Shown piece by piece: positions 1 through 64,000 of a DNA stretch of 64,000 bases (positions are counted from its first letter, which is position 1; every line of letters begins with the position of its first letter). Origin of the DNA: Pseudomonadota bacterium (GTDB lineage: Bacteria > Pseudomonadota > Alphaproteobacteria > MPNO01 > UBA2964); NCBI GenBank assembly GCA_036339375.1, contig JAYZBC010000051.1, positions 11,796 through 75,795 of the forward strand, read 5' to 3'. The position numbers were made by a program, and so were the translations under genes. The notes under the pieces were generated by a model. That model saw only the letters and a program-made list of their open reading frames with translations. It did no database searches and had not been told where the DNA came from.

Positions 1-1325
1 TTATTTCTCAAAGTGATGTCAAGCATGGAATGCTTCAGGGCATTAAAGATGCGATTGAGAACTGGTGGCTGGTGATAAGGTGCAGTGCCATTGGGATGTA
101 TATAGGCATTTTACCGGGACTTGGGGCTTCTATCGTCGACTGGGTTGCTTATGGACATGCAGTGCAAAGTTCCAAAGACCGTGACGAATTTGGAAAAGGG
201 GACGTTCGTGGTGTTATAGCACCGGAAAGCGCCAATAATGCGATGAAGGGTGCTTCACTGATACCTACAATAGCTTTTGGAATTCCAGGCAGTGCCACGA
301 TGGCCATTTTGCTAGGAGCCTTCCTCATCCAAGGAATTACCCCTGGCCCAGCCATGCTTACAGATAAACTCCATATTACTTTTTCCATGATGTGGACCGT
401 TGTAATTGCCAATATTTTCGGTGCAGGTCTTTTAATGATATGGTCCAAGCAGTTGGCCAAAGTGACTTTTATACGCAGTGAATTAATCATTCCTGCTATC
501 ATCCTATTTGTCTTCATGGGATCTTGGATGTCCGGATCTGTAATGGGCGACTGGTACCTGTTTCTTATTTTAGGATTGCTTGGTTTGGTAATGCGTTATG
601 CTGGTTGGCCACGAGCACCGTTTGTTCTCGGGTTTGTGTTGGGCTCCATAATGGAAACCGCTTTGGACATAACCCTTCAAAAATATACTTGGGACTGGGT
701 CCTGCGTCCTGTAAGTGGGGTCATCGCTGCATTGGCCATCCTTACTGTGGTAATTTCTGCATCCGGCATTATTAAACGAAGGCGAGAATCACCAAACGCT
801 GCTGCTGGTGAAGGAGCAGCTACTGGGAGAGAAGCAGAACTCCAGAAATTCACCTCGCTTCCTTTTGCTATTTTTATGTTAGCAATTTTTGTTTATGCAA
901 TCATTGAAGCACATAGTTGGCGACAAGAAGGTGGACGTATTGCATTAACGTTTTGTTATCCAGGGGCTCTTTTTTGCCTTGGTATGATTTTCAATGATAT
1001 TAAAGAGTTTGCGAAGACGAGCAAAGGAGAGAAGTTTACATCTCTTTTCTCTCTATATGCGAAAACGCTCCGTGAATCTAAGGAACCTCTGGGCATATTA
1101 GGGATGTACGGCTGGTTCGCGGGGATCGTCATTTTTACCTATATAGCCGGGCAAATGGTGGCCCTTCCCCTTTATGTTTTTGTTTTTCTTAAGATTTGGC
1201 GGAAGGAGTCCTGGACACTCTCTTTAATTTATACATTCTGCTCTTGGTTGTTGCTTTGGGGCATGTTCGGCGAAATTATTCACATAGTTTGGCACCCCCC
1301 AATCTTTGATTTCTTTCCCCAATAA
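1..1325 (+). CDS. tctA: Tripartite tricarboxylate transporter large subunit TctA fused to a C-terminal TctB-like domain; 5'-truncated by the window edge
   Basis: Frame is open from position 3 (ISQSDVKHG-MLQG). It carries the TctA motifs GILPGLGA, GVIAPESANNA and FGIPGS. About 170 extra hydrophobic residues follow the TctA end and resemble TctB. Confidence 0.88.
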   Translation, partial: ISQSDVKHGMLQGIKDAIENWWLVIRCSAIGMYIGILPGLGASIVDWVAYGHAVQSSKDRDEFGKGDVRGVIAPESANNAMKGASLIPTIAFGIPGSATMAILLGAFLIQGITPGPAMLTDKLHITFSMMWTVVIANIFGAGLLMIWSKQLAKVTFIRSELIIPAIILFVFMGSWMSGSVMGDWYLFLILGLLGLVMRYAGWPRAPFVLGFVLGSIMETALDITLQKYTWDWVLRPVSGVIAALAILTVVISASGIIKRRRESPNAAAGEGAATGREAELQKFTSLPFAIFMLAIFVYAIIEAHSWRQEGGRIALTFCYPGALFCLGMIFNDIKEFAKTSKGEKFTSLFSLYAKTLRESKEPLGILGMYGWFAGIVIFTYIAGQMVALPLYVFVFLKIWRKESWTLSLIYTFCSWLLLWGMFGEIIHIVWHPPIFDFFPQ

Positions 1326-1342
1326 CCCTAAGGAAAATTAAT

Positions 1343-2158
1343 ATGTCCGAAGCTGTAGCTTTATATAATGTTGAGGGCGATGTTGCCATTATTTCCATGA
1401 ATCGTCCTGAAAAACGGAACGCCTTAAGCACTGAGTTAAAGGAAAAACTTATTGAATTTTTTCAAAAAGCGGATTCAGATGACAAAATTGCAGTTGTTGT
1501 TTTGAGAGGCAACGGAAAGTCCTTTTGTGCGGGTGCCGACATCAGCCCGAACCCAGCAAAAAAACAATACAAAGGCGATGCGCTAAAAACTCATGCGCAC
1601 CACTCAAAAACTTTAAATTTTCATATGACCCCTTGGGAATTAACTAAACCGGTAATCGCATCTATCCAGGGGCATGCGATGGGAGCAGGGTGCGAATTTG
1701 CTATGATGTGCGATATTTCAATTGCCGCTGATACAGCTGTTTTAGGGGAACCCGAAATTCGTTTTGCTTCTATTGGGTCAGCAGTCATCATGCCTTGGAT
1801 CATAGGGCATAAACGAGCACGTCAATTACTCTATTTAGGAGATACTATTTCTGCAGACCGTGCAGAACAAATTGGAATGATAAATTTAGTTGTCCCGGAA
1901 TCTATTCTTGAAGTTGAAACAATGAAATTTGCCCATCGGCTTGCCTTAGTGGGCCGTGAAACTTTAGGTGCTGCGAAAATGGCAATAAACAGGGGAATTG
2001 AGGCACAGGGTTTCCATGATGGTATGAAATCCGGTGTCGATACAGTGGCGATGATCCATACTTCAAAAATAGAATCCGATGAAAAATTTTACGAAAAAGT
2101 AGAGGGTGACGGCCCAGCAGCTGCTTTTCGGTGGAGAAATTCTCAATTTAAACAGTAA
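1343..2158 (+). CDS. Enoyl-CoA hydratase/isomerase (crotonase) family protein
   Basis: Motifs MNRPEKRNAL, FCAGADI, IASIQGHAMGAG and LGEPEIRF; AGGA RBS upstream. Confidence 0.9.
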   Translation: MSEAVALYNVEGDVAIISMNRPEKRNALSTELKEKLIEFFQKADSDDKIAVVVLRGNGKSFCAGADISPNPAKKQYKGDALKTHAHHSKTLNFHMTPWELTKPVIASIQGHAMGAGCEFAMMCDISIAADTAVLGEPEIRFASIGSAVIMPWIIGHKRARQLLYLGDTISADRAEQIGMINLVVPESILEVETMKFAHRLALVGRETLGAAKMAINRGIEAQGFHDGMKSGVDTVAMIHTSKIESDEKFYEKVEGDGPAAAFRWRNSQFKQ

Positions 2159-2165
2159 GAAAATT

Positions 2166-2194
2166 AAAAGGGCGGGTTTTAACCCGCCCTTTTT
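2166..2194. terminator. Bidirectional rho-independent terminator
   Basis: AAAA-GGGCGGGTT-TT-AACCCGCCC-TTTTT: perfect 9-bp stem with A and T tracts on either side, lying between two convergent genes. Confidence 0.88.
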
Positions 2195-2199
2195 GAAAT

Positions 2200-3036
2200 T
2201 TATTCCGCAGCTGTTTTGGCATACGGGCCAAGTCCTGGCCGATAAGTTTTATCATCGATAAATTGTTTTATACCCTTGTTCCGGCCATCAGTTTTATCTC
2301 GCACTGAAATTTCAGTAGCTTTCGCTGCCAAATAATCAAGGGCTTGGAAATAATCCATATTTTTAACTTGTTTGATCGCCTGTTTGGTGGCCCGCAAAGT
2401 TTCGGGATTAATTTTCATCAAACGTTCTGCTAAAGCGACTGTTTCCTCTCTAAGTTTCTCTTTTGGAAAAGCCTTGTTAATGAGTTTCATATCAGCAGCT
2501 TGTTTGCCATCAAACGGTTCGCCTGTGCAAGCATACCATAACGCATCCCGATAACAGAGTGTATCAACAACCACTTTACTGACCACACCTCCAGGTAAGA
2601 TTCCCCAGTTCACTTCAGAAAGGCCAAAGATTGCATCCTCTGAAGCTAATGCAAAATCGCAAGACACCAGTTGTGTAAAAGCACCCCCAAAACAATAGCC
2701 ATTGACCATTGCAATCGTGGGTTTATCAAACATAAAAAGCCTTAATCTTCGCCAACGCTCATTTGCTAAACTTACCTGTCGTCTAACAAAGGGTTTATCG
2801 TCTAATTCTCTAAAAAAGAGTTTTAGGTCCTGGCCCGCACACCAGCTCTCACCTTCTCCGGTTAAAACCATTACCTTGATGTCTGGATCTCCTTCTACCT
2901 GATCCACCACTTGATCCATGTCCCAATGCAAGTCAGGGCTCATGGCATTCCGTTTTTCGGGTCTATTCAGTGCAACCCACCCTATGCCATTTTCAACTTT
3001 AACCTTGACGTTCTCAAATTTGGAATAATCTGCCAT
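2200..3036 (-). CDS. ech: p-Hydroxycinnamoyl-CoA hydratase/lyase (feruloyl-CoA hydratase/lyase type crotonase)
   Basis: Signatures NRPEKRNAMSP, GLSEVNWGILPGG and C-terminal KQFIDDKTYRPGLGPY. Start placed at ATG 3036 behind a GGAGG RBS, rather than 3069. Confidence 0.82.
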   Translation of the reverse strand: MADYSKFENVKVKVENGIGWVALNRPEKRNAMSPDLHWDMDQVVDQVEGDPDIKVMVLTGEGESWCAGQDLKLFFRELDDKPFVRRQVSLANERWRRLRLFMFDKPTIAMVNGYCFGGAFTQLVSCDFALASEDAIFGLSEVNWGILPGGVVSKVVVDTLCYRDALWYACTGEPFDGKQAADMKLINKAFPKEKLREETVALAERLMKINPETLRATKQAIKQVKNMDYFQALDYLAAKATEISVRDKTDGRNKGIKQFIDDKTYRPGLGPYAKTAAE

Positions 3037-3138
3037 ATTGGGTCCTCCCTTTGTGTTGTTAGTTGTCAATTTTTAGTTATTTGTGACAATATACTTGTTA
3101 GTTGTTTTGTGCCAGTTGGCCCTTATTTTTACTGAGGA

Positions 3139-3978
3139 ATGGAAATAACAATGCCCAAAGCTCTTACAATAGACCAGGTTAGTAATTTCAAAAGAAATGG
3201 TTTTTTGTTTCCGTTTGACGTTTACTCAAAAACGGAAGCAGCCCAACTTTGGCAGAAATTTGATGTACTTGAAAAAGAGCTGGGCGAAGAACCACAAACA
3301 CGTTTTCGTATTAAAGCCCACCTGCCGTTTCCCTGGCTTTGTGACGTAGTTAGTAACCATCGGCTCCTTGACGCCGTAGAAGATTTAATCGGGCCAAATA
3401 TACTGTGTTGGGGTGCTTCTTTTTTCACCAAGAAAGCACATGATCCACGTTTTATATCATGGCACACAGACAGTTTTGTTTATGGTTTTGAGCCTGCTGA
3501 AACTCTGACCGCTTGGCTCGGTTTTAATGATTCTTCTATGGAATCGGGTTGCCTAAAATATATTCCGGGTTCTCACAAAAAGGTTTCCATCCATGAAATA
3601 AAACCCGACCCAGATAACCTCGCAAACTTAGGTCAAAATGTCATAGACGTTCCTGAAGAGAAGGCCGTCTATGCCGAATTAAAGGCAGGGGAAGTTGTAT
3701 TCCATCATGAAAGTGTGGTGCATAGTTCCGAACCTAATCGTGCCAATCACCCACGGGTAGGTTTTTCTATTCATTATGTAGCGCCACATGTCCGTGAAAC
3801 AAGGTTTGAAGATGCAACGGCTTTACTGGTGCGGGGCAAAGATGATTTTGGTTTTTGGAATAAGGATCCATTACCTAAAAAAGACTTAGATCCCATCTGC
3901 ATCCAAGCCATGGAGGATACAAGAAAAAAATTCATGTCCATTACCGAAAAGAAAATTGAAGCAGGCGGTAGGAGCTAA
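3139..3978 (+). CDS. Phytanoyl-CoA dioxygenase (PhyH) family Fe(II)/2-oxoglutarate oxygenase
   Basis: HxD motif (WHTD), distal His (VVHSS) and 2OG-binding Arg (PRVGFS). Alternative start at 3151. Confidence 0.87.
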   Translation: MEITMPKALTIDQVSNFKRNGFLFPFDVYSKTEAAQLWQKFDVLEKELGEEPQTRFRIKAHLPFPWLCDVVSNHRLLDAVEDLIGPNILCWGASFFTKKAHDPRFISWHTDSFVYGFEPAETLTAWLGFNDSSMESGCLKYIPGSHKKVSIHEIKPDPDNLANLGQNVIDVPEEKAVYAELKAGEVVFHHESVVHSSEPNRANHPRVGFSIHYVAPHVRETRFEDATALLVRGKDDFGFWNKDPLPKKDLDPICIQAMEDTRKKFMSITEKKIEAGGRS

Positions 3979-4170
3979 ACAAACTAAGGGTCAAAAATAT
4001 TATATCTTCCAATATTTTTTAGTCTTTTCTACCCCTAAACATGAACTCTCATGGGTATTTTTATGGTTTTAATAATGGAAAAGAAGAAGGTTTTTCCTTC
4101 TCATCCAATCCTGGAAATGTTTTAAATTAGAAGTTTAAATTCCTTTACCGAACCTTGAAAATGACGGTGT

Positions 4171-4953
4171 TTAGGTTCGATAGGATGAATCCAATTTATC
4201 CATTTTGCGCATTAACGCTGGCCAAGCGGGATGCCCGTTGGACATATTATTTGGACGCCAGCTTTGTTCTGCTGACTTTTGCAAAACCTCTTCAGAAGGA
4301 ATTTCGAGTTCAGCGCCACCAGCCATAGCTGCCAATTGAGCACGACAAGCTTTTTCTAAATTATACATCAAATAGAAGGCTTCACCCAAATTTCGACCCA
4401 ATGTAAGAAGGCCATGATTGCGGAGAATCATGGCGTAATGTTCGCCGAGGTCATTCACTATCCGCTCACGTTCATCAATATCTAGTGTTACCCCTTCGTA
4501 GTCGTGATAAGCGATGCGGTCATAAAATCGGATGGCACTCATATTTAAGGGGAGAAGGCCCTTTTTTTGCGAAGAAACTGCCATTCCTGCTTCAGTATGT
4601 GTATGCATGGCACAAGTAATATCTTTTCTTGCACCGTGAATGGCACTATGGATTACAAACCCGGCCTGATTGATTGAAAAATCAGTTTCTAAAATCTTAT
4701 TGCCATCCAAATCAATTTTCACCAGGCTTGATGCCGTAACTTCATCAAACAAAAGCCCGTAAGGATTCAGAAGAAAGTGTTCTTGATCTCCAGGAACACG
4801 GAGCGAAATATGATTAGCAATTACGTGTGTCCAACCGAAGTGAGCAACAAGCCTGTAAGCACAGGCCAGATTAACCCGCGCTTCCCATTCTTCATCACAT
4901 ACCTTATCCTTAAGTGTAGGAATATTATTTACTTGTGTTCCATCCGGTGCCAC
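4171..4953 (-). CDS. Class II aldolase/adducin family protein
   Basis: Motifs NHISLRVP, LLNPYGLLFDEVTASSL, HSAIH, HTHT and LRNHG. GTG start with GGAGG RBS. Confidence 0.9.
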   Translation of the reverse strand: MAPDGTQVNNIPTLKDKVCDEEWEARVNLACAYRLVAHFGWTHVIANHISLRVPGDQEHFLLNPYGLLFDEVTASSLVKIDLDGNKILETDFSINQAGFVIHSAIHGARKDITCAMHTHTEAGMAVSSQKKGLLPLNMSAIRFYDRIAYHDYEGVTLDIDERERIVNDLGEHYAMILRNHGLLTLGRNLGEAFYLMYNLEKACRAQLAAMAGGAELEIPSEEVLQKSAEQSWRPNNMSNGHPAWPALMRKMDKLDSSYRT

Positions 4954-5227
4954 GAAGACCTCCCCACCTGGAAATGAAAATCCGTAAAATAAAGTTTAAG
5001 CCGGGAACAAGCGTTTAACAAATAAATTAAAAAATAATTATACTAATCTCTTTTTCAGTTATTTAATTTTAGCTGTTCTATCCAAAACTCTTAAAACCTT
5101 CAACAAATGTTAATGGTTACCCAATTTCTCAAAGTTTTGTACTTTCAACCATTTTCATCCGAAAAAAACGATGTTTAACTGCACAATACCCGAACGATTT
5201 TCTACAAATTAGGGGAGACTAGAACCA

Positions 5228-5596
5228 ATGTTTAAACGCATTGACCATATCGCTCTTGATGTTGCTGATATTGATAAATCTATTGCCTTTTACGAGAAAC
5301 ATTTTTCTTGCAAATTATATTATGAACACCTTTCTAGTGGGGGATTTAGGATTGCGTACCTGCGATCAGGGGATACTGTATTGGAGCTTGTACACCGTGA
5401 TGCTGGTGGCATGAACGGGTTTCATTTCTGTTTTGAAACAGACAATTTTGAGGGTGAAGTAATCAGGCTTAAGAAAGCTGGTATTGAATGTTTAACAGAA
5501 CCTCACGATACAGACGCGCGCGAAAAACGCGAAAAAGGTTGGCGCCGCGTCGTTTTCAAAGGCCTAGACGGTGAATTAATTGAATTTAGGGGTTAA
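5228..5596 (+). CDS. VOC/glyoxalase family protein
   Basis: IDHIALDV...LEL...HFCFE...IEF metal-ligand pattern; GGAG RBS. Confidence 0.85.
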   Translation: MFKRIDHIALDVADIDKSIAFYEKHFSCKLYYEHLSSGGFRIAYLRSGDTVLELVHRDAGGMNGFHFCFETDNFEGEVIRLKKAGIECLTEPHDTDAREKREKGWRRVVFKGLDGELIEFRG

Positions 5597-5637
5597 CACG
5601 AAAAAGTTTGCATACATTGACCTCGGGGGATTAAGAA

Positions 5638-6396
5638 ATGGGACCATTAAATGAAAAAGTTGCTTTCATTACTGCAGCGGGAGGTGGAATTGCGAGCGCA
5701 ATTGCACGAAGATTTGCCGCGGAAGGTTGCACGGTAATTTGCGTGGATATTGAACAAAAGACCGTAAGTAAAACAGTTGCTGATATTGTGGAGGTTGGAG
5801 GCAAAGCTGTTGCAAAAATTTGCAACGTAGCAATTCAAGAGGAAGTAAAAAAAACGTTAGATGGTGCGGCTTCAGAATTTGGTAGGTTGGATATTGTAGT
5901 CAATGCAGCTGCCACTTCCGAGCCCCTCCATACTGTAGAAAATATGCCGCTTGATGTCTGGAAAAATGTTTTAGACGTCAATCTGACCGGGATGTTTTTG
6001 GTGGCTAAACATGCAATCCCTCATATGAAAATTACGGGAGGGGGACGATTTATTAATATTTCTTCGACCTTCGGGCATATCGCCTGGCCACAACGCCCTG
6101 CTTATATGGCCACCAAGGGCGCCGTTCGACAGTTAACGAAATCTATAGCTCTTGATTTTGCGAGTGATAATATACGCGCCAATAGTATCCTTCCTGGTGC
6201 TATTGAAACCAATAGGCTTTTGGAAAGAACACCAACAATGGAGCAAGTAAGAGAGAGAATGGTCCCCAAACACCCCATTGGCCGTTTGGGGCAACCAGAA
6301 GATATTGCCAATGCCGCGTTTTTTTTGGCAAGCGAACAATCAAGCTTTATGACCGGCTCCGATTTATTTGTGGATGGTGGATTTACAATGGTTTAA
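5638..6396 (+). CDS. Short-chain dehydrogenase/reductase (SDR), paralog 1 of 3
   Basis: YxxxK (PAYMATK), NIRANSILPG and DGG C-terminus; atypical TAAGGGIA Rossmann motif. Confidence 0.9.
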   Translation: MGPLNEKVAFITAAGGGIASAIARRFAAEGCTVICVDIEQKTVSKTVADIVEVGGKAVAKICNVAIQEEVKKTLDGAASEFGRLDIVVNAAATSEPLHTVENMPLDVWKNVLDVNLTGMFLVAKHAIPHMKITGGGRFINISSTFGHIAWPQRPAYMATKGAVRQLTKSIALDFASDNIRANSILPGAIETNRLLERTPTMEQVRERMVPKHPIGRLGQPEDIANAAFFLASEQSSFMTGSDLFVDGGFTMV

Positions 6397-6417
6397 AAAA
6401 CAAGATTTGGAGAAAAA

Positions 6418-7176
6418 ATGGGACAACTCGATGGAAAAGTAGCCTTTATTACAGCCGCTGGAGGAGCTATCGCCGGAGCTACCGCTAGGTTATTTTCAAA
6501 AGAAGGAGCCGCCGTGTGTTGCATAGACATTTTAGAAAGAAATGTCAAAGAAACTGCTAACGATATCAATGAAGGTGGAGGAAATTCGATAGCGCTTGTC
6601 TGTGATGTCACTGATGACAAAGCTGTTGCAGACGCAGTAGAGAAAACCGTTAAAGAGTTTGGAAAACTTGATGTGTGTTTTAATGCTGCAGCCTATTCGG
6701 AAAAGAGACACAGGTTAGCCGAAATGCCTCTCGAAATGTGGAAAAATGTTATCGACGTTAATTTAACGGGCATGTTCATAGTAGCACGCAACGTGATACC
6801 AAAAATGCAATCAACTGGTGGAGGATCAATTATCAACGTGTCTTCCATTTACGGACTCGTGGGTGCCAAAGAACGTCCCGCGTATTGCGCTGCAAAAGGG
6901 GGAGTCCGGATGCTCTCTAAGTCGATTGCCGTCGATTACGCTGCCGATAACATCCGTGCAAATTCCATCATGCCTGGGCCGATAGAAACGCCAAGACTTC
7001 TCGCACGAAATCCTTCCATTGAAGCAGTAATTGAACGGCACGGCCCTCGCCTTCACCAAAAAAGACTCGGTAAACCAGAAGAGATTGCTCAAACCGCCTT
7101 ATTTCTTGCTAGCGATGAGTCAAGCTTTACATCCGGTGCAGATATGGTTGTTGATGCCGCATATACGGCATTCTGA
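6418..7176 (+). CDS. SDR, paralog 2 of 3
   Basis: PAYCAAK and NIRANSIMPG; TAAGGAIA motif. Confidence 0.9.
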   Translation: MGQLDGKVAFITAAGGAIAGATARLFSKEGAAVCCIDILERNVKETANDINEGGGNSIALVCDVTDDKAVADAVEKTVKEFGKLDVCFNAAAYSEKRHRLAEMPLEMWKNVIDVNLTGMFIVARNVIPKMQSTGGGSIINVSSIYGLVGAKERPAYCAAKGGVRMLSKSIAVDYAADNIRANSIMPGPIETPRLLARNPSIEAVIERHGPRLHQKRLGKPEEIAQTALFLASDESSFTSGADMVVDAAYTAF

Positions 7177-7189
7177 TAGGGAGAATTAA

Positions 7190-7948
7190 ATGGGCCGATT
7201 AAATAAAAAGGTTGCGTTTGTAACGGCATCTGGTGGTGCAATTGCGGGAGCAACTGCGCGTTTGTTTGGATTAGAGGGTGCCGCTGTTGCTTGCGTGGAC
7301 ATAGCAGAGGAAAATGTAAAAAAAACTGCCGAAGATATTGAAAACAATGGTGGAAAGGCCATTTCCATTAAATGTGACGTTACGAATGAAGAAGCAGTCC
7401 AGAATGCCTTAAAAAAAACTGTCTCTGTCTTTGGAAAATTGGATGTGGTGTTTAATGCCGCAGCTTATCCCGACCCGCTACTACCTGCCCATGAATTAGA
7501 TGTTGAGGTTTGGCGCAAAACTTTTGATGTCAATGTCACAGGAATGTTTATTGTGACCAAATATGCTATCCCGTTTATGAAAGCTGCGGGTGGTGGTTCG
7601 TTTATCAATGTTTCATCAATTTATGGTGCACGTTCGGCTCGAAAACGCCCCGCTTATTGTTCTTCTAAAGGCGCTGTCCGTATGCTTTCGAAGTCAGTAG
7701 CAGTAGACTACGCGTTAGATAATATTCGCGCTAATTCTATCTTACCGGGTCCGATAGAAACCCCGCGCCTTTTAATTGCCAATTCTAATATGCAAGATGT
7801 CATTGAACGTCATCGACCGCATCTCCCTGCAGCACGCCTCGGACAACCTGAAGAAATAGCGAAAACGGCACTATTTTTAGCAAGCGATGCCTCAAGTTTT
7901 ATGTCAGGGAACGATTGTTTTGTAGATGGAGCTTATAACGCCATTTAA
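7190..7948 (+). CDS. SDR, paralog 3 of 3
   Basis: PAYCSSK and NIRANSILPG; TASGGAIA motif. Confidence 0.9.
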   Translation: MGRLNKKVAFVTASGGAIAGATARLFGLEGAAVACVDIAEENVKKTAEDIENNGGKAISIKCDVTNEEAVQNALKKTVSVFGKLDVVFNAAAYPDPLLPAHELDVEVWRKTFDVNVTGMFIVTKYAIPFMKAAGGGSFINVSSIYGARSARKRPAYCSSKGAVRMLSKSVAVDYALDNIRANSILPGPIETPRLLIANSNMQDVIERHRPHLPAARLGQPEEIAKTALFLASDASSFMSGNDCFVDGAYNAI

Positions 7949-7973
7949 AAAAATGGATAACAAGGAAAGATAA

Positions 7974-8948
7974 ATGATCCAAACGCCAATTTGCGAATTA
8001 CTTGACATTGAACATCCCATCGCAATTGGCGGTATGGGTTCAGTTTTTTCACCCGATTTGGTTGCATCCGTCTCTAATGCTGGCGGTTTAGGAGCTTTAG
8101 GTTGTCACAATCTTAGTACAACACAAATAAATGATGCAGTCACAACCATCCGTACTCTTACCAAAAATGTTTTTGCCCTCAATTTTTTAATTTTCGACAT
8201 AGTGGAAGAATGTTTTGAAACTGCCTTAGAGAAAAAACCCGCGATCATCGCCTTTGCATGGCCGTATGCGCATCAAAACATAGGATCCTACATAGACCGC
8301 GCCCATAACGCCGGGTGCAAAGTAACGTTTATGGTAAATGGAGTCCCGGAAGCTATCAAAGCTGCCAAAGCTGGAGCTGACGTAATAATTGCACAAGGTA
8401 CCGAGGGAGGTGGCCATGTTGGGTGGATAAGCACAATGTGTCTAGTCCCAATGGTCGTAGACGCGGTAGCACCCATCCCAGTCCTTGCCGCCGGTGGTTT
8501 CGCAGATGGACGTGGCTTGGCCGCAGCTCTTTCTCTGGGCGCAGACGGTGTCTTAATGGGAACCAGATTTTTAGCTAGCGAAGAATCACCTCTCCATAAA
8601 AACTTTAAACAAGCTATTCTGGACACAGATGGACATAACACACTGCTTACCGAAATTCCTGACCTCGCTGCAGGTAAAGTATGGCCGGGCGCAATGTCAC
8701 GTGCATACCGAAACCAATTTATTGAACGATGGGCTGGCCGCGAATTTGAAATACGTCAAAAACGCGAAGAGATTTTTGAAACTGTAAAAGGGGCCCGGCT
8801 CGCCGGTAATATTGATGAAGCCCCACTCTCTATGGGGCAAGATTCCGGCTTAATTAACGACATACCCAGTGCCAGCAAAATTGTAAAACGCGTAGCAGAG
8901 GAAGCAGAACAAATCATGGGGTCTGTATTACCCAGATTTTTAAAATGA
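7974..8948 (+). CDS. Nitronate monooxygenase / 2-nitropropane dioxygenase-like FMN protein
   Basis: Motifs VSNAGGLG, IAQGTEGGGH, VLAAGGFADGRG and VLMGTRF. Confidence 0.88.
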   Translation: MIQTPICELLDIEHPIAIGGMGSVFSPDLVASVSNAGGLGALGCHNLSTTQINDAVTTIRTLTKNVFALNFLIFDIVEECFETALEKKPAIIAFAWPYAHQNIGSYIDRAHNAGCKVTFMVNGVPEAIKAAKAGADVIIAQGTEGGGHVGWISTMCLVPMVVDAVAPIPVLAAGGFADGRGLAAALSLGADGVLMGTRFLASEESPLHKNFKQAILDTDGHNTLLTEIPDLAAGKVWPGAMSRAYRNQFIERWAGREFEIRQKREEIFETVKGARLAGNIDEAPLSMGQDSGLINDIPSASKIVKRVAEEAEQIMGSVLPRFLK

Positions 8949-9005
8949 AGGATAAACCAAGTTGGGCAGTTTGCGACTTAGTGATTGTTAACGTTGAAAC
9001 AAAAT

Positions 9006-9979
9006 TTAACCGTCAAGTGGGTCGGCTGTTCCACCAACCAATTGAGGCCAGTCTCCTTCAGCTACTGGAATGCCAGTTTCATCTCGACGTACCATCCATG
9101 GCCTTGAAGCATTCTCCGGAATAGTATTGTGATTTAGCGTCTTCCAGTTGGAGCTTATAAAATCGGGTTCGACCCCTGTCTCCGCCAAACCCCCAGCTGG
9201 ATCCCAAAAATACCAGAACCAGCCTGATCCAAAGTAATGTCGGCCTGGACCGAGCTGACTTTTCCACCCCTTTTTCTTCATATTGGTTACACAACGTAGA
9301 ACCTCATCGAAGTCCTGCACTTCAATATACCATGTGTTGAAAACCAAAATTGTTGTCTCTGTTTTCGAGAAATAAATTGTGATGGTCATTAGATGCTCCG
9401 CACCGCATAAAAATTTTGACCCTTTTATGGACTCTGTCAGCCTAAAACCGCGCCTTTCCAAATCGAAATTTGCGTATTTTTGCGTATTACCTGGAGCCCA
9501 ATAAACAACGTGAAACATGCGCTGTTGAATTACTTTTTTTCGTGCAAAAACGTCAGCCCTTTTATTCACTCTGGAGCCATTTCCAACGGTATTAGAGTTT
9601 GGGAACACTAATGGTTTAATTTCTCGAGAGGTTATTCCGAACCCGATACGATAACCAAGATCATCAAAACTATGTAAACCACCCTCAACATCAACAGTCA
9701 CTTCCCTATCTTTGGAAAGTTCTGTGCCAATTAATTCCAGGGTATCCCTATCTTGCACGCCTCAAATTACTTCACGTGCAGTTGGGCCAATAACAGAAGC
9801 TGGTGGAAGAGTTGTATCACTGGATCCAAAAATTGGGCTGTTGTATTATCGGGGAGTTTAAATTTGGCGCCTGAATTTCCTTTTTCAACTAACTCAAGGC
9901 CCCAGTCTTCTTGAAATCTGATCGCCTTTTTTATGTCATCGGCACCATAAATTACCGATTCTTAACCGATAATATTCAT
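9006..9979 (-). pseudogene. Decayed two-domain VOC / extradiol-dioxygenase-like gene
   Basis: ATG at 9979 (MNIIG*ESVIYGADD). Lesions: TAA at 9962-9964; frameshift near the A5 run at 9828-9832; TGA at 9762-9764 in a usual Trp position (GPTAREVI*GV); two compensating frameshifts (~9410 and ~9324) hiding FMRCGASNDHHNLFL...FQHM. The C-terminal GPGRHYFGSGWFWYFWDP is intact. Confidence 0.8.
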
Positions 9980-9991
9980 TTTTTATCCCCT

Positions 9992-11149
9992 TTAGGTGTT
10001 GCGGTACTTTTTGACTTTTTCTTCATCCACCTCGATACCAAATCCTGGACCCTCAGGTACAACAATGCATCCGTCTACCATTTGAAAGGCCTCTGAAATC
10101 AAATCATCATTATAATAAATTCCGCCCACCTTCTCATTTTGTACTTCAGCCGGTGTTGATACCGGCACAACACATGACAATGTTACCGGTATCGCTGCAG
10201 CCGCTAAATGTATGTTGGCAAGATTTCCAACACCTGTTTCGACGGAACCGTTAACATTGCATAAGAATTTAGCTGCACGCGCAGTAGCTGCCACCTCCAT
10301 GGCCCCATAAAGTCCCCCCGGTTTGGTTGTATAAATAGAAACAATGTCAGCAGCTCGTCTTTCAAAAATTTCCAAAACATCTCTCGGTAACCAGGCACTT
10401 TCATCGGCCATAACAGGTGTTTCTAAATTTTGAGTAACCTCAGCCATTCTATCTATGCCCTCTACAGGTTGCTCAGCATATTTCAAACCAAAAGGCTCCA
10501 TTTTTCTAAGGATCTGAATTGCGTCTCGGGGAGTTGGGTATCCGCAATTTGCGTCAACACAAAGATCAATGCCCTCACCTACCGCCCTCCTAATTTGGCT
10601 AACGATCTCAATATCACGCTTTGGGTCAACTCCTACTTTGATCTTAATGGTATGAAAACCTTCCCCGACAACCTTTTTGCATTCCTCTACCGCGTCCTGA
10701 ATATCCAAAAGTCCTATTGAATGGGTAACAGGCACACGGTCCCTCACCTTACCACCCAACAGCTGCCAAACGGGCATGCCCAAAGTTCGCCCCGCCAAAT
10801 CATAAGCGGCTATATCAAGTGCGGCTTTTGCATAAGGATAACCTTTTACGGCAGCATCCATACGCTGATGCAAGTCGGCAATATTTCCGACCTCACAACC
10901 CTTTACCGCTGGTGCCAAGTAATTCTCCACAACAAACTTGGTTGTACCCGGGGATTCACCAAAATAACGGCCATAATCTCCACCCCAGTCTTTCAGGGCT
11001 GGAGCCTCTCCCCACCCCACGGCGTGGGTATCACTTTCCATACGGGCCAGTATGTAGCCACCGATTGATTCGGTTAAGCCTGTCCATTTGTGTTCGCGCC
11101 TTGTCGGCAAATTTACGTGAATTACCTCAATTTGTTTTATAGACGGCAT
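9992..11149 (-). CDS. Enolase-superfamily protein, muconate cycloisomerase-like
   Basis: KIKVG (KxK), DAN / EQP / DES metal ligands, IYTTKPGGL. Confidence 0.85.
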   Translation of the reverse strand: MPSIKQIEVIHVNLPTRREHKWTGLTESIGGYILARMESDTHAVGWGEAPALKDWGGDYGRYFGESPGTTKFVVENYLAPAVKGCEVGNIADLHQRMDAAVKGYPYAKAALDIAAYDLAGRTLGMPVWQLLGGKVRDRVPVTHSIGLLDIQDAVEECKKVVGEGFHTIKIKVGVDPKRDIEIVSQIRRAVGEGIDLCVDANCGYPTPRDAIQILRKMEPFGLKYAEQPVEGIDRMAEVTQNLETPVMADESAWLPRDVLEIFERRAADIVSIYTTKPGGLYGAMEVAATARAAKFLCNVNGSVETGVGNLANIHLAAAAIPVTLSCVVPVSTPAEVQNEKVGGIYYNDDLISEAFQMVDGCIVVPEGPGFGIEVDEEKVKKYRNT

Positions 11150-11326
11150 AAAATATCCTATTTATTGGTATAAATTTGGCTCATTATCACTAAAAACACC
11201 CAAAATAGAACTAACCCTAAAACCCATTTCAATTATAATTCGAATTGAATTTGAATTTTTCGCATTTAAATTCTAATGTGCAAAACATTTTTTACTAATC
11301 TTATAGAAAAGCAAGGAGAACTTTTA

Positions 11327-12835
11327 ATGGCCGACAATTCCACAGCTACAGCAAAACCAATCAGTAACATCCGCTGTGTCTTACCTTATAAAGATTTAAG
11401 GGAGTGGCTTGTAGAAGTGGAAAAATTAGGCGAGTTAGTGGTCACCAAAGGCCTTGATTCTCAAAAAGAAATTGGCATGGCTGCTGAAATGTTAATGCAC
11501 CCAGATGAGGCTCCTTGTGTGGTTTTTGATGAAATCCCAGGCTATGAAAAAGGGCATCGCGTCTTAGTCAATTTCTTTGCCGGCAAGCGAAAAAATATGA
11601 CACTTGGGTTTCCAACTGATCTCAATAAACTTGAACTCTCCGAGGCTTATTATGAGCATCAATTAAAAGGTTTAGAGCCAATTCCCTATAAAATTGTTGA
11701 AGACGGCCCGGTCCTAGAGAATATTCAGGAGGGAGAGCAAGTGGACGTAAACCGTTTTCCGGCTCCGCTTTGGCATGAAGCTGACGGCGGGCGGTATTTG
11801 GGAACGGGTTCTTATGACGTCACGATGGATCCGGACAACCATTCCCTAAATCTTGGTACCTATCGCGTTATGATCCACGACAAAAATCATGTCGGTTTTT
11901 ACATTTCACCCGGAAAACATGGTCGAGTGCACCGGGACAAATGGTTTGCCAAAGGCAAGCCTATGCCGGCCGTTGTGATTATTGGCGGGGACCCGATGAC
12001 ATTTTTGAACGGTTGTACAGAAATGCCTCCAGGTGTTTGCGAATATGACATTGTGGGAGCAATGCGCGGAAAGGCTCTTGAGGTCATTAAGGGGAAGCAT
12101 ACCGGAATTCCATTTCCAGCGGATGCGGAAATTGTGATTGAGGGATTTGTTGATCCTGACGATCAGCGAGACGAAGGCCCGTTTGGAGAGTGGACAGGAT
12201 ATTATGGCTCCGACATGCGACCTGAACCAACGATGGAAATTAAAGCCATCTATCATAGAAATAATCCAATAATTCTTGGTTGTCCGCCGCAAAGACCACC
12301 CGATGAAATGTGTCGTTACAGAGCCGTTACACGTTCCGCGATGTTGCGCGACAATATTGTCAAAGCTGGTGTCCCCGATGTGACAGCTGCTTGGGCACAC
12401 GAAGTAGGCAATGGTCGAATGTTAATCGGCGTTTCGATCAAACAACGCTACCCCGGACACGCCATGCAAACGGGACACGTGGCTGCAATGTGCCATGTTG
12501 GAGCATACGCGGGTAAGTATGTTTACGTGGTTGACGATGACATTGATGTTTCAGACCTTGAAGAATTGACTTGGGCCATGATCACACGTTCAGATCCGGC
12601 AACATCTATAGATATTATTCACAATGCCTGGTCAACACCCTTAGATCCACGGATTTCCCCGGAAGCTCGGAAAGCAGGAGATATGACGAATAGCCGGGCC
12701 ATAATTGATGCTTGTCGACCTTTCCACTGGAAAGATCAGTTTCCCGCTGTCAATGCACCAACTCCTGAAGAAGCCCGAATTGCAAAAGAAAGATTCGGTT
12801 ATTTATTAGAAGGGAAAAGTTCGCCGGAGGAATAA
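11327..12835 (+). CDS. UbiD-family prFMN-dependent (de)carboxylase
   Basis: Motifs DLREWL, NLGTYRVM, EGPFGEWTGYY, VVDDDID and IIDACRP. Start at ATG 11327 behind AGGAG. Confidence 0.92.
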   Translation: MADNSTATAKPISNIRCVLPYKDLREWLVEVEKLGELVVTKGLDSQKEIGMAAEMLMHPDEAPCVVFDEIPGYEKGHRVLVNFFAGKRKNMTLGFPTDLNKLELSEAYYEHQLKGLEPIPYKIVEDGPVLENIQEGEQVDVNRFPAPLWHEADGGRYLGTGSYDVTMDPDNHSLNLGTYRVMIHDKNHVGFYISPGKHGRVHRDKWFAKGKPMPAVVIIGGDPMTFLNGCTEMPPGVCEYDIVGAMRGKALEVIKGKHTGIPFPADAEIVIEGFVDPDDQRDEGPFGEWTGYYGSDMRPEPTMEIKAIYHRNNPIILGCPPQRPPDEMCRYRAVTRSAMLRDNIVKAGVPDVTAAWAHEVGNGRMLIGVSIKQRYPGHAMQTGHVAAMCHVGAYAGKYVYVVDDDIDVSDLEELTWAMITRSDPATSIDIIHNAWSTPLDPRISPEARKAGDMTNSRAIIDACRPFHWKDQFPAVNAPTPEEARIAKERFGYLLEGKSSPEE

Positions 12836-12923
12836 ATTCTTTAAAAAACCTTGGTACTCTGTGGACTTTACAAAAGTCCACAGAGTTTTGTTTTTGGTTT
12901 TTTACGTTAATGTATTGTTAGCC

Positions 12924-13766
12924 ATGTCACTTTATTTACAACCAGAAACAATAAAAGACGCTGTTGACGCTCTCTCAAAAACCGAATTAACAATTTTGGC
13001 GGGTGGCACAGATTTTTACCCTGCTCGCGTCGGCTTACCCCTTGATGACAATATAATTGACATTTCCCGGATACAGGAAATTAGGGGAATTACTGAATAT
13101 AACGATTGTTTTGAAATTGGAGCCTTAACACGCTGGTCCGAAGTCATTCAGTCACCCCTTCCCGATTATTTTGATGGATTGAAACTCTCCGCAAAAGAAA
13201 TCGGCGGAATACAAATACAAAATGCGGGAACTGTTGTCGGAAATATTTGTAATGCATCGCCGGCAGCGGACGGCATTCCCCCGTTGCTTACTCTTAATGC
13301 CGAAATTTTGCTCGCTTCAAAACGCGGCGAGCATGCGATGCCGATTTCCAAGTTTATTATGGGTAACCGGAAAATACGTCTTGCCAAGGACGAGATGGCG
13401 GTAGGTATAAGGATCTCAAAACCAATTCAGCCGGCGAAGTCAACGTTTTTAAAACTTGGGGCGCGCAAGTACCTCGTTATCTCCATCGTAATGGTTGCAG
13501 CTGTTTTAGAACGGGAGGGGAAAAACATCTGTGCGGCGCGGGTTGCCGTAGGCTCTTGTTCTTCTGTAGCTAAAAGAATGCATTTTTTGGAAAGAGCTCT
13601 AGCAGGAAAGCCGTTTTCACCAGGAATTTCTGCAACAGTTACCAAAGACCATTTAAATTTATTAGCACCGATTGATGATATCCGTGGAACTTCTGGCTAC
13701 CGTAATGATACGGCACTGACTCTCGTGCAACGTGCTTTAGAAACTTTGGTGGCACCCCATGACTAA
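12924..13766 (+). CDS. Molybdenum hydroxylase FAD-binding subunit (xanthine dehydrogenase family)
   Basis: LAGGTD, IGGIQIQNAGTVVGNICNASPAAD, FLKLGARKYL and PIDDIRGT. Start probably ATG 12924. Confidence 0.9.
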   Translation: MSLYLQPETIKDAVDALSKTELTILAGGTDFYPARVGLPLDDNIIDISRIQEIRGITEYNDCFEIGALTRWSEVIQSPLPDYFDGLKLSAKEIGGIQIQNAGTVVGNICNASPAADGIPPLLTLNAEILLASKRGEHAMPISKFIMGNRKIRLAKDEMAVGIRISKPIQPAKSTFLKLGARKYLVISIVMVAAVLEREGKNICAARVAVGSCSSVAKRMHFLERALAGKPFSPGISATVTKDHLNLLAPIDDIRGTSGYRNDTALTLVQRALETLVAPHD

Positions 13767-16509
13767 TTTTACTTTTCATGTCAACGGGCACCGGGAAACT
13801 GTCAATACCGAACCAGTGGAACGCCTTTCTAACGTGCTCCGTAATCAGCTTAGATTGACTGGTACGAAAGTTGGTTGCGATGCCGGTGATTGCGGTGCCT
13901 GCACTGTTCTGATTGGTGGAAGACCGGTTTGTGCTTGCATGGTGCCGGCTGCACAAGCTGCTGAACAAGAAATCCTAACGGTTGAAGGTTTAACTGAAAA
14001 TGGAACCTTAAACTCGCTCCAAAAAGCCTTCCTCTATTTTGGGGCCGCGCAGTGCGGAATTTGTACCCCTGGGATGTTAATGACTGCCACCCATCTATTG
14101 GAAAATAACCCTAATCCCAAAACTGATGAAATTTGTAACGCTCTTGGTGGGGTACTTTGCAGGTGTACGGGGTACAGAAAAATTATAGAAGCCATTTTGC
14201 ACATCGATGATGTTGACAAGGCAAACATTGTTGAACCAAAGGCCAATATGGCGGTTGGGGCACGAGTTGTAAAAGTAGACGGACATGAAATTGTTTCTGG
14301 TAAAATGCAATATGGCGCAGACCAATCTCCTGAAAATGCTTTATGGTTAAGAGTTATCCGTTCCCCTCACTGGAATGCCGAATTTACGTTGGGAAATTTT
14401 GAACCAACGAAAAAAAAACATCCCGGGCTAGTTGATATATTAACTTCAGATGACGTTCCCGGTCTAAATGGATTTGGTATTTACCCAGATATGAAGGATC
14501 AACCCGTTTTGGCAAAAGCGAAAATACGTTATCGAGGAGAAGCCATCCTTGCATTGGTGGGCGACAATGAAACAGTAAACGGAATACGTGACGAAGAGTT
14601 GCCGGTGAAGTGGATAGCTGCACAACCGCTTCAGGGCTTCGAAGCCTCGCTTAAGGTAGGGGCACCACAACTTCACGATGACAAACCAGGTAATATACTA
14701 GCGGATGGGTATACAAGTAAGGGGAATACTGAACACGGGTTCCGAAATAGTGATGCGATTTCTGAAGATAATTTTGAAACTGGTTTTGTGGAACACGCTT
14801 ATATAGAGCCAGAAGCCGGATGGGCGAAACGAATTGGAGACCGATTAGAGATAACGGTTTCAACACAAACTCCTTATATGGACAGGGATGAAATTGCTTC
14901 AATTATCGGTATCCCATGTCAAAATGTTCGCGTCATTCCAACCGCTTGTGGGGGTGGTTTCGGAGGAAAGCTTGATATTTCCGTCCAGCCCCTTCTTGCA
15001 ATTGCCGCCTGGAAACTCAAAAAACCCGTGCGTTGTACCTATAACCGCATCGAATCTATGGCTTCTTCGACTAAACGACATCCTTCAAAAATCACTGGAC
15101 GTTATGGCTGCAGCCAGGAAGGGAAATTACAGGCTTACGAGTTTAATGGAATTTTTAATACTGGCGCCTATGTCTCATGGGGTTTAACTGTAAAAGACCG
15201 TGTTCCTATACATGCGACTGGCCCATATTTCGTGCCCAATATCATAGCAAAATCTCGTGCCATTTTTACGAATGAAACACCTGCTGGCGCATTTCGCGGC
15301 TTCGGTGTGCCGCAAGCTGCAATTGCGCATGAGGCTCTAATAGACATGCTCGCAGAAAAAATAAATATGGACCCACTTGAGTTTCGTTATCTAAATGTTA
15401 TTCGTAAAGGACAAGAGACGGCTACCGGACAAAAGCTTGAAAGTGCAGGCCTTGACCAATGTCTCGATGCTCTTCGTGAAGATTGGTATTTATGGCGTTC
15501 TGATTCCGAAAAACATAATTTAGGAAATGCTATTAAAAAGCGTGGTGTTGGTATTGGTTGCATGTGGTACGGTTGCGGCAATACTTCCCTGGCTAACCCA
15601 TCCACAATGCAGATTGGCATTTCCCCGGAAGGAAACGTCACCCTTTATTCAGGTGCCCAGGACATTGGTCAAGGAACCAACACAACTATGATGCAGGCTG
15701 CTGCTGACGGACTTGGAATAGCCATCAGGAATCTTAAATTAGTTTGGGGAGATACAGATAGGACCCCCGATTCAGGAAAAAGCTCTGCCTCAAGGCAAGC
15801 ATACGTTTCCGGAAATGCTGCTAAATTAGCGGGCGAGGATTTACGCCAGAAAATACTGCGTCTTGCCAACGTTAGTCAGAAAGCATCAATAAAATTTAGC
15901 AACAATCTATTACTCGTGCGAGATGGTGAGACTATCCACCAAATAGACCTTTTGTCTTTGCCTAAAGGTGAAAACGGAGATGTGTTGAAGGGTGAGGGAT
16001 TTTTCGATCCTATCACAGAACCGTTAGATGCAAACGGGCAGGGAAAACCTTACGGAACTTATGGATTTGCGGCCCAGATAGCAGAAATAGAGGTTGATCA
16101 AATGCTTGGGACTGTGAAAGTTTTGCGAATGTCAGCAGCGCACGATGTTGGTCGTGCCTTAAACCCCCAACAAGTAGAGGGGCAGATCCATGGGGGAATT
16201 GCGCAAGGGCTTGGTTTTGCATTAATGGAAGAATATATTCCGGGAAAAACAGAAAACCTACACGATTATTTGATACCTACTATGGGTGATATACCTGAAA
16301 TTAAAACTTATATAATAGAAGATAAAGAGCCCACCGGGCCATGGGGAGCAAAAGGAATAGGAGAACCAGCGCTTTGTGCGACAGCCCCCGCCATTTTTGG
16401 TGCTATTTACCATGCAACCGGTGTCCGTGTTCAGCGCACACCCTGCACGCCATCTCGATTGAGGCAATCTATTAACCAAATAAACGGAGACAAATTTGAT
16501 TCAATTTGA
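13759..16509 (+). CDS. Molybdenum hydroxylase with fused 2x[2Fe-2S] and molybdopterin domains; nicotinate-dehydrogenase-like
   Basis: GCDAGDCGACTV, QCGICTPG and CRCTGY Fe-S motifs; GGGFGGKLD, AFRGFGVPQ and GIGEP (catalytic Glu). Overlaps the FAD subunit gene (translational coupling). Confidence 0.92.
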   Translation: MTNFTFHVNGHRETVNTEPVERLSNVLRNQLRLTGTKVGCDAGDCGACTVLIGGRPVCACMVPAAQAAEQEILTVEGLTENGTLNSLQKAFLYFGAAQCGICTPGMLMTATHLLENNPNPKTDEICNALGGVLCRCTGYRKIIEAILHIDDVDKANIVEPKANMAVGARVVKVDGHEIVSGKMQYGADQSPENALWLRVIRSPHWNAEFTLGNFEPTKKKHPGLVDILTSDDVPGLNGFGIYPDMKDQPVLAKAKIRYRGEAILALVGDNETVNGIRDEELPVKWIAAQPLQGFEASLKVGAPQLHDDKPGNILADGYTSKGNTEHGFRNSDAISEDNFETGFVEHAYIEPEAGWAKRIGDRLEITVSTQTPYMDRDEIASIIGIPCQNVRVIPTACGGGFGGKLDISVQPLLAIAAWKLKKPVRCTYNRIESMASSTKRHPSKITGRYGCSQEGKLQAYEFNGIFNTGAYVSWGLTVKDRVPIHATGPYFVPNIIAKSRAIFTNETPAGAFRGFGVPQAAIAHEALIDMLAEKINMDPLEFRYLNVIRKGQETATGQKLESAGLDQCLDALREDWYLWRSDSEKHNLGNAIKKRGVGIGCMWYGCGNTSLANPSTMQIGISPEGNVTLYSGAQDIGQGTNTTMMQAAADGLGIAIRNLKLVWGDTDRTPDSGKSSASRQAYVSGNAAKLAGEDLRQKILRLANVSQKASIKFSNNLLLVRDGETIHQIDLLSLPKGENGDVLKGEGFFDPITEPLDANGQGKPYGTYGFAAQIAEIEVDQMLGTVKVLRMSAAHDVGRALNPQQVEGQIHGGIAQGLGFALMEEYIPGKTENLHDYLIPTMGDIPEIKTYIIEDKEPTGPWGAKGIGEPALCATAPAIFGAIYHATGVRVQRTPCTPSRLRQSINQINGDKFDSI

Positions 16510-16560
16510 AAAACTGTCATAAACGAAACCATTTCTTTGGAGCGAAAAAGTGAATTTACA

Positions 16561-17103
16561 ATGAAATATATTTATATACTTATGGCCTTCATCCTTTCCT
16601 CAAGCGGCCCGCCTAATATGGCAAAAGCACAGAACAAGGAAAATCACCATCAAGCTCATTCGCAAAAACCAAAACTTCATAAAAATCAAACCCATAACAT
16701 AATCATTGAAAGAATTTGGGCCAGAGCCTCTATTGGTAAAACTGGTGCTGCTTTTTTGACCATTCTTAATAAGGGGAAATCAGAAGATAAATTGATTAAG
16801 GTGATTTCCAAGATTGCAAACCGTGCAGAGCTTCATACTCATATTCAGGACGGCGACATCATGCGGATGCGCCACGTCAAACACGTACCTATCCCTCCCA
16901 ACGGTCTAACGATACTTAAACCCGGTGGATTTCATATAATGTTTATGGGCTTAAAACAAAAATTAACAAAAAGTGATCAATTTTTGCTTACCCTGGTTTT
17001 TGAAAAGGCGGGTAAAATACATACACAGGTCGCGGTAAAACATATGGGTGCGTTGAATGTAAAAGAGAAACACCACCATGGCGCGCATAAGGAAAAACAT
17101 TAA
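16561..17103 (+). CDS. Periplasmic copper chaperone PCu(A)C with His-rich termini
   Basis: Signal-peptide-like N-terminus from ATG 16561; ELHTH...MRM...PGGFHIMFM copper motif. Confidence 0.88.
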   Translation: MKYIYILMAFILSSSGPPNMAKAQNKENHHQAHSQKPKLHKNQTHNIIIERIWARASIGKTGAAFLTILNKGKSEDKLIKVISKIANRAELHTHIQDGDIMRMRHVKHVPIPPNGLTILKPGGFHIMFMGLKQKLTKSDQFLLTLVFEKAGKIHTQVAVKHMGALNVKEKHHHGAHKEKH

Positions 17104-17107
17104 ATTT

Positions 17108-18172
17108 TTATCTAGTTTTTATGGAGGTTATTAGAGCCTTACCAAAATCACTCGTGGTTGCCCTCCCGCCCAAATCAACAGTCCGCGTTTCAGTTTTGGC
17201 AAGTAGGCTGTCTACTTGTTTAGCAAGAAATATTCCAGCTTCACTGAATAATTTATTTGAAGTTTTATCGCCTAGATGTTCTAAAAGCATTGATGTTGAA
17301 TAGAGAATGCCAGTGGGATTAGCTATATTTTGACCCGCAATATCAGGAGCTGACCCATGTACAGCCTGGGCAATTACGTGTTTTTCGCCGGCATTAATAG
17401 ACGCTCCGATGCCAAGTCCACCGGACAATTCTGCCGCTTCATCAGATAGAATATCTCCAAACATATTAGTTGAAACTACAACATCAAATCGCTCCGGTGA
17501 ACGAACCAACAAAGCCGCCATAGCATCCACAATGACTGTATCTAGACTAACATCAGGATAATTGTTTGAAACCAACTTCACCTGTTCCAAAAACATACCG
17601 CTATAATGTTTTAAGACATTCGCTTTATGGACAGCTGTCAGATGTTTCCGCCGCCGTCCGGCAAGCTTAAATGCTGCGTGGGCTATTCTTCTGCAGCCTT
17701 TCACAGTAGCTTTTCCAATTGCTAATGCAACCTCCTCCGTGGGCATAAATTCACCACTCCCGAAAAACATATTCCGATCCGCATAAAATCCCTCGGTATT
17801 TTCGCGAACGATTACCAAATCCATAATGGTCGCTAGTGCAGGAACTCCTGAACGAACTCTGCTAGGCCGTATATTGGCATAAAGATCAAATTCCTTCCTA
17901 AACCAAGCAGAGGGATTGATTCCGCCTTGATCTTCAGATGGGTAGTCTTCTGTAGACACCGGACCAAGAATTACCCCATCTGCCGAATGTGCACTTTCAA
18001 CCACTGAATTCGGCAAGGTAGACCCACACACAGAAAGACTAGCCAAACCAATTTCTTTTTTTTCTAAAGAAAGAGAAAGCGCGAAACGTTGATTAAGAGT
18101 TTCAAGTGCTGAGGCAGCTACGGCAACAACTTCTGGCCCTATGCCATCGCCGGGTAAAATTAAAATTTTCAT
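17108..18172 (-). CDS. Isocitrate/isopropylmalate/tartrate dehydrogenase family beta-decarboxylating dehydrogenase
   Basis: PGDGIGPEV, LYANIRP, VRENTEGFY, NMFGDILSD and HGSAPDIAG. Confidence 0.92.
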   Translation of the reverse strand: MKILILPGDGIGPEVVAVAASALETLNQRFALSLSLEKKEIGLASLSVCGSTLPNSVVESAHSADGVILGPVSTEDYPSEDQGGINPSAWFRKEFDLYANIRPSRVRSGVPALATIMDLVIVRENTEGFYADRNMFFGSGEFMPTEEVALAIGKATVKGCRRIAHAAFKLAGRRRKHLTAVHKANVLKHYSGMFLEQVKLVSNNYPDVSLDTVIVDAMAALLVRSPERFDVVVSTNMFGDILSDEAAELSGGLGIGASINAGEKHVIAQAVHGSAPDIAGQNIANPTGILYSTSMLLEHLGDKTSNKLFSEAGIFLAKQVDSLLAKTETRTVDLGGRATTSDFGKALITSIKTR

Positions 18173-18224
18173 AGCTTACCTCAATCGACGATTAATAAAT
18201 ATTAAACAATCTCTGCAGCAAAAA

Positions 18225-19412
18225 CTAAGGAGAAGCAAAAATCGATTTTTTTCGCTTTCGTTTCTTACGCTTATTAACAGGTTTGTTTTGGTTTTCTTCT
18301 TCAATTCGGGTGTAGTGTGCGTAGCGTTGTTGATGAAACTTAGAATTTCCATATTGGGAGGACAGCGTCATCGCCCGACGCAAAAACAACCCCGCGTCAT
18401 ACTCATCAGTAAATCCGATAGCCCCGTGCATTTGAATAACTGATTTAGTAACCGATAAAACGGCAACAGAAGCCCGGGCTTTTACTGCAGCAACCATTGC
18501 CCTATTGCCGTTGCCCTTATCAACAGCGGAACAAACTTGAAATAATAAAGAACGCAACAATTCTATTTGGATATGATCATTAACTGCCCGATGTTGTAAT
18601 GCTTGAAAACTGCCTATTGGCCGACCAAATTGTTCGCGCGTTTGCAAATAACCAACAGCTAAATCCAAAGCTTGTTCCATTACACCTAGAATTTCTGCTG
18701 AAACACCGAGCAAAATTCGATCATACAAATCAGCAGCCAAACCTTTGCCTTGTTTAACCGCAGCCACCAAACGGTCATCAGCCATTATAGTGGCCTCGGA
18801 AAAAGTTACCTTTCCGTGGGTGGTGCCATCAACCGTGTTTACAGACTCAACCTCAACGCCGAATGTTTCCCTTGGGACAATGATAATAATTGTACCGTCA
18901 GAGGTATTGGCATCAACAAGAAAAAAATCCGCTTCTTTTGCATAAGGAACTGCATTTCGAGTCCCAGTAAGCTGGTAGCCATAATGATAATGTTCCGCAA
19001 AAATTTTTTCCCTCTTAAGTTCTATAGCAAAGGGATCTTGAATGACTGGAACGATGAGTTGACTTCCAGAAAGAAGAGACCTCATGGTTTCTGCCGTTCC
19101 AGTAGCCGCGTGGCCAAATCCTATTGCCCGAGCAGTGGACGCTAATGCCGCTATGGGTTCGGTAATTAACCCCCGGCCAGCTTGCTCCAGTATCAGGGCC
19201 AGTTCAGTTATCCCTAACCCAACCCCCCCGTTCCTTTCTGGAACCATAAGTGACAACCAGCCTGCCTTTGCAATTTCTTTTAATCTCTTTTTATCAAACC
19301 CTGGCTCTTTCTTTCTGCTATCACGAAAGGTATTTGTTCCACCAAATTGTTGAACTAACTTTCTGGCGCTATCCTGTAAAATCCGTTGTTCTTCTTTAAG
19401 AACGAGTTCCAT
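18225..19412 (-). CDS. Acyl-CoA dehydrogenase family, probable non-catalytic subunit of a heteromeric ACAD
   Basis: REQFGRPIGSFQALQH and QMHGAIGF are present; the SEPxxGSD motif and the catalytic Glu are absent. Confidence 0.85.
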   Translation of the reverse strand: MELVLKEEQRILQDSARKLVQQFGGTNTFRDSRKKEPGFDKKRLKEIAKAGWLSLMVPERNGGVGLGITELALILEQAGRGLITEPIAALASTARAIGFGHAATGTAETMRSLLSGSQLIVPVIQDPFAIELKREKIFAEHYHYGYQLTGTRNAVPYAKEADFFLVDANTSDGTIIIIVPRETFGVEVESVNTVDGTTHGKVTFSEATIMADDRLVAAVKQGKGLAADLYDRILLGVSAEILGVMEQALDLAVGYLQTREQFGRPIGSFQALQHRAVNDHIQIELLRSLLFQVCSAVDKGNGNRAMVAAVKARASVAVLSVTKSVIQMHGAIGFTDEYDAGLFLRRAMTLSSQYGNSKFHQQRYAHYTRIEEENQNKPVNKRKKRKRKKSIFASP

Positions 19413-19416
19413 AGTT

Positions 19417-21609
19417 TTAAACAGTCCTTTCCCTGGGCGCCAAAACTACTAGTGCATCCACGGCAAAACCACCCTTCCCCTCTGGCAAAACAATAAATGG
19501 ATTAATGTCTAAAGATTCTATTTTGTCGCCACCGTCCGCAGCAAGTCTTCCAACAGAGATAAGTGTGTCAACAACAGTCTGCCTATCAAATGGGGAGGTT
19601 CCCCGGTACCCGCGGAGCAAGGTCCCTACTCGGGTTTGTTCTATCATTGCCCGCGCCTTTTCTTCACCAAACCCAGGTCTCGCAAAAGTAACATCTTTAA
19701 ACATTTCCAACCAAACACCACCAAGACCAAACATTACGACAGATTCCATTTCAGGATCTCTTTGAATACCGAACACAAGTTCCAATCCGGTTGGAATAAA
19801 TTTTGACACAAGCCAACCCTCTAATTTTATGGAGGAATCAAAGTTTTTTACATTCTTTTTAATCATTTTGCATGCTTGCTCTACTTCTACTTCGTTAACC
19901 AAGGAAAGTTTAACAGCCCCTGCTTCAGATTTATGTGTCAGTGCGGATGCCACACCTTTAACCACCACAGGAAATCCAATTGAGGTAGCTAACTTAACCG
20001 CTTCAGGAGTATTTTTGGCCATCGCCTCTTTAGGTATTGGAATATCATAGGCTTCGAGTAAAGCTTTAGATTCCGGTTCGTTTAATGGAAAGGGAGCACC
20101 TTTTTGTTCCCTAACAACCAACAAAGAGTCCAAAGCCAGACGGGACGGAAGTCTAGTTTTTCTTAATCTCCGTAACCCGGCGTTTCGTAATTGATCCCGG
20201 TAAGAATTAACGTAACGTAAAGTACGAAACGCTCTCTCCGGTTCATTCATTAAAGATATATTGGAGAATTTTTTTCGAGCTTGCCTGCTAAAATCCGTTA
20301 AATCTGCCGACGCCGGGGAGATAAGTCCAATAGGTTTACCCCCATCTTGTAAAAATTTTTGGTCGAAGGCCTCCATCGTCGATAAAACGCGGGTTGTTCT
20401 ACGTATATTTGCTTCGTTCATACCCTCATCACGTGGTAAATCTTCTTGAAATAAAACTGTCCCAATTGCAGGATCTTCTTGAATAGCTTCCATGAGACTA
20501 ACAACAGCTTCTAAAGGCATATTCATAAACCCCGGAGCATCCAACGGATTGCTAACCTGGAGTTTTTCACCAAGGATCTTCCGAAATTTTGCTGCTGTCT
20601 GTGGCGAAAAATCGGGCAACAAAATATCATTACGGTGTGCAGCATCTAAAGACAATCCACGCACACCGCCCGAGTAAACCAAAACACCAACACCTTTTCC
20701 TTGTGGCAAATCAGAATGGACAAAAAATTCAATCAAATCTGCAGCCGCATCACCACTTTCAACTCTGATGACTCCTGATTCACCGGCGACAGCATCAAAA
20801 GCTTCAATTGAGCCCGCCATTGAACCTGTGTGTGCCATAGCGGCAGCACGCCCCTTTTCAGATAAACCCATTTTGAGGGCAATTACCGGCTTCCTTGCAT
20901 CACGGGCACGGCGACACGCTTTCAAAAAATCTTGTGGGCGCCTTACAGCTTCTATGAGACAAAAGATTACTTTAACATCCTGATCTTCAACGAAATAGTT
21001 AATATAATCTGATGTCGTAAGCCCAGTTTCATTGCCGCTCGTTACAATGTAACCCACATCAATACCCCGATCGATCAACGTCCGTCCGAGTCCGGGTGTG
21101 GTTGTTCCGCTTTGGCCCACCATAGCTACAGGTCCTGGAATTAATTCGCGAATTCTATCATCCGGTAGAGAAAGAGACCTTCCCCGGGCTGACAAGCTGC
21201 CAAGACAATTCGGCCCACAAACCGCCAAACCGGTTTCCTCTATGGCTTCCCTGAGCTCTTCCTCTAATTCAATTCCCCTTTTTGTTCCTAGTTCCGAAAA
21301 CCCGGCGGCGTAAATGGTAGCACTTCGACTTCCTATTGCGGCCGCTTCCCGCAAAATTTGTGGTACAAATTTGGCAGCCCGCATAACTACTAAATGGTCG
21401 GGTACACCAGGTAATTCAGAGAGTTTGGGGAAACAAGGAACACCCCAAATTTCAGCAAAATTCGGGTTTATAGGCCATACCGGGCCTTCAAAATCAAAAC
21501 GTTGATAGTTGGCAAAAATTCTGGCGGTCCAACCCATTGGATTTTCACGGGCACCAAGAATGGCTACACTTGTTGGATTTAAAAGAGCTGCTACCTTACC
21601 GGTCATCAT
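19417..21609 (-). CDS. ADP-forming acyl-CoA synthetase (acetate-CoA ligase family, fused alpha-beta)
   Basis: CoA-binding domain (PINP, GPNCLG), phospho-His motif AHTGSMAG, ATP-grasp HKSEAGAV and DINP. Confidence 0.9.
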   Translation of the reverse strand: MMTGKVAALLNPTSVAILGARENPMGWTARIFANYQRFDFEGPVWPINPNFAEIWGVPCFPKLSELPGVPDHLVVMRAAKFVPQILREAAAIGSRSATIYAAGFSELGTKRGIELEEELREAIEETGLAVCGPNCLGSLSARGRSLSLPDDRIRELIPGPVAMVGQSGTTTPGLGRTLIDRGIDVGYIVTSGNETGLTTSDYINYFVEDQDVKVIFCLIEAVRRPQDFLKACRRARDARKPVIALKMGLSEKGRAAAMAHTGSMAGSIEAFDAVAGESGVIRVESGDAAADLIEFFVHSDLPQGKGVGVLVYSGGVRGLSLDAAHRNDILLPDFSPQTAAKFRKILGEKLQVSNPLDAPGFMNMPLEAVVSLMEAIQEDPAIGTVLFQEDLPRDEGMNEANIRRTTRVLSTMEAFDQKFLQDGGKPIGLISPASADLTDFSRQARKKFSNISLMNEPERAFRTLRYVNSYRDQLRNAGLRRLRKTRLPSRLALDSLLVVREQKGAPFPLNEPESKALLEAYDIPIPKEAMAKNTPEAVKLATSIGFPVVVKGVASALTHKSEAGAVKLSLVNEVEVEQACKMIKKNVKNFDSSIKLEGWLVSKFIPTGLELVFGIQRDPEMESVVMFGLGGVWLEMFKDVTFARPGFGEEKARAMIEQTRVGTLLRGYRGTSPFDRQTVVDTLISVGRLAADGGDKIESLDINPFIVLPEGKGGFAVDALVVLAPRERTV

Positions 21610-21749
21610 CTTCGTAATAATTTATTAATTAACTATTTTATAGTCATTAGTGTTTCTTGGTTGTCTGAGGTTAGCATGCCGTACATTCGTTGACAGCAAG
21701 GCAGGCACAGATAAATTTAAGTTTTGTTATTTTCAATAAATTAAAAATC

Positions 21750-22931
21750 ATGAAAAACCAACTTCTAGAAAAAGATATAGCGATTATTGGGTATTCGGAA
21801 ACGAAGAATATCCGAAGGTCGGGAAGGTCAACCTACGACATAGCAGCTGAAGCGGCTTCCAAGGTTTTGGACTATGTGGGCCTTAGCAATAGAGACATTG
21901 ATGGAATGGCGACCGTACTACCTTCAAGCGAAGCTGGAAATAATTTTTGGTCGAATTATTTAGCTGACCATTTAGGGCTGCAAACAACATGGACGCAAAC
22001 CACTGATTTAGGCGGCGCTTCAATGCTCGCCAATGTGGCCCGGGCTGCCGCAGCTATTCAGTCTGGTTATTGTGAAATGGTCATGTCGGTAGCAGCAGCG
22101 GCTCCCACAACCCGTCGTGTTGATGACCAAAGGTCGTATAGATCAGAGTTTCGAAACCCCACTGGCATACAAGGACCTCCAGGTGCTTTTGGATTATTGA
22201 TGCACCGCTATAAGCATCAATATAATCTTGATTTTACGGCATTAGGAAAATTGGCTGTAGAGCAACGAAAAGGGGCACTTTTAAACAATAATGCCGTAGA
22301 AAGTTTAAGGAAACCTATTACCGTTGAGGATTATCTAAATGCAAGGATGGTATCTACCCCCCTCCGGTTGCTCGATTCGGTCATGCCCTGTGACGGCGGG
22401 AATGCTATCATAATGACCACAACTGAACGGGCAAAAAAAATGGGGATCAAAAAATTTGTCCATCCTATAGGGTATGCCGAAATGACCAACTTCAATGTAC
22501 GAGACCAATTGCCCGATATCACAGAAACCGGTTTCTCTGTAGTTGGTCCCAAAGTGCTTGAAAACACCGAATTATCTGTCGACGATATTGATATGTTTCA
22601 TCCTTATGACGATTTTTTAATTGCCGAATTTTTGCAGTTGGAACAGATTGGGTTTTGCAATCGGGGAGAAGCCTCTGAATTTATTTTGTCGACAGATATT
22701 TCCCCTAAAGGACATTTACCTATCAACACAGGTGGAGGCCAAATTTCTGCGGGTCAGCCGGGATTAGCGGGGGGGCAACTCAATTTGATTGAAGCGATCC
22801 GACAACTATTTGCAGAAGCAAAAGACCGGCAAGTTCCTAATCCTTCAACGGCGATGGTAACCGGGATTGGAGTGATTCCCTATGTTCGAAATTGGGGATC
22901 AAGTACCGCGTTAGTTTTGGAGCGCGGATGA
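21750..22931 (+). CDS. Thiolase-fold protein (SCP2-thiolase/Ltp2-like) lacking canonical catalytic residues
   Basis: AIIGYSET, DLGGAS, MPCDGG, YDDF, PINTGGGQIS and AIRQL. Start probably ATG 21750. Confidence 0.88.
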   Translation: MKNQLLEKDIAIIGYSETKNIRRSGRSTYDIAAEAASKVLDYVGLSNRDIDGMATVLPSSEAGNNFWSNYLADHLGLQTTWTQTTDLGGASMLANVARAAAAIQSGYCEMVMSVAAAAPTTRRVDDQRSYRSEFRNPTGIQGPPGAFGLLMHRYKHQYNLDFTALGKLAVEQRKGALLNNNAVESLRKPITVEDYLNARMVSTPLRLLDSVMPCDGGNAIIMTTTERAKKMGIKKFVHPIGYAEMTNFNVRDQLPDITETGFSVVGPKVLENTELSVDDIDMFHPYDDFLIAEFLQLEQIGFCNRGEASEFILSTDISPKGHLPINTGGGQISAGQPGLAGGQLNLIEAIRQLFAEAKDRQVPNPSTAMVTGIGVIPYVRNWGSSTALVLERG

Positions 22932-23344
22932 TGAAATTGGAAAAACATTCTCGGCCCGCCCCAACACCAACGAATATCACCCAAGAATTTTGGAATGCTA
23001 TTAAAGAACATAATTTTTTACTCCAATTTGACCGGGATTCAAAAAAATATCAGTTCTATCCGCGAGCGCTGAGTGTTCATAGCGGTAAACAGAATCTAGA
23101 ATGGCGTGAAGCCTCAGGCCAGGGGACAGTTTACTCGTATACTGAGACACACATTCCGGCGCGTGGATTTGAAGGGCTTGAACCCTATTTAATTGTTACA
23201 GTGGAATTGGATGAGGGTGTCCGGCTAATGAGCCTGCTTTACAACTGTTCTGTCGAACAAGTTAAAATAGGTATGAAGGTCCGAATATGTTGGGATAAAA
23301 TAAATGAAGAATTTGACTATTTTGCTTTTGAACCAGAACCTTAA
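22928..23344 (+). CDS. DUF35-type OB-fold protein (thiolase partner)
   Basis: FWNAI...FYPR...SGQGTVYSYT...VELDEGVRLMS...IGMKV. ATGA overlap with the thiolase stop. The usual Zn-ribbon CxxC pairs are absent. Confidence 0.88.
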   Translation: MMKLEKHSRPAPTPTNITQEFWNAIKEHNFLLQFDRDSKKYQFYPRALSVHSGKQNLEWREASGQGTVYSYTETHIPARGFEGLEPYLIVTVELDEGVRLMSLLYNCSVEQVKIGMKVRICWDKINEEFDYFAFEPEP

Positions 23345-23350
23345 ATTCCC

Positions 23351-24511
23351 ATGCAATCTCTAAGTTTCTTAGTTGACAACGCGAAGGATGCAAAATTTCG
23401 TTCTGAAGTCAGAGAATGGATAAAATTAAACCTGCCAAAAGAGTTGCAAGGTTGGGCAACGCGTCCACCACGAAATTTAATTCAGCCGTGGCACTTTAAG
23501 CTTTATGAAAAGGGATGGATTGCTCCTCACTGGACAAAAAAATATGGTGGTATGGAAGCAACGCTGAGCGAACAGCTCATCCTGCAAGAAGAGCTAGGTT
23601 ACGCCGGCGCCCCGGTATTATCACGTCAAGCCCTCGGCCATATTGGCCCCATTTTAATGCGTCATGGTACTGAAACCCAAAAAGCCGAACATCTGCCCAA
23701 AATGCTTTCCGGTGAAACCATGTGGTGCCAAGGATATTCTGAACCTGGGTCGGGGTCAGATCTTGCAAGTTTGAAAACCCGGGGTGAAATTGAGGGAAAA
23801 GAGATCGTAATCAATGGCCAGAAGATTTGGACCACTGGGGCCCATTATGCCGATTGGATGTATGCACTTATTCGTACCAATCCTGATGCGCCAAAAAAAC
23901 AGGGTGGAATTTCTATGGTTTTAATTGATCTCACTACACCAAATATTAATATCAGACCGATAAAGACCATAGCTGATGATGAAGAATTTTCAGAAGTTTT
24001 TTTTGACAATACCCGCATTCCCAAAAGTAATCTTGTTGGAAACTTAAATGAAGGCTGGACAGTTGCAAAAGCTCTTTTGGCCTCAGAACGCATAGGTAAT
24101 GCCAACCCTCAGTTAGCTTTGCAGTCTCTCGATCGTTTGCAACGTGTCGCGAAAGCAACCGGTATGAACCTTGACGCCGCGTTCCAGGAAAAAATTACCC
24201 AGATTGAAATGGATGTCCTTGCTCAATCTGCTGTCTTTGCCCATGCTGTTCAGCAAGCTCAGTCAGAAATGGATATAGGGGCAGGATCTTCATTCATGAA
24301 AATTGTTGCTACGGAAAACGTACAAAAAATTGCAGATCTAATGTTTGAAGCAGCCGGAGAATATGCTGCCGATGAAAAGCCAATACAAACGGATGAGGGG
24401 CCGGTTGACGTTTCGGTCCTTTGGCGTGAGGTTCGCAGAATCACAATTTATGCTGGTTCCAGTGAAATCCAACGTAATATTACTGCCAAGCGAGTTTTAG
24501 GCTTGCCGTGA
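23351..24511 (+). CDS. Acyl-CoA dehydrogenase, probable catalytic subunit (FadE26/FadE29-like)
   Basis: WCQGYSEPGSGSDLASL, NGQKIWTT, LASER (Glu) and IYAGSSEIQRNI. Confidence 0.92.
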   Translation: MQSLSFLVDNAKDAKFRSEVREWIKLNLPKELQGWATRPPRNLIQPWHFKLYEKGWIAPHWTKKYGGMEATLSEQLILQEELGYAGAPVLSRQALGHIGPILMRHGTETQKAEHLPKMLSGETMWCQGYSEPGSGSDLASLKTRGEIEGKEIVINGQKIWTTGAHYADWMYALIRTNPDAPKKQGGISMVLIDLTTPNINIRPIKTIADDEEFSEVFFDNTRIPKSNLVGNLNEGWTVAKALLASERIGNANPQLALQSLDRLQRVAKATGMNLDAAFQEKITQIEMDVLAQSAVFAHAVQQAQSEMDIGAGSSFMKIVATENVQKIADLMFEAAGEYAADEKPIQTDEGPVDVSVLWREVRRITIYAGSSEIQRNITAKRVLGLP

Positions 24512-24515
24512 TACT

Positions 24516-25358
24516 TTAAGACGAAGGGGATTGTTGTTCAAAAAATGTCGGCTCCTCTCGAGCATTTTCCGCCGCTGTATTCAATTGCAATTTTGGATCC
24601 CAAAATTTTCCGACAAACCTAGCCCCATTAACGTTATCAGAGTGTTCTGAAGCAAGCCAAACCGCAAGAGGATCCATTATGTCGATAGGCAGTAATACTT
24701 TGTTAGCGTCTTTTGGTCGGTTCGGATCAGAGTCAGCCGAACCTCCGGGAAGAAGCGCATTTACAGTGATGCCACTCCCGTCGAGGTCTCGTGCCCAAAC
24801 TAAAGTTTCAGATTCGACGGCTGCTTTAGTAACACCGTAGGGTGAGTTGTGCTTTCCCGAAAAATTCCGGCGCGACGTGGATAAATTAATTATTTTTCCT
24901 GCTCCGGCCTTGCGGAAATGCTCAATAGCTGCACGAGCCATAAAGAATGTGCCAATTACATTGACTTCTACTGACTGGCGATAAATTTCGGGGTCTGTTT
25001 CAAAAAATGGCAGTGAGTTTCCATGCGGAGGTAATCCTGGGCCCCTCATTAAACGACGCGCATTATTAAAAAGGACATCTAAACGGCCAAACCGGTCCAA
25101 AGCTTCCTTCACAAGATCCCGGCACTGCGTTAAATCTGTTATGTCTGTCTTGACCGAAAAACCACATTCCTGTCCGACGTAATTTTCAAGTTCCCTAACA
25201 GCATTATCACAAAATTTTTTATCAATCGCAGCTATCACCAACTTTGCTCCACACTTTGCTAAAGCTTTTGCCATTGACAGACCGAGACCCCTGTCACCGC
25301 CTGTCATTATGACTACTCGCTCATCAAGCGTAATTTTAGGAAGAGGAAATGTGGCCAT
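24516..25358 (-). CDS. SDR family oxidoreductase
   Basis: TGGDRGLG, LFNNA and SPYGVTK. Confidence 0.88.
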   Translation of the reverse strand: MATFPLPKITLDERVVIMTGGDRGLGLSMAKALAKCGAKLVIAAIDKKFCDNAVRELENYVGQECGFSVKTDITDLTQCRDLVKEALDRFGRLDVLFNNARRLMRGPGLPPHGNSLPFFETDPEIYRQSVEVNVIGTFFMARAAIEHFRKAGAGKIINLSTSRRNFSGKHNSPYGVTKAAVESETLVWARDLDGSGITVNALLPGGSADSDPNRPKDANKVLLPIDIMDPLAVWLASEHSDNVNGARFVGKFWDPKLQLNTAAENAREEPTFFEQQSPSS

Positions 25359-25394
25359 AGTTTCTTAAAATTTGGTTAAAAACATGCTTTTTTG

Positions 25395-25916
25395 TTAGGT
25401 TCTTTTGTAATTCATTTTTAGAGCGTCCTGCGCTCTCCGTTCCTCATCTACAATTAAACCATGTCCCAAAGTGAGGCGGTTCATCATAGAAAATCTTGCG
25501 CAGACAGCGATGGCCTCATGAAAGGATTGCTCATCCCAACCTACAGCAAAAACAGCATCAGCATCTCGCTGGGTAATCCGAGCCGGTGTAAGAGTTAACT
25601 TTTTAATGAATTCAAGCAGTGGTTTCATTTCCTCTCTTATGGGTGCCGTTGCAATGTCATTGCCTAACGGTTCGAAGACGCTTTGATCGACACCTAAGTT
25701 TACAGCGACTCGGGAGTGGCCAGAAAAACAATACTCGGATGAATTCAATTGAGAAACAAATGCTGCGATTAATTCTTTGTCTGCTGGTGATAACATGCCT
25801 TCATTTCGCATGAAAGAACGAGAAAATTTTGATAGTGCTTTGTGCCCTTTTGGGTTGAAACGGTCCCACATTGCACGAACGCCAGCATCGTCTGGCAGAG
25901 AAGGAAAAAATGGCAT
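25395..25916 (-). CDS. AhpD / carboxymuconolactone decarboxylase-like peroxidase-related protein
   Basis: KELIAAFVSQLNSSEYCFSGH and LLEFIKKLTLTPARIT; GGAGG RBS. Confidence 0.82.
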   Translation of the reverse strand: MPFFPSLPDDAGVRAMWDRFNPKGHKALSKFSRSFMRNEGMLSPADKELIAAFVSQLNSSEYCFSGHSRVAVNLGVDQSVFEPLGNDIATAPIREEMKPLLEFIKKLTLTPARITQRDADAVFAVGWDEQSFHEAIAVCARFSMMNRLTLGHGLIVDEERRAQDALKMNYKRT

Positions 25917-26219
25917 TAAAGACCTCCCAAATTATTAAAGGGACCCGAATATGGGTTTTATACCTTATACACCGTCGTTTAAACTAGAGCCTTTTAGCCT
26001 AAAAATTTTTCTACATCTTGAATCTGAACGCCAAACGAAGTCCTACGAATAAGGTGTATGGCATCAACTTTTTTAGTGTTAAATCCAAGTGACCTTGAGG
26101 TCTGGGTTGATTTTTCTGGCCCCAGACATTTCCCGAAAAGAAAAAATGGATAAAGATACAAGTAGTTATTTTGTAAGTTTTTTCACATTTTACCTTCGTT
26201 CAAGTCTTCAGGTGTTTTG

Positions 26220-27740
26220 TTAAATCTTAGGTTTACGAGAGGTCGAAACCAAACTTTGACGCAGTTTAATAACCAGAGGCCACAGAAAAAGTAAAATTGC
26301 GATAATCATAATTGTCCCAGCGATTGGACGAGCGAAAAAGATCTCCACAGAACCATGTGACATGATGAATGACTGTCGCATTGCGGGTTCTGCTAGCGGA
26401 CCAAGGACAATTGCAAGAACAGCAGGTGCGAGTGGATAGTCTAGCTTGCGCATAAGGTATCCTACCAGACCGAAGATTAACATAAGCCAAACATCATGCA
26501 TGTCCTTAGTGGGAGCAAAACCACCAACGACACATAAAACATAAATAATTGGTGCTAAAATGGTGAAGGGCATTTTTAACACCGCTACGAAGGCAGGGAT
26601 AAAGGCAATATTTATTAACAACGCAAAAAGGTTTGCGGCATATAAACTGGCTATCAAAGGCCAGACAAAATCCTTATGGTCTACAAATAATAGGGGGCCA
26701 GGCTCAAGCCCCCAAATCACCATTCCACCCAGGAGAATTGCCGTTGTTGGCGATCCAGGAATGCCCAAAGTCAACATAGGAAGCATTGAACCAGTACTAG
26801 CCGCATTATTAGCCGATTCGGGTGCCACGATGCCTTCTATATTTCCCTTGCCAAACGTTTCAGGGTTTTTCGAAATTGTTTTGGCAACACCGTAGGCCAT
26901 CAACGCACCGGGTGTTGCTCCAGCGGCGGGCAATATTCCAACAAAATAACCAAGGAGAGACCCCATCACCATCGTCTTTGCCGTCCGCATCAGACTCTTC
27001 AGCGCTTCCAGAGTTCGCGCTATGGAAACAGTGGCCTTACTAATTACCATCTCACCCTTACTTTGTTCGATTGTCCACAGCATTTCCCCAATACCGTAAA
27101 TACCGATGGCAAGAACCAAGAAATTAATCCCGTGGTAAAACCCTGTCAGATCCATAAAAATTAACCGGGGTTGGCCACTTACAATGTCAAGACCAACGGC
27201 ACTTAGGACTAGCCCAATCAATATGGAGAAGATCGTTTTAGGAATATCATCCCCCCCCAAGCCAATGAACGTCGCAAAGGCAAGGATCATCAAGGCAAAC
27301 ACTTCGGGTGGACCGAATGCCAGTGCCACGTCCGCTAGGGGAGGAGCAAAAAGGGTGAATAGAATTACCGAAATAGTGCCTCCAATAAAAGATGCCGTTG
27401 CTGCTGCCACTAGTGCCTTGTCCGCTTGTCCTTTAAGCGCTAGTGGACGCCCATCAAAGGTTGTGGCTACAGCTGTAGATGCTCCCGGAATACCTAACAT
27501 AACTGAGCTAATTGCACCGCCATACATCGCACCATAATAAAGTGCAGCTAGAAAGATGATGGCACCCGTGGGAGGCACTAGGAAAGTCATGGGCAACAAA
27601 ATAGCCACCCCGTTTACAGAACCGAGGCCGGGCATAGCTCCGATGAAAAGTCCAACCAGGCACCCCAAAATTACCAGACCTAAATTAAGGGGTTGGAACG
27701 CTATTAAAAAACCTTCAACGAGAAGGTCAAATACTTCCAT
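26220..27740 (-). CDS. tctA: Tripartite tricarboxylate transporter large subunit
   Basis: GAMPGLG, YGGAISSVMLGIPG, GIVAPESANNA and LTLGIPGS. Confidence 0.93.
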   Translation of the reverse strand: MEVFDLLVEGFLIAFQPLNLGLVILGCLVGLFIGAMPGLGSVNGVAILLPMTFLVPPTGAIIFLAALYYGAMYGGAISSVMLGIPGASTAVATTFDGRPLALKGQADKALVAAATASFIGGTISVILFTLFAPPLADVALAFGPPEVFALMILAFATFIGLGGDDIPKTIFSILIGLVLSAVGLDIVSGQPRLIFMDLTGFYHGINFLVLAIGIYGIGEMLWTIEQSKGEMVISKATVSIARTLEALKSLMRTAKTMVMGSLLGYFVGILPAAGATPGALMAYGVAKTISKNPETFGKGNIEGIVAPESANNAASTGSMLPMLTLGIPGSPTTAILLGGMVIWGLEPGPLLFVDHKDFVWPLIASLYAANLFALLINIAFIPAFVAVLKMPFTILAPIIYVLCVVGGFAPTKDMHDVWLMLIFGLVGYLMRKLDYPLAPAVLAIVLGPLAEPAMRQSFIMSHGSVEIFFARPIAGTIMIIAILLFLWPLVIKLRQSLVSTSRKPKI

Positions 27741-27792
27741 TCTTGTCTTACTCTCTTCTAATTTTTAAAATGGCCAGCTTGTTTAGACATAA

Positions 27793-28308
27793 TCAAAGAA
27801 AAATATCGTAAAGCGGGTAATAAACCCAATCATTTAAAAACCATTTTCCTGCCATCCCCTTCGGCAACTCAATTTTTAGTGCAATCTCAAAAAAGAAAAA
27901 CGTAAAAATTGGCGTAACTACAGCAATACTATTTGTTAGACCCCATGAATGGTTTCCAACAAATCGGATGTAGAAAATCAGGTATAACAATACAGACAAA
28001 TAAACCCCTACCACGTGGATAAGCCCTATCATTACCGTCAAAGACCCAGCACCTATGAGAAATAGGTGTAATCCTCTTTTGTCCATATATGGTAATTTAG
28101 AACGTGATGGGGGACTTTTTCGGCGGTACCATCTTACACCAATCCAAAGACAACAGGCCAACATGCATGCTGATAGCCAAAAAGGGAAGGCTCCACCGCC
28201 TGGTCCTGTTTTTGGATGCCATCCGATTGGAAGTTCGGCACTCTTAATCATTAGATAGAGGGAGAAAACCGCTAAAACAAAAGCCATGGCAAGTTCGGCC
28301 AAACGCAT
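27793..28308 (-). CDS. tctB: Tripartite tricarboxylate transporter small subunit
   Basis: GPGGGAFPFWL, about four TM segments, FFEIALKIELPKG; lies between tctC and tctA. ATG 28308 behind GAGG. Confidence 0.87.
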   Translation of the reverse strand: MRLAELAMAFVLAVFSLYLMIKSAELPIGWHPKTGPGGGAFPFWLSACMLACCLWIGVRWYRRKSPPSRSKLPYMDKRGLHLFLIGAGSLTVMIGLIHVVGVYLSVLLYLIFYIRFVGNHSWGLTNSIAVVTPIFTFFFFEIALKIELPKGMAGKWFLNDWVYYPLYDIFL

Positions 28309-28344
28309 GGCGATCCTCTCCCCCAAAGTTTAGGTTCTACTGCT

Positions 28345-29349
28345 CTATTTTATTTCGCCTGCCGCTTTCAAAAGTTTGCGATGGGCCTCGCGTTCTGCAA
28401 TAAAATATGCATTAAGTTTTTTGCCTGTTAACCAACCAGGTATTAACCCTTTTTTCTTGAGGTAGCCCTGCCAAGCCTTAGACTTATACACCTTTGTGAA
28501 TACATCCACATAAAACGCTTGGGCACTCTTACTCATTCCAGGGGGCGCAACAATACTACGTTGCATGTAGTAAACCATTTTATCCCCATAACCGAGTTCC
28601 TGGAAAGTTGGTATATTACCAAATCTTCCTTTTAATTTACCTTTCGGTGTAAAACTTGCCAAAGGACGCGATTTTCCGGCCTCCCAAAATCCTGCTTGTT
28701 CGGACGGGTTATTAACAGTCGAATTGATATGTTTCCCGATCAAATTTTTCGCGACCGTGCCTCCACCTTTAAACGGCACATAGGTCATTTTGATACCAAA
28801 TTTTTTCTCTAGCATACCGGTTACGAGGGAATCTTCTTGACCCTTACCGGTTCCACCCATTTTCCATGCTGCCGAGCCTGCTTTTTTCACCGCAGCAACA
28901 TAGTCTGGCACAGATTTGATATTTGTATCCGAATGTACCCAAAGTTGAAAAGTATCTTCAGCCAACCTGGCAATTGGAGTGAAACTTGAGATATCCACGC
29001 CAAGACTTGGGTTACGTAGTGGGGTCGTATAATAGCTGTTCAAGGTTGCCAAAATAATATAGTCATTACCGTTGTTGTCCTTAAGATATCTCAAGGCTTC
29101 AGCACCTGAACCGCCACCTTTATTATTCGGAACAAAAGGCTTAGGCGAAATTTTCTTCTTTTCAATTATACCTTGAATAAAACGGGCTAATCGGTCCGCG
29201 CCACCGCCTTTACCAGCCATGATAACAAATTCAACGGGCTTACGTGGCTTCCATGCAGCTTCTGCATCAGATAATGTGATGCTGCCCTGGATACCAAAAA
29301 TAAAACTCGTCAAAAGTGCAAAAACACCTGTTTTTAAAAATAGTTTCAT
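28345..29349 (-). CDS. tctC: Tripartite tricarboxylate transporter substrate-binding protein (Bug/TctC)
   Basis: Signal peptide, GKGGGAD, NNKGGGSG and YVPFKGGG. Confidence 0.92.
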   Translation of the reverse strand: MKLFLKTGVFALLTSFIFGIQGSITLSDAEAAWKPRKPVEFVIMAGKGGGADRLARFIQGIIEKKKISPKPFVPNNKGGGSGAEALRYLKDNNGNDYIILATLNSYYTTPLRNPSLGVDISSFTPIARLAEDTFQLWVHSDTNIKSVPDYVAAVKKAGSAAWKMGGTGKGQEDSLVTGMLEKKFGIKMTYVPFKGGGTVAKNLIGKHINSTVNNPSEQAGFWEAGKSRPLASFTPKGKLKGRFGNIPTFQELGYGDKMVYYMQRSIVAPPGMSKSAQAFYVDVFTKVYKSKAWQGYLKKKGLIPGWLTGKKLNAYFIAEREAHRKLLKAAGEIK

Positions 29350-29597
29350 TCTTTTCTCCCTTTCCCGGTAACGTCCCGGGTTTTAATGATCCTTTATTTA
29401 ACTAAGTCTAAAGAAACGACTAACACTCGATCACTTATTCCAAGACATTCTAAAATTTAGCCTCGATTACATGGAAAAGTTAAACGGAAGCAAAGGTGCT
29501 GTACAGCCTCTAATAAACGTATTTTTTGACCATTCCGTAAGTTTTTCGTTAGTTTGTGTTTTTTAGCAACCCTATTTGAACAATTGGAGGTTCGGTG

Positions 29598-30335
29598 ATG
29601 AAGCAAAATCAGATATACGGATATAGAGCTCGAATAGGTTACACCGTGGCCGCCGTAACCACGGAGATTTATCCTATCGATTGGTATCGGGTTGTCCCAA
29701 AAGGTGTTTCCTTAATGATGATTACTCTACCTCTCGGTAATCGTTCAAATTCGGATCTAAAAAAGTGTTACGAAATTTCCATTAAGGGGGCACAAACTAT
29801 GGCACAGGCTGGAGCCGATTTAGTCCTCCTTGGGGGACTCCCAATCAACATTTCCAAAGGTAATCATTCGCTCGAACAACTCATGGACCACCTGGAGACC
29901 AAAACCGGTGTGCAAATGTCATGCTCAGCATTGGCTCAATCTAACGCTTTCACCAAACTGGGTGCGAGTAAAGTCTGCACCATTCATCCCTTTCTAAAAG
30001 ATCAAAATAAGAGGCACGAACGCACTATTTGTGATTATTTTGGTCTGGAGTCTACAGGAGTTTTTGCGGGAGGCTCCAATTTAATCCAGCTAGGTACCCT
30101 GCCTCCCGAAAAAGCTCTCCAATGGGGACGTGAAGCGATATCTAAACACCCCGAAGCTGATACTCTTTATTTTGGGTGCCCTCATTGGACTGTAGTTGAT
30201 GCTATAGAACCCTTAGAAAAAGAGTTTGGTGTTAATGTTATGACGTCTTTACAAGCGATTGCTTGGGAATCTATGAGAAAGACAGGGATTAATGATCCAG
30301 TAAATGGGTTTGGACGATTACTTCGAGATTTTTGA
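29598..30335 (+). CDS. Arylmalonate decarboxylase / maleate isomerase (Asp/Glu racemase fold) family protein
   Basis: RARIG, ADLVLLGGLP, YFGCPHW and VMTSLQAIAW. ATG 29598 sits 7 nt after GGAGG. Confidence 0.85.
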   Translation: MKQNQIYGYRARIGYTVAAVTTEIYPIDWYRVVPKGVSLMMITLPLGNRSNSDLKKCYEISIKGAQTMAQAGADLVLLGGLPINISKGNHSLEQLMDHLETKTGVQMSCSALAQSNAFTKLGASKVCTIHPFLKDQNKRHERTICDYFGLESTGVFAGGSNLIQLGTLPPEKALQWGREAISKHPEADTLYFGCPHWTVVDAIEPLEKEFGVNVMTSLQAIAWESMRKTGINDPVNGFGRLLRDF

Positions 30336-30400
30336 AATTCCTTCAAAAGCAAATTATCGGTTTTTGAAGTTTGAAATCATCCTTTAATGGCCCAAAGTTT

Positions 30401-31135
30401 TTAGTTAAAATTTGATCCCCCATTGACTTGAATTACTTCGCCCGTAATAAAACTTGCCTTTTTTGAGATGAGGAAAATACCTGCATTTGCTATTTCCTCT
30501 GCGGTTCCAAAACGACCCATTGGAAATCTTTCAGCCATCGCTTTTCGTTTTTTCTCCGTATAACCAGCTATCATTGCTGTCTCTGTTAATCCAGGACTCA
30601 CTGCATTGCAGCGTATTTTTGGAGCCAACGACCGTGAAAGAGACCTAGTGAGAGCTATTATTGCGCCCTTGGAACTTACGTAAGCGGGTCCGCCCTGGCC
30701 CCCTCCGCCCGTTACGCCTTGAAGTACAGAGGTTGATGTTGTGAGTACAATACTGCCACCATTTTTATTCATCATATAATGTGCAGCAGCTTGAGAGATC
30801 AAAAATGAACCCGTAACATTTACTGACATCACAAAATTAAATTCACCCGCGTCAAGTTCATCCCATTTTTTAGAAGAATGCGTCGCCCCCCAGTGAATTA
30901 AAGCATTTAATTCACCAAATTTTTTATTTGTCTGGAAAACCGCTTCCTTACAATCTTCTGGCTTCGAAACATCACCCCCAAAAAAAATTATTTGTTCATC
31001 ATTTGGGAGTTCTGCACGCATTTGTTCTTCCTTGGGGTCAAAAGCAAGGATGCGATTACCTTTATCAAGTAATTTTTTTGTGCAAGCTAATCCAATCCCA
31101 CTAGCCGCCCCTGTTACCATAATTGTTTGCACCAT
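30401..31135 (-). CDS. SDR family oxidoreductase
   Basis: TGAASGIG, PAYVSSK, RCNAVSPG and NGG. Confidence 0.9.
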   Translation of the reverse strand: MVQTIMVTGAASGIGLACTKKLLDKGNRILAFDPKEEQMRAELPNDEQIIFFGGDVSKPEDCKEAVFQTNKKFGELNALIHWGATHSSKKWDELDAGEFNFVMSVNVTGSFLISQAAAHYMMNKNGGSIVLTTSTSVLQGVTGGGGQGGPAYVSSKGAIIALTRSLSRSLAPKIRCNAVSPGLTETAMIAGYTEKKRKAMAERFPMGRFGTAEEIANAGIFLISKKASFITGEVIQVNGGSNFN

Positions 31136-31169
31136 AACGTTTTCCTAAACTAACCCGGTAAAAGCCTCT

Positions 31170-32753
31170 CTAGTTGCCAACTGGCAAAAAAATTTTATTA
31201 TTGTTACCTAGGTCCCATTCCCCGTTTTTCAGCCGAACCAATTCCCCTTTACTTCGTATTTGATCCAAAGCAAGTAAAACATCCCGCCCGTCAACACTCC
31301 CTGTCCCAGAAACCAAAGCTTCAAAAGTTTTTGGCCCATCCTTTAAAGCTTCCCTAACACTACGAAAACGCCGATTTGTCGGTAAAGGCCTGGGAGGCTT
31401 CGGAACAGAAAGCTCTAGCGCTTCACGTTTGCCAAAAGGTAAAGTCAGGTCATAGCCCGCTTTGGAACCGACGTTACGACCATCCAAAGACGGATCATGA
31501 GGTAATGTCCGAAAACCAGACAATACAATCAAATCTCGGTCTGGTTGAAATCGTGTCGCCATGGCCCAATCTATCTGTTCATCAGAAAATATATTTATAT
31601 CGTCATCAACAACATAAACATTCTTAACGTTGGCAAGAGAACCGTGTATTGCGGAAATTGCGTTCCTCGCCTCGCCTGCAACACGCTGCCGCAAGCTAAC
31701 CCGGACGTTCATCACGCCAGCCCCCGATGCCGTTGAATAAACGCCTAAAGGCTCACGCACGGCTGTTTTAAGAGCATCCCAGACTAATGCTTCAGTCCTG
31801 GCCCCAGCAATTTGAGCTGTATCGGTATTTCCAATACGAAATCCACTAATGGTTGCCGTTTGAAAAAGTGCGTCTTTACGCATTGTAATTGCCGTTAAAT
31901 GAAAAACTGGGTTGGGTTTCATTAAACCGTAATATCCAAAGGTTTCCCCATAAGGACCTTCTGGATTGACGTAACCCCGTTCGTCAAAATACCCCTCCAA
32001 TACAATCTCAGCATCTGCGGGAACGGGCACTCCATTGGTAACTCCCTTAACGAATGCAACCGGTTCACCACGGAGTGTTCCAATTAACCCAAGCTCATCT
32101 ACTGCTACCCTCATGGCAGCAGCTAAAAAATCAGTTGGGTGTGATCCTACAGTGAAACTAACTGGTAATCTTTCTCCGTTGGCAACAGCCTTTTGGTATA
32201 AATGCCGTAAGTCACTGGGCGCTGTAAGATTTAAACCGGCAGTCTGTCTCCCCATTAACATCAAACGGCGACTTCCAACATTGACCCAGCCTGTTTCTGG
32301 ATCCATTGCAAAATCGATTCCTGCCGAAATATAGGGTCCCCCATCCATTTCATGCTGCAAATGAACTGGTAGTTTGGTAAAATCAGCAGAATCACCAGTA
32401 AGAATCATATCATGCACAGGAGCATTCTCTGAAGAAATTTCTATAGTGGATTTTGGATTGGTCATCCGCTGGATCATTTCATTGGCAAGTTGCGCAGGCT
32501 GAACACCGAATGCGGCAGCTAGCCTGGTCCTACTGCCCATCACGTTTCCAAATAATTCAGCCTGCTCGGGCCCTACCTTTTGAAATAAAACAGCCTTTGA
32601 ATGACCATCAAGAACTTTTGCCACATCAATTAAATCAATCGGCTCTTCAATAACTTCTACTTCCCCTGCCTCTAAGAGCTGTTCCGCAAAAACACGAAGA
32701 CGGAATTTGTCGAGATCTGGAACATCCGTCTGTGACTCTAAAGGTTGCTTCAA
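31170..32753 (-). CDS. UbiD-family prFMN-dependent (de)carboxylase with a C-terminal extension
   Basis: DGGPYIS, VGSRRLM, VPADAEIVLEG, EGPYGETFGYY, VVDDDINI and ATRFQ. TTG start. Confidence 0.9.
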   Translation of the reverse strand: MKQPLESQTDVPDLDKFRLRVFAEQLLEAGEVEVIEEPIDLIDVAKVLDGHSKAVLFQKVGPEQAELFGNVMGSRTRLAAAFGVQPAQLANEMIQRMTNPKSTIEISSENAPVHDMILTGDSADFTKLPVHLQHEMDGGPYISAGIDFAMDPETGWVNVGSRRLMLMGRQTAGLNLTAPSDLRHLYQKAVANGERLPVSFTVGSHPTDFLAAAMRVAVDELGLIGTLRGEPVAFVKGVTNGVPVPADAEIVLEGYFDERGYVNPEGPYGETFGYYGLMKPNPVFHLTAITMRKDALFQTATISGFRIGNTDTAQIAGARTEALVWDALKTAVREPLGVYSTASGAGVMNVRVSLRQRVAGEARNAISAIHGSLANVKNVYVVDDDINIFSDEQIDWAMATRFQPDRDLIVLSGFRTLPHDPSLDGRNVGSKAGYDLTLPFGKREALELSVPKPPRPLPTNRRFRSVREALKDGPKTFEALVSGTGSVDGRDVLLALDQIRSKGELVRLKNGEWDLGNNNKIFLPVGN

Positions 32754-32924
32754 AACTCTCTCCCCTGCAAAAACCTTTCACACCTCATTGGGTCAAAACC
32801 ATACCGCCCAATTCTTGTCATAGACAAGGTATGACAGCGTTACATAAGCTTTGCAAAGATCCTAAGCAGTAAATAAAAAAATAGTCCGCTTGTCGGAAAT
32901 GACAGTGAATGCCATTGTCAAAAA

Positions 32925-34556
32925 ATGTTAGGAGAGAAAAGAATTGACACACCTGTACTCATCGTAGGTGCGGGACCTGTCGGGCTCGCGCTAGCCGGGG
33001 ACCTCGGATGGAGGGGTATCCCAAGCATTGTTATAGAAAAAACCAATGGCACCATCTTCCAAGCCCGGCAAGACTTGGTGGGTATTCGAACAATGGAGTT
33101 TTGCCGCCGATGGGGAATTGTGAAAGATGTAGAAAGGTCCCCTTATCCCCGAGATTACCCGCAGGACAATATTTACATTGCCGGAAATTTAGTAAATGGG
33201 TGGGAAATCGGGCGTTATAAAGCGCCTTCAATGGACCAAGAAAAACCACCCGAACAAAGTCCACAAAAACGCGAACGATGTCCGCAAAACATGTTTGATC
33301 CAATTCTGAAAAAATTCGCTTTAACGTCCAAAAATTCCAAAATACTTTATAATCATCAATTTTGTTTCCTTGAACATCTGTCTAACGGCATAAGGATAAA
33401 TGTCGAGGACACCAACCAAAAACGGAAAATCAAGATTTTTTCTCGTTACCTTGTTGGTTGTGACGGGTTTGGTAGTCAGGTGCGTGAAACGCTAAACATA
33501 AAAATGTTAGGCAAGCCGGCACTCACTTATACAACCAATATCATATTCCGTTTCAACGGTTTTGAAAAATTACATACAAAACCTCCCGGGTACCGTTTCA
33601 TCTTTTTAAAACCTGGTGGTGTATGGGCAACAATTGTTGCAATCAATGGGCGAGATCAATGGCGCATGTCCATCGTCAACAGCAGCGAACAACCTGGGGA
33701 CCTTTCCAGGGAAGAAATTCACAAAGCGATTGCAGAAGTTGTTGGCGTCCCTTTTGGATATGAAATTTTATCCATTTTGCCGTGGACAAGACGTGAACTG
33801 GTGGCTGATAAATATAATGTTGGTAATGTATTTATTGCCGGAGATGCTGCCCATGTTATGTCGCCAACAGGCGGTTTCGGAATGAACACTGGTATCGGAG
33901 ATATTGTAGACCTGTCTTGGAAAATTTCTGCTACTTTAAAGGCTTGGGGTGGTTCTTCATTAATGGATAGCTATGTCGTGGAACGACAACCGGTTGCCTT
34001 TCGGAATGTCAAAGAAGCTAGCGGAAATTTAAATCGAATGCTTTCAAAAAAAGACCACCCTGCTTTTTTTGACAAAACTGTTGAAGGAGCAAAAGCACGC
34101 AAATCCATTGGCCAAAAAATTTACAAACAAATGCAGCGCGAATGGGAAACTTTAGGGATACACCTTGGTTACCGTTATGAAAATTCGCCAATCTGTGTTT
34201 CGGATGGCACACCTGATATTCCAGATAATCATGCCCAATATATACAAACTTCAAGACCTGGATCGAGAGCGCCACACGTTTGGCTCAAAGACGGACGTTC
34301 TACTTTAGACCTCTTTGGGTCCTCATTCGTTCTTTTATGTTTGGGTGAAAATGTTCCAAAACCTGACCCTTTTTATAAAGCAGCCAAATCGTGCAATTTG
34401 CCATTAAAAATATTGCATTTAAAAGAAAAAAAAGTCTGCCTGGCTTATCAAAGCCGTTTGGTATTGGTGAGACCTGATGGACATGTTGCTTGGCGGGGAG
34501 ATAATCTACCCAAAAATTCAAAAAAGGTCATTGATACCGTAAGAGGTGCATTGTAG
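32925..34556 (+). CDS. Group A FAD-dependent monooxygenase (phenol/aromatic hydroxylase, PheA/TfdB-like)
   Basis: GAGPVG, LVGCDG, AGDAAHVMSPTGGFGMNTGIGD, RPGSRAPH and LVRPDGHVAWR. Confidence 0.92.
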   Translation: MLGEKRIDTPVLIVGAGPVGLALAGDLGWRGIPSIVIEKTNGTIFQARQDLVGIRTMEFCRRWGIVKDVERSPYPRDYPQDNIYIAGNLVNGWEIGRYKAPSMDQEKPPEQSPQKRERCPQNMFDPILKKFALTSKNSKILYNHQFCFLEHLSNGIRINVEDTNQKRKIKIFSRYLVGCDGFGSQVRETLNIKMLGKPALTYTTNIIFRFNGFEKLHTKPPGYRFIFLKPGGVWATIVAINGRDQWRMSIVNSSEQPGDLSREEIHKAIAEVVGVPFGYEILSILPWTRRELVADKYNVGNVFIAGDAAHVMSPTGGFGMNTGIGDIVDLSWKISATLKAWGGSSLMDSYVVERQPVAFRNVKEASGNLNRMLSKKDHPAFFDKTVEGAKARKSIGQKIYKQMQREWETLGIHLGYRYENSPICVSDGTPDIPDNHAQYIQTSRPGSRAPHVWLKDGRSTLDLFGSSFVLLCLGENVPKPDPFYKAAKSCNLPLKILHLKEKKVCLAYQSRLVLVRPDGHVAWRGDNLPKNSKKVIDTVRGAL

Positions 34557-34571
34557 ATGGGAGAGGATAAA

Positions 34572-35534
34572 ATGAAGGGATCACAAAACTGGGGAAATAC
34601 TAATGACCTTGAAACCCTTTATGAACAATTAGCACGATGCAATATAAGCGCTGGTTGGGCAAAACCGACACCCTCTCTCTATCCAGAGCCCTACCAAACA
34701 TTCCTACCCCACAAATGGTCATGGAAAGATAGCCGCGCTGCACTTGAAGTAGCTGGACGCCTAATTAGTACGGACCTTGCGGAAAGACGTAATTTAATTT
34801 TATACAATCCCACCGAAGGTAACTCTTACTCCACAGTTCGTACCTTAATAACTGCATATCAAATGATATTGCCAGGAGAACAAGCAAGATCACACCGTCA
34901 TACACCCAACGCCTTAAGATTTATACTAGAAGGTGAAGGCTCTTATACTATCGTAGATGGTCAACGCCTCGACATGCACCCTAACGACGTTTTGCTCACG
35001 CCAAACTGGTCCTGGCACGGCCATGCTAGCGAAGCAAGTGAAGCTTGCTATTGGATTGATTGTCTGGATGTACCCTTGGTACATTTTTTGGAACCGATGT
35101 TTTTTGAACAACACCCCGCCGTTTATGAGCCTGTCGAAACCGTTCCTACTAATTCTCCTTTTCTCTTTAGTTGGGAGAATGTCCAAAAAGCTCTCGAGAA
35201 TGTGGAGCAAGATCAAAAAGGGTCATACGGAAAGCGTGTAGAACTTGGGAGCCCTGCCCTGAAATCAATTGGCCTTCACATGCACCGACTTGAAGGTGGA
35301 ACTAAGACAAATGAAATAAAAACAACCGCTAATCAAATTTTTTGTGTTGTTGAGGGTTATGGAACAACATTTATCGATGGTCATAAATTTAGTTGGGGTC
35401 GTGGTGATGTTGTCGCAATTCCTGGTTGGCACCCTTACTCGCATCACATAAAACAAGACGCGACACTGTTTGAAATGAGTGACGAACCTATAATGCAAGC
35501 CTTTGGTTGGTTAAGGCATTCTGTAGGCTCTTGA
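34572..35534 (+). CDS. Gentisate/salicylate 1,2-dioxygenase-like bicupin
   Basis: AERRNL, YQMILPGE and HRH...WHGH triad. ATG 34572 behind GAGGA (34557 is also possible). Confidence 0.88.
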   Translation: MKGSQNWGNTNDLETLYEQLARCNISAGWAKPTPSLYPEPYQTFLPHKWSWKDSRAALEVAGRLISTDLAERRNLILYNPTEGNSYSTVRTLITAYQMILPGEQARSHRHTPNALRFILEGEGSYTIVDGQRLDMHPNDVLLTPNWSWHGHASEASEACYWIDCLDVPLVHFLEPMFFEQHPAVYEPVETVPTNSPFLFSWENVQKALENVEQDQKGSYGKRVELGSPALKSIGLHMHRLEGGTKTNEIKTTANQIFCVVEGYGTTFIDGHKFSWGRGDVVAIPGWHPYSHHIKQDATLFEMSDEPIMQAFGWLRHSVGS

Positions 35535-35566
35535 TGTTGACAATGTTAGATAAGGACTGTTTTTAA

Positions 35567-36541
35567 ATGACTTTAACATTTGCTTCCTGGGGGTACGACC
35601 GCATGGAAGCCCTCCGCTCCGGTACAGTAAAGGTAGAAGGTTTTGATGTACAATGCTTGGATTTAAAACCACGTGAAATATTCGATCGAATGGGCAGTAA
35701 ACAAGACTTTTCCGCTGCAGAATTTTCTTTCACAGAATATGTCTTAAATTTTATCCAAGGGAATAAGCTTTTTGTAGCAATCCCAGTATTTCCAAGTAAA
35801 GTCTTTCGCCATGGGTTCATTTTTAAAAACGCAGAAGCAGGAATTGTGACCCCAAAGGATCTTGAAGGAAAGCGCGTTGGGGTACCACTTTACACCATGA
35901 CTGCCGCACTTTGGATTCGCGGATTACTTCAGGACGAATATGGTGTGGATTGGCGAAGTTTCCATTGGATGGAAGGATCTCCCGACAGCAAGGGTGCCCA
36001 TGGAAATCCCTCAATACCTAAACTTCTGAAACCGGTTGAAATTGAAAAAGCGCCCATAGACCAATCCCTTGGAGAACTTCTGGTAACCCAGAAAATTGAT
36101 GCAATGCTAGGGTCACAGGCACCTGATACTATTAACCATCCTTCTGTTGAAAGATTATTTTCGGACTTTCGGACCGTGGAACGAAATTACTTTATTAGAA
36201 CACGTTTGCAGCCAATAATGCACCTCGTGGTCATTCGTCGGGATATTCATGAAGCACACCCAGGTTTGGCCCAAGCGCTTTACAATGCTTTAGTGGAGGC
36301 CAAAGAGGTGGCGCTGGCAAAAATGCGCTACACGGGGGCAAATTGTATAATGATGCCCTTTCTGGCAGCCGAAATGGAGGATATTAGAACCATTTTTGGT
36401 GGCGATCCCTGTTCTTATGGGCTTGAAGAAAACCGACACATCTTGGAGACCATGATCCGTTATATGGTAGAACAAGACTACATTCCGGATCATGTCCCGA
36501 TCGAGGAACTTTTTTTACCGATGAAAGCTCCCGAAAAATGA
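35567..36541 (+). CDS. 4,5-Dihydroxyphthalate decarboxylase-like protein (periplasmic-binding-protein fold)
   Basis: YDRMEAL, IPVFPSKVFRHG, LEGKRVGVPLYTMTA, PIMHLVVIR and YGLEENR. Confidence 0.82.
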   Translation: MTLTFASWGYDRMEALRSGTVKVEGFDVQCLDLKPREIFDRMGSKQDFSAAEFSFTEYVLNFIQGNKLFVAIPVFPSKVFRHGFIFKNAEAGIVTPKDLEGKRVGVPLYTMTAALWIRGLLQDEYGVDWRSFHWMEGSPDSKGAHGNPSIPKLLKPVEIEKAPIDQSLGELLVTQKIDAMLGSQAPDTINHPSVERLFSDFRTVERNYFIRTRLQPIMHLVVIRRDIHEAHPGLAQALYNALVEAKEVALAKMRYTGANCIMMPFLAAEMEDIRTIFGGDPCSYGLEENRHILETMIRYMVEQDYIPDHVPIEELFLPMKAPEK

Positions 36542-36662
36542 TTAACCGAAGTTTTTAGTCCGTTAGGAAGCAATTTTACCCAAATTGCAAAAAAGTAGAT
36601 AACAGACATTTGTGGAAATAAGTAGAAAATAACAACAGGGTAACTTTGAGGGGAAAAAACCC

Positions 36663-38357
36663 ATGAGAAACATATTGGATGGCGGCGAAGCCATTGTTGA
36701 AGCTTTCCGAAAGTTAAACGTCAAATATATTTTGTCCTCCCCCGGAACTGAATGGGCACCGGTTTGGGAGGCAATGGCAAACCAAAAACAATCGGGTAAT
36801 GGCGGACCAGTTTTAATGGACGTTTGGCATGAAACTTTAGCCGTTGATATTGCCTCAGGTTTTACGCTTGTCACCGGAGAAATGCAGGCTGTATTGCTGC
36901 ATGCAGGTTCGGGCCTAATGCAAGGAAATATGGGAATACACGGTGCTTTTGTCGCCGGAATTCCGATGATCGTTATCTCGGGAGAATCTATGACTTATGG
37001 TGAACAAAAGGGTTTCGATCCCGGAGCCCAATGGATCAATAATCTTAGTATCGTCGGCGGAACAACCCGTCTGGTAGAACCAATTGTTAAATTTGCGACA
37101 GTCGCTGGAAGTTCTCATACAGTGTATGAACATGTCCTTCGAGCAGGTGAGCTGGCCCAACGGACACCCAGGGGTCCTACCTATCTCGCCGTTTCAACCG
37201 AAACTTTAATGGATGAATGGACAGCGCCTGAAAACGCAAGAACTATTCCCCCGGCCCCAAAAATTCAAACTATTCCCTCAGATATCGAAAAAATGGCTGA
37301 TCAACTTTTGGCCGCAAAGAATCCTCTGGTCCTTACAGAAGCGGCGGGTCAAGAAGTGGAAACATACGAAGCGCTTGTTGGGCTATGCGAGCTGCTTGCA
37401 CTCCCGTTAATAGAGAAACCGGGGGCTTTATTTGCTAATTTTCCAAAAGACCATCCCCTCCATCAAGGCCACGATGTACAACCATACTGGGACGACATGG
37501 ACCTCGCGCTAGTTATACGGACAAGGGTACCCTGGTATCCACCGAGCCAACGACCACCAAATGCAACGGTCGCTATCATTGACGAGGAGCCCCACCGCGC
37601 ATCAATGGTTTATCAAAGTCTTCAGGCCGATCTGTACCTCGAGGGTTATGCAGCAAGGACACTTCAAGACCTCACGAAAGTCCTTAAGAGCCGAAAATTA
37701 GACAAAGAGGCAATTGAAAACAGAAGATCCGCTCTTGCTAAATCTCATGATGAATTAATGGCAAAAAAAATGGCGCTCTACAAAAACGTACAGAATAAAT
37801 CACCCATTGACCCAGTTTGGCTTTGCGCCTGCCTCGGTGAAGTCATGCCTAAAGGTACTTCTTATATAGACGAAGTCACAACGCATACCCCCTTATTACG
37901 AGAACACATAATGTGGACTGAGCCTCAAAGCCTTTTCACCCGACAAAGTGGATTAGGCCAAGGCCTTGGCCTCTCACTTGGCGTAAAACTCGCCAAGCCT
38001 AAATCGCCAGTCGTCACTTTAATCGGAGACGGAGCGTTTCTGTATAACCCGGTATTACAAAGTTTAGGCGCTTCAAGGGATTACAATTTGCCTATTATTG
38101 CGGTCATTTTCGATAATACCAAATATGCTGCTATGCAGGGTATGCATCAAAAAATGTATCCCAAGGGTGTCGCCGTCGACACTAACGTATTCCACGGCAC
38201 CCATATTAATGCTCCTGATTTTACCAAAGTCGCTGAGGCGTTTGGCGCTTACGGAGAAAGAGTTGAAAATCCTGCACAAGTTAAACAGGCACTAAAAAAT
38301 GCTCTTGAAGCAAATGAAGAAGGTAGGACTGCAATTATTGACGTTTGTGTTTCCTGA
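36663..38357 (+). CDS. Thiamine-diphosphate-dependent enzyme (benzoylformate decarboxylase / ALS superfamily)
   Basis: SPGTE, HE (catalytic Glu) and GDGAFLYN...N ThDP motif. Confidence 0.9.
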   Translation: MRNILDGGEAIVEAFRKLNVKYILSSPGTEWAPVWEAMANQKQSGNGGPVLMDVWHETLAVDIASGFTLVTGEMQAVLLHAGSGLMQGNMGIHGAFVAGIPMIVISGESMTYGEQKGFDPGAQWINNLSIVGGTTRLVEPIVKFATVAGSSHTVYEHVLRAGELAQRTPRGPTYLAVSTETLMDEWTAPENARTIPPAPKIQTIPSDIEKMADQLLAAKNPLVLTEAAGQEVETYEALVGLCELLALPLIEKPGALFANFPKDHPLHQGHDVQPYWDDMDLALVIRTRVPWYPPSQRPPNATVAIIDEEPHRASMVYQSLQADLYLEGYAARTLQDLTKVLKSRKLDKEAIENRRSALAKSHDELMAKKMALYKNVQNKSPIDPVWLCACLGEVMPKGTSYIDEVTTHTPLLREHIMWTEPQSLFTRQSGLGQGLGLSLGVKLAKPKSPVVTLIGDGAFLYNPVLQSLGASRDYNLPIIAVIFDNTKYAAMQGMHQKMYPKGVAVDTNVFHGTHINAPDFTKVAEAFGAYGERVENPAQVKQALKNALEANEEGRTAIIDVCVS

Positions 38358-38413
38358 AAAATTAAGGGCTGCAAAATTAATCAGGTATTAAACATTTTTA
38401 CTGAAAGTTGCAC

Positions 38414-39619
38414 CTAACCCCCGCCCATAACGATGGAGAGACCCCAGCTACAAAATGTTGTCAACAACACCACCAACCATGGTGCAACCTTCCAAAAAAC
38501 CAAAAGAGTGAAAGCAAAAAGAGCTAGGGCGAAGTCAGATGAGGATAGAATACCACTCGTCCAAACTGGGTTATAAAAGGCTGCAAGCAAAAGACCTACG
38601 ACTGAGGCATTGACTCCCAACAAAGCTTTCTGAACAAATTTTCGTTGCCTTAATTCATCCCAATAAGGCAGTAAACCTATCACTAAAAAGAAAGAAGGAA
38701 GAAAAATTGATATTAAACAAATCATACCCCCCAGCCATCCATTAGGCTGAGGGTCCATGACTGTTCCGAGATAAGCAGCAAAGGTAAATAAAGGGCCTGG
38801 TACAGCCTGTGCTGCACCGTAACCCGCTAGAAAACTGTTGTTAGTCACCCACCCTGTTGGGACCATTTCAGACTGAAGCAAGGGTAAAACGACATGTCCA
38901 CCACCAAAGACTAAGGAACCTGAGCGGTAAAAACTATCGATAAGAATTAATGTTTGTGAAGGAAACGCAGTCACAGCAATTGGAAGTACAATCAGTAGAC
39001 TTATAAAAAGAAAAAGTGAGCTGTTGGCAAAAATTTTACTAATCTGAATACCAACTGAAGTCCGACGATGTTCAATAGAACCAGATCTAAGGGCAAACCC
39101 AGAAAAAGCTCCCAAAATTATGACCCCTATCTGAGTGAAGGGACTTGGAAAATACAACACAATGATAGCAGCAACTGCTGCCAGCGTGACCCGCTGAATG
39201 TCGGGGCACATAGTTTTAGCCATACCCCAAACGGCTTGCGCGACGACAGCGACGGCCACTATTTTAAGCCCATGCAATGCTCCTCCTGAAAGAACTTCTG
39301 GAAATACTAAGACCCCATACCCAAAAGCAATAAGAAGGAGCGCCGACGGTATCGTAAATCCAAACCAAGCAGCCAAAGCACCAAAAATACCACCCTTGGC
39401 TAACCCAATGCTAATACCAACTTGGCTCGAAGCCGGTCCAGGCAAAAACTGGCAAAAAGCCACTAAGTCCCCATAGGTATGTTCATCAATCCAGCGGCGG
39501 CGGATAACAAATTCTTCACGAAAATATCCAATATGGGCAACCGGGCCTCCAAAAGAGGTGCAACCCAATTTAAAAAAGGTCAGAAAGACCGAAAATACTG
39601 TTTCCCGTTCAGAGGACAT
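38414..39619 (-). CDS. chrA: Chromate/oxyanion efflux transporter (long-chain CHR)
   Basis: SFGGPVAHIG, CQFLPGPASSQ, VFGGGHVVLP and AQAVPGP. Confidence 0.92.
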   Translation of the reverse strand: MSSERETVFSVFLTFFKLGCTSFGGPVAHIGYFREEFVIRRRWIDEHTYGDLVAFCQFLPGPASSQVGISIGLAKGGIFGALAAWFGFTIPSALLLIAFGYGVLVFPEVLSGGALHGLKIVAVAVVAQAVWGMAKTMCPDIQRVTLAAVAAIIVLYFPSPFTQIGVIILGAFSGFALRSGSIEHRRTSVGIQISKIFANSSLFLFISLLIVLPIAVTAFPSQTLILIDSFYRSGSLVFGGGHVVLPLLQSEMVPTGWVTNNSFLAGYGAAQAVPGPLFTFAAYLGTVMDPQPNGWLGGMICLISIFLPSFFLVIGLLPYWDELRQRKFVQKALLGVNASVVGLLLAAFYNPVWTSGILSSSDFALALFAFTLLVFWKVAPWLVVLLTTFCSWGLSIVMGGG

Positions 39620-39774
39620 CAATGATCTTCCAAAAATTCAACGACATTTATACCTCTGGTGTGTGGAGTATTAAAATACTATCTTCAGTCTAATCGATTT
39701 CAGCCGAAAATTACCATTTTATCAAAAATCGGCGAAACCTTTAATGAGTTCAAGGGGAGTAAAAGTTATTAAAA

Positions 39775-40671
39775 ATGAAAAACCCAATGAATAAAAATCT
39801 GTTTTCGCCGACGATTGCAGGCTATTTATTTGTTGTCATTTCTGCACTTTCTTTTGCAAGTAACAATGCTTTCGCAGTTATTGGTTATCGCGGTGGTTCA
39901 ACACCATTAAGTCTGCTCACGTTTCGAAGCCTTTTCGCATTGATTGCCTTAACACTGATTATAAAATCTATTGGAGCCCCCATTAGTTTACCTACAAGGC
40001 AAAGGAATATTGCCCTTGGCCTCGGTATTCTAAATGCGCTTTTATCGTTGGCGTTAATGAGTTCATTTGCGCATGCTCCAATCGGGCTGGCAGTCCTCGT
40101 ATTTTATTTGTTTCCAATTTTAACCGGTGTTAGCGCCTCAGCCTTAGGCCAGGAGAAACTAACAAAGAGCCTAATTTTTGGACTTATCGGTTGTTTCATA
40201 GGGTTACTTTTAACGATTGAAATAAACCTGGAAAAGGAGGTTCTGTTTGGACTAGTGCTGGCGGGTATTGCAGCGTTTTTAATGACCGCCATTAATTTGA
40301 TTAGCGCTCGGGTACTAAATACAGGGAATGTTTGGTCGGTCACCCTGCATATTCATATATCAGCAACAATCCTTTTGATTTTGATTACTATAATTACAAC
40401 CGATTTCTCTTTACCTGTTACAACCTCCGGATGGGGTGGTGTATGGGGTGCAGCGATATTTTATACCGTTGCTATAACTGCCTATTTTGCCGCAATTGCA
40501 AGAATTGGGGCTATACGCTCGGGTTTGGTGATGAACCTCGAGCCAGTTGGCAGCATAGTGCTTGGGTTTGTTTGGCTCAGTCAAATTTTGACGCTCCGGC
40601 AGCTTATTGGTGCCGCTATCGTGATCTGCACTGTTAGCGCCCTAAAATGGTTTGAACAAAGTTCAAAATAA
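39775..40671 (+). CDS. DMT/EamA family transporter
   Basis: About ten TM segments in two EamA repeats; NLEPV. Confidence 0.87.
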   Translation: MKNPMNKNLFSPTIAGYLFVVISALSFASNNAFAVIGYRGGSTPLSLLTFRSLFALIALTLIIKSIGAPISLPTRQRNIALGLGILNALLSLALMSSFAHAPIGLAVLVFYLFPILTGVSASALGQEKLTKSLIFGLIGCFIGLLLTIEINLEKEVLFGLVLAGIAAFLMTAINLISARVLNTGNVWSVTLHIHISATILLILITIITTDFSLPVTTSGWGGVWGAAIFYTVAITAYFAAIARIGAIRSGLVMNLEPVGSIVLGFVWLSQILTLRQLIGAAIVICTVSALKWFEQSSK

Positions 40672-40878
40672 CGTTTTGTTTGTCTTGCCTCATTATTGTT
40701 TTTGCCAACACGCTTACAACGAAAGGCCTTTAACAAACATACAAACTTTCAGTGTTTTAAGAATCCAAAAACCCTCCATGCGAAATATACTCAGTTCAAA
40801 AAGAATGCGTTAATCTATAATCGGTATAAATCTTTCATCAATAATCCTCAACATAATCAAATTTCTGGAGAATGAAAA

Positions 40879-42000
40879 ATGGCAAGCAACAAAGGATTAA
40901 AAGAGGTTGGCTTTTTTGACTGTGCCGGCGGGGGACAAATTACGGTCAAAGGCCGCTTTGCCTATATCGGCCATATGGCAAATCCTTATGGTACCAGTAT
41001 TGTTGATGTTTCTGACCCTCTTCATCCGAAACTATTGGCTCATATTGAAATGCCTGAGGGCACTCATTCTCATAAGGTGCGCGCTACCGAAGAAATTATG
41101 GTCCGCAATCACGAGTTGCTGGGCTCGGGTAAACCGGAAGATTTTCATACTGGAGTAGGTATTTTTGATGTCTCAGACAAACAAAATCCTAAGAAGATAT
41201 CGACATGGGACACAGTTGGGCGTGGTGTTCACCGTTTTGATTTTGATGGCCGTTTTGTTTACTTTTCCTCAACAATGGAGGGTTTTCGCGGTCCAATAAT
41301 GGTCGTTATTGATATCATCGACCCAGAATTTCCCAAGGAGGTGTGTAAATGGTGGATACCGGGACAATGGGAAGCAGGGGGCGAAGAATATGTTTGGGGA
41401 GATGGTCCCGAACCGCGTTGTCACCATCCTTTACGACTAGAAAACCGGCTTTATGTGAGTTACTGGCACCACGGTTGTTTTATCCTAAACATTGACGATC
41501 TAAATAAACCTAAAAAGATTTCTGGCCTGAATTCTAGTCCAACCTTCCCCCACCCCACACATACAGCGTTACCAATTCCATTTGAAATTCGTGGACACAA
41601 AATAATGATTGTCGCAGACGAAGATGTTGCAAAGCTTCGCCCCCATGCGCCTTCTTTTGCATGGGTAGTAGACATTACTGATGAAACCAACCCCATTCCT
41701 ATTTCTTCAATCCAGGTAGACGGTCTTGATCCCGATGGCGCACCTCAAGAGCCTTTCACAGGATGCCACCAACCAAGTGAAGTTGTCATTGATGAAATTA
41801 TCCCTTTTGCTTGGTTTTCCAAAGGCGTGAGATTGTTCAATATTTCGAATCCTCACTCACCAAAAGAAGTTGGTCATTTTGAACCCGACCCCCAACCTGG
41901 GTGTGAACGTTTAAGTGCAAACGATGTCACAATGGATGACAGAGGTTTAGTTTATGTGATCGACCGATTGCGCGGATTGCATATTTTGGAAAGGGTTTAA
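40879..42000 (+). CDS. LVIVD-repeat beta-propeller protein, His-rich, cytoplasmic
   Basis: Repeats SIVDVSDP, IFDVSDK, VVIDIIDP, ILNIDD, WVVDITD and LFNISNP. No signal peptide. Confidence 0.82.
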   Translation: MASNKGLKEVGFFDCAGGGQITVKGRFAYIGHMANPYGTSIVDVSDPLHPKLLAHIEMPEGTHSHKVRATEEIMVRNHELLGSGKPEDFHTGVGIFDVSDKQNPKKISTWDTVGRGVHRFDFDGRFVYFSSTMEGFRGPIMVVIDIIDPEFPKEVCKWWIPGQWEAGGEEYVWGDGPEPRCHHPLRLENRLYVSYWHHGCFILNIDDLNKPKKISGLNSSPTFPHPTHTALPIPFEIRGHKIMIVADEDVAKLRPHAPSFAWVVDITDETNPIPISSIQVDGLDPDGAPQEPFTGCHQPSEVVIDEIIPFAWFSKGVRLFNISNPHSPKEVGHFEPDPQPGCERLSANDVTMDDRGLVYVIDRLRGLHILERV

Positions 42001-42038
42001 ACGCACAGATTTTATTTACGTTTCAAAGCGAGGACATT

Positions 42039-43193
42039 ATGGAAATATCAAAGTCTCAAAGGACAAAATCCAACAAAAAAACGGCTCGCCTGGACAAACT
42101 TTATACAACTCTCAATTCATTAAAAATGGCGCCCTACTGGGCGGTGAAAGATTCACCAAATGACCACAACGAGGATGACCAGGTTTTAAAAGGCCGCAAA
42201 GCTTTGCCGTTTATTTGGAAATATTCAGAGATAGAACCATTGCTTTTTGAAGCCGCGGAATTAATTTCAATGGACGATTCAGAGCGTCGTTCGATCGTCC
42301 TAGTAAATCCTGGGATGGCGCCAATCCGCGCTACTGTATCTACCCTTTACACGGCTTATCGTTTGAATGACCCAAATGAAATTATGCCGCCGCATCGGCA
42401 TTCGATCAATGCAGTTCGAATAGGCCTCACCGGAAAACAAAATTTTACTGGTGTTGAAGGCGAACCTATCACATTTGGTCCAGGTGACCTTGTCTTAACA
42501 CCAGCCGATGCTTGGCACAATCATGGTAATAAAGGCGACGATTTCGCTGTAAATGTCAGTGTATTAGATCTCCCCCTTTCTGAAGTTTTAAATGCTGCAA
42601 AATTTGAACATGACTATAAAGAGAAAAATGGAGGACAATTAATCTCAAAACGTGAGCAGTCTATTCGCTTTTCAGACAATTATTCACAGAGGACCTACGG
42701 GTATGGGGGATTAAAACCCCGTTTTTTAAATCATGATCGAGGAACGGGCTTGCATTCGCCAATGTATGTCTATCGATGGGAGAAAACACGCGAAATGCTT
42801 GAGGACCTCCGAAATCATGAGGGTAGCCCTTGGGATGCCATTCAAGTTGAATACACAAACCCAATTACTGGCCTCACCGCTTATCCTACTATGACATTTT
42901 TTGGCCAACTGCTAAGACCAGGAGAAAGCACGCTCCCTCAACAGCAAAATGCGAGTCAAATTTGTTTCCCTTTTGATGGTAAAGGGTACAGTATGGTTGG
43001 GCAAACACGCTTGGAATGGGAACCTTTTGATGCAGTCGCAATCCCGGGTGGCGTTTGGTATCAACATTTTAACTCTTCCGAAAATCAAGATGCCATTTTA
43101 TTTGTCGCAAGTGATGAGCCAACACTAAAAGCTCTCGGATTTTTCAAAAGACAGGGGAAAAATGCGAATGGTGAAACACTGTTTCTAGAGTAA
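42039..43193 (+). CDS. Gentisate / 1-hydroxy-2-naphthoate 1,2-dioxygenase-like bicupin
   Basis: SERRSIVLVNP, PPHRHS, WHNH, YTNPITG and SDEP. Confidence 0.85.
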   Translation: MEISKSQRTKSNKKTARLDKLYTTLNSLKMAPYWAVKDSPNDHNEDDQVLKGRKALPFIWKYSEIEPLLFEAAELISMDDSERRSIVLVNPGMAPIRATVSTLYTAYRLNDPNEIMPPHRHSINAVRIGLTGKQNFTGVEGEPITFGPGDLVLTPADAWHNHGNKGDDFAVNVSVLDLPLSEVLNAAKFEHDYKEKNGGQLISKREQSIRFSDNYSQRTYGYGGLKPRFLNHDRGTGLHSPMYVYRWEKTREMLEDLRNHEGSPWDAIQVEYTNPITGLTAYPTMTFFGQLLRPGESTLPQQQNASQICFPFDGKGYSMVGQTRLEWEPFDAVAIPGGVWYQHFNSSENQDAILFVASDEPTLKALGFFKRQGKNANGETLFLE

Positions 43194-43200
43194 TAAAAAT

Positions 43201-45315
43201 ATGAAATTCAAAATTGGGGTGGATGTCGGAGGAACTTTTATTGATCTCGTGGTTTCCGATGATCAACTTGGTAAACGTTTCCACAAAACCCTAGCTGATC
43301 CCAAGGATCTTTCTGGTTCCCTTTTTGCTGGACTGGAATTCATAGCCAAGGACATGGGTTTAACGCTGGCCGGTCTCCTTAAAAACACTTTAATGATTAT
43401 ACATGGGAGTACAGTAGCTACCAACGCGTTGTTAACGCGAACAGGTGCTACCACCGCATTGTTAACGACAGAAGGTTTTCGTGACGTCCTTAACATGCGG
43501 AGAGGCATGCGTTCAAATCAATATAACCCTAAACAAGCGCCTCCTACACCGCTTATTCCGAGGCAATTAATTCTTCCAATTCCCGAACGCATCGATTGCG
43601 AAGGAAATGTGGTCAAACCAATAAACAAAAAAAGATGCGACGAAATTCTCACAAAACTTAGGGATGAAGGTGTAGAAAGTGTTGCTATAGGTTTCTTGTT
43701 TTCGTTTATGAACAAAAAACATGAAGATTATTTAGCATCTAGGCTTAAAGAGTTTATGCCTGATGTGCATGTTTCAACTTCGAACGAAGTCCTTCCAGAA
43801 GTACGACTTTACGAAAGACTGAGTACAACGGCTGTTAATGCCTATGTTACCCCCATCTTAAGTCGGTATTTACATGCACTCAAACTGCGTCTTAAGAATT
43901 CCGGCTTTAAAGGCGACCTACTGATTATGCAGTCAAATGGTGGCGTCATGGGATTTGAAGCAAGTTCTAAATACGGAGTTCGAAGCATTTTATCCGGGCC
44001 GGCAAGTGGACCCATTGCCGGAGCATGGTATGCAAATCTCCAAGGATTATCTAACGCTATTACTATGGATATGGGCGGTACAAGTTTTGATGTTTGCCTT
44101 ATAAATGATGGAAAAACAGAGGTTACCAAGGACTTAGAAATTGATGGCCAAAGAATTGCTTTACCATTGGTGGCGGTTCACACAATCGGTGCAGGAGGCG
44201 GTAGCATCGTAAAAATGGATTCTCGCGGCCTTCTTCAGGTCGGGCCGGAAAGTGCCGGCTCCACCCCCGGCCCTGTTTGTTACGGGCGCGGTGGAATACA
44301 TCCGACAGTCACCGACGCGGATGTCCTTATCGGCTACTTGGGTACAAAAAGTTTCTGGGGCGGCCGGCTCCACCTCGACAAAGCAGCAGCCTATAAAGCA
44401 TTTCAAAAACAAATCGCTCTGCCCATGGATCTAGAGGTAGTCGCCGCCGCCTACGGTGCATACCAGGTCGTCAATGCAGCGATGGTCGATGCAATCAGAG
44501 AGGTATCTATTAGGCGCGGATTTGATCCACGAAAATTTGTGTTAGTCGCAGCAGGAGGAGCCGGACCAATTCACGCATGTGATATTGCAAAGGAGCTTGA
44601 TGTACCCCTAATTTTAATACCGCGCGAGGCTTCAGTAATGTGTGCCACTGGTCAGCTATTGTCTGATTTACGACACGATTACGTAAGGAGCTACGTAATG
44701 CCACTAGAAAAAATTGATTGCGCAATTGTCAAAACTCATTTCTCCGGTATGGAAAAACAAGCCGTAGAAGCACTAAATTTGGAAGGTATTCAAAAGGAAA
44801 AAATACTCATTTCTTATTCGGCCGATGTTAGATATGTAGGGCAATTCAACGATGTAGAGGTGCCAGTAAAATCAACTCAATTTTCGGAACCCACAATTGT
44901 TAAGCTCATCAGAGATTTTCATAAACTTCACGAATCTTTAAACGGCTACCATGTCCTCGATGCGTCTGTTGAGTTAGTCAATCTGCGTTTGGTAGCGAAG
45001 GGACAGACTCAAAAGCCCAAAATCAATAACAAAACGGGTCAAATTCCTGTTAAACAACCGAGACCTATACTTCACCGGAAAGCTTATTTTTCTAATGGTT
45101 TCACTGATGTACCAGTTTTTAATGGATCCGATTTTTTTTCAGGCATAAACGTCCCAGGCCCTGCCATTGTGGAACAAGAAACTACTACAATTCTAGTTCA
45201 ACCTGGCTATGAGTTACATTGTGATCTTTATGGCAATTTTCTTTTGCATAGAGAAGGCCTTAACAAAGAAAAGATAGTAAATTCTTTAAAATCGTCTCGG
45301 TTGCAACAGGATTAG
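43201..45315 (+). CDS. Hydantoinase A / oxoprolinase family, ATP-binding subunit
   Basis: GVDVGGTFID, HGSTVATNA, MQSNGG, SGPASG, DMGGTSFD, IGAGGGS and PTVTDA. Confidence 0.93.
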   Translation: MKFKIGVDVGGTFIDLVVSDDQLGKRFHKTLADPKDLSGSLFAGLEFIAKDMGLTLAGLLKNTLMIIHGSTVATNALLTRTGATTALLTTEGFRDVLNMRRGMRSNQYNPKQAPPTPLIPRQLILPIPERIDCEGNVVKPINKKRCDEILTKLRDEGVESVAIGFLFSFMNKKHEDYLASRLKEFMPDVHVSTSNEVLPEVRLYERLSTTAVNAYVTPILSRYLHALKLRLKNSGFKGDLLIMQSNGGVMGFEASSKYGVRSILSGPASGPIAGAWYANLQGLSNAITMDMGGTSFDVCLINDGKTEVTKDLEIDGQRIALPLVAVHTIGAGGGSIVKMDSRGLLQVGPESAGSTPGPVCYGRGGIHPTVTDADVLIGYLGTKSFWGGRLHLDKAAAYKAFQKQIALPMDLEVVAAAYGAYQVVNAAMVDAIREVSIRRGFDPRKFVLVAAGGAGPIHACDIAKELDVPLILIPREASVMCATGQLLSDLRHDYVRSYVMPLEKIDCAIVKTHFSGMEKQAVEALNLEGIQKEKILISYSADVRYVGQFNDVEVPVKSTQFSEPTIVKLIRDFHKLHESLNGYHVLDASVELVNLRLVAKGQTQKPKINNKTGQIPVKQPRPILHRKAYFSNGFTDVPVFNGSDFFSGINVPGPAIVEQETTTILVQPGYELHCDLYGNFLLHREGLNKEKIVNSLKSSRLQQD

Positions 45316-45319
45316 TGCG

Positions 45320-47056
45320 ATGGACCAAATTTTAATGACAGTAATTACTAACCGACTTGAAGGTATCACCCGGGAAATGGGGACAGGAATGTTACGCAGT
45401 TCGCGTTCCCCAATTTTTGCTGAAAACAAAGATCTGGTAACGGCCATATTCGACAAACAACTCCGTCTAGTAGCACAAACCGCCTACATTCCTGTGCTAA
45501 TGGGAGCCAGCCCGTTCGCAATAAAATCTATAGCAGAACATTTTGGTGAAGACATTAATCAAGGCGATATTATGATTCTAAACGACCCTTATCGCGGAAA
45601 TAATCATGCACCCGACATAACTGTCGTGAAGCCAGTATTTTTTGCAGAAGAGTTGCATTTTTGGGTTTTTAGCAGGGGACATCACGCTGATATTGGCGGT
45701 GGGGGTACGGCAGGAAGAAACCCTCATGCCAAAACAGTCTGGGAAGAGGGTTTACGAATACCACCTACTAAACTTTATCAAAAAGGCGAATATAACCGAG
45801 ATATATGGGAAATAATTCTTCTCAATGTTCGTTTACCGTCTTTGGTTGAAGGTGACCTACAGTGTCAAGTTGGCGCATGCAATGTGGGGGAGAAAGGGTT
45901 GGGAAAACTATTACAACAATACGGGTTACAAAATGTTGGGGATACGATCAATGAGGTGTTGAAAAGAAGTGAAATTCAAATGCAGGAGCGGATAGCCACC
46001 ATTCCAGATGGAATTTATTTTGGCGAAAGGCAATTAGACCATTTACTTGATACAGACCCGCCAAAGCGGCCGACAGTAAGGGTCAAGCTTAAAAAAAAGG
46101 ATCGAAAGTTGTTTTTTGATTTTGCTCAATCAGATCCACAAATTCAGGCCTATTACAATAGCTCTTATGCAAATACCGTGTCTTCTTGCTATATTGGCCT
46201 CTTTTCTACAATCGCGTCAGATATCAACGTCGATAATGGATCCATGCAACCCGTAGAGGTTGTTGCTCCAAAAGGTTCTTTGGTTAATCCCATTGAAGGT
46301 GCGCCAACGACCCAGTGTACCGTTGCCACCTGTGCTACAATCGTTGAGACCGTTTGGCTAGCCCTCGCCACAGCAGTACCAAAACTTGTGCAAGCAGGAT
46401 GGGCAAGAACAAATGCAGGTGCAGGAACGGCCTTTAATCCAAGAACCGGAAGGCAAGCGGCTTTCATCCTCCACTTCACCAAAGGTGGCGGTGGCGCTAC
46501 TTTGGGTTATGATGGTTGGAACCACATTTCTCCTGTGTCTTCCATGGGTGGTTCCCGCGTCCCTGACCCGGAGCTCCACGAATTGACATTTCCACACCGT
46601 ATTCTCAAATATGAGTTTCGACCTGAGAGTGCGGGTATAGGTCAATGGCGGGGTGGATATGGGGTAAACTTCTCTCTCCGCTTTATTGAAGATGGAACGG
46701 CACTAGCCATACAAATAGGGAGTGGAAGCCATGAAACTTTGCCGTTTGGATTAGAGGGAGGCGGTAACGCTGTTGCGGGTACAATAGGAACACGCCCTAC
46801 AGATGGCGAACCAAAAATGTTCGAGGAGGCTACATTACACTTCCCACGCTGTGGCGATATAGTGGACTTTGGATCTGCTGGTGGAGGTGGATTTGGCGAT
46901 CCCTATAAACGCTCAGAGGAAGAAGTGTTAACTGATGTAACTTCGGGCCTATTGTCAATTGAAAACGCAGTTAAACAATACGGGGTTGTTGTACACCCAA
47001 GTACTCTAACTGTTGATTATCAAGCTACAGAAAATAAACGGAAAAAATTTAAATAA
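45320..47056 (+). CDS. Hydantoinase B / oxoprolinase family subunit
   Basis: SSRSP, NDPYRGNNHAPD, GHHADIGG, EEGLRIPP, GQWRGG and GGGGFGDP. Confidence 0.93.
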   Translation: MDQILMTVITNRLEGITREMGTGMLRSSRSPIFAENKDLVTAIFDKQLRLVAQTAYIPVLMGASPFAIKSIAEHFGEDINQGDIMILNDPYRGNNHAPDITVVKPVFFAEELHFWVFSRGHHADIGGGGTAGRNPHAKTVWEEGLRIPPTKLYQKGEYNRDIWEIILLNVRLPSLVEGDLQCQVGACNVGEKGLGKLLQQYGLQNVGDTINEVLKRSEIQMQERIATIPDGIYFGERQLDHLLDTDPPKRPTVRVKLKKKDRKLFFDFAQSDPQIQAYYNSSYANTVSSCYIGLFSTIASDINVDNGSMQPVEVVAPKGSLVNPIEGAPTTQCTVATCATIVETVWLALATAVPKLVQAGWARTNAGAGTAFNPRTGRQAAFILHFTKGGGGATLGYDGWNHISPVSSMGGSRVPDPELHELTFPHRILKYEFRPESAGIGQWRGGYGVNFSLRFIEDGTALAIQIGSGSHETLPFGLEGGGNAVAGTIGTRPTDGEPKMFEEATLHFPRCGDIVDFGSAGGGGFGDPYKRSEEEVLTDVTSGLLSIENAVKQYGVVVHPSTLTVDYQATENKRKKFK

Positions 47057-47130
47057 AAATAATGCAGAAAAATTTTCCTTAGAAATGGTACAATTTTTTC
47101 TTTAGAATTTAACTTACACGCTTAAAAAAT

Positions 47131-48144
47131 GTGGAGAAACTAGTGTCTAGAGGTCCTTTCGGGTTAGAAGTCCATCCTTATTACGACTCGAAAACAATTA
47201 TAGATGAAGTAAAATTAGCAGAGGCGATGGGCTATGACGACGTTTGGATCGGTGATTCCCAACTAATTTGGCGAGAACTATACGTTCTTATGGGAGCAGT
47301 CGCTCAAACTACATCAAAGGTGGCATTGGGCAGTGGTGTAACCAATCCGATTACGCGTATGCCAGCAGTCACCGCAAGCGCCGCGGTCACTTTACAAGAA
47401 CTTTCAGGTGGCCGAATGATGCTAGGGATTGGGAGTGGCTTTAGTTCTGTCAATACAATGGGAATGAAACCTGCCACCTTGAAAAGTCTAGAAAAATTTG
47501 TGAGTGATGTAAGAGCTCTCTGCCGAGGTGAAACTATACACCGAAAAACAACAGAATTGAATTTAGCCTTCGGTGCAAAAGAAAAATGTCCCCCAATTTA
47601 CATTGCTGCAAGTGGACCTAAAATGTTGGCCCTAGCCGGCCGGGTGGGAGATGGTGTCATCTTAGCCAGAGCATCCATCAAAGGTAACATGTTAACTGAT
47701 ATGCTTGACTGCGTTAATGCAGGACGAAAATCTCGCGGTAAAGAGAGCCCGAATTTTAAAACCTTCCTTTCTCTCCCAGTATGCGTAGATGAAGACAAGC
47801 GGAAGGCCATGGAAGCTGTTCGCCCGCACGTGGCCCGAAGTATTCTTACTCCGCTCTGGGAACTCAGCAAATCTGCTGCAGAGACACTAAAAAATTTAGA
47901 ACAGCAATATAATAATTACGAACATTTACACCCAACTGCAGACCATGCGGACATCATACCTGATGAGGTTGTACCCGAATACGCAATTGCCGGAACTCCA
48001 GCTGAGTGCAAGGATGAATTTGCAAGGCTTTTAGAAGGAAATGTCGATCAGATAACTATTCGACCCTATAGTCCAAAAGGGGTCCCACGAAGTGTAATGA
48101 TCCAAAAATTTGCCGAAGAAGTTATTGCTCCGCTAAGAAAATGA
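47131..48144 (+). CDS. LLM-class flavin/F420-dependent oxidoreductase (Mer-like)
   Basis: WIGDSQ, GSGVTNP, SGGRMMLGIGSG and AASGPKMLALAGRVGDG. GTG start. Confidence 0.87.
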   Translation: MEKLVSRGPFGLEVHPYYDSKTIIDEVKLAEAMGYDDVWIGDSQLIWRELYVLMGAVAQTTSKVALGSGVTNPITRMPAVTASAAVTLQELSGGRMMLGIGSGFSSVNTMGMKPATLKSLEKFVSDVRALCRGETIHRKTTELNLAFGAKEKCPPIYIAASGPKMLALAGRVGDGVILARASIKGNMLTDMLDCVNAGRKSRGKESPNFKTFLSLPVCVDEDKRKAMEAVRPHVARSILTPLWELSKSAAETLKNLEQQYNNYEHLHPTADHADIIPDEVVPEYAIAGTPAECKDEFARLLEGNVDQITIRPYSPKGVPRSVMIQKFAEEVIAPLRK

Positions 48145-48281
48145 CTCTCGTATAATTTAAAGAGAATTAACGTACAAACCATTAAGTATTTTTGTAAAAA
48201 GACGCTTAACCCCAACTGAACCGGTTGGTTACTCCATCAAATTGCTGGTTTCGAATTCAATCCTATCAATTTGTTAGACCG

Positions 48282-48977
48282 CTATTGAAGTTCGTATCCC
48301 ATTTCATAATGGAGAAAGATGCCATCAAAATAAAACCATCTCATTCTCGCACTTTCACGAGCATAATGTACCACTGCATCCTTCATTTCTTTGGTTGTAC
48401 AATGACGATCTAGCACTTCAAAACCTCTATCACTATGTTCTATATCAACTTCTGAATGCAGCCAAAAATGCTTAATGTCTTCTTCTTCATAATTGTAGTT
48501 CTCTCGGAGGGAAGGCAAAACACGGCTATAGAGACGGGGTGATTGAGATTCCGTTCCAATACGGAGAGCTGCAATTCCACAATACCATGGTTGTTCTTTG
48601 GCCACATTTTTCAACCATGCAGACCAAGAGCGTGTGGTTGGCAAACCTTCGGCCTTCCTGACATTCTTCAAGTTAGCCCCGTTGGCCTTGGCAAATTGTA
48701 AAACAATTTCAAGATGAGGTTCGTCTGGATCCTCTTCTTCATTTATATTCATTATCTCTAGTGCAACAACATCGTCCGGAGCTTTTGAACAAATATTAAA
48801 CGCTGCCTCCCTATGCATGGTTGAAATCCAATGATAATGCTCCACAGCCCAACCCATACAAGCATTTTTACCTAAATCACCCTCTACGAGTTTGTCCCAC
48901 ATCGGATGATCAGCACAATGGCGCTCATTTACAGCGGCTTCCAGCACCTTTCTCAAGGCTGATTTTGTTTTCTTCAT
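48282..48977 (-). CDS. Heme-oxygenase-like diiron oxidase (CADD/PqqC/TenA fold)
   Basis: NINEEE...PH, GTESQ and HSEVDIEH give the E/H/E/H/D/H diiron ligand pattern. Confidence 0.82.
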   Translation of the reverse strand: MKKTKSALRKVLEAAVNERHCADHPMWDKLVEGDLGKNACMGWAVEHYHWISTMHREAAFNICSKAPDDVVALEIMNINEEEDPDEPHLEIVLQFAKANGANLKNVRKAEGLPTTRSWSAWLKNVAKEQPWYCGIAALRIGTESQSPRLYSRVLPSLRENYNYEEEDIKHFWLHSEVDIEHSDRGFEVLDRHCTTKEMKDAVVHYARESARMRWFYFDGIFLHYEMGYELQ

Positions 48978-49306
48978 TTGATTTCTCCCATCACCCCTAA
49001 AAAAAAATTAGGTAATTGTATTAGCAAACGCCCTTTTTTCGCCGGTTGGCGTCAAAATTTATTTTCATTCTAACGAAGATGTTATGTCTTAGAGGTTTCG
49101 TTAACAACTATTGATTTAAAAACTTTTTAACATCGCACTACCAATTTTGGTTTACATAACCTCATAGAATTTTTGACCACCAACTATTTCCAGTCAATTT
49201 CCAATCGTTTATGTTATTTGCAATCAATTGAGTGAGCAATAAACCTAACCATGCTTGTTTATGACTTAATCCGTTTTGGATTGAGGAAAAAAATTAAATA
49301 TGAAAA

Positions 49307-50113
49307 ATGGCTCATACAAAACCATCCAGAAATCCGAATGTAGGGCTCTTTGTAACCTGCCTTGTTGATTTGTTCCGCCCATCGGTTGGTTTTGCGGCGG
49401 TTAAATTATTACAAGAAGCGGGTTGCCACATCGAAGTACCACTGAACCAAACTTGCTGTGGCCAACCAACCTATAATTCCGGCAACCAAAAAGATACGCG
49501 AATCATCGCGAGAAAAGTTATTGAAGCTTTCGAGAAATATGATTTCGTTGTTGTTCCCTCTGGTTCCTGTGCGGGTATGATAAAAATCCATTATCCAAAG
49601 TTATTTGTTAAAGATCCCGAAATGAAAGAAAGACTCGAACTACTAAAAAACAAGACATTCGAACTCACAAGCTTTCTAATTGATGTAATGGAATTGGAAA
49701 GTGTTGCTGATGAGAAACGGATTATCAAAAATAACAAGGTCACTTACCACGACTCTTGTTCTGGACTGAGAGAATTAAAAATCAAAAATCAGCCTCGTGA
49801 ATTGCTAAAAAATTTAAATAATTTAAACGTAACCGAATATGGCGGGGCTGAAGTTTGTTGTGGCTTCGGCGGTACTTTCTGCATTAAATATTCGGAAATC
49901 TCTGATCAAATTGTTCAAAAAAGCATTGATAACCTAGAAAAAACAGAGGCTGATTTGTTGTTGGGTGGGGACCTTGGGTGCCTAATGAATATACAAGGGA
50001 AGCTAAGTCGGCTTAACCAAAATAAGGCCGGTTTTCAAATGCAAGTTCGGCATGTAGCTGAAGTGCTCGCCGGACTAACAGAGAAACCCGCAATTGGAGA
50101 AAGTAAAGGTTAA
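49307..50113 (+). CDS. lutA: L-lactate utilisation protein A (CCG domain)
   Basis: FVTCLVD, QTCCGQP, SGSCAG, YHDSCSGLR, CCGFGGTF and DLGCLMNI. Confidence 0.92.
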   Translation: MAHTKPSRNPNVGLFVTCLVDLFRPSVGFAAVKLLQEAGCHIEVPLNQTCCGQPTYNSGNQKDTRIIARKVIEAFEKYDFVVVPSGSCAGMIKIHYPKLFVKDPEMKERLELLKNKTFELTSFLIDVMELESVADEKRIIKNNKVTYHDSCSGLRELKIKNQPRELLKNLNNLNVTEYGGAEVCCGFGGTFCIKYSEISDQIVQKSIDNLEKTEADLLLGGDLGCLMNIQGKLSRLNQNKAGFQMQVRHVAEVLAGLTEKPAIGESKG

Positions 50114-50116
50114 TCG

Positions 50117-51535
50117 TTGAAAGTAACGACTGCCAAATTTCCAGAAAACGTTAAAACTGCCATCAGCGATAAGCTGTTACAAGCTACTTTAACCCAACTT
50201 CAAACTGGTTTCGTTCTCAATAGAACGAAAGCAAGCGAAGGCTTAGATGAGTTTGAGAAATTACGTGACCAAGCTGCTAGCATCAAAAATCATACGCGAG
50301 CCAATCTCGATGCGTACTTAGAAATCTTTGAAAAGAACGTCTTTTTGAGTGGTGGACACGTTCATTGGTGTATTGATGATAATGAAGCGAGAGAGAAAAT
50401 TTTAGAAATTTGCCAGAAATTTGGGGCGAAAACAGTAACCAAAGGCAAATCAATGGTCGGTGAAGAAATAGAAATCAACCCTTTTCTAGAAAAAAACAAT
50501 ATTGAGCCAATAGAAACAGATTTAGGGGAATATATCCTTCAACTGCGAAATGAGGCACCAAGCCACTTAATTGCACCTGCAAGTCATGTGTCTAAGGATC
50601 AAATCACAGAGTTGTTTCGTAAAAGTCATACACAATTTCCGTTGGAGCGAGAGCTAGATAAACCGGGTGATCTTTTGGCAGAAGCCCGCAATACGCTTCG
50701 CACCAAGTTTCTTAATGCAGATATTGGAATTACCGGCGCAAATTTTCTAATTGCTGAAACGGGTTCAAGTGTCATCGTCACAAATGAGGGTAACGGTGAC
50801 CTTACTCAAACCCTACCGCAAGTCCATATTGTACTAGCGAGTATAGAAAAAGTTGTACCAACGTTAGAGGATGTAACCACCTTATTAAGGGTTCTCGCCC
50901 GAAGTGCGACTGGACAAGAAATGTCCTCCTATACAACTTTTTCAACAGGACCGAAACGGACTAACGATGCTGATGGCCCGAAAGAATTTCATGTTGTTTT
51001 GCTTGATAACGGCAGGACAGATTTACTCGCTGGGGAATTTGCAGAAATTCTAAATTGTATCCGTTGCGGCGCCTGTCTAAACCATTGCCCAGTCTACGGC
51101 GCAATAGGTGGCCACGCTTACGGTTGGGTTTATCCAGGACCAATGGGGTCAGTGTTAACACCGGGCCTTACCAGTATAGAAACAAGCCAACACCTCCCGC
51201 AAGCTTCTACCTTTTGCGGCAAATGTGAAGAGGTCTGCCCCGTCAGAATTCCTTTACCTGATTTACTTCGCCAATGGCGCAATCAAATATTTCAGAAACG
51301 TCTAACTGATCTTCATTCTCGCTGGGGGATGGGGATCTGGGCTTTTTTCGCCAAACGTCCATCAATTTATCAGTTTTCAGCCAATATGAAGATGCTTTTA
51401 TTAAGTATATTAGGTAGAAAAAAAGGCTACTTTCATTACCTACCCTTGGCTAAAGGATGGGTTCGTAATCGTAATTTTCCAGCACCAGAAGGACGTACTT
51501 TCCAAAAATTGTGGCGGAAAAAGAGAGCAAAATGA
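50117..51535 (+). CDS. lutB: L-lactate utilisation protein B (Fe-S)
   Basis: KGKSMVGEE, ETDLGEYI, TNEGNG, CIRCGACLNHCP and CGKCEEVCP. Confidence 0.93.
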   Translation: MKVTTAKFPENVKTAISDKLLQATLTQLQTGFVLNRTKASEGLDEFEKLRDQAASIKNHTRANLDAYLEIFEKNVFLSGGHVHWCIDDNEAREKILEICQKFGAKTVTKGKSMVGEEIEINPFLEKNNIEPIETDLGEYILQLRNEAPSHLIAPASHVSKDQITELFRKSHTQFPLERELDKPGDLLAEARNTLRTKFLNADIGITGANFLIAETGSSVIVTNEGNGDLTQTLPQVHIVLASIEKVVPTLEDVTTLLRVLARSATGQEMSSYTTFSTGPKRTNDADGPKEFHVVLLDNGRTDLLAGEFAEILNCIRCGACLNHCPVYGAIGGHAYGWVYPGPMGSVLTPGLTSIETSQHLPQASTFCGKCEEVCPVRIPLPDLLRQWRNQIFQKRLTDLHSRWGMGIWAFFAKRPSIYQFSANMKMLLLSILGRKKGYFHYLPLAKGWVRNRNFPAPEGRTFQKLWRKKRAK

Positions 51536-52230
51536 ATTCCCGTGAGATCATTTTCAGCAAGATAAACAAAGCGTTGGATAAAGGCCAACAAGAACATCGC
51601 AAAGAGATAGCTGAAGCACGAATTAAATTTCCACCGAAAAATCTAATACCCGCGCGCGGTCAAGGCTCAATTGAATGGAAAGTTAAATGTTTTCGGGAAT
51701 GGGCTGAATTGGTTTCCACTACCACCGAAATCGTTACGTCTTTAAATGAACTTCCGTTAGCCATTACCAACTATCTTAATACAAATAACTTACCGACATT
51801 TGTAAGGTCTTGTTCAAACCCTTTATTAAAAAAGGTTAATTGGAAGAGTCAGCCCGAATTAAATGTGTGTTCAGGTGCGGTACAAGAGACCGATCAGGTA
51901 GGGATGACTGTTGCCTTTGGTGGCGTCGCTGAAACCGGTACGATAATTGTGCACTCGGGTGAAGACTCCCCAACGGGTCTTAATTTTTTGCCAGAAACAA
52001 ATATTGTAATCCTCCCGATTTCTCGTTTAGCTGGCGATTATGAGACCGTTTGGAATTTAATCCGGAAAGAAATTGAAAACTTCCCAGAATCCACTATTCC
52101 AAGAGCTATCAATTGGGTCACCGGGCCCTCCAGAACGGCTGATATTGGTCAACAACTACAGTTGGGTATTCACGGACCCCGTCGTTTACATGTTATTTTA
52201 GTTAAAGAAACAGAACCAATTGGTTTTTAA
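51532..52230 (+). CDS. lutC: L-lactate utilisation protein C
   Basis: GVAETGT, FLPE and VTGPSRTADI...GIHGP. ATGA overlap with lutB. Confidence 0.9.
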   Translation: MNSREIIFSKINKALDKGQQEHRKEIAEARIKFPPKNLIPARGQGSIEWKVKCFREWAELVSTTTEIVTSLNELPLAITNYLNTNNLPTFVRSCSNPLLKKVNWKSQPELNVCSGAVQETDQVGMTVAFGGVAETGTIIVHSGEDSPTGLNFLPETNIVILPISRLAGDYETVWNLIRKEIENFPESTIPRAINWVTGPSRTADIGQQLQLGIHGPRRLHVILVKETEPIGF

Positions 52231-52366
52231 TTCTTTTATTTGTTAGAAACATTTTCAAATTTTTGTGAAAAAGAAAATTTCACATAAAATTGAATTGGAA
52301 ATAACAGTATTCGACACTCACACTTTTCTAAACATCCTCATTTTGGATAAGGCTTCGAGGTCCTTT

Positions 52367-53335
52367 TCAGTCACCTTCAATTCTGTAATATCGAGCAAAT
52401 TTCATGATTGGTTCATCGGTCATTCGAAAAACTACTGAATCTTCACTACTGCAATGTTCTATCCATTTCCAAACTGGAGCAGCGATAGTGTCACCCCGCT
52501 CCCATTCAAATTTTTCTCCTTCAATCGTAGTAATTCCTGCCCCTTGCATGATAACGAAAACATTATTGGTTGCTGAACGGTAACGACGGGTAGTTAAGCC
52601 GGAATCCCAACGGTGCACATAAAGACCCATCGTCGGCATACTTGGCGCATCCAACAAGATACTAGGCCCATAAAATTCTTCAATATCCGATTCGGCTTCC
52701 TCGAGTTCTTTTAAAGTGTCATCCCAGCTAAAACGATATGGAGACGTCTCCGTTACCACTTCCACTTCTTCAAAACCTTCTGGATGATCCTCGAAAAACA
52801 TCGGCTCTAATAAATGGTTCAAGGGAACATCAAGCCCATCAAACCAGTAAGCCGGCTCCTCACCATCGTGGCCATGTCCATGCCAACACCATCCTGGTGT
52901 AAGCAAAATATCCCCGGTTTCCATAGGGGTTTTTTCGCCATCTACTGTCGAATATGAGCCTTTACCATCAATTATTACACGTAAAGCGTGTGGGGCGTGT
53001 CGATGTGACCTTGCTTTTTCACCTGGTAAAATCATTTGATAGGCACTAACCAGCGTGCGTGTCGTAGCAATATCATTGGGCTCCACGGGATTTCTCATAA
53101 TCAGATTTCTTCTTTCAGCCAGCTCAGTGTTAATAAGTCTTCCCGCAATATCGAGGGCCTCCTTGCTTTGGCGGTAACGCCAATGCATGGGTCTAAAGTC
53201 AGTTGTGGGTTGAGAACGGAGAATTGGCGTATCGCGATCAATCCACCCAGCGGTCATGTCAACTTTACCAAGTTCATAGTATAGATCATCAAGCGTACCA
53301 ATATTAGGTTTAATCCCTTCCATTTTACTATTCAT
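52367..53335 (-). CDS. Gentisate/salicylate 1,2-dioxygenase-like bicupin (paralog of 34572)
   Basis: AERRNL, YQMILPGEKARSHRH, WHGH and TDEP. Confidence 0.88.
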   Translation of the reverse strand: MNSKMEGIKPNIGTLDDLYYELGKVDMTAGWIDRDTPILRSQPTTDFRPMHWRYRQSKEALDIAGRLINTELAERRNLIMRNPVEPNDIATTRTLVSAYQMILPGEKARSHRHAPHALRVIIDGKGSYSTVDGEKTPMETGDILLTPGWCWHGHGHDGEEPAYWFDGLDVPLNHLLEPMFFEDHPEGFEEVEVVTETSPYRFSWDDTLKELEEAESDIEEFYGPSILLDAPSMPTMGLYVHRWDSGLTTRRYRSATNNVFVIMQGAGITTIEGEKFEWERGDTIAAPVWKWIEHCSSEDSVVFRMTDEPIMKFARYYRIEGD

Positions 53336-53366
53336 GATTTCCTCCCAAAAAATCTAGAAGTGCACC

Positions 53367-54434
53367 TTACAAAAAGTTTGGAATAACCCGTTCACCAAAC
53401 AATTTCATCGAATTTTCTGCCTCAACCTTAGTAATTGTATGAAAATTCACCTGTAAAGAAAAAAATTCAAACCCCCCTACGATATCCATGTAATTCTGAA
53501 TTTGTTTATTAATGTCATCAGGTGTACCAGCCAAAATTGTGCCACTCTCCAGCAAACTCTCAAAGGAGCTTTCACGAAGCTTTTGCATGTGCTTATCGTA
53601 GTTGGGATAGTTTTCTGAAGCTTCGGTACCTTTTCCCCATCCTGAATCCGTTTCAAAGGCGCGTATTAAAGAAGCAAAATATTCGTTCACATTCGGTTCT
53701 GCAATTCGAAAAGCTTGACCTTGATCTTCGTGGCAAAACATATGAAATCCCATTGCAACGACACCTCTTCCCACATGCCCTCCTTCAGCCCAGGCTTCCC
53801 TATAGGCATCGAGAATTACCTTCATTTGTGGGCCAGCAAAGGCGACGAGCATAAGATTGTACCCATTAAGGCCTGCCCAACGCACAGAGTCGTGTGTACC
53901 AAGCGCTGCTATCCAAATTGGTGGCCTAGGTTTTTGAGTTGGACGGGGCAAAGATGTAACATTTTTAAATTGGTGGAATTTTCCTTCGAAAGAAACATTT
54001 TCTTCCTCAAGCAATCGGCACACAGCACCAAGTCCTTCCACAAATCGGGCACGGCTTTCATCCATCGACCGTCCAAGGCGATGAAACTCATGGGGTAAGA
54101 AGGCACGCCCGAATCCACAGTCTAAGCGACCATTAGATATCGCATCGAGCATCCCTATTTCGCCTGCAACTTTTAAGGGGTGATTAAATATTGGTAATAC
54201 AGCCCCCGTGAGGAATCGCGCTTTTTGGCTACGTTGCGATGCCGCTGAAAGAAAAATATGGGGAGCCGGACTATATCCTCCATAAGGTTCAAAATAATGT
54301 TCTACCGTTCTCACTTGAGTAAATCCGGTGGTATCACAAATGCTGACGAGATCTAAACATTCGTTCCAATACTGTTGACTGCTCTTCTCTTCAGGACCTA
54401 CGTCTGGGAAAAATTGTAGTCCAAATTCCATCAT
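53367..54434 (-). CDS. Luciferase-like (LLM) flavin-dependent monooxygenase
   Basis: EHYF..YGG, HPLKVAGE, LDAISNGRL, PTQKPRPPIWIA and GTPDD. Confidence 0.88.
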   Translation of the reverse strand: MMEFGLQFFPDVGPEEKSSQQYWNECLDLVSICDTTGFTQVRTVEHYFEPYGGYSPAPHIFLSAASQRSQKARFLTGAVLPIFNHPLKVAGEIGMLDAISNGRLDCGFGRAFLPHEFHRLGRSMDESRARFVEGLGAVCRLLEEENVSFEGKFHQFKNVTSLPRPTQKPRPPIWIAALGTHDSVRWAGLNGYNLMLVAFAGPQMKVILDAYREAWAEGGHVGRGVVAMGFHMFCHEDQGQAFRIAEPNVNEYFASLIRAFETDSGWGKGTEASENYPNYDKHMQKLRESSFESLLESGTILAGTPDDINKQIQNYMDIVGGFEFFSLQVNFHTITKVEAENSMKLFGERVIPNFL

Positions 54435-54740
54435 CAAATCTCTCAACAAAATAAAAGGCCAAGCGAAACGGGTAGAAAACTAATTGTATCAATAATTTAG
54501 TTACACATCAAAATCTTGATGCTTCCAAATTTGTTGGTACGAACGGAAACCGTAAAATTACATTTGATTTTAGATTCTGTAAAAAGTACACGACCCAGAG
54601 TTTTTCTTGGTTTAATATAATAAAAAGTCTAGTCAATTTTCAAACCTAAAATCGCAGTGCTATCGTCTCCCTTAGGTTGAAGCAAAAAACTTTATGACAG
54701 CACATTTTTGTGTCACTGTTTTGTTCGAAATAAGGCTATC

Positions 54741-55757
54741 ATGGTGAATAAAAAAATAACTGACCGAAGCAATTCCAAACGGCCGCTGATTATCGATTTT
54801 CACGGCCATATTGTAAGTCCATCATTATTTAAACTTACCCAAAAATTTTCTCTACACGCCCGTATCGGACTGGGCAAAAAAACCAGTTTAGGTAAAGTCA
54901 AAGAGTCTCAGGAAACTATGAAACGAATGGTTGACCCAAAGGTACGGTTACAAGATTTAGATAAAATGGGGGTCGACATCCAGGTGATTTCCCCAAGCCT
55001 AATCCACCACAACACAACGTCTTTAGACGGTGAAACAGCCGATACAATTGTACGACAAGTCAATGACCATGTTGCTGAATCGGTGGAAAAATACCCGGAC
55101 CGTCTTGTAGGAATTGGTATAGTGCCGCTTCAAAACCCCAAAAAATCAGCCCAAGAACTTGATCGAATGGTCAAAAAATTAGGGCTTAAGGGTGTCCAAA
55201 TTCCGACTATACTTAACGATGTCGAAATTGGGGATAAACACCTTCACCCATTCTGGCGCAAAGCTGAAAAACTTAATATTCCTGTCTTTATTCATCCAGC
55301 TGGTAACTCTAACCCAAGGCTAAGAAAATTCGGTCTAGCGTTCACTCTTGGCCAACCATACGAAGAAGCATTGGCTATGTCCTCTATAGTATACGAAGGA
55401 GTTTTAGATAAATTTCCAAACCTTAAAATCGTCATAGCACATGGCGGTGGTTTTCTACCGTACTACACTGGACGGCAGGATAGCGCTTTTCGTGAAAAAC
55501 GGGATGGCGCCAAACTTAAAGGAGATTTCAGCTCATATATCCGAAAGTTCTATTACGAAACAGTGGTGTTTAATCCGGACATGCTTGAATTTTTAGCAAC
55601 TAAAACCAGCAATCAACATATTTTAATGGGAACTGATTACCCTTTCGGAGAACGTGACCCTTATCGGTTCATAAGGCGGGCAAAAAAGCTATCCATTAAT
55701 GCCCAAAATGCAATTCTTGGCAGAAACGCTGCAAAATTGTTAGGCCTTAAAATTTGA
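54741..55757 (+). CDS. Amidohydrolase_2 family decarboxylase/hydratase (ACMSD/LigW-like)
   Basis: DFHGH, MGVDIQVIS, VFIHP, AHGGG, MGTDYP and GRNAAKL. ATG 54741. Confidence 0.88.
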   Translation: MVNKKITDRSNSKRPLIIDFHGHIVSPSLFKLTQKFSLHARIGLGKKTSLGKVKESQETMKRMVDPKVRLQDLDKMGVDIQVISPSLIHHNTTSLDGETADTIVRQVNDHVAESVEKYPDRLVGIGIVPLQNPKKSAQELDRMVKKLGLKGVQIPTILNDVEIGDKHLHPFWRKAEKLNIPVFIHPAGNSNPRLRKFGLAFTLGQPYEEALAMSSIVYEGVLDKFPNLKIVIAHGGGFLPYYTGRQDSAFREKRDGAKLKGDFSSYIRKFYYETVVFNPDMLEFLATKTSNQHILMGTDYPFGERDPYRFIRRAKKLSINAQNAILGRNAAKLLGLKI

Positions 55758-55855
55758 AAAACATTTTACACTTAAGCCTTTTAATACATTAGTTTATTAG
55801 AGTTTAGAGGCCATTAATTTATTAACATTTTGAAAAAAAGATAAAGTACAACCGC

Positions 55856-57589
55856 TTGAAAATATTCTATCCCTTAGTCTTCTTGGGTTTTTTGTGTTTA
55901 GAAAACAACCTGGTAGCGCAAAGTCATCAACCAGAATTTTCCTCCCGTATAACCCAAAAAAGTGCAGTTTTTTCCAAACATTTAATGATTGCCGTAGCCA
56001 ATCCTATTGCTGCGAATGTCGGTTATAAAATTCTTCGTCAAGGGGGTACTGCGATTGATGCGGCTATTGCCGCACAAATGGTTCTTGGACTAGTTGAGGG
56101 CCAAAGCTCTGGTATAGGAGGCGACGCAGCACTGCTTTATTGGAATGGTATTAAAAAAGAATTATTTGCAATTGATGGAAGAGTAAAAGCGCCTTCAAAT
56201 GTCAACGAAGAAATGTTTTATGACAATTTTGGCAAGAAAATGGGTAGAGACGAAGCTGGGTTTGGTGGTTTAGCTGTCGGTACTCCCACCCTACTCCGTG
56301 TACTGGAAAGAGCACATCAAAAATTCGGTTTCTTGCCTTGGAAAAGCCTTTTTGAACCTGCAATAAAATTGGCAATTAACGGGTTTTTCATCTCCCCTCG
56401 TCTTCACAAACAAATAAAAAAAAATAAACGAATCCGTAAAAATCATGCGGCATTAAAATATTTTTTTGATGGTGATGGGTATCCCCGGCCAGTAGGGTAC
56501 AAATTGGTCAACCTACCTTATGCCGAAACCCTTAAACGCGTTGGAAGAATGGGGACAAAAGGTTTTTACTCAGGCAACCTACCTAACAAAATTGCCAGGG
56601 CGGTTAAAAATTCATTAAAAAATCCTGGCTATCTTAATGCCGCTGATATTCGAAAATACCAACCAGAAACCGTCGATCCCATATGCTCTTTTTACAGGGG
56701 TTTCAAAGTGTGTGGCATGCCGCCCCCTAGTACTGGGGGGCTCACCATTGCCATGACACTAAAAATGTTGGAACGATTTGATCTCAAATCATTAGGTTTC
56801 AAAAAAGCGCAAGCGCACCACCTTTATATTGAAGCATATCGGCTGGCTCATGAAGACCGTACACGTTATATTGGCGATCCGAGGTTTTATAACATTCCAG
56901 TTTCTGGACTCCTAAACGCGGAATATTTGCGAAAACGGAGTCAATTGATAAAACCCTTTAAAAAGTCTCCCGTATACTCCGGTCATCCGCCAAATTTTGC
57001 TGACCGGAATTTAACCGGGGACAATTCTATGGAACCCCCTTCGACTACGCACCTGTCGATAGTCGACAAATATGGAAACGCTATATCTTTGACATCTTCT
57101 CTAGGGCGTGGTTTTGGAACAGGTGTTATGGTTGACGGTTTTTTGCTTAACAGCCAACTGCTTGGGTTTGGTTTTAACCCTATGAGCCAGGACAGGCCAA
57201 ATATTAACAGACCCGAAGCTAAAAAAAGACCACGGACTTCAAAATCCCCTACAATGGTTTTTAACGCGGATAGATCTTTGAAACTGATAATAGGCTCACC
57301 AGGGGGAGGACGGATAATCAATTACGTGGCACGTACAATCATTGCTGTTATCGATTGGAAATTGAATATACAAGATGCTATTTCTCTCCCCCATGTGGTT
57401 CCAAGAAGGGGAAGAGTTGAACTTGAAAGAGGAACAGCAGCAATACGTTTAAAAAATGAATTAGACAAAAGGGGCCACTGGGTAAAAACTCGTTCGCTCA
57501 CCAGTGGGCTGCATGGTATCCAAATAATTCCAAATGGTCTTATCGGTGGCGCAGACACTCGTCGTGAAGGGATTGCTTTAGGCGATTAA
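55856..57589 (+). CDS. Gamma-glutamyltransferase-family (Ntn) hydrolase, exported, with an atypical acyl-binding pocket
   Basis: Signal peptide, GGTAIDAAIA, STTHLSIVD (Thr nucleophile), GSPGG and GGAD.RREG. Confidence 0.9.
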   Translation: MKIFYPLVFLGFLCLENNLVAQSHQPEFSSRITQKSAVFSKHLMIAVANPIAANVGYKILRQGGTAIDAAIAAQMVLGLVEGQSSGIGGDAALLYWNGIKKELFAIDGRVKAPSNVNEEMFYDNFGKKMGRDEAGFGGLAVGTPTLLRVLERAHQKFGFLPWKSLFEPAIKLAINGFFISPRLHKQIKKNKRIRKNHAALKYFFDGDGYPRPVGYKLVNLPYAETLKRVGRMGTKGFYSGNLPNKIARAVKNSLKNPGYLNAADIRKYQPETVDPICSFYRGFKVCGMPPPSTGGLTIAMTLKMLERFDLKSLGFKKAQAHHLYIEAYRLAHEDRTRYIGDPRFYNIPVSGLLNAEYLRKRSQLIKPFKKSPVYSGHPPNFADRNLTGDNSMEPPSTTHLSIVDKYGNAISLTSSLGRGFGTGVMVDGFLLNSQLLGFGFNPMSQDRPNINRPEAKKRPRTSKSPTMVFNADRSLKLIIGSPGGGRIINYVARTIIAVIDWKLNIQDAISLPHVVPRRGRVELERGTAAIRLKNELDKRGHWVKTRSLTSGLHGIQIIPNGLIGGADTRREGIALGD

Positions 57590-57641
57590 ACCATCGTTTC
57601 ATCCTCTGACACATCTAAGGAATATAACAACTTTGTGAACG

Positions 57642-58505
57642 TTAAGGTGATGGTCTGAATCTTAATCTCAAAAAAGCGATGTAAATTAAGGCAGTAGCAA
57701 ACATAATTAGGCTGTATGTTGCTGCTGGTACTAAAGTGAGTCCTCCACCAAACAAAAGTGTTGCAACGGCAATTGCAAGAGTGCCATTTTGTAATCCACA
57801 TTCCAACGAAATAGCTATACGTTGTTTTGAACCGGTAGAAAAAATGGTTGCAACAAGGTATGCCAAAACCATCATAAACACGTTGAGGGCTAATGTAACC
57901 AAACCTGCTTGCGCAAAATATTCCAAGATGTTGCTTCGCTCCTGATAAATTGCACCAGCCAAAACCAACGCAAACAAAATCGCAGAAATTGTGCGTGCAA
58001 ATGGTTCAAAGCTCACTGCAAACTTTTCGGCAAAATGCCTCACGACTAGCCCAAGAAGTACAGGAATTGTAACAATTACAAACACATTCAACGCCATCCC
58101 AAGAATAGAGACCTCTTTGTTTCCTTTATCACCGATTAACTGATCGATGGAGAACATGACAATGAGTGGTATTGTGATGACACTCAGAAGGCTAATAATA
58201 GCTGTAAGAGAAATAGACAATGCAACATCGCCACGTGCAAATGCTGTAAGAAGATTAGAAGTCACTCCTCCGGGTGCCGCAGCAATAATCATAACACCAA
58301 GTGCAAGTTCCGGTGTGAGCTGCCATAGGCTGACTAAAAGAAAAGCCATCGCGGGCAAAAGAAAAATTTGGGAAAGCAAACCAACGACAAAATCACGTGG
58401 TTGTTTTGCAACCCGAGTAAAATCGGAAAATGTTAAACCGAGCCCGAGGGCAAACATAATAAAAGCCAGGGCAATTGGCAAAATAATATCAGTTACTATT
58501 CCCAT
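57642..58505 (-). CDS. Bile acid:sodium symporter (BASS) family transporter
   Basis: MFALGLGLT, PGGVTSN, ARGDVALS and ECGLQNG. Confidence 0.9.
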   Translation of the reverse strand: MGIVTDIILPIALAFIMFALGLGLTFSDFTRVAKQPRDFVVGLLSQIFLLPAMAFLLVSLWQLTPELALGVMIIAAAPGGVTSNLLTAFARGDVALSISLTAIISLLSVITIPLIVMFSIDQLIGDKGNKEVSILGMALNVFVIVTIPVLLGLVVRHFAEKFAVSFEPFARTISAILFALVLAGAIYQERSNILEYFAQAGLVTLALNVFMMVLAYLVATIFSTGSKQRIAISLECGLQNGTLAIAVATLLFGGGLTLVPAATYSLIMFATALIYIAFLRLRFRPSP

Positions 58506-58665
58506 AAAATACTCGTAAGCTAAAACCACTTAGAGAAATACTAAAATAATTCTTCGCCCGAATAAACGGTCTAATTTTTTCATCAAAATTTAATAAAAAT
58601 TTTCTATAAGATCTATTAAATAGGGGGAGTGTTTCCGCTGTTAAAAGGTGAAGAAACATAACAAG

Positions 58666-61600
58666 CTATTTTGCAATACTTGCTGAGAGTTGACGTGAGA
58701 CTAAGTGAGCATACAAGCCACCTCCTGACACAAGGCTAGAGTGGTCTCCAGTCTCCATTACCCTTCCCTCATCCAAAACAATAATTTGATCAGCATCACT
58801 GATCGTTGAAAGGCGGTGGGCAATTACAAGTGTGGTTCGTTCGAGACGCAGTTTGTCTAAGGCCTCTCGAACCAAACTTTCACTAATTGAATCCAGATGG
58901 GAAGTCGCCTCGTCAAGAATTAAGATAGGAGCATTTTTAAGAAATGCACGGGCAATGGCGACCCGTTGCCTCTGCCCGCCTGACAACTGCATTCCTCGTT
59001 CACCAACCGGCGTATCAAGTCCCTCCGGAAGTTCAGAAACAAAGTCCGCGAGCACTGCTTGCTCAACTGCCCTTTGAACATCTGATTCACTTGCCAAGGG
59101 TTCAGCAATTAAAATATTAGCTCTTAACGTATTGTTAAAAAGAAAGGTGTCCTGTGCAACTAAGGCTATTTTTTTGCGTAATTCAGCTAACTCATAATTG
59201 CGAATATCATGGCCGTTCATCGTTACAATCCCACAATTAGGGTCCCAAAAACGCATCATAAGATGCGCAATTGTTGTTTTTCCAGAACCCGAAGGGCCGA
59301 CTAGTGCAACGGTACTACCCTGGGCAACATTAAAACTAACTTTGTTAAGGGCATTACGGTTGACACCAAAATACGCAAAATCAACTTCAGACATTGCAAG
59401 TGCAGGGGTTTGTTTGGAAGGCTTAGAACTTACTCCGAGGCCGTCTGAGACCGATACAGTTTCGTCGTGGACAGCATAAAGGCGCCGAGTTGAGCCCAAG
59501 GTATCTGCCAACTGACGTCCAATATTGGCTATTTCGGATACTGGAAGAAAAGCAGACATCGCCAATAAAGTAAGTAATGGCAAAATTCCACTATCAAGAT
59601 TACCACTCATAACCAAAGATGTCCCGGTTATAACAATGACTAATCCACCCAACCCGGTAGCTACTTCAAGCAATGCCATTTGTATAGTTAGGTCTCTGAA
59701 GAAGGGCAAACGGAGTCGGTGGTGCTCTCGTACCTTAGATAAAAATTCCTTGCCCCTCAAAAACCCTTGTTGAAGTGCTGAAACTTCTGCTAGGCCTTGA
59801 ATCGTATCAACGGCATGAGCGTTAAGTTCACCTAACGCCTCACGGGCCTGTGATCCTAAAATATCAATACGCTTACGCATCAAGAACGGGCTGATAACCA
59901 CTACAGCAAGAAATGGTATTAACGACAAAGCCATATGCCAGTGAAATACACAAAGGGTTGTCAGCACCGCCGCAGGTACTACAAAAGACACGAAGGCTGG
60001 AGCTACTGTATGAGCGAAAAAATACTCTACAGTTTCAACATCGTGGGTAGCCATACCGACCAAATCGCCCGTGCGCCGGCGTACTAAGTAGGCGGGAGCT
60101 AACTGGTCCAACTTTTTAAACAAAGCCACCCTCATCTCCGCCAACAATTTGTATGCCATATCATGGGCAATCCATGATTCTATCCAGTGTAATAGACCAG
60201 CTAATGGCGCAACAATTGCAAGCCCAATTAGTGCATGCTCGAAAGGCGCCCCCGCCTTAACCGCCGCAACGGTAAGGCCGCTAAAAACACCAATACCAAT
60301 TAACGAGAATACCCTCATAACACCGAAAATAAATGTGAGAAATAATTGAACGCGCCTTGGAGAAACTAAGCGCAAAAGTTCAATAGTTGCCCTCCGCCAC
60401 CCCATTCCTTCTGCTCGAACGATAGCGTCAGTGGGCGAATTTTGTGCAATGTCATTTAACTCATTAGCTCGGTCCTCAACCGGAATTACACCACCCGGTT
60501 CTTTTAAATTCAAAAAAGAGCCAACTTCAAACTCCTTGACTTGTCGAGACATTAATCGATGGTAGGCACCACCGAGTTCCATTAATTCTTGATGAGTCCC
60601 AGTTTCAACTATGCGCCCGTCTTCCAATGCTAAAAGCCTGTCAGCGCCTATCACACTCGACAAACGATGCGCAAAAATTAGTGTAGTTCTTCCCACCATT
60701 AAACGGTCAAGTGCACCCTGGATTACAGCCTCATTTTCTGCATCAACAGAAGAAAGGGCTTCATCTAATACAAGAATTGGCGCATTGCGCAAAACAGCTC
60801 GCGCTATCGCAATACGTTGGCGTTGCCCTCCTGACAACCTAACGCCACGTTCTCCCACAACAGTTTTATACCCGTGAGGTAACAAGGTTATAAAATCGTG
60901 CGCATTTGCAACCTCTGCTGCCTCTTTTAACTCTTTTTGGGTAGCCTTTGGTTTACCCATCCGGAGATTGTCCTCGACAGTACCATGAAAAAGGTAGGTA
61001 TCCTGGTTTACGACTGCCAAACGACTCCGGATCTGTTCGAAATTGAGATTGCGCAAATCGTGCCCACCAATTTTGATACTGCCTTTCTGTGGGTCATAAT
61101 TGCGAAGGAGAAGACGGACGATAGAGGATTTTCCCGCCCCGCTGGGAGCTACAATACCAACACGCTCCCCCGCTTCCACTCTAAAACTCAACTCTCTGTG
61201 TGCAGGATTACGCCCTCCCGGATAAGCAAAGTTTACATTGTCAAATTCAATAGTTGCCGGAACTTCGTCTTGACCTAATGAAGTTGATTCAGGGTCACCG
61301 ATAGCCGGTAGGGAATCAAGAATTGAAAACACCCCCTGGGCGGCCGATTGTCCAACCATCCCTTGGTGTAAAAGTGTCCTAAGTTCCCGCAGTGGACGGA
61401 ATACTTCAATACCCATCATCAAAATTACAAGTAAAGCTTCTAAGCTCATCATTCCTGAAGAAACTCGGTAAGCCCCGATCCCCAAAGTAGCTGCAGCCCC
61501 AACCGCTATACCGGTATCGGCAATTCCACGCGCCATTGTGTTTGTTGCTAATACCCACATTGTACTGCTGAACAAAGCCTTTGCCTTTTTCTCTAACAAG

Positions 61601-62256
61601 CGTGCACGGGCACCGCTTTGACCAAAAGCCTTAAGTGTCCCAAGGCCTTGCACGGCATCAAGAAACTCAGCACTAAAATCTCCAAAATGGTGTTTTCGAG
61701 AACGGCTTGCACGACTATTCCATCGGTGAAAGGCCATCGGCAAAAAGAGGGTAACCAATGCAAAACCCAACAGAATTAATGCAATCGGCAAATCCAAAAA
61801 TGCTACAAATAAGAAAATTCCAATTGGCATGAGAAATGCCACCAAAATTTGGGGCAAATAACGACCAAAATATGTTTCTAATTGTTCAACGCCATCAATA
61901 ATTGACAAAATGACTTCGCCTGTCCTCTGGCGACCAAAATGAGCGGGACCTAATTCCATTACCTTTTCATAAAGGATTTTTCTTAAATTAACCTGGACCA
62001 GTGCTGCTGTCCGGTGGGCAGCCATATTACGTGCATATTCGAGAAAACCCCGAACCAACATAACTCCAGCTACAACCCCAAAAGGAACGATTAGTTCTTG
62101 TAGTGGTTCGGAACGAAATACCTTAGCGAGCAACCAACCCAGCAACGCCAGTCGGCCAATACCAAAAATTGCAGCTAACAAGCCAACAGCCGTCGAGCCC
62201 GCTATGCGAAGCCTTACGCCTTTAGTGAACTGCCATAATCGGGGGTCAAAATACAT
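58666..62256 (-). CDS. Fused double ABC transporter (TMD-NBD-TMD-NBD), CydD-CydC-like
   Basis: Two Walker A motifs (APSGAGKS, GPSGSGKT), two LSGGQRQR signatures, and ILVLDEA / ILILDEA. Confidence 0.92.
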   Translation of the reverse strand: MYFDPRLWQFTKGVRLRIAGSTAVGLLAAIFGIGRLALLGWLLAKVFRSEPLQELIVPFGVVAGVMLVRGFLEYARNMAAHRTAALVQVNLRKILYEKVMELGPAHFGRQRTGEVILSIIDGVEQLETYFGRYLPQILVAFLMPIGIFLFVAFLDLPIALILLGFALVTLFLPMAFHRWNSRASRSRKHHFGDFSAEFLDAVQGLGTLKAFGQSGARARLLEKKAKALFSSTMWVLATNTMARGIADTGIAVGAAATLGIGAYRVSSGMMSLEALLVILMMGIEVFRPLRELRTLLHQGMVGQSAAQGVFSILDSLPAIGDPESTSLGQDEVPATIEFDNVNFAYPGGRNPAHRELSFRVEAGERVGIVAPSGAGKSSIVRLLLRNYDPQKGSIKIGGHDLRNLNFEQIRSRLAVVNQDTYLFHGTVEDNLRMGKPKATQKELKEAAEVANAHDFITLLPHGYKTVVGERGVRLSGGQRQRIAIARAVLRNAPILVLDEALSSVDAENEAVIQGALDRLMVGRTTLIFAHRLSSVIGADRLLALEDGRIVETGTHQELMELGGAYHRLMSRQVKEFEVGSFLNLKEPGGVIPVEDRANELNDIAQNSPTDAIVRAEGMGWRRATIELLRLVSPRRVQLFLTFIFGVMRVFSLIGIGVFSGLTVAAVKAGAPFEHALIGLAIVAPLAGLLHWIESWIAHDMAYKLLAEMRVALFKKLDQLAPAYLVRRRTGDLVGMATHDVETVEYFFAHTVAPAFVSFVVPAAVLTTLCVFHWHMALSLIPFLAVVVISPFLMRKRIDILGSQAREALGELNAHAVDTIQGLAEVSALQQGFLRGKEFLSKVREHHRLRLPFFRDLTIQMALLEVATGLGGLVIVITGTSLVMSGNLDSGILPLLTLLAMSAFLPVSEIANIGRQLADTLGSTRRLYAVHDETVSVSDGLGVSSKPSKQTPALAMSEVDFAYFGVNRNALNKVSFNVAQGSTVALVGPSGSGKTTIAHLMMRFWDPNCGIVTMNGHDIRNYELAELRKKIALVAQDTFLFNNTLRANILIAEPLASESDVQRAVEQAVLADFVSELPEGLDTPVGERGMQLSGGQRQRVAIARAFLKNAPILILDEATSHLDSISESLVREALDKLRLERTTLVIAHRLSTISDADQIIVLDEGRVMETGDHSSLVSGGGLYAHLVSRQLSASIAK

Positions 62257-62512
62257 AGTTACTTGGATTGGGCCTAGTATTCAAAACAGTCAAAAGCCAT
62301 CCTCCCATTCTAATTTACTACAGAAAGTGGACAATTTATCACAAAAAGTTTTTGTTCTGTAATTTCGCAATAAGAAAAGAATTCCTACATAAAAGCCCAA
62401 GAATTGAAACATCGAACTTATTTGTTTGGCTACAAAACCGAATACCTACCCCCCGTTAAATACCCAGATGTTTTTGACACAAACACACTCCACATAACTG
62501 CATAAGGTTTAA

Positions 62513-64000
62513 TTACCGCCATTGATCAACTGAAAGTGTACAGTTCTCAGCGCGCCGAGCTTCTATAACCTTCCAAGCCCCTTGGGTTTTGCCTCCGGTT
62601 ACAACTATATTTATTTCATCCGTATTATACATTTTTAACATATCAGTGGGTTTCGCATTCAGGTAACTGGCATAAGGTTCAATACCAGCAACTGCGCGCG
62701 GACGAATAAGCGTTTGCACCCATTGTTCATTCCAATATTGATGTGCTGGCAAAACAGCATTGTCAGCACACCAGTCAATTAGTTTTTCTTTTGAATTAAA
62801 CCCTTTTTCAACAAAACCATTTGCGACAATTGGATCCATAACAAGCAATGGCGATTCTCTTGCTTCGCTGGCTGCAAATACCCGTTTTAATTTTGTCTGC
62901 CATTCTTCTCTTGGTCCAAATCCCGACTGCACATATCGTCCGCCACGAAAAACAGTGACTGAACTTTCATCCCTGCCAAAACCGAACCGGGTGTGAAGTG
63001 GTGCCCAAGGGCTATCCTCTTCGTTTTCTGAAATTGCAGGAGCGCAGGAGACAAAATTCCCAAGTGTTCCCATATAGGTATCGCCTGGAACGGAACCACC
63101 TTGCAGGTTTTGGGAAAGTAAATTCCAAGAACGTCCGATAGTTGAATTGGCACGATTAAAAGGCCCAAGGGCGCCGATACCACAATTCATTCCGATTTCA
63201 TTGCGAATTGGACCATTGACCACAGCAATCCCAGAAAACGATGTAGTGCTGCTAGAACGAGCGGTTTCGCCGCTCGCTGCCATAGCGAGAATAACTGGCA
63301 AATATTCCGGTTTAGCTCCTGCCATTACCGCATTAACAGCTACTTTTTCAACTGTAAATTCCCAAAACTCGCGAAACCCTGTTGGGCGCAGTTTTCCGAC
63401 GACTTCATCCGCTGAATGGCTTGTTCCTTTTAACATTGCCTGAACTCTATCTTCTGTAGGCAAATAGATAGGTAGAAAATCCGTCCAGTGTTTTTCCTCA
63501 AATAAATTTTTAAAATTTTCTTCTGTGTCAGGTTCCAAAAATTTAGGTGTATTACGCTCAAAAGAAATTCCTGAGAGATCGTTATCATTTAAAGGGTTGG
63601 TAAGACCCTCTAATATTTCTTGCATGAAAGGTCGACTACTAACCGGATCTTTTCCCTCTATGTATGCCCTCAAATCTGATGGGGAGCGATCCACAACTGG
63701 CTGAGGGACAAAGGCCTGTCGCATTGTTGGCATACCATTTGCCAAAGCAACTGATTTTGAAAGACGTGCAAATACATGGGTGTGTACTGCTATTGAGGGT
63801 ATTCCCGCTTCATCAAGAGCCATCCCTAGCCCGACGACCGTCGGGCTACAGGTGCTTCAAAGTCCAACACCTAGTATCGCTGCATCACCATCTTGAACAA
63901 TTTTTGAACGCATATCTGGATCATCAACCCAACTTTGCTGAGGTCTAATAATTTTCGTAATGACTTCTGGCATGTTCTCGGCGAACCACTCTTGAAGCTG
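62513..64000 (-). CDS. Selenoprotein with UxxC (U-S-T-C) motif: UGSC-like thioredoxin-fold domain fused to a large conserved domain; 5'-truncated by the window edge
   Basis: The frame is open from 64000 (QLQEWFAENMPE...GDAAILGVGL) through in-frame TGA 63857-63859 into STCSPTVVGLG-MALDEAG. That Met is the annotated start at 63823. A SECIS-like hairpin follows the TGA. Confidence 0.88.
63827..63848 (-). promoter_or_regulatory. Bacterial SECIS (selenocysteine insertion) hairpin
   Basis: Minus strand TAGCCCGAC-GGTC-GTCGGGCTA: perfect 9-bp stem with a GGUC loop; the first loop G is 18 nt after the UGA. Confidence 0.82.

Follow-up and report, generated by a model that had tools for sequence, protein, structure and literature searches.

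A nicotinate dehydrogenase-type molybdenum enzyme beside a UbiD-family decarboxylase that may act on pyridine dicarboxylates in an alphaproteobacterial genome

The 64,000-nucleotide stretch of alphaproteobacterial DNA analysed here (the window) contains genes for a UbiD-family decarboxylase, the FAD subunit of a Mo-hydroxylase and its fused Fe-S/Mo subunit (FeSMo), which lie side by side, intact and on the + strand, as stated in the first-pass annotation (Table 1). On balance, the sequence evidence leans towards two units of different history, a nicotinate dehydrogenase (Ndh) and a prFMN-dependent decarboxylase that would operate at the quinolinate/nicotinate node and feed Ndh. What was observed directly are the identities, orthology and contexts of the genes and the sequence of the terminator; from gene context we infer both substrates and the metabolic coupling.

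Table 1. Features of the locus, with positions counted from the first nucleotide of the window
Feature	Position	Strand	Basis or remark
MR/MLE-family (muconate-cycloisomerase-like) gene, divergent	9992..11149	-	Pfam/NCBIfam
AT-rich region 5' of UbiD	11150..11326	+	divergent from MLE-like gene; sequence read
UbiD-family (prFMN-dependent) decarboxylase, 502 aa	11327..12835	+	PF01977/PF20696
Intrinsic-terminator-like hairpin, then T-tract	12856..12903	+	terminator scan, RNA fold
Remnant of relatives' promoter-proximal sequence (TTAGCC, then ATG)	12904..12923	+	MLE-FAD spacer comparison
FAD-binding subunit of Mo-hydroxylase (NdhF-like), 280 aa from likely start	12924..13766	+	PF00941/PF03450
Fused 2x[2Fe-2S] + molybdopterin subunit (NdhS+NdhL+NdhM in one chain), 916 aa	13759..16509	+	Pfam domains
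PCu(A)C-like copper-chaperone-family gene	16537..17103	+	PF04314, E 4e-33

The Mo enzyme has the complete XOR-family architecture of an FAD subunit, two [2Fe-2S] domains and Mo-cofactor domains, and Pfam searches of the fused subunit detected Fer2/Fer2_2, a/b hammerhead and MoCoBD_1/2 domains (PF01315, PF02738, PF20256). In a comparison restricted to solved structures, Eubacterium barkeri Ndh was the best match for each segment of the fused subunit (NdhS 147, NdhL 256 and NdhM 228 bits). 4-HBCR came next for the two Mo halves, with 166 bits versus 256 for NdhL and 153 bits versus 228 for NdhM, and the next solved match of the Fe-S segment reached 140 bits. For the FAD subunit there is no specific likeness to Ndh, as it matches CutM (94 bits) slightly better than NdhF (86 bits). 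The four segments quoted in the first-pass annotation as resembling E. barkeri NdhL/NdhM align with PDB 3HRD_A/B, AFRGFGVPQ being identical and the others near-identical, and the Fe-S and Mo segments showed no grouping with aldehyde oxidoreductases or XDH, a grouping that the first-pass annotation had named as one half of the result that would speak against its reading. The window enzyme shares with E. barkeri NdhFSLM (PDB 3HRD) the XOR-family membership and the cofactor set of FAD, two [2Fe-2S] clusters and Mo cofactor, and three of its four modules have their best solved match there; the S, L and M parts of the E. barkeri enzyme are three chains instead of one, a difference in architecture but not in catalytic domains. 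The Mo ligand may well be sulfido rather than seleno, since no match to the selenium maturation gene YqeB (TIGR03309) was found in the 97%-complete genome, which holds one XdhC-family gene.

Of the 41 genomes searched, 35 carry an orthologue of the FAD-FeSMo pair in single copy, and the two genes adjoin each other in 75 of 80 related loci. In most other Alphaproteobacteria the pair belongs to a nicotinate cluster of the THON type that also encodes 6-hydroxynicotinate reductase and enamidase, corresponding to the conserved cluster described in Azorhizobium and Bradyrhizobium (PMC3511419). A gene of about 500 aa follows FAD-FeSMo in 37 of the 80 loci (ORF clustering) and is annotated as 6-hydroxynicotinate reductase by JGI and NCBI; an ApbE-like gene and an AA_synth gene come after it. 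Neither the reductase nor the enamidase is encoded in the window, as had been noted before, and elsewhere in the genome close matches occur only on another contig (C25). There, an Hnr-like reductase, an ApbE-like flavin transferase, two AA_synth genes and an enamidase orthologue that is full-length and scores 355 bits against 2VUN are accompanied by a ferredoxin-reducing POR-like pair and a MarR regulator, and a second nicotinate dehydrogenase is absent from this cluster. Whereas the FAD-FeSMo genes of the relatives stand beside reductase and enamidase orthologues, as in the nic cluster of Azorhizobium caulinodans and Bradyrhizobium (PMC3511419), the ndh genes lie detached from the nic cluster in the bacterial family of the window, and in the window genome UbiD is found upstream of them. 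The PCu(A)C-like gene 3' of FeSMo is kept in 17 of the 80 related loci, exclusively within this family. Since reductase and enamidase occur beside FAD-FeSMo in most relatives and on C25 here, FAD-FeSMo is most likely an ordinary nicotinate dehydrogenase and the first enzyme of the known breakdown pathway of nicotinate (vitamin B3). It would hydroxylate nicotinate with water to 6-hydroxynicotinate as first THON step, and 6-hydroxynicotinate reductase and enamidase would carry the product on towards glutarate as in the E. barkeri/Azorhizobium pathway.

Profile searches assigned the decarboxylase to the UbiD family (PF01977 220 bits, PF20696 94 bits, TIGR00148 above cut-off). Although the ORF opens at 11276, translation probably starts from the ATG at 11327, the start also given in the first-pass annotation, which lies 8 nt after a Shine-Dalgarno sequence (AAGGAG, 11313-11318). 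The best solved match, 7PDA, is remote (353 bits over residues 21-477), but the NLGTYR segment (Asn/Arg) and EGPFGE (E-x4-E motif, residues 283-288) each align with their 7PDA counterparts, which bears out the earlier statement that Arg and EGPFGE are intact; we take these residues to have the catalytic roles assigned in Fdc1/UbiD. The genome contains a single UbiX (TIGR00421, 242 bits, G000:C56:24803-25348), on another contig and unlinked to the locus. Matches to the UbiD gene also occur among RNA-library contigs of four studies.

In most relatives, the MR/MLE-family gene abuts the FAD gene without an intervening UbiD. A UbiD adjoins ndh in only one of the 80 related loci compared; the linkage is therefore not conserved, which is the other half of the result named in the first-pass annotation as speaking against its reading. 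In the window, the terminator-like hairpin (14-bp stem, 3-nt loop) begins 20 nt past the UbiD stop codon; its RNA fold has a free energy of -27.8 kcal/mol (z -6.1), and none of 200 shuffled sequences was equally stable. Comparison with the MLE-FAD spacers of four relatives (G006, G015, G013 and G010) identified the remnant behind the hairpin, which may have a putative promoter function; a Shine-Dalgarno sequence is absent from these nucleotides just 5' of the FAD start, and the operator-like motif of the relatives' spacer was not found in the AT-rich region 5' of UbiD. The FAD ORF opens at 12861, with orthologues and junction sequence favouring the ATG at 12924, and the start of the fused subunit overlaps the FAD stop by 8 nt. 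With its own Shine-Dalgarno sequence and strong terminator, UbiD appears to be a later insertion 5' of ndh that forms a separate transcription unit. An orthologous UbiD directly 5' of the FAD gene was detected in a second genus (G012), where the junction is a TAATG stop/start overlap and is not homologous to the junction with terminator in the window genome.

The window genome and its relatives show a massive expansion of UbiD and XOR-family genes. With 33 UbiD genes and 37 XOR-family large-subunit genes, some adjacency is to be expected by chance; seven pairs within 3 kb were observed versus about two expected. Nevertheless, the juxtaposition of UbiD and ndh does not look random, because two genera carry the same orthologue 5' of the FAD gene, each with its own junction, and members of its clade are found in NadC operons elsewhere. 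This clade comprises 47 sequences (SH-like support 100) and is separate from the other paralogues of the genome. NadC is quinolinate phosphoribosyltransferase and uses quinolinate. Operons of NadC and a clade UbiD were found in G036, G029, G033, G039, G026, P0130, P0131, P0135, P0139, P0151 and P0192. Genes for transporters and a PhnN-like gene whose product would form PRPP are part of the operon in such relatives. The sole NadC of each of the four tested f2 genomes is located in the UbiD operon, and neither NadA nor NAPRTase-family genes were found in ten genomes tested. In G025, FeS, FAD and NadC genes are followed by a UbiD with 67% identity, a copy that was left out of the tree. Other clade members lie beside an orphan CoxL-like gene (G007, G002, P0125) or have no informative neighbours (P0155, P0149). 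Four f4 genomes with NadC-PhnN-GT3 and G031 with NadC-GT3 showed no clade UbiD within 1.5-kb flanks, which end before passing GT3. Among the sister-clade controls, one of three had a QRPTase gene nearby.

The recurrence of NadC beside the clade in many lineages and of Ndh in two is our reason for placing UbiD at the quinolinate/nicotinate node. Inserted 5' of ndh, transcribed separately and supplied with prFMN by the single UbiX, the enzyme would act as an accessory decarboxylase that converts quinolinate, another pyridine dicarboxylate or 6-hydroxyquinolinate to nicotinate or 6-hydroxynicotinate as input to the nic pathway. Quinolinate would form spontaneously from the product of 3-hydroxyanthranilate dioxygenases (3-HAO), which are present in the window genome, and no NadC that would consume it was found there, nor was NadD. 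As its relatives stand beside genes that handle quinolinate and nicotinate, UbiD may be a new enzyme that forms nicotinate from a pyridine dicarboxylic acid, and a pyridine-type acid as substrate class, which had been suggested earlier, seems reasonable. Several observations weigh against this overall reading of the two units: the linkage in one of 80 loci, the intervening terminator, chance adjacency, the mixed contexts of the clade, the QRPTase near one control and the CutM-leaning FAD subunit. Moreover, NadC together with nucleotide phosphorylase/LOG genes could alone convert quinolinate to nicotinate, in which case genomes that possess them would have no need of a quinolinate-decarboxylating UbiD.

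The same observations are in part what would be expected if the adjacency were accidental and UbiD were one of about 33 scattered catabolic-island paralogues acting on an unrelated aromatic or polycyclic acid, for example in a PhdA-like manner. Consistent with such an accident are the expansion of both gene families, the 79 of 80 loci without UbiD linkage, the terminator after UbiD and the varying neighbours across the clade. However, two genera with the same orthologue directly 5' of the FAD gene at non-homologous junctions, the repeated NadC linkage over many lineages and the fact that pyridine carboxylates are substrates of both NadC and Ndh argue in the other direction, and we regard a purely accidental neighbourhood as unlikely, though by no means negligible. 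Quite improbable in our view is the reading of the first-pass annotation in a hydroxylation-first version, in which the Mo enzyme and UbiD act jointly on a pyridine dicarboxylate, with quinolinate hydroxylated to 6-hydroxyquinolinate before decarboxylation, or a change of the Mo enzyme, after its relocation, to another N-heteroaromatic substrate that is new to it. The tight operon coupling in G012, the position of ndh outside the nic cluster in the window's family and the XOR Fe-S and FAD subunit genes adjoining NadC and a UbiD in G025 would fit this order of reactions. A precedent is the quinolinate route of Alcaligenes sp. UK21, in which hydroxylation is followed by a 6-hydroxyquinolinate decarboxylase (cited in PMC6644310); compared by description, it shares hydroxylation and non-oxidative decarboxylation of a pyridine dicarboxylate, but its product is 6-hydroxypicolinate and no cofactor requirement is reported. 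Against this reading speaks that FeSMo must still serve nicotinate, since it is the sole orthologue per genome and the cluster on C25 lacks another nicotinate dehydrogenase; in addition, most genomes with FAD-FeSMo have no clade UbiD adjoining it.

In the NadC-bearing relatives, UbiD might alternatively work as a carboxylase that forms quinolinate from nicotinate and CO2 for conversion to NaMN by NadC, thus replacing the missing nicotinate phosphoribosyltransferase, with the window copy as a leftover. This would agree with the sole NadC in the UbiD operon of the f2 genomes, with the missing NadA and NAPRTase-family genes, with the transporter and PhnN-like genes and with the reversibility in principle of UbiD enzymes (PMC6644310). 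Yet 3-HAO is an ordinary source of quinolinate, carboxylation is thermodynamically unfavourable, the f4 genomes keep the NadC operon with no clade UbiD seen in the short flanks fetched, and the scheme cannot run in the window genome, which lacks NadC and NadD. Such a function is very improbable, and we give a similarly slight chance to the bolder variant of nicotinate salvage by a reversed UbiD, in which CO2 would be consumed and then released again.

Pathways that combine a UbiD with a Mo-hydroxylase are already described for HMF and lumazine. The HMF/furoate pathway of Cupriavidus basilensis (HmfFG and HmfABC) likewise contains a UbiD/UbiX decarboxylase and an XOR-family dehydrogenase, but its substrate is a furan CoA thioester and the dehydrogenase has three separate subunits; the window UbiD reaches only about 135 bits with the Pelotomaculum thermopropionicum UbiD (6H6V/6H6X), which we take to be HmfF. 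Among solved UbiD structures the nearest is 7PDA, which was deposited as 'UbiD family decarboxylase'; it has conserved Asn/Arg and E-x4-E residues but is distant in sequence and comes from Actinomycetota, and we know of no NadC or Ndh context for it. PhdA is a phenazine-1-carboxylate decarboxylase (PMC6644310) and thus acts on a tricyclic substrate, whereas the gene contexts of the window UbiD clade point to pyridine carboxylates. Lumazine cluster I of Cupriavidus sp. LA-1 encodes LuDH and a UbiX/UbiD xanthine-8-carboxylate decarboxylase (XCDC), which is described as not closely related to other UbiD members (PMC12391406). Compared by description, it has in common with the window an XOR-family Mo dehydrogenase and a prFMN-dependent UbiD for the catabolism of an N-heteroaromatic compound; its LuDH has three separate subunits, the amidohydrolase-type isomerase between the steps and the in-cluster UbiX have no counterpart at the window locus, and no DHLI alpha/beta pair, pterin deaminase or UbiX was found among the ORFs scanned (window 30-31135). 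The overall interpretation of the first-pass annotation therefore stands in part: the Ndh-like Mo enzyme and the pyridine-type acid for UbiD are retained along with the gene calls, but the undescribed activation route is not, given that the Mo enzyme belongs to the known THON pathway and that a UbiD with an XOR-family hydroxylase was already described for lumazine (PMC12391406).

It is possible, though rather doubtful, that the UbiD clade represents the first prFMN-dependent pyridine-dicarboxylate decarboxylase, with the conversion of quinolinate to nicotinate and CO2 as the prime candidate reaction. If so, the clade would join quinolinate from the breakdown of 3-hydroxyanthranilate to the catabolism of nicotinate via the THON pathway, and in relatives with NadC but without NadA or PncB, UbiD would stand where the routes to NAD synthesis and to catabolism part.

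Four genes on the forward strand of the window encode a UbiD-family protein, a FAD subunit, a fused Fe-S/Mo subunit (FeSMo) and a PCu(A)C-like protein, and the order of UbiD, FAD and fused Fe-S/Mo genes described in the first-pass annotation was borne out by Pfam-type domains. An ATG within the longer ORF is most likely the start of the FAD gene (Table), as the alignment with orthologues begins only at residue 22-25 of that ORF, and the FAD stop and FeSMo start overlap by 8 nt. The source genome (G000), in which the window spans C51:11796-75795, is a 3.0 Mb assembly that is 97% complete, and nearly all related records are titled marine or seawater Alphaproteobacteria MAGs. Near-identical copies of window positions 11000-17200 (matching 63-93% of the words sampled) occur in 14 metagenome runs of seawater and marine plankton, drawn from nine or more studies, and the arrangement is therefore widespread in the ocean.

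Features of the window, of the source genome (G000) and of relatives (other G-numbers, genomes; L-numbers, loci; P-numbers, metagenome contigs; MLE, muconate-cycloisomerase-like)
Feature	Location	Strand	Remarks
UbiD gene	window, start ATG at 11327	+	AAGGAG 8 nt upstream
FAD-subunit gene	window, start most likely ATG at 12924	+	start from orthologue alignment
FeSMo gene	window	+	916 aa; two [2Fe-2S] domains fused to a/b-hammerhead and both Mo-cofactor domains
MLE-FAD spacers with operator-like motif	L029:12237-12348, L030:7717-7825, L031:12282-12385, L032:12231-12350		
Rest of nicotinate cluster	G000:C25:14000-33900 (L137)		isochorismatase-family hydrolase, enamidase, orphan XOR large subunit (806 aa), flavin reductase, VanA_C-like, two AA_synth (PF06684), ApbE-like, Hnr-like reductase, POR-like pair, pyridine-nucleotide-disulphide oxidoreductase, MarR regulator
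MFS-NadC-PhnN-like-phosphorylase-like-UbiD operon	L133:4845-10709, L134:9254-16498, L135:6234-10744, L140:3615-9506		
MFS-NadC-PhnN-like-phosphorylase-like-UbiD	G036, G029, G033		
NadC-UbiD	G039		
MFS-TctC-NadC-TctC-UbiD	G026		
Same NadC-UbiD operons	P0130, P0131, P0135, P0151, P0192		independent metagenome contigs
LOG-like nucleotide phosphoribohydrolase in place of PhnN and phosphorylase	P0139		
Clade UbiD adjoining orphan CoxL-like large subunit	G007, G002, P0125		
Clade UbiD, uninformative context	P0155, P0149		

When the FeSMo segments and the FAD subunit were each searched separately against all solved structures, the nicotinate dehydrogenase (Ndh) of E. barkeri was the top match for three segments: the first Mo half matched NdhL with 256 bits (4-HBCR next, 166 bits), the second matched NdhM with 228 bits (next best 153 bits) and the Fe-S domain matched NdhS with 147 bits. 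The FAD subunit was less specific (CutM 94 bits, NdhF 86 bits). The alignments to NdhL and NdhM contain the four motifs for which a resemblance to these subunits had been noted earlier, and the NdhL/NdhM junction was located within the fused chain. A whole-protein search gave a match to the Desulfovibrio aldehyde oxidoreductase, which reflects the common fusion architecture and not nearer Mo domains. The most economical reading of these similarities and of the cluster context described below is that FAD-FeSMo is a nicotinate dehydrogenase. Public records name the Mo enzyme 'aldehyde oxidase' or generic molybdopterin oxidoreductase; more likely, it is a further member of a known enzyme that is fused, split from its cluster and misnamed. 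YqeB, a probe for selenium dependence, had no match in G000 and is silent on active-site chemistry. Throughout the window's family, the PCu(A)C-family copper-chaperone-like gene (16537-17103, + in the window) is conserved as the immediate 3' neighbour of the Mo subunit, which is not the case in other families. A copper active site, considered on account of this neighbour, was ruled out by the AFRGFGVPQ loop, as in XDH and Ndh, which we take to be distinct from the Cys-containing, Cu-binding loop of CODH.

A single-copy FeSMo orthologue (61-72% identity) was present in 35 of 41 genomes searched, and a scan with one genome per species yielded 80 loci (55-72% identity), in 75 of which the FAD gene is directly 5' of FeSMo. 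The usual order beyond the window's family is a divergent POR-like 2-oxoacid:ferredoxin oxidoreductase or hydantoinase A/B, FAD, FeSMo, a ~500-aa gene, a ~290-aa gene and AA_synth (PF06684), frequently with a second large subunit of the xanthine-oxidoreductase-like (XOR) family, an amidohydrolase and an isochorismatase-family hydrolase further downstream; high-GC loci, at which ORF calling gave antisense shadow ORFs, were re-read by tblastn and ORF listing. The ~500-aa protein matched no Pfam or NCBIfam model and is named putative 6-hydroxynicotinate reductase (Hnr) in the protein atlas and 6-hydroxynicotinate reductase in JGI and NCBI records, and the ~290-aa protein is ApbE-like (UPF0280). 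In G000, the partner genes are grouped on contig C25, where the amidohydrolase is a full-length orthologue of the E. barkeri enamidase (355 bits to 2VUN, 386 aa vs 386 aa) and the POR-like pair may be the source of reduced ferredoxin for the reductase in an aerobe. The POR-like gene on C25 diverges from the reductase gene at the exact site occupied by FAD-FeSMo in other families, and the ndh genes have therefore moved out of the cluster in the window's family. Nicotinate clusters of the E. barkeri type occur in Azorhizobium caulinodans, Bradyrhizobium and Rhodopseudomonas, with a THON route via glutarate (PMC3511419); the THON pathway is summarised in PMC9304392. The window itself also contains hydantoinase/oxoprolinase A- and B-like genes (43201-47056, +; 704 and 578 aa) with 32-35% identity to the HyuA/HyuB preceding FAD-FeSMo in Hyphomicrobiales and Phreatobacter loci.

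The first-pass annotation had coupled UbiD to the Mo-hydroxylase in an undescribed O2-independent route for N-heteroaromatic acids. This coupling is not conserved: UbiD adjoins FAD-FeSMo in only 1 of the 80 loci, that of the relative G012, and in the window a hairpin separates the genes 20 nt past the UbiD stop (14-bp stem and T-tract, -27.8 kcal/mol, z -6.1). The orthologous UbiD gene of G012 (80% identity) is flanked by an SDR gene and the FAD gene; the UbiD stop codon and the FAD start codon overlap there (TAATG). The terminator junction in the window as against the overlap in G012 therefore represents two juxtapositions with different junctions; by its sequence, the UbiD-FAD unit is an operon in G012 and probably not in the window. 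In relatives within the window's family, a divergent MLE-like gene mostly abuts the FAD gene across a spacer of ~130 nt with a conserved operator-like motif (AGTCTGGTCAGTC ... CCTGTCAAAC) and a TATAAT-like box. The shared operator-like motif, and a box only ~7 nt before the FAD ATG, suggest that these relatives make a leaderless ndh mRNA controlled by a specific regulator. In the window, UbiD stands between the MLE-like and FAD genes with its own AT-rich upstream region, and likeness to the relatives' spacer is confined to the ~20-40 nt immediately preceding the FAD ATG. Contigs from RNA libraries (metatranscriptomes of 4 studies) were short and mostly within UbiD; they left 12863-13690 uncovered and the terminator unbridged, and are by themselves uninformative on FAD-FeSMo expression or termination.

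The UbiD protein has UbiD domains and both the NLGTYR and the EGPFGE motif; among solved structures, 7PDA is its closest relative (353 bits). Membership in the HmfF/HmfABC group was ruled out (~135 bits to the solved P. thermopropionicum UbiD), as was membership in a lumazine cluster, DHLI, deaminase and UbiX genes being absent near the locus. In a FastTree phylogeny of 138 sequences, the window's UbiD falls into a 47-member clade (SH-like support 100) that excludes the other G000 paralogues and in which several members lie beside NadC (Table). The operon NadC is a true equivalog (280-306 bits, cut-off 198) and the sole copy in the four genomes tested from one group of relatives (f2). In G025, XOR Fe-S and FAD subunit genes are followed by NadC and a 67%-identical UbiD, a copy outside the tree's set. 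Two of three sister-clade contexts lack NadC, and the third has a QRPTase gene 1 kb away. Four genomes of another group (f4) retain NadC-PhnN-GT3 and G031 retains NadC-GT3, with no clade UbiD in the short flanks fetched, which end before passing GT3. We know of no description of the conserved operon MFS-NadC-PhnN-like (PRPP-forming ribose-1,5-bisphosphokinase)-AMP/thymidine-phosphorylase-like-UbiD, which in the closed genomes checked contains the only NadC and in which PRPP could be recycled for NadC or nicotinate released from NaMN; no NadA was found in these genomes.

NadC acts on quinolinate and Ndh on nicotinate, and the two substrates are joined only by a C2 decarboxylation. We therefore propose from gene context that the UbiD clade acts at the quinolinate/nicotinate node, with quinolinate, another isomer or 6-hydroxyquinolinate as substrate. 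Spontaneous cyclisation of the 3-hydroxyanthranilate dioxygenase product to quinolinate is established for the kynurenine pathway; in G000, quinolinate would arise in this way and, NadC being absent, would be left unconsumed, so that a decarboxylase could return it to the nicotinate pathway. The dioxygenase was present in 10 of 10 genomes of the order, in which no NadA or NAPRTase-family gene was found (probe PF04095, as TIGR01514 is too narrow for PncB). Five genomes of the window's family gave no NadC match, and G000, the sole genome searched for both, had no match for QRPTase_C or NadD. These absences refer to single family models and assemblies 94-100% complete, and the family may rely on NMN, on nicotinamide riboside or on an unrecognised NAD route. 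A simple account is weakened by redundancy with NadC and the phosphorylase/LOG genes, by the varied gene contexts and by the terminator. The clade's association with NadC and Ndh is real and offers a testable lead towards a new substrate class. UbiD enzymes also occur with XOR-family dehydrogenases in HMF/furoate degradation. Lumazine degradation offers a further precedent (PMC12391406), and Alcaligenes UK21 is known to hydroxylate and decarboxylate quinolinate (PMC6644310). In the limited literature searched, no UbiD enzyme was described with simple pyridine carboxylates, dicarboxylates included, as substrates.

G000 contains 33 UbiD-family and 37 XOR/CoxL-family large-subunit genes, which are served by only one UbiX (C56:24803-25348) and one XdhC-family gene (C6:29165-29368); counts are similar in other genomes of the order. 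An XOR large subunit is present within 3 kb of seven UbiD genes, compared with ~2 expected from random placement (P ~0.003), which may reflect functional pairing or merely catabolic islands. A second UbiD-family paralogue in the window (31170-32753, -), 31% identical to the first and with an EGPYGE motif, is located near a TctABC transporter (26220-29349) and an arylmalonate-decarboxylase-like gene (29595-30335).

For the Mo enzyme, nicotinate dehydrogenase is more likely to be correct than the public names, and the nic pathway is distributed over two loci in the window's family. The co-expansion of UbiD and XOR families in a 3-Mb genome bears on the fate of carboxylated aromatic dissolved organic matter in the hands of marine bacteria. 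If the clade indeed acts on pyridine carboxylates, these would be a new substrate class for prFMN enzymes, and abundant marine Alphaproteobacteria would possess a water- and CO2-based route by which pyridine dicarboxylates enter nicotinate catabolism.

Follow-up and report, generated by a model that had tools for sequence, protein, structure and literature searches.

In the gentisate pathway, a 3-hydroxybenzoate 6-hydroxylase or salicylate 5-hydroxylase and gentisate 1,2-dioxygenase (GDO) are followed by a maleylpyruvate isomerase or hydrolase. This pathway and its 5-aminosalicylate variant, MabAB, resemble the locus described here in combining a hydroxylase with an Fe(II) bicupin in which both the His triad and the set of residues that bind salicylate are present; cultured carriers of the same two-gene core also share the FAH partner. 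The gentisate hydroxylases are ~400-aa proteins of the PRK08163 type, whereas ours was a PRK06126 member of 543 aa that has a C-terminal domain, and in place of the maleylpyruvate isomerase or FAH gene, absent at this locus, there was a decarboxylase-family gene. Short operons of a flavin hydroxylase, a ring-cleaving dioxygenase and a hydrolase are also seen in the hcdABC and cadA-VOC-FAH modules. HcdB of Pseudomonas mandelii 7HK4 is described as an extradiol dioxygenase (PMC6222606), and on this published description hcdABC was left unmatched to the core. The cadA product of the hydroquinone-type module of Burkholderia SFA1, accompanied by a VOC-family (glyoxalase-annotated) and a FAH-family gene, was 35% identical to our monooxygenase and had a different putative pocket.

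RebC and StaC (2R0C, 4EIP) share with the monooxygenase a three-domain class A architecture and Arg239, but here the context was catabolic, the Phe216 and Arg230 positions differed and there were no indolocarbazole genes. PhtD/OphC (9JP7) resembled the third gene product in fold, lack of a signal peptide, Tyr-Asp-Arg, Glu52, Arg81-His82, Tyr109 and His219, but identity was 33% and PEYQ was replaced by PLYT; neither the Rieske phthalate dioxygenase nor the dihydrodiol dehydrogenase of the phthalate 4,5-pathway was encoded near the locus. Literature and plasmid searches matched no characterised cluster, in agreement with the initial annotation, which knew of no described pathway with this gene set.

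Within the window (the whole stretch of DNA analysed, 64,000 nucleotides), six intact ORFs were assigned by Pfam, NCBIfam, PDB and fold searches to the families already named for them; they are listed here together with an indel block and an upstream region:

30401-31135, minus strand, classical SDR of 244 aa (PF13561)
30405-32824, no strand, SDR and UbiD indel block, absent in the sister population (blastn of L089, L109)
31170-32753, minus strand, UbiD decarboxylase of the HmfF/AnInD branch with a C-terminal extension (TIGR00148, above cut-off)
32825-32924, plus strand, monooxygenase upstream region, retained in the sister without UbiD (blastn, repeat scan)
32925-34556, plus strand, class A FAD monooxygenase of the PRK06126 subfamily, 543 aa (NF004780, 628 bits)
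34557-35534, plus strand, gentisate/salicylate 1,2-dioxygenase-type bicupin (TIGR02272, 229 bits; alignments)
35567-36541, plus strand, PhtD-fold protein (9JP7 fold match, tree)
36663-38357, plus strand, PRK08327-like ThDP enzyme of 564 aa (389 bits versus a cut-off of 456)

The UbiD and monooxygenase genes were exactly 171 bp apart, as first described, but were divergent and back to back rather than facing. The run of four genes on the plus strand was tight for the first three (gaps of 0 and 32 bp) but not for the ThDP gene, which was separated by 121 bp of AT-rich DNA. A single 10.2-kb contig of public run X5 covered 29051-39000, and contigs of runs X1 and X4 crossed the UbiD-monooxygenase junction, indicating that the arrangement was not an assembly artefact. 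For the cupin, ATG 34572 is the probable start codon: a GGAGAGG ribosome site precedes it, and the product would then be ~320 aa long, as in its orthologs. Scanning for promoters and terminators gave chance-level matches only. An inverted repeat, TGACA-N11-TGTCA, was found upstream of the monooxygenase (32900-32920); it was not enriched genome-wide (2 found versus 2.1 expected) and was absent upstream of the five distant monooxygenase orthologs examined.

Conservation was counted over 58 loci containing a monooxygenase ortholog, a number that overstates independence because close kin were included (e.g. five loci of genus g12). The cupin gene was present in 45 of them (30 of the 35 with both flanks of at least 5 kb), a PhtD-like gene in 14, an Mlr6791-like gene in 10, a UbiD gene in nine, an adjacent FAH gene in eight, the SDR in one and the ThDP ortholog in none. 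FAH and PhtD-like genes never occurred together, but this was not significant (expected overlap ~2). At least one of the three decarboxylase families was near 25 of the loci, and about half had none. Of 77 genomes from an uncultured marine order, 21 carried the monooxygenase-cupin pair; at the same threshold, and with three candidates scored per genome, it was not detected in any of 400 alphaproteobacteria sampled evenly. Among cultured strains, the carriers were Burkholderia RPE67, YI23 and SFA1, Variovorax VAI-C, Chelativorans DSM 9103 and Hydrogenophaga BE240. Loci of cultured strains had the core beside a FAH gene, and cultured carriers also had PrpF-, PrpB- and PrpD-family tricarboxylate enzymes. 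The functional unit is probably this pair, with the PhtD-like gene as the third member in the present lineage. As judged from gene content, the third slot varies by lineage and would hold a PhtD-like, UbiD, Mlr6791-like or FAH enzyme.

The monooxygenase was a member of PRK06126 (628 bits against NF004780; cut-off 445), with GxGxxG at 15, DG at 180, GD at 306 and a Rng_hyd_C domain (PF21274). Pocket positions of monooxygenase and cupin were assigned by alignment rather than from a liganded structure. Twenty-four such positions in the monooxygenase were near-invariant over 50 orthologs (48-69% identity) and differed in paralogs; the putative pocket residues Arg224 and Arg247, the latter aligned with RebC Arg239, were invariant. 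The cupin pocket was likewise near-invariant among orthologs. This conservation spanned marine alphaproteobacteria to cultured Burkholderiales, and the pair is apparently isofunctional across carriers.

The cupin contained the metal triad His113/His115/His154 in its N-terminal cupin. Arg83, Gln108, Arg127, His162, Asp174 and Trp104 have assigned roles in SDO (PMC10306065); the first five corresponded to Arg77, Gln102, Arg121, His156 and Asp168 of our cupin, so that all carboxylate and 5-OH ligands except Trp104 were retained. Scores were below the cut-offs for both GDO (TIGR02272, 229 versus 442 bits) and MabB (198 versus 650). At the position of Tyr/Trp104 the core cupins had Ile or Val (Ile98 here), Leu38 was replaced by Gly and Ala85 by Asn, and Lys36 was clade-specific. 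The enlarged pocket and extra Lys suggested a bulky or extra-carboxylated ring.

The PhtD-like protein matched 9JP7 (E 3e-53, TM 0.89), had no signal peptide and contained the PhtD core residues listed above. In a quick tree it fell into its own clade, with an LYT motif, Glu57 and His145, separate from the phthalate-cluster PhtD clade that includes the protein of Massilia WG5. The PhtD-like partners of the core formed one clade, although they stood beside three separate monooxygenase clades. PhtD-like proteins are currently annotated as ABC binding proteins. The Mlr6791-like partner of other loci matched 2Z7B (E 2e-52).

The UbiD protein had three UbiD domains, Arg162/163 and EGPYGE at 265-270, placing it in the UbiD family. 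Its closest solved relatives were HmfF (6H6X, furan-2,5-dicarboxylate decarboxylase) and AnInD (7P9Q), with the catalytic Arg and EGPYGE intact. It was nevertheless distant from HmfF (E 5e-58) and ~75 aa longer at the C-terminus; no hmf genes were found in the region, and the protein fell outside the HmfF orthologs. The genome had two genes of the flavoprotein family PF02441, one of them presumably UbiX. An ortholog (80%) was divergent from the triad of monooxygenase, cupin and PhtD-like genes in L119 and L125, the nearest other lineage, where an LLM gene replaced the SDR; this divergent position was shared with no lineage but that one, and four further orthologs were unlinked to the triad. 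In genus g12 the cupin was followed immediately by a different UbiD gene, and the UbiDs beside the core belonged to at least four subclades with 47-55% mutual identity. In a sister population (~90% DNA identity) the SDR and UbiD genes were missing here, and a racemase-family gene was followed directly by the monooxygenase. Frameshifts in the sister monooxygenase were rejected as pseudogenisation, since they differed in place between L089 and L109 and were read as assembly errors. The genome contained 35 UbiD, 17 PhtD-like and 13 FAH-family genes, so decarboxylase neighbours come cheap, and core-adjacent UbiDs could be chance neighbours in such paralog-rich genomes. The SDR is a species-level neighbour and a bystander, while the UbiD may possibly feed the module in this lineage, though we would not presume that it does. 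A furan (hmf) reading of the UbiD, crotonase and Mo-hydroxylase genes in L052, L072 and g12 was also rejected, those UbiDs being non-orthologous (48%).

On gene identities, conservation pattern and residue conservation, the best explanation, which we favour with some confidence, is that a (hetero)aromatic acid of the salicylate type, bulky or extra-carboxylated, is first hydroxylated and then cleaved between C1 and C2, and that one decarboxylation also takes place. The initial annotation had proposed catabolism of a polycarboxylated or hydroxylated (hetero)aromatic, and this part is supported in the form of an undescribed hydroxylate-then-cleave route for an acid that is hydroxylated and probably extra-carboxylated. 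The monooxygenase (FAD/NAD(P)H) would bind a hydroxy-aromatic carboxylate through its two pocket arginines and place a new hydroxyl para to the one already there, which would form a substituted diol of the gentisate type. The Fe(II) bicupin would then chelate the salicylate moiety and cleave C1-C2 with O2 to a substituted maleylpyruvate, the best supported step. The PhtD-fold protein would take off a single excess carboxylate, either ahead of ring cleavage or following it; other lineages would fill this slot with a UbiD, a FAH-family enzyme or an Mlr6791-like decarboxylase, which has a class II aldolase fold. The acylpyruvate would be hydrolysed most likely by one of the FAH-family enzymes encoded elsewhere.

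Flavin hydroxylation, cupin fission and non-oxidative decarboxylation are all familiar, so this is no new kind of system, but the pair, alone or together with the PhtD-like gene, is a real, widespread and unstudied gentisate-style module for opening an aromatic acid; the remaining three genes are recent neighbours. Since the core is also present in cultured strains, its substrate should be findable at the bench; it would name a compound that carriers take from dissolved organic matter, and functional assignment could begin for the PhtD-like proteins now named as ABC binding proteins. More tentatively, the pair may be the core of an undescribed and widespread route by which a natural (hetero)aromatic with several carboxylates is degraded in seawater and soil, with decarboxylation filled independently by enzymes of three unrelated folds (PhtD-fold, prFMN UbiD and class II aldolase-fold). 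If true, the large PhtD-like expansion in uncultured marine alphaproteobacteria, at present an orphan group, would gain its first function.

An N-heterocyclic substrate is an unlikely alternative, in which the monooxygenase, in the manner of RebC, releases CO2 as it hydroxylates a carbon bearing a carboxyl group, the cupin opens the aza-gentisate so formed, and the fission product is the substrate of the PhtD-like protein. The order of the three genes fits such a sequence, molybdenum hydroxylase large subunits recurred near the core, and the native substrate of the Mlr6791-like partner, a hydroxypyridine dicarboxylate, points the same way. The closest solved structures to the monooxygenase were RebC (2R0C, E 1e-99) and a StaC-like variant, and Arg239 was conserved (PMC11350588), but RebC Phe216 and Arg230 were replaced by Arg224 and Val238. 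No conserved deformylase or amidase was found in the loci, and the cultured Burkholderia loci suggested that a carbon side chain is degraded through P450 and beta-oxidation, rather than an amide hydrolysed.

A sulfonated or sulfated aromatic substrate is very improbable; in this reading the monooxygenase would use ipso-hydroxylation to displace sulfite, and the PhtD-fold protein might act only as a cytoplasmic binding protein. In G002, G007 and one JGI contig the PhtD-like gene was indeed followed immediately by a sulfatase gene, TauD, TauE and LLM genes were near several loci, and the PhtD-like protein had a weak SsuA-family match and belonged to a cluster that the Atlas calls a binding protein; but these families were abundant among the loci examined and absent from most soil and cultured loci, and the protein retained the PhtD core residues and resembled 9JP7 far more than TauA (TM 0.54).

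The weakest reading is that of the initial annotation, a six-gene pathway with three decarboxylations in which the ThDP enzyme processes the 2-oxo-acid fission product in place of a FAH-type hydrolase and so replaces the maleylpyruvate route; it was largely refuted by comparison, and we regard it as scarcely credible. In chemical terms a ThDP enzyme could accept the 2-oxo acid that ring fission yields, same-strand adjacency was retained in the sister population (L089, L090), on contig C23 a ThDP paralog and another cupin were 3.4 kb apart, and ThDP orthologs in G002 and G007 were near different cupins. However, no locus outside the species had all six genes, and besides its absence from the monooxygenase loci and the gap before it, the ThDP gene had no triad gene within 1.5 kb at any of 23 ortholog loci, standing alone in relatives. 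Co-occurrence with monooxygenase orthologs was at chance (six of 77 genomes versus 6.0 expected); in genomes of genera g6 and g7 the ThDP ortholog occurred but the monooxygenase ortholog did not, and those of g12 and g23 showed the opposite pattern. The absence of SDR-UbiD from the sister site also spoke against this reading, and with 13 FAH-family genes a maleylpyruvate-type hydrolase is not missing. By these comparisons the ThDP enzyme is a bystander outside the module. It retained the catalytic Glu57 and the GDG...N motif (GDG at 455). Among 10-kb windows of the genome, 9% contained a UbiD gene, 5% a PhtD-like gene and 2% a ThDP gene, and this was the only site with all three; the juxtaposition is thus rare, yet not conserved. 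The host is a marine bacterium rich in duplicated aromatic-acid enzymes.

All six open reading frames of the initial annotation were intact, with the coordinates claimed for them:

30401–31135 (−), SDR of the classical SDR family (PF13561)
31170–32753 (−), UbiD, all three UbiD domains present, above the TIGR00148 cut-off; nearest solved proteins HmfF and AnInD
32925–34556 (+), FAD monooxygenase, above the PRK06126 cut-off; nearest solved protein RebC
34557–35534 (+), bicupin of gentisate-dioxygenase type, below the TIGR02272 and MabB cut-offs
35567–36541 (+), PhtD-like protein, matching 4,5-dihydroxyphthalate decarboxylase 9JP7 in sequence (E 3e-53, 33% identity) and fold (TM 0.89), with no match in Pfam
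36663–38357 (+), ThDP enzyme, PRK08327-like, below the cut-off

The intergenic gaps from SDR to ThDP gene were 34, 171 (divergent), 0, 32 and 121 bp. Contigs of other public sequencing runs crossed the region, indicating that the six-gene order was real. The UbiD subfamily had an extra C-terminal segment of ~75 aa past the Pfam domains (31170–31400), which was kept in orthologs.

Conservation was compared at 58 distinct loci with a monooxygenase ortholog of at least 48% identity, leaving out the host species and its sister population. The cupin was found at 45 of them, a PhtD-like ortholog at 14, a Mlr6791-like class II aldolase at 10, a UbiD of the same subfamily at nine, FAH at eight, the SDR at one and a ThDP ortholog at none. 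Restricting the set to the 35 loci flanked by no less than 5 kb on each side gave, in the same order, 30, 8, 6, 7, 7, 1 and 0; all these counts include kin and hence are not independent, which cannot rescue the wholly absent link between ThDP gene and core. Thus, with SDR at one locus and ThDP at none, the six genes were not conserved as a unit. A smaller orphan module, the monooxygenase-cupin core, stands and is testable in cultured strains; it ranged over marine alphaproteobacteria, soil Xanthobacteraceae and Stellaceae, one Binatia MAG and cultured Burkholderiales. No characterised cluster matching the core was found in the open literature or the plasmid collection, and by ortholog tests the cupin, PhtD-like protein and UbiD were distinct from GDO, PhtD and HmfF, respectively.

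In an alignment of 50 monooxygenase orthologs, 24 putative pocket positions were near-invariant and differed from those of paralogs. The cupin kept the His triad and equivalents of Arg83, Gln108, Arg127 and His162 of salicylate 1,2-dioxygenase (SDO), which bind the carboxylate, and of Asp174, which binds the 5-OH (PMC10306065). Relative to SDO, the cupin had Ile or Val in place of Trp104, Gly in place of Leu38 and Asn in place of Ala85, and its Lys36 was present in none of the host genome's paralogs. We infer from these alignments that orthologs of the pair would act on one kind of substrate, a C5-activated acid resembling salicylate and bulkier or more charged than gentisate. A second cupin (47% identical to the core cupin, Arg for Lys36) was located beside an LLM gene at 52367–54449; a 72% ortholog of this LLM gene lay directly upstream of the monooxygenase at another locus (L097), and the two genes are possibly a split-off piece of an ancestral cluster.

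The best reading, which we hold to be rather probable, is that the substrate would be para-hydroxylated, the ring cleaved at C1–C2, one carboxyl group removed either before or after the ring is opened, and the product hydrolysed by an unlinked FAH enzyme, the core module working much as in the gentisate pathway. Monooxygenase Arg224 and Arg247 aligned with RebC Phe216 and Arg239, two residues that switch RebC activity to that of StaC (PMC11350588). As a rival reading, an N-heterocyclic substrate with RebC-like decarboxylative hydroxylation is unlikely.

The slot behind or beside the pair held a PhtD-like gene in the host family, a soil clade and one Burkholderiales MAG, a UbiD in genus g12 and three other loci (L052, L072 and L078), and a Mlr6791-like gene (2Z7B, E 2e-52) or FAH elsewhere. 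Since PhtD, UbiD and Mlr6791 each take CO2 off aromatic or conjugated acids, this slot would most simply be read as serving a single decarboxylation, for which different folds are used. However, more than half of the loci had no PhtD-like, UbiD or Mlr6791-like gene nearby, and the UbiDs beside the core were not one subclade. The PhtD-like partners formed a single clade, marked by PLYT, Glu57 and His145, which also included members unlinked to the pair (L098–L105), whereas PhtD of phthalate clusters (PEYQ motif) fell outside it. That this PhtD-fold protein is non-catalytic, or the substrate sulfonated, is very improbable. Cultured carriers of the core added homologs of PrpF, PrpB and PrpD, which handle tricarboxylates; these neighbours are consistent with a substrate that bears an additional carboxyl or carboxyalkyl group. 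On Burkholderia RPE67 plasmid p1 (L117) and at L116 and L118, the core was surrounded by genes for P450, ferredoxin, CoA ligase, alpha-methylacyl-CoA racemase and PrpF/PrpB, a setting which hints that the side chain of a methyl-branched aromatic is trimmed ahead of ring fission. At L031 and L033 and on JGI contig 0Zz1hA06, the PhtD-like gene was followed by a codirectional choline-sulfatase-like gene, and TauE and TauD lay upstream.

The host genome (3.0 Mb, 97% complete) was found in seawater metagenomes from ten studies; its relatives are listed as MAGs of Rhodospirillales or Alphaproteobacteria. It encoded 35 UbiD, 17 PhtD-like and 13 FAH-family paralogs, an extreme expansion for 3.0 Mb, with eight gentisate-dioxygenase-like and about nine ThDP matches and only two PF02441 flavoprotein genes; relatives had 37–48 UbiD candidates per genome at first look. 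With UbiD, PhtD-like, FAH and ThDP paralogs so abundant, adjacent decarboxylase genes alone are weak evidence.

In two metagenome contigs of the sister population (86–92% DNA identity), a racemase-family gene was joined directly to the monooxygenase: the SDR and UbiD (30405–32824) were missing and 100 bp upstream of the monooxygenase were retained. In the nearest other lineage (monooxygenase 69%), an 80% identical UbiD held the same divergent position, with an LLM gene replacing the SDR and a TRAP transporter the ThDP gene; four further UbiD orthologs (67–76%) were in unrelated contexts. Thus the UbiD link is old in a small clade yet dispensable, and a functional tie to the core may exist. The arylmalonate decarboxylase/maleate isomerase family gene at 29595–30335, convergent with the SDR, directly preceded the monooxygenase in the sister and was not conserved in distant loci; a maleate-isomerase role after ring fission is conceivable. 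A tripartite tricarboxylate transporter (TctABC, 26297–29475) was likewise missing in the sister, and may be polymorphic within the host species, since a contig of run X3 skipped 26159–29414.

Within the order, 23 ThDP orthologs (62–77%) were surveyed out to 1.5 kb, and neither the monooxygenase nor its cupin nor the PhtD-like gene turned up beside any of them; their neighbours included transporters, TauE, an LVIVD protein and purine genes. Monooxygenase orthologs were present in 21 and ThDP orthologs in 22 of 77 genomes, and both in six, matching the 6.0 expected. Positions were compared in four of these six genomes, and there the two genes were either 21 kb apart or on separate contigs. In G003 and G043, too, they were on separate contigs. 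A six-gene pathway with a ThDP step, argued against by these results and by the 58 loci, is also very improbable, and with UbiD and SDR also missing in the sister the proposal that one pathway combines three decarboxylases with a ThDP bypass fails. An LVIVD protein and a cupin were encoded 2.5 kb behind the ThDP gene (40879–43193), and in two related genomes (G002 and G007) the ThDP ortholog came right after an LVIVD homolog (39%) accompanied by genes for a divergent cupin and an FAH; the LVIVD/cupin genes may be the partner of the ThDP enzyme, if one exists.

Follow-up and report, generated by a model that had tools for sequence, protein, structure and literature searches.

The minus strand at the end of the window (the whole 64,000-nt stretch of DNA that was analysed) contains an in-frame TGA at 63859..63857, which divides an upstream open frame from an ORF of 436 aa. 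The question raised by this locus is whether the TGA closes one gene and precedes another, or whether it is read as selenocysteine (Sec) within a single gene. Our analysis demonstrated that the locus holds one 544-aa selenoprotein gene of the UGSC family, which has been cut in two at the UGA by gene callers, and that the UGA very probably encodes Sec. To the complete reading, in which the selenoprotein is decoded with the help of a SelB hairpin and a TrxR-like flavoprotein would relay electrons to a substrate of the C-terminal domain, we assign a probability of about 0.9. The coordinates of the features are collected in Table 1.

Table 1. Features of the selenoprotein locus, in coordinates of the window
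Feature	Position	Strand	Evidence
Selenoprotein gene, 3' 1488 nt (residues 50-544, TAA stop at 62515..62513)	62513..64000	-	Translation; scaffold L001; homologues collinear over the full length
Sec codon UGA, residue 97, first position of U-S-T-C	63857..63859	-	Codon census; Cys homologues
Bacterial SECIS-type hairpin, UAGCCCGAC-GGUC-GUCGGGCUA	63827..63848	-	Predicted fold; covariation
UGSC domain, in-window part (residues 50-161 of ~7-161)	63665..64000	-	Pfam PF24696
C-terminal domain, ~355 residues (188-544), no family	62516..63586	-	Alignments; profile search
Fused two-half ABC exporter (MsbA/CydDC-like, 1196 aa), downstream	58666..62256	-	Absent from recurrent neighbour clusters

A reading frame that continues across the UGA

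The minus strand of the window around the site reads GGT GTT GGA CTT TGA AGC ACC TGT AGC CCG ACG GTC GTC GGG CTA GGG ATG. Upstream of the TGA the frame was found to be without stops from 64000 to 63860 (47 codons, QLQEWF...DAAILGVGL), and after the TGA the unchanged frame runs on via STCSPTVVGLG. The ATG that it reaches at 63823 opens the 436-aa ORF (62513..63823), whose Met is 12 codons past the UGA. The original prediction had described an in-frame UGA splitting one gene, and all of its coordinates and codon counts proved correct on the minus strand. Reading through the UGA gives a product of 495 aa inside the window, where the 5' end of the gene is cut by the window edge. The missing part is present on an ENA scaffold (L001, 4952 bp) that is near-identical to the window and carries the product of the 436-aa ORF (P0001). 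This scaffold supplies 49 further N-terminal codons up to an ATG, and the full frame (L001:2485-4119) encodes 544 aa, in keeping with the predicted product of at least 495 aa. Sec is residue 97 of this product, in the sequence G-V-G-L-U-S-T-C, and the U-x-x-C motif that had been claimed can be read directly as U-S-T-C, with Sec97 and Cys100.

The codon at the homologous position was determined in a census of 82 loci, comprising L001, L002 and 80 loci fetched from GTDB species genomes. More than eight phyla were covered, and the taxa included alpha-, beta- (Burkholderiales) and gammaproteobacteria, Acidobacteriota, Chloroflexota, Binatia, Thermoleophilia, Planctomycetes and Eremiobacterota. We detected TGA at 90 of the 94 homologous sites in these loci, and TGC or TGT at the remaining four, all of which belong to short paralogues adjoining a long form. 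Within the motif-bearing clade the Sec codon was kept at every long-form site across phyla (86/86), and U-S-S-C and U-S-T-S variants of the motif were found among relatives. The short forms read G-V-G-H-C-S-N-C, with Cys precisely at the position of the UGA, and continuous long forms with CSTC, CPGC or CGSC also align Cys to it. The expectation that either Cys or UGA would align at this position was therefore borne out, both by the census and by the C-S-N-C or C-S-T-C of continuous homologues.

The N-terminal 96 residues were 60-75% identical across the 82 loci, and the upstream frame is therefore coding. This identity, together with a Pfam UGSC model that crosses the UGA, agrees with the anticipated match of the upstream codons to the N-termini of family members. 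Among the best 120 database homologues nearly all were 406-441 aa in length, most of them exactly 436 aa, and started soon after the same UGA; complementary N-terminal pieces of 96-130 aa are likewise present in the database. Some of these truncated records already bear the name 'UGSC family (seleno)protein', for instance the 436-aa GenBank entry MEE8444936.1.

The hairpin past the UGA and the Sec machinery

The stem of the predicted SECIS-type hairpin begins 8 nt past the UGA. Its 8-9 bp are perfectly paired, lack a bulged U and close on a GGUC tetraloop, and the G and U of the loop are nt 22-23 when the U of the UGA is counted as 1, a position that we take to be near that of G23 and U24 in the E. 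coli fdhF SECIS. The GGUC loop was unchanged in all 87 distinct sequences of an alignment that consists of coding sequence and whose conservation in part reflects the protein. The pair between the third position of the Pro codon and the third position of the second Val codon was GC in 64 of these sequences, CG in 20, and AU, UA and GU in one each; it was never unpaired, and the changes were synonymous as well as compensatory. The adjacent stem pair was AU in 74 sequences and GC in 6, and at one locus (L056) a Thr-to-Ala and a Val-to-Ala change offset each other in the stem. The covariation score was 0.163 versus 0.092 for shuffles; none of 500 shuffles reached 0.163, and the score was above those of all slid controls. 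Searching both strands of the 64-kb window, we found no other TGA with a downstream perfect stem of at least 6 bp and an xGUx tetraloop. In the metagenomes, unitigs are interrupted and depth increases over precisely the interval 63828-63859. A search of the window against Rfam at gathering thresholds gave no match, and no curated SECIS family covers the hairpin.

Genes of the Sec machinery were observed close to the selenoprotein gene in a number of its relatives, and in these the remaining check named in the original prediction, the presence of selA, selB, selC and selD, came out in favour of Sec. At 17 of the 82 loci selD, selA or selB lies within 9.5 kb of the gene, tRNA-Sec was present at 11 of those 17, and representatives of the selD, selA and selB clusters exceeded the NCBIfam cut-offs. 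Arrangements among relatives include UGSC-selD-TrxR-like-selA-selB operons, and sel genes adjoin the gene in the cultured carriers Ramlibacter aurantiacus (AW1) and Hyphococcus luteus (SY-3-19). The 64-kb window itself contains none of selA, selB, selC and selD: tblastn against it with SelA, SelB, SelD and the TrxR-like protein gave no match, and ARAGORN likewise detected nothing in it.

The frame across the UGA, the hairpin and the placement of Sec97 are established at the level of sequence, conservation and covariation. During translation the UGA would be read as selenocysteine, and the hairpin 8 nt past it would recruit SelB carrying Sec-tRNA(Sec).

Domains, probable redox partner and the role of the Sec site

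Membership of the UGSC family, which had been claimed from the motif, was confirmed by a match to Pfam PF24696 that spans the Sec site and scores 58 bits for the part inside the window and 79.2 bits at full length (gathering score 25). Against the NCBIfam equivalog NF041046 the partial protein scored 52 bits and the full-length one 60, below the cut-off of 125, and the protein is therefore placed in a divergent long-form branch of the family.

The structure was modelled on a full-length Cys homologue (P0248) that is 47% identical to the window protein. In this model (pLDDT 93.8, pTM 0.93) the N-terminal domain is built as a beta-alpha repeat, and C102 and C105 of the CxxC motif are located between strand 94-100 and helix 105-118. 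Foldseek of the model against the PDB returned only weak alpha/beta matches of a generic kind (TM at most 0.19), namely a flavodiiron flavodoxin-like domain, lumazine synthase, periplasmic binding proteins and a GH3 sandwich domain, none of them thioredoxin-like. The model thus shows a flavodoxin/Rossmann-like UGSC domain, and with its beta-alpha repeat and the lack of thioredoxin-like Foldseek matches it does not support a thioredoxin fold. The original prediction had placed UxxC after a hydrophobic strand in a thioredoxin fold; the strand-UxxC-helix geometry was retained in the model and the thioredoxin fold was not. Because the 436-aa fragment contains only half a domain, its AF2 model was of poor quality at residues 1-118. 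The best matches of this fragment, which were to class I fumarate hydratase and cyanuric acid hydrolase, were not significant in Foldseek (E 3e-3, TM 0.19) and were discarded.

The C-terminal domain is strongly conserved and is marked by the motifs WTDxLPIxLPTE, GTS, TVEKVAVNAVMAG, VNGPIR, NxANxTIGR, ENEExSPW and VVxGG and by a C-terminal SxDxWR-COOH. The residues that never vary in it are Thr, Asp, Glu, Arg, Asn, Pro and Gly, whereas no Cys or His is conserved. Conserved positions of its presumed pocket are T222/D223, E267, R339, E372-E374 and D541/R544. At E<=0.001 the domain matched 3869 cluster representatives. When 20 family members were compared with Pfam at E<=1, it was assigned to no family, and neither a Foldseek fold search with the P0248 model nor a sequence profile detected a relative of it in the PDB.

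We surveyed the neighbourhood of the gene by clustering all ORFs within ~8-9.5 kb of it at the 82 loci. Besides the sel genes, the single recurrent neighbour was a TrxR-like flavoprotein of ~312 aa, whose gene was present at 56 of the 82 loci, always on the same strand as the selenoprotein gene, directly upstream of it in ~33 loci and directly downstream in ~11. The protein scored 267 bits with thioredoxin-disulfide reductase TIGR01292, under the equivalog cut-off of 343. All 49 full-length copies contain the redox motif C-A-(S/T)-C-D, and the NAD(P)H-binding motif is atypical. In the window organism this gene lies beyond the window (L001:1517-2447), encodes C-A-S-C-D and ends 37 nt before the start of the selenoprotein; a stretch of N in the scaffold is the sole reason why it is divided in the ENA annotation.

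The genes inside the window make up a mixed catabolic region. Downstream of the selenoprotein gene, and on its strand, are the ABC exporter gene and genes for a bile-acid/Na+ symporter-family transporter, an LLM monooxygenase, two gentisate-1,2-dioxygenase-like cupins, a caprolactamase-like pair and LutABC; genes for a gamma-glutamyltransferase and an Amidohydro_2 protein are also found downstream, both on the opposite strand. Neither the ABC exporter nor any of the catabolic genes recurs beside the selenoprotein gene in other loci, so the proposed embedding in an aromatic-catabolism region is incidental and specific to the window genome, and aromatic catabolism was rejected as a clue to function. 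The conserved neighbours are the TrxR-like gene and the sel genes.

Judged from gene adjacency, the U-x-x-C centre is probably reduced by the TrxR-like flavoprotein. By the homologue model, Sec97 lies where a beta-strand of the UGSC domain ends and a helix begins, with Cys100 three residues further on, and the two residues would cycle between the selenol/thiol and the selenenylsulfide. Electrons would pass from NAD(P)H to FAD, from there to the CxxC of the reductase and then to the Sec97-Cys100 selenenylsulfide, and would finally reach a substrate handled by the C-terminal domain of ~355 residues.

The role of the Sec could also be a different one, although we consider this unlikely: in a real selenoprotein the U-x-x-C might not be catalytic and might serve as a redox switch or protective site that is reset by the TrxR-like enzyme, with the C-terminal domain performing a non-redox activity of the hydrolase, lyase or binding type. 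Of 30 continuous two-domain representatives with a length of 500 aa or more, ~21 lack any Cys at the aligned site and 7 have CxxC, and the Cys-less ones retain all C-terminal motifs. The two-domain scaffold, and the C-terminal domain in particular, may therefore have a core activity that is independent of the redox centre. These forms would fit a non-catalytic Sec, as would the invariant C-terminal residues, which include neither Cys nor His. However, the retention of Sec at all 86 long-form sites despite the cost of the machinery is what would be expected of a catalytic Sec, and a dedicated CxxC flavoprotein is encoded with the protein.

That the locus consists of two genes, one for a 96-aa protein with the UGA as a genuine stop and one for a 436-aa protein starting at the ATG, with the hairpin acting in translational coupling or attenuation, is very improbable. 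The ENA, NCBI and JGI callers annotate it in this way, but in-frame conservation at the protein level extends through the 11 codons that separate TGA and ATG (STCSPTVVGL), the Cys homologues are continuous across the site and one Pfam domain crosses the junction. The start Met itself is not conserved: many loci have Thr, Ala or Ser in its place, and the callers therefore choose starts that give 406-441 aa. Nothing except the presence of a stop codon speaks for a sequencing or assembly error, a pseudogene lesion or a variant code with UGA read as Trp or Gly, and these can practically be dismissed, since the sequence is identical in four independent marine metagenomes with zero variants at the TGA, TGA occurs at 90 sites across phyla and ends 14 of the 50 long ORFs in the window as an ordinary stop, and homologues align Cys, not Trp or Gly.

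Starting from the preferred reading, a selenoprotein decoded at the UGA and reduced by a TrxR-like partner, a more far-reaching proposal can be made, which is tentative and open to considerable doubt. The long UGSC protein and the TrxR-like flavoprotein might form a two-component selenoenzyme with a C-terminal catalytic fold absent from the PDB, and this enzyme might be the main reason why Sec machinery is kept in many aerobic Alphaproteobacteria, Acidobacteriota and others that have the gene inside a selD-selA-selB-selC cluster.

The UGSC family and comparison with known systems

A UGSC-containing protein has been described as a function-unknown selenoprotein in Hyphomonas neptunium and in metagenomes (PMC1976440). 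In the 2008 GOS paper (PMC2398784), UGSC ranks among the most abundant families of the GOS data (255 sequences with Sec, 21 with Cys), a Trx-like fold is thought 'likely' by the authors, and a 'UGSC/Unknown_1' fusion is described; the C-terminal domain analysed here may be this 'Unknown_1'. The family was still listed as uncharacterised in reviews of 2022 and 2026; in Geodermatophilaceae, members occur in which Sec is encoded by UAG. Pfam, NCBIfam and published work already record both the family and its Sec codon. Since both the family and the fusion were described in 2007-2008, the gene is not a new kind of system; it is a mis-annotated further member of the catalogued UGSC family.

The consequence for annotation is that thousands of public fragments, most of them 436-aa proteins accompanied by separate 96-aa N-terminal pieces, represent one 544-aa selenoprotein, and that studies of proteome, structure or expression which start from the fragments would lose the active site. 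UGSC proteins have been among the most abundant predicted selenoproteins of ocean and freshwater metagenomes since 2005-2008. Handles on their function are provided by the TrxR-like operon partner, the placement in sel clusters, the two cultured carriers and a high-confidence model. Beyond the literature consulted, our analysis adds a quantified synteny with the TrxR-like gene and the sel cluster, a SECIS supported by covariation, a UGSC domain that is non-thioredoxin-like in the model and a C-terminal domain without a solved relative. Knowledge of Sec decoding itself is unchanged.

The gene shares with the UGSC family (PF24696; PMC1976440, PMC2398784) a homologous domain, with Sec first in U-x-x-C after a hydrophobic strand, as well as the large excess of Sec over Cys forms and an aquatic or marine habitat. 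It differs from the family in its motif, which is U-S-T-C in place of U-G-S-C (C-G-S-C was seen in distant long forms), and from the public UGSC records, which are pieces of 406-441 aa, in being the 544-aa two-domain form. Short Cys paralogues of ~195-208 aa (P0124, P0128) have the same domain at 48-52% identity, with C-S-N-C or C-S-T-C, and in Xanthobacteraceae loci they are encoded beside the long Sec form. In contrast to the long form they have Cys in place of Sec, no hairpin and no C-terminal domain.

In the fdhF-type SECIS of E. coli the stem-loop is located directly 3' of the UGA, within the coding sequence. The hairpin described here resembles it in exposing a G and a U in the apical loop ~20 nt past the UGA, and differs from it in its perfect 8-9 bp stem, its GGUC tetraloop and the absence of a bulged U.

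Dedicated reductase pairs are known in low-Mr thioredoxin reductase with thioredoxin and in AhpF with AhpC. As in these pairs, the gene of a ~310-aa C-A-(S/T)-C-D flavoprotein was found beside the gene of a protein with (U/C)-x-x-C where a helix begins. The reductase differs from TrxB in scoring below the equivalog cut-off (267 versus 343 bits), and, unlike in the low-Mr thioredoxin reductase/thioredoxin pair, the acceptor domain in the model does not have a thioredoxin fold. By analogy with these systems, the TrxR-like gene and the UGSC gene suggest a dedicated two-component disulfide or selenenylsulfide relay.

Gene neighbourhood of the selenoprotein

In the window, the selenoprotein gene lies beside a fused two-half ABC exporter and, near it, a gamma-glutamyltransferase. 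Together these two genes may mean that the selenoprotein's surroundings share a theme of thiols or glutathione, one that was seen in the window's genome only. The original prediction had placed the gene within an aromatic-catabolism region; the two dioxygenase-like cupins and the caprolactamase-like pair were probably the source of that remark. Three tandem short-chain-dehydrogenase-like paralogues were also found. The 5' end of the selenoprotein gene is supplied by L001, a scaffold nearly identical to the window, on which a thioredoxin-reductase-like gene stops 37 nt short of the selenoprotein's start codon. In public records this gene is annotated as two ORFs of 64 aa and 254 aa, a split which is due only to a gap of 10 N in the scaffold, near L001:1698-1707.

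Features in the window and at related loci (L-numbers); cut-offs are those of the protein family models
Feature	Location	Strand or position	Remark
Three short-chain-dehydrogenase-like paralogues	window 5638-7948	+	252 aa each; pairwise identity 54-65%
Gentisate/5-aminosalicylate 1,2-dioxygenase-like cupin	window 42039-43193	+	below equivalog cut-off
Caprolactamase (hydantoinase A/B)-like pair	window 43201-47056	+	below equivalog cut-offs
Gentisate/5-aminosalicylate 1,2-dioxygenase-like cupin	window 52367-53335	-	below equivalog cut-off
Gamma-glutamyltransferase	window 55856-57589	+	
Fused two-half ABC exporter	window 58666-62256	-	above CydD, CydC (thiol-reductant exporter) and MsbA cut-offs
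Thioredoxin-reductase-like gene	L001:1517-2447, just past window position 64000	selenoprotein's strand	C-A-S-C-D site
Short-form paralogue*	L031:8875-9402	divergently adjacent to long Sec form	
Short-form paralogue*	L033:2642-3181	divergently adjacent to long Sec form	
Short-form paralogue*	L034:14670-15239	about 3.6 kb downstream of long Sec form	
Short-form paralogue*	L051:4524-5063	divergently adjacent to long Sec form	
*Cys, C-S-N-C or C-S-T-C, about 200 aa

The UGA-to-hairpin stretch in metagenomes

In assemblies of four metagenomes, unitigs broke exactly at both ends of the 32 nt running from the UGA to the hairpin (window 63828-63859), and in three of the four runs k-mer depth over this stretch was between 2 and 5 times higher. 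Its nucleotide sequence is probably common to other organisms in the same samples.

Variants, paralogues and architectures of the family

The short-form Cys paralogues at the four loci tabulated, whose hosts are mainly Xanthobacteraceae, lack the hairpin. Several continuous long-form homologues carry Met aligned with Sec, for example as M-S-N-C (representatives P0255, P0259, P0260 and P0339). One orthologue (L037:9962-10018) reads U-S-T-S, with Ser (TCC) replacing the partner Cys and with both TGA and hairpin intact.

The C-terminal domain of the long form was also found in further architectures. The representative P0358 (1226 aa) combines copper-amine-oxidase N-terminal-like repeats with the UGSC and C-terminal domains, and in P0292, P0310, P0327, P0337 and P0340 (about 710-740 aa) the domain seems to be present twice. 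Two long-form selenoprotein genes, in tandem or a few kb apart, were present at each of nine loci, namely L025, L028, L029, L030, L035, L039 and L041 (Acidobacteriota) as well as L011 and L026, and every copy had its own TGA and its own hairpin.
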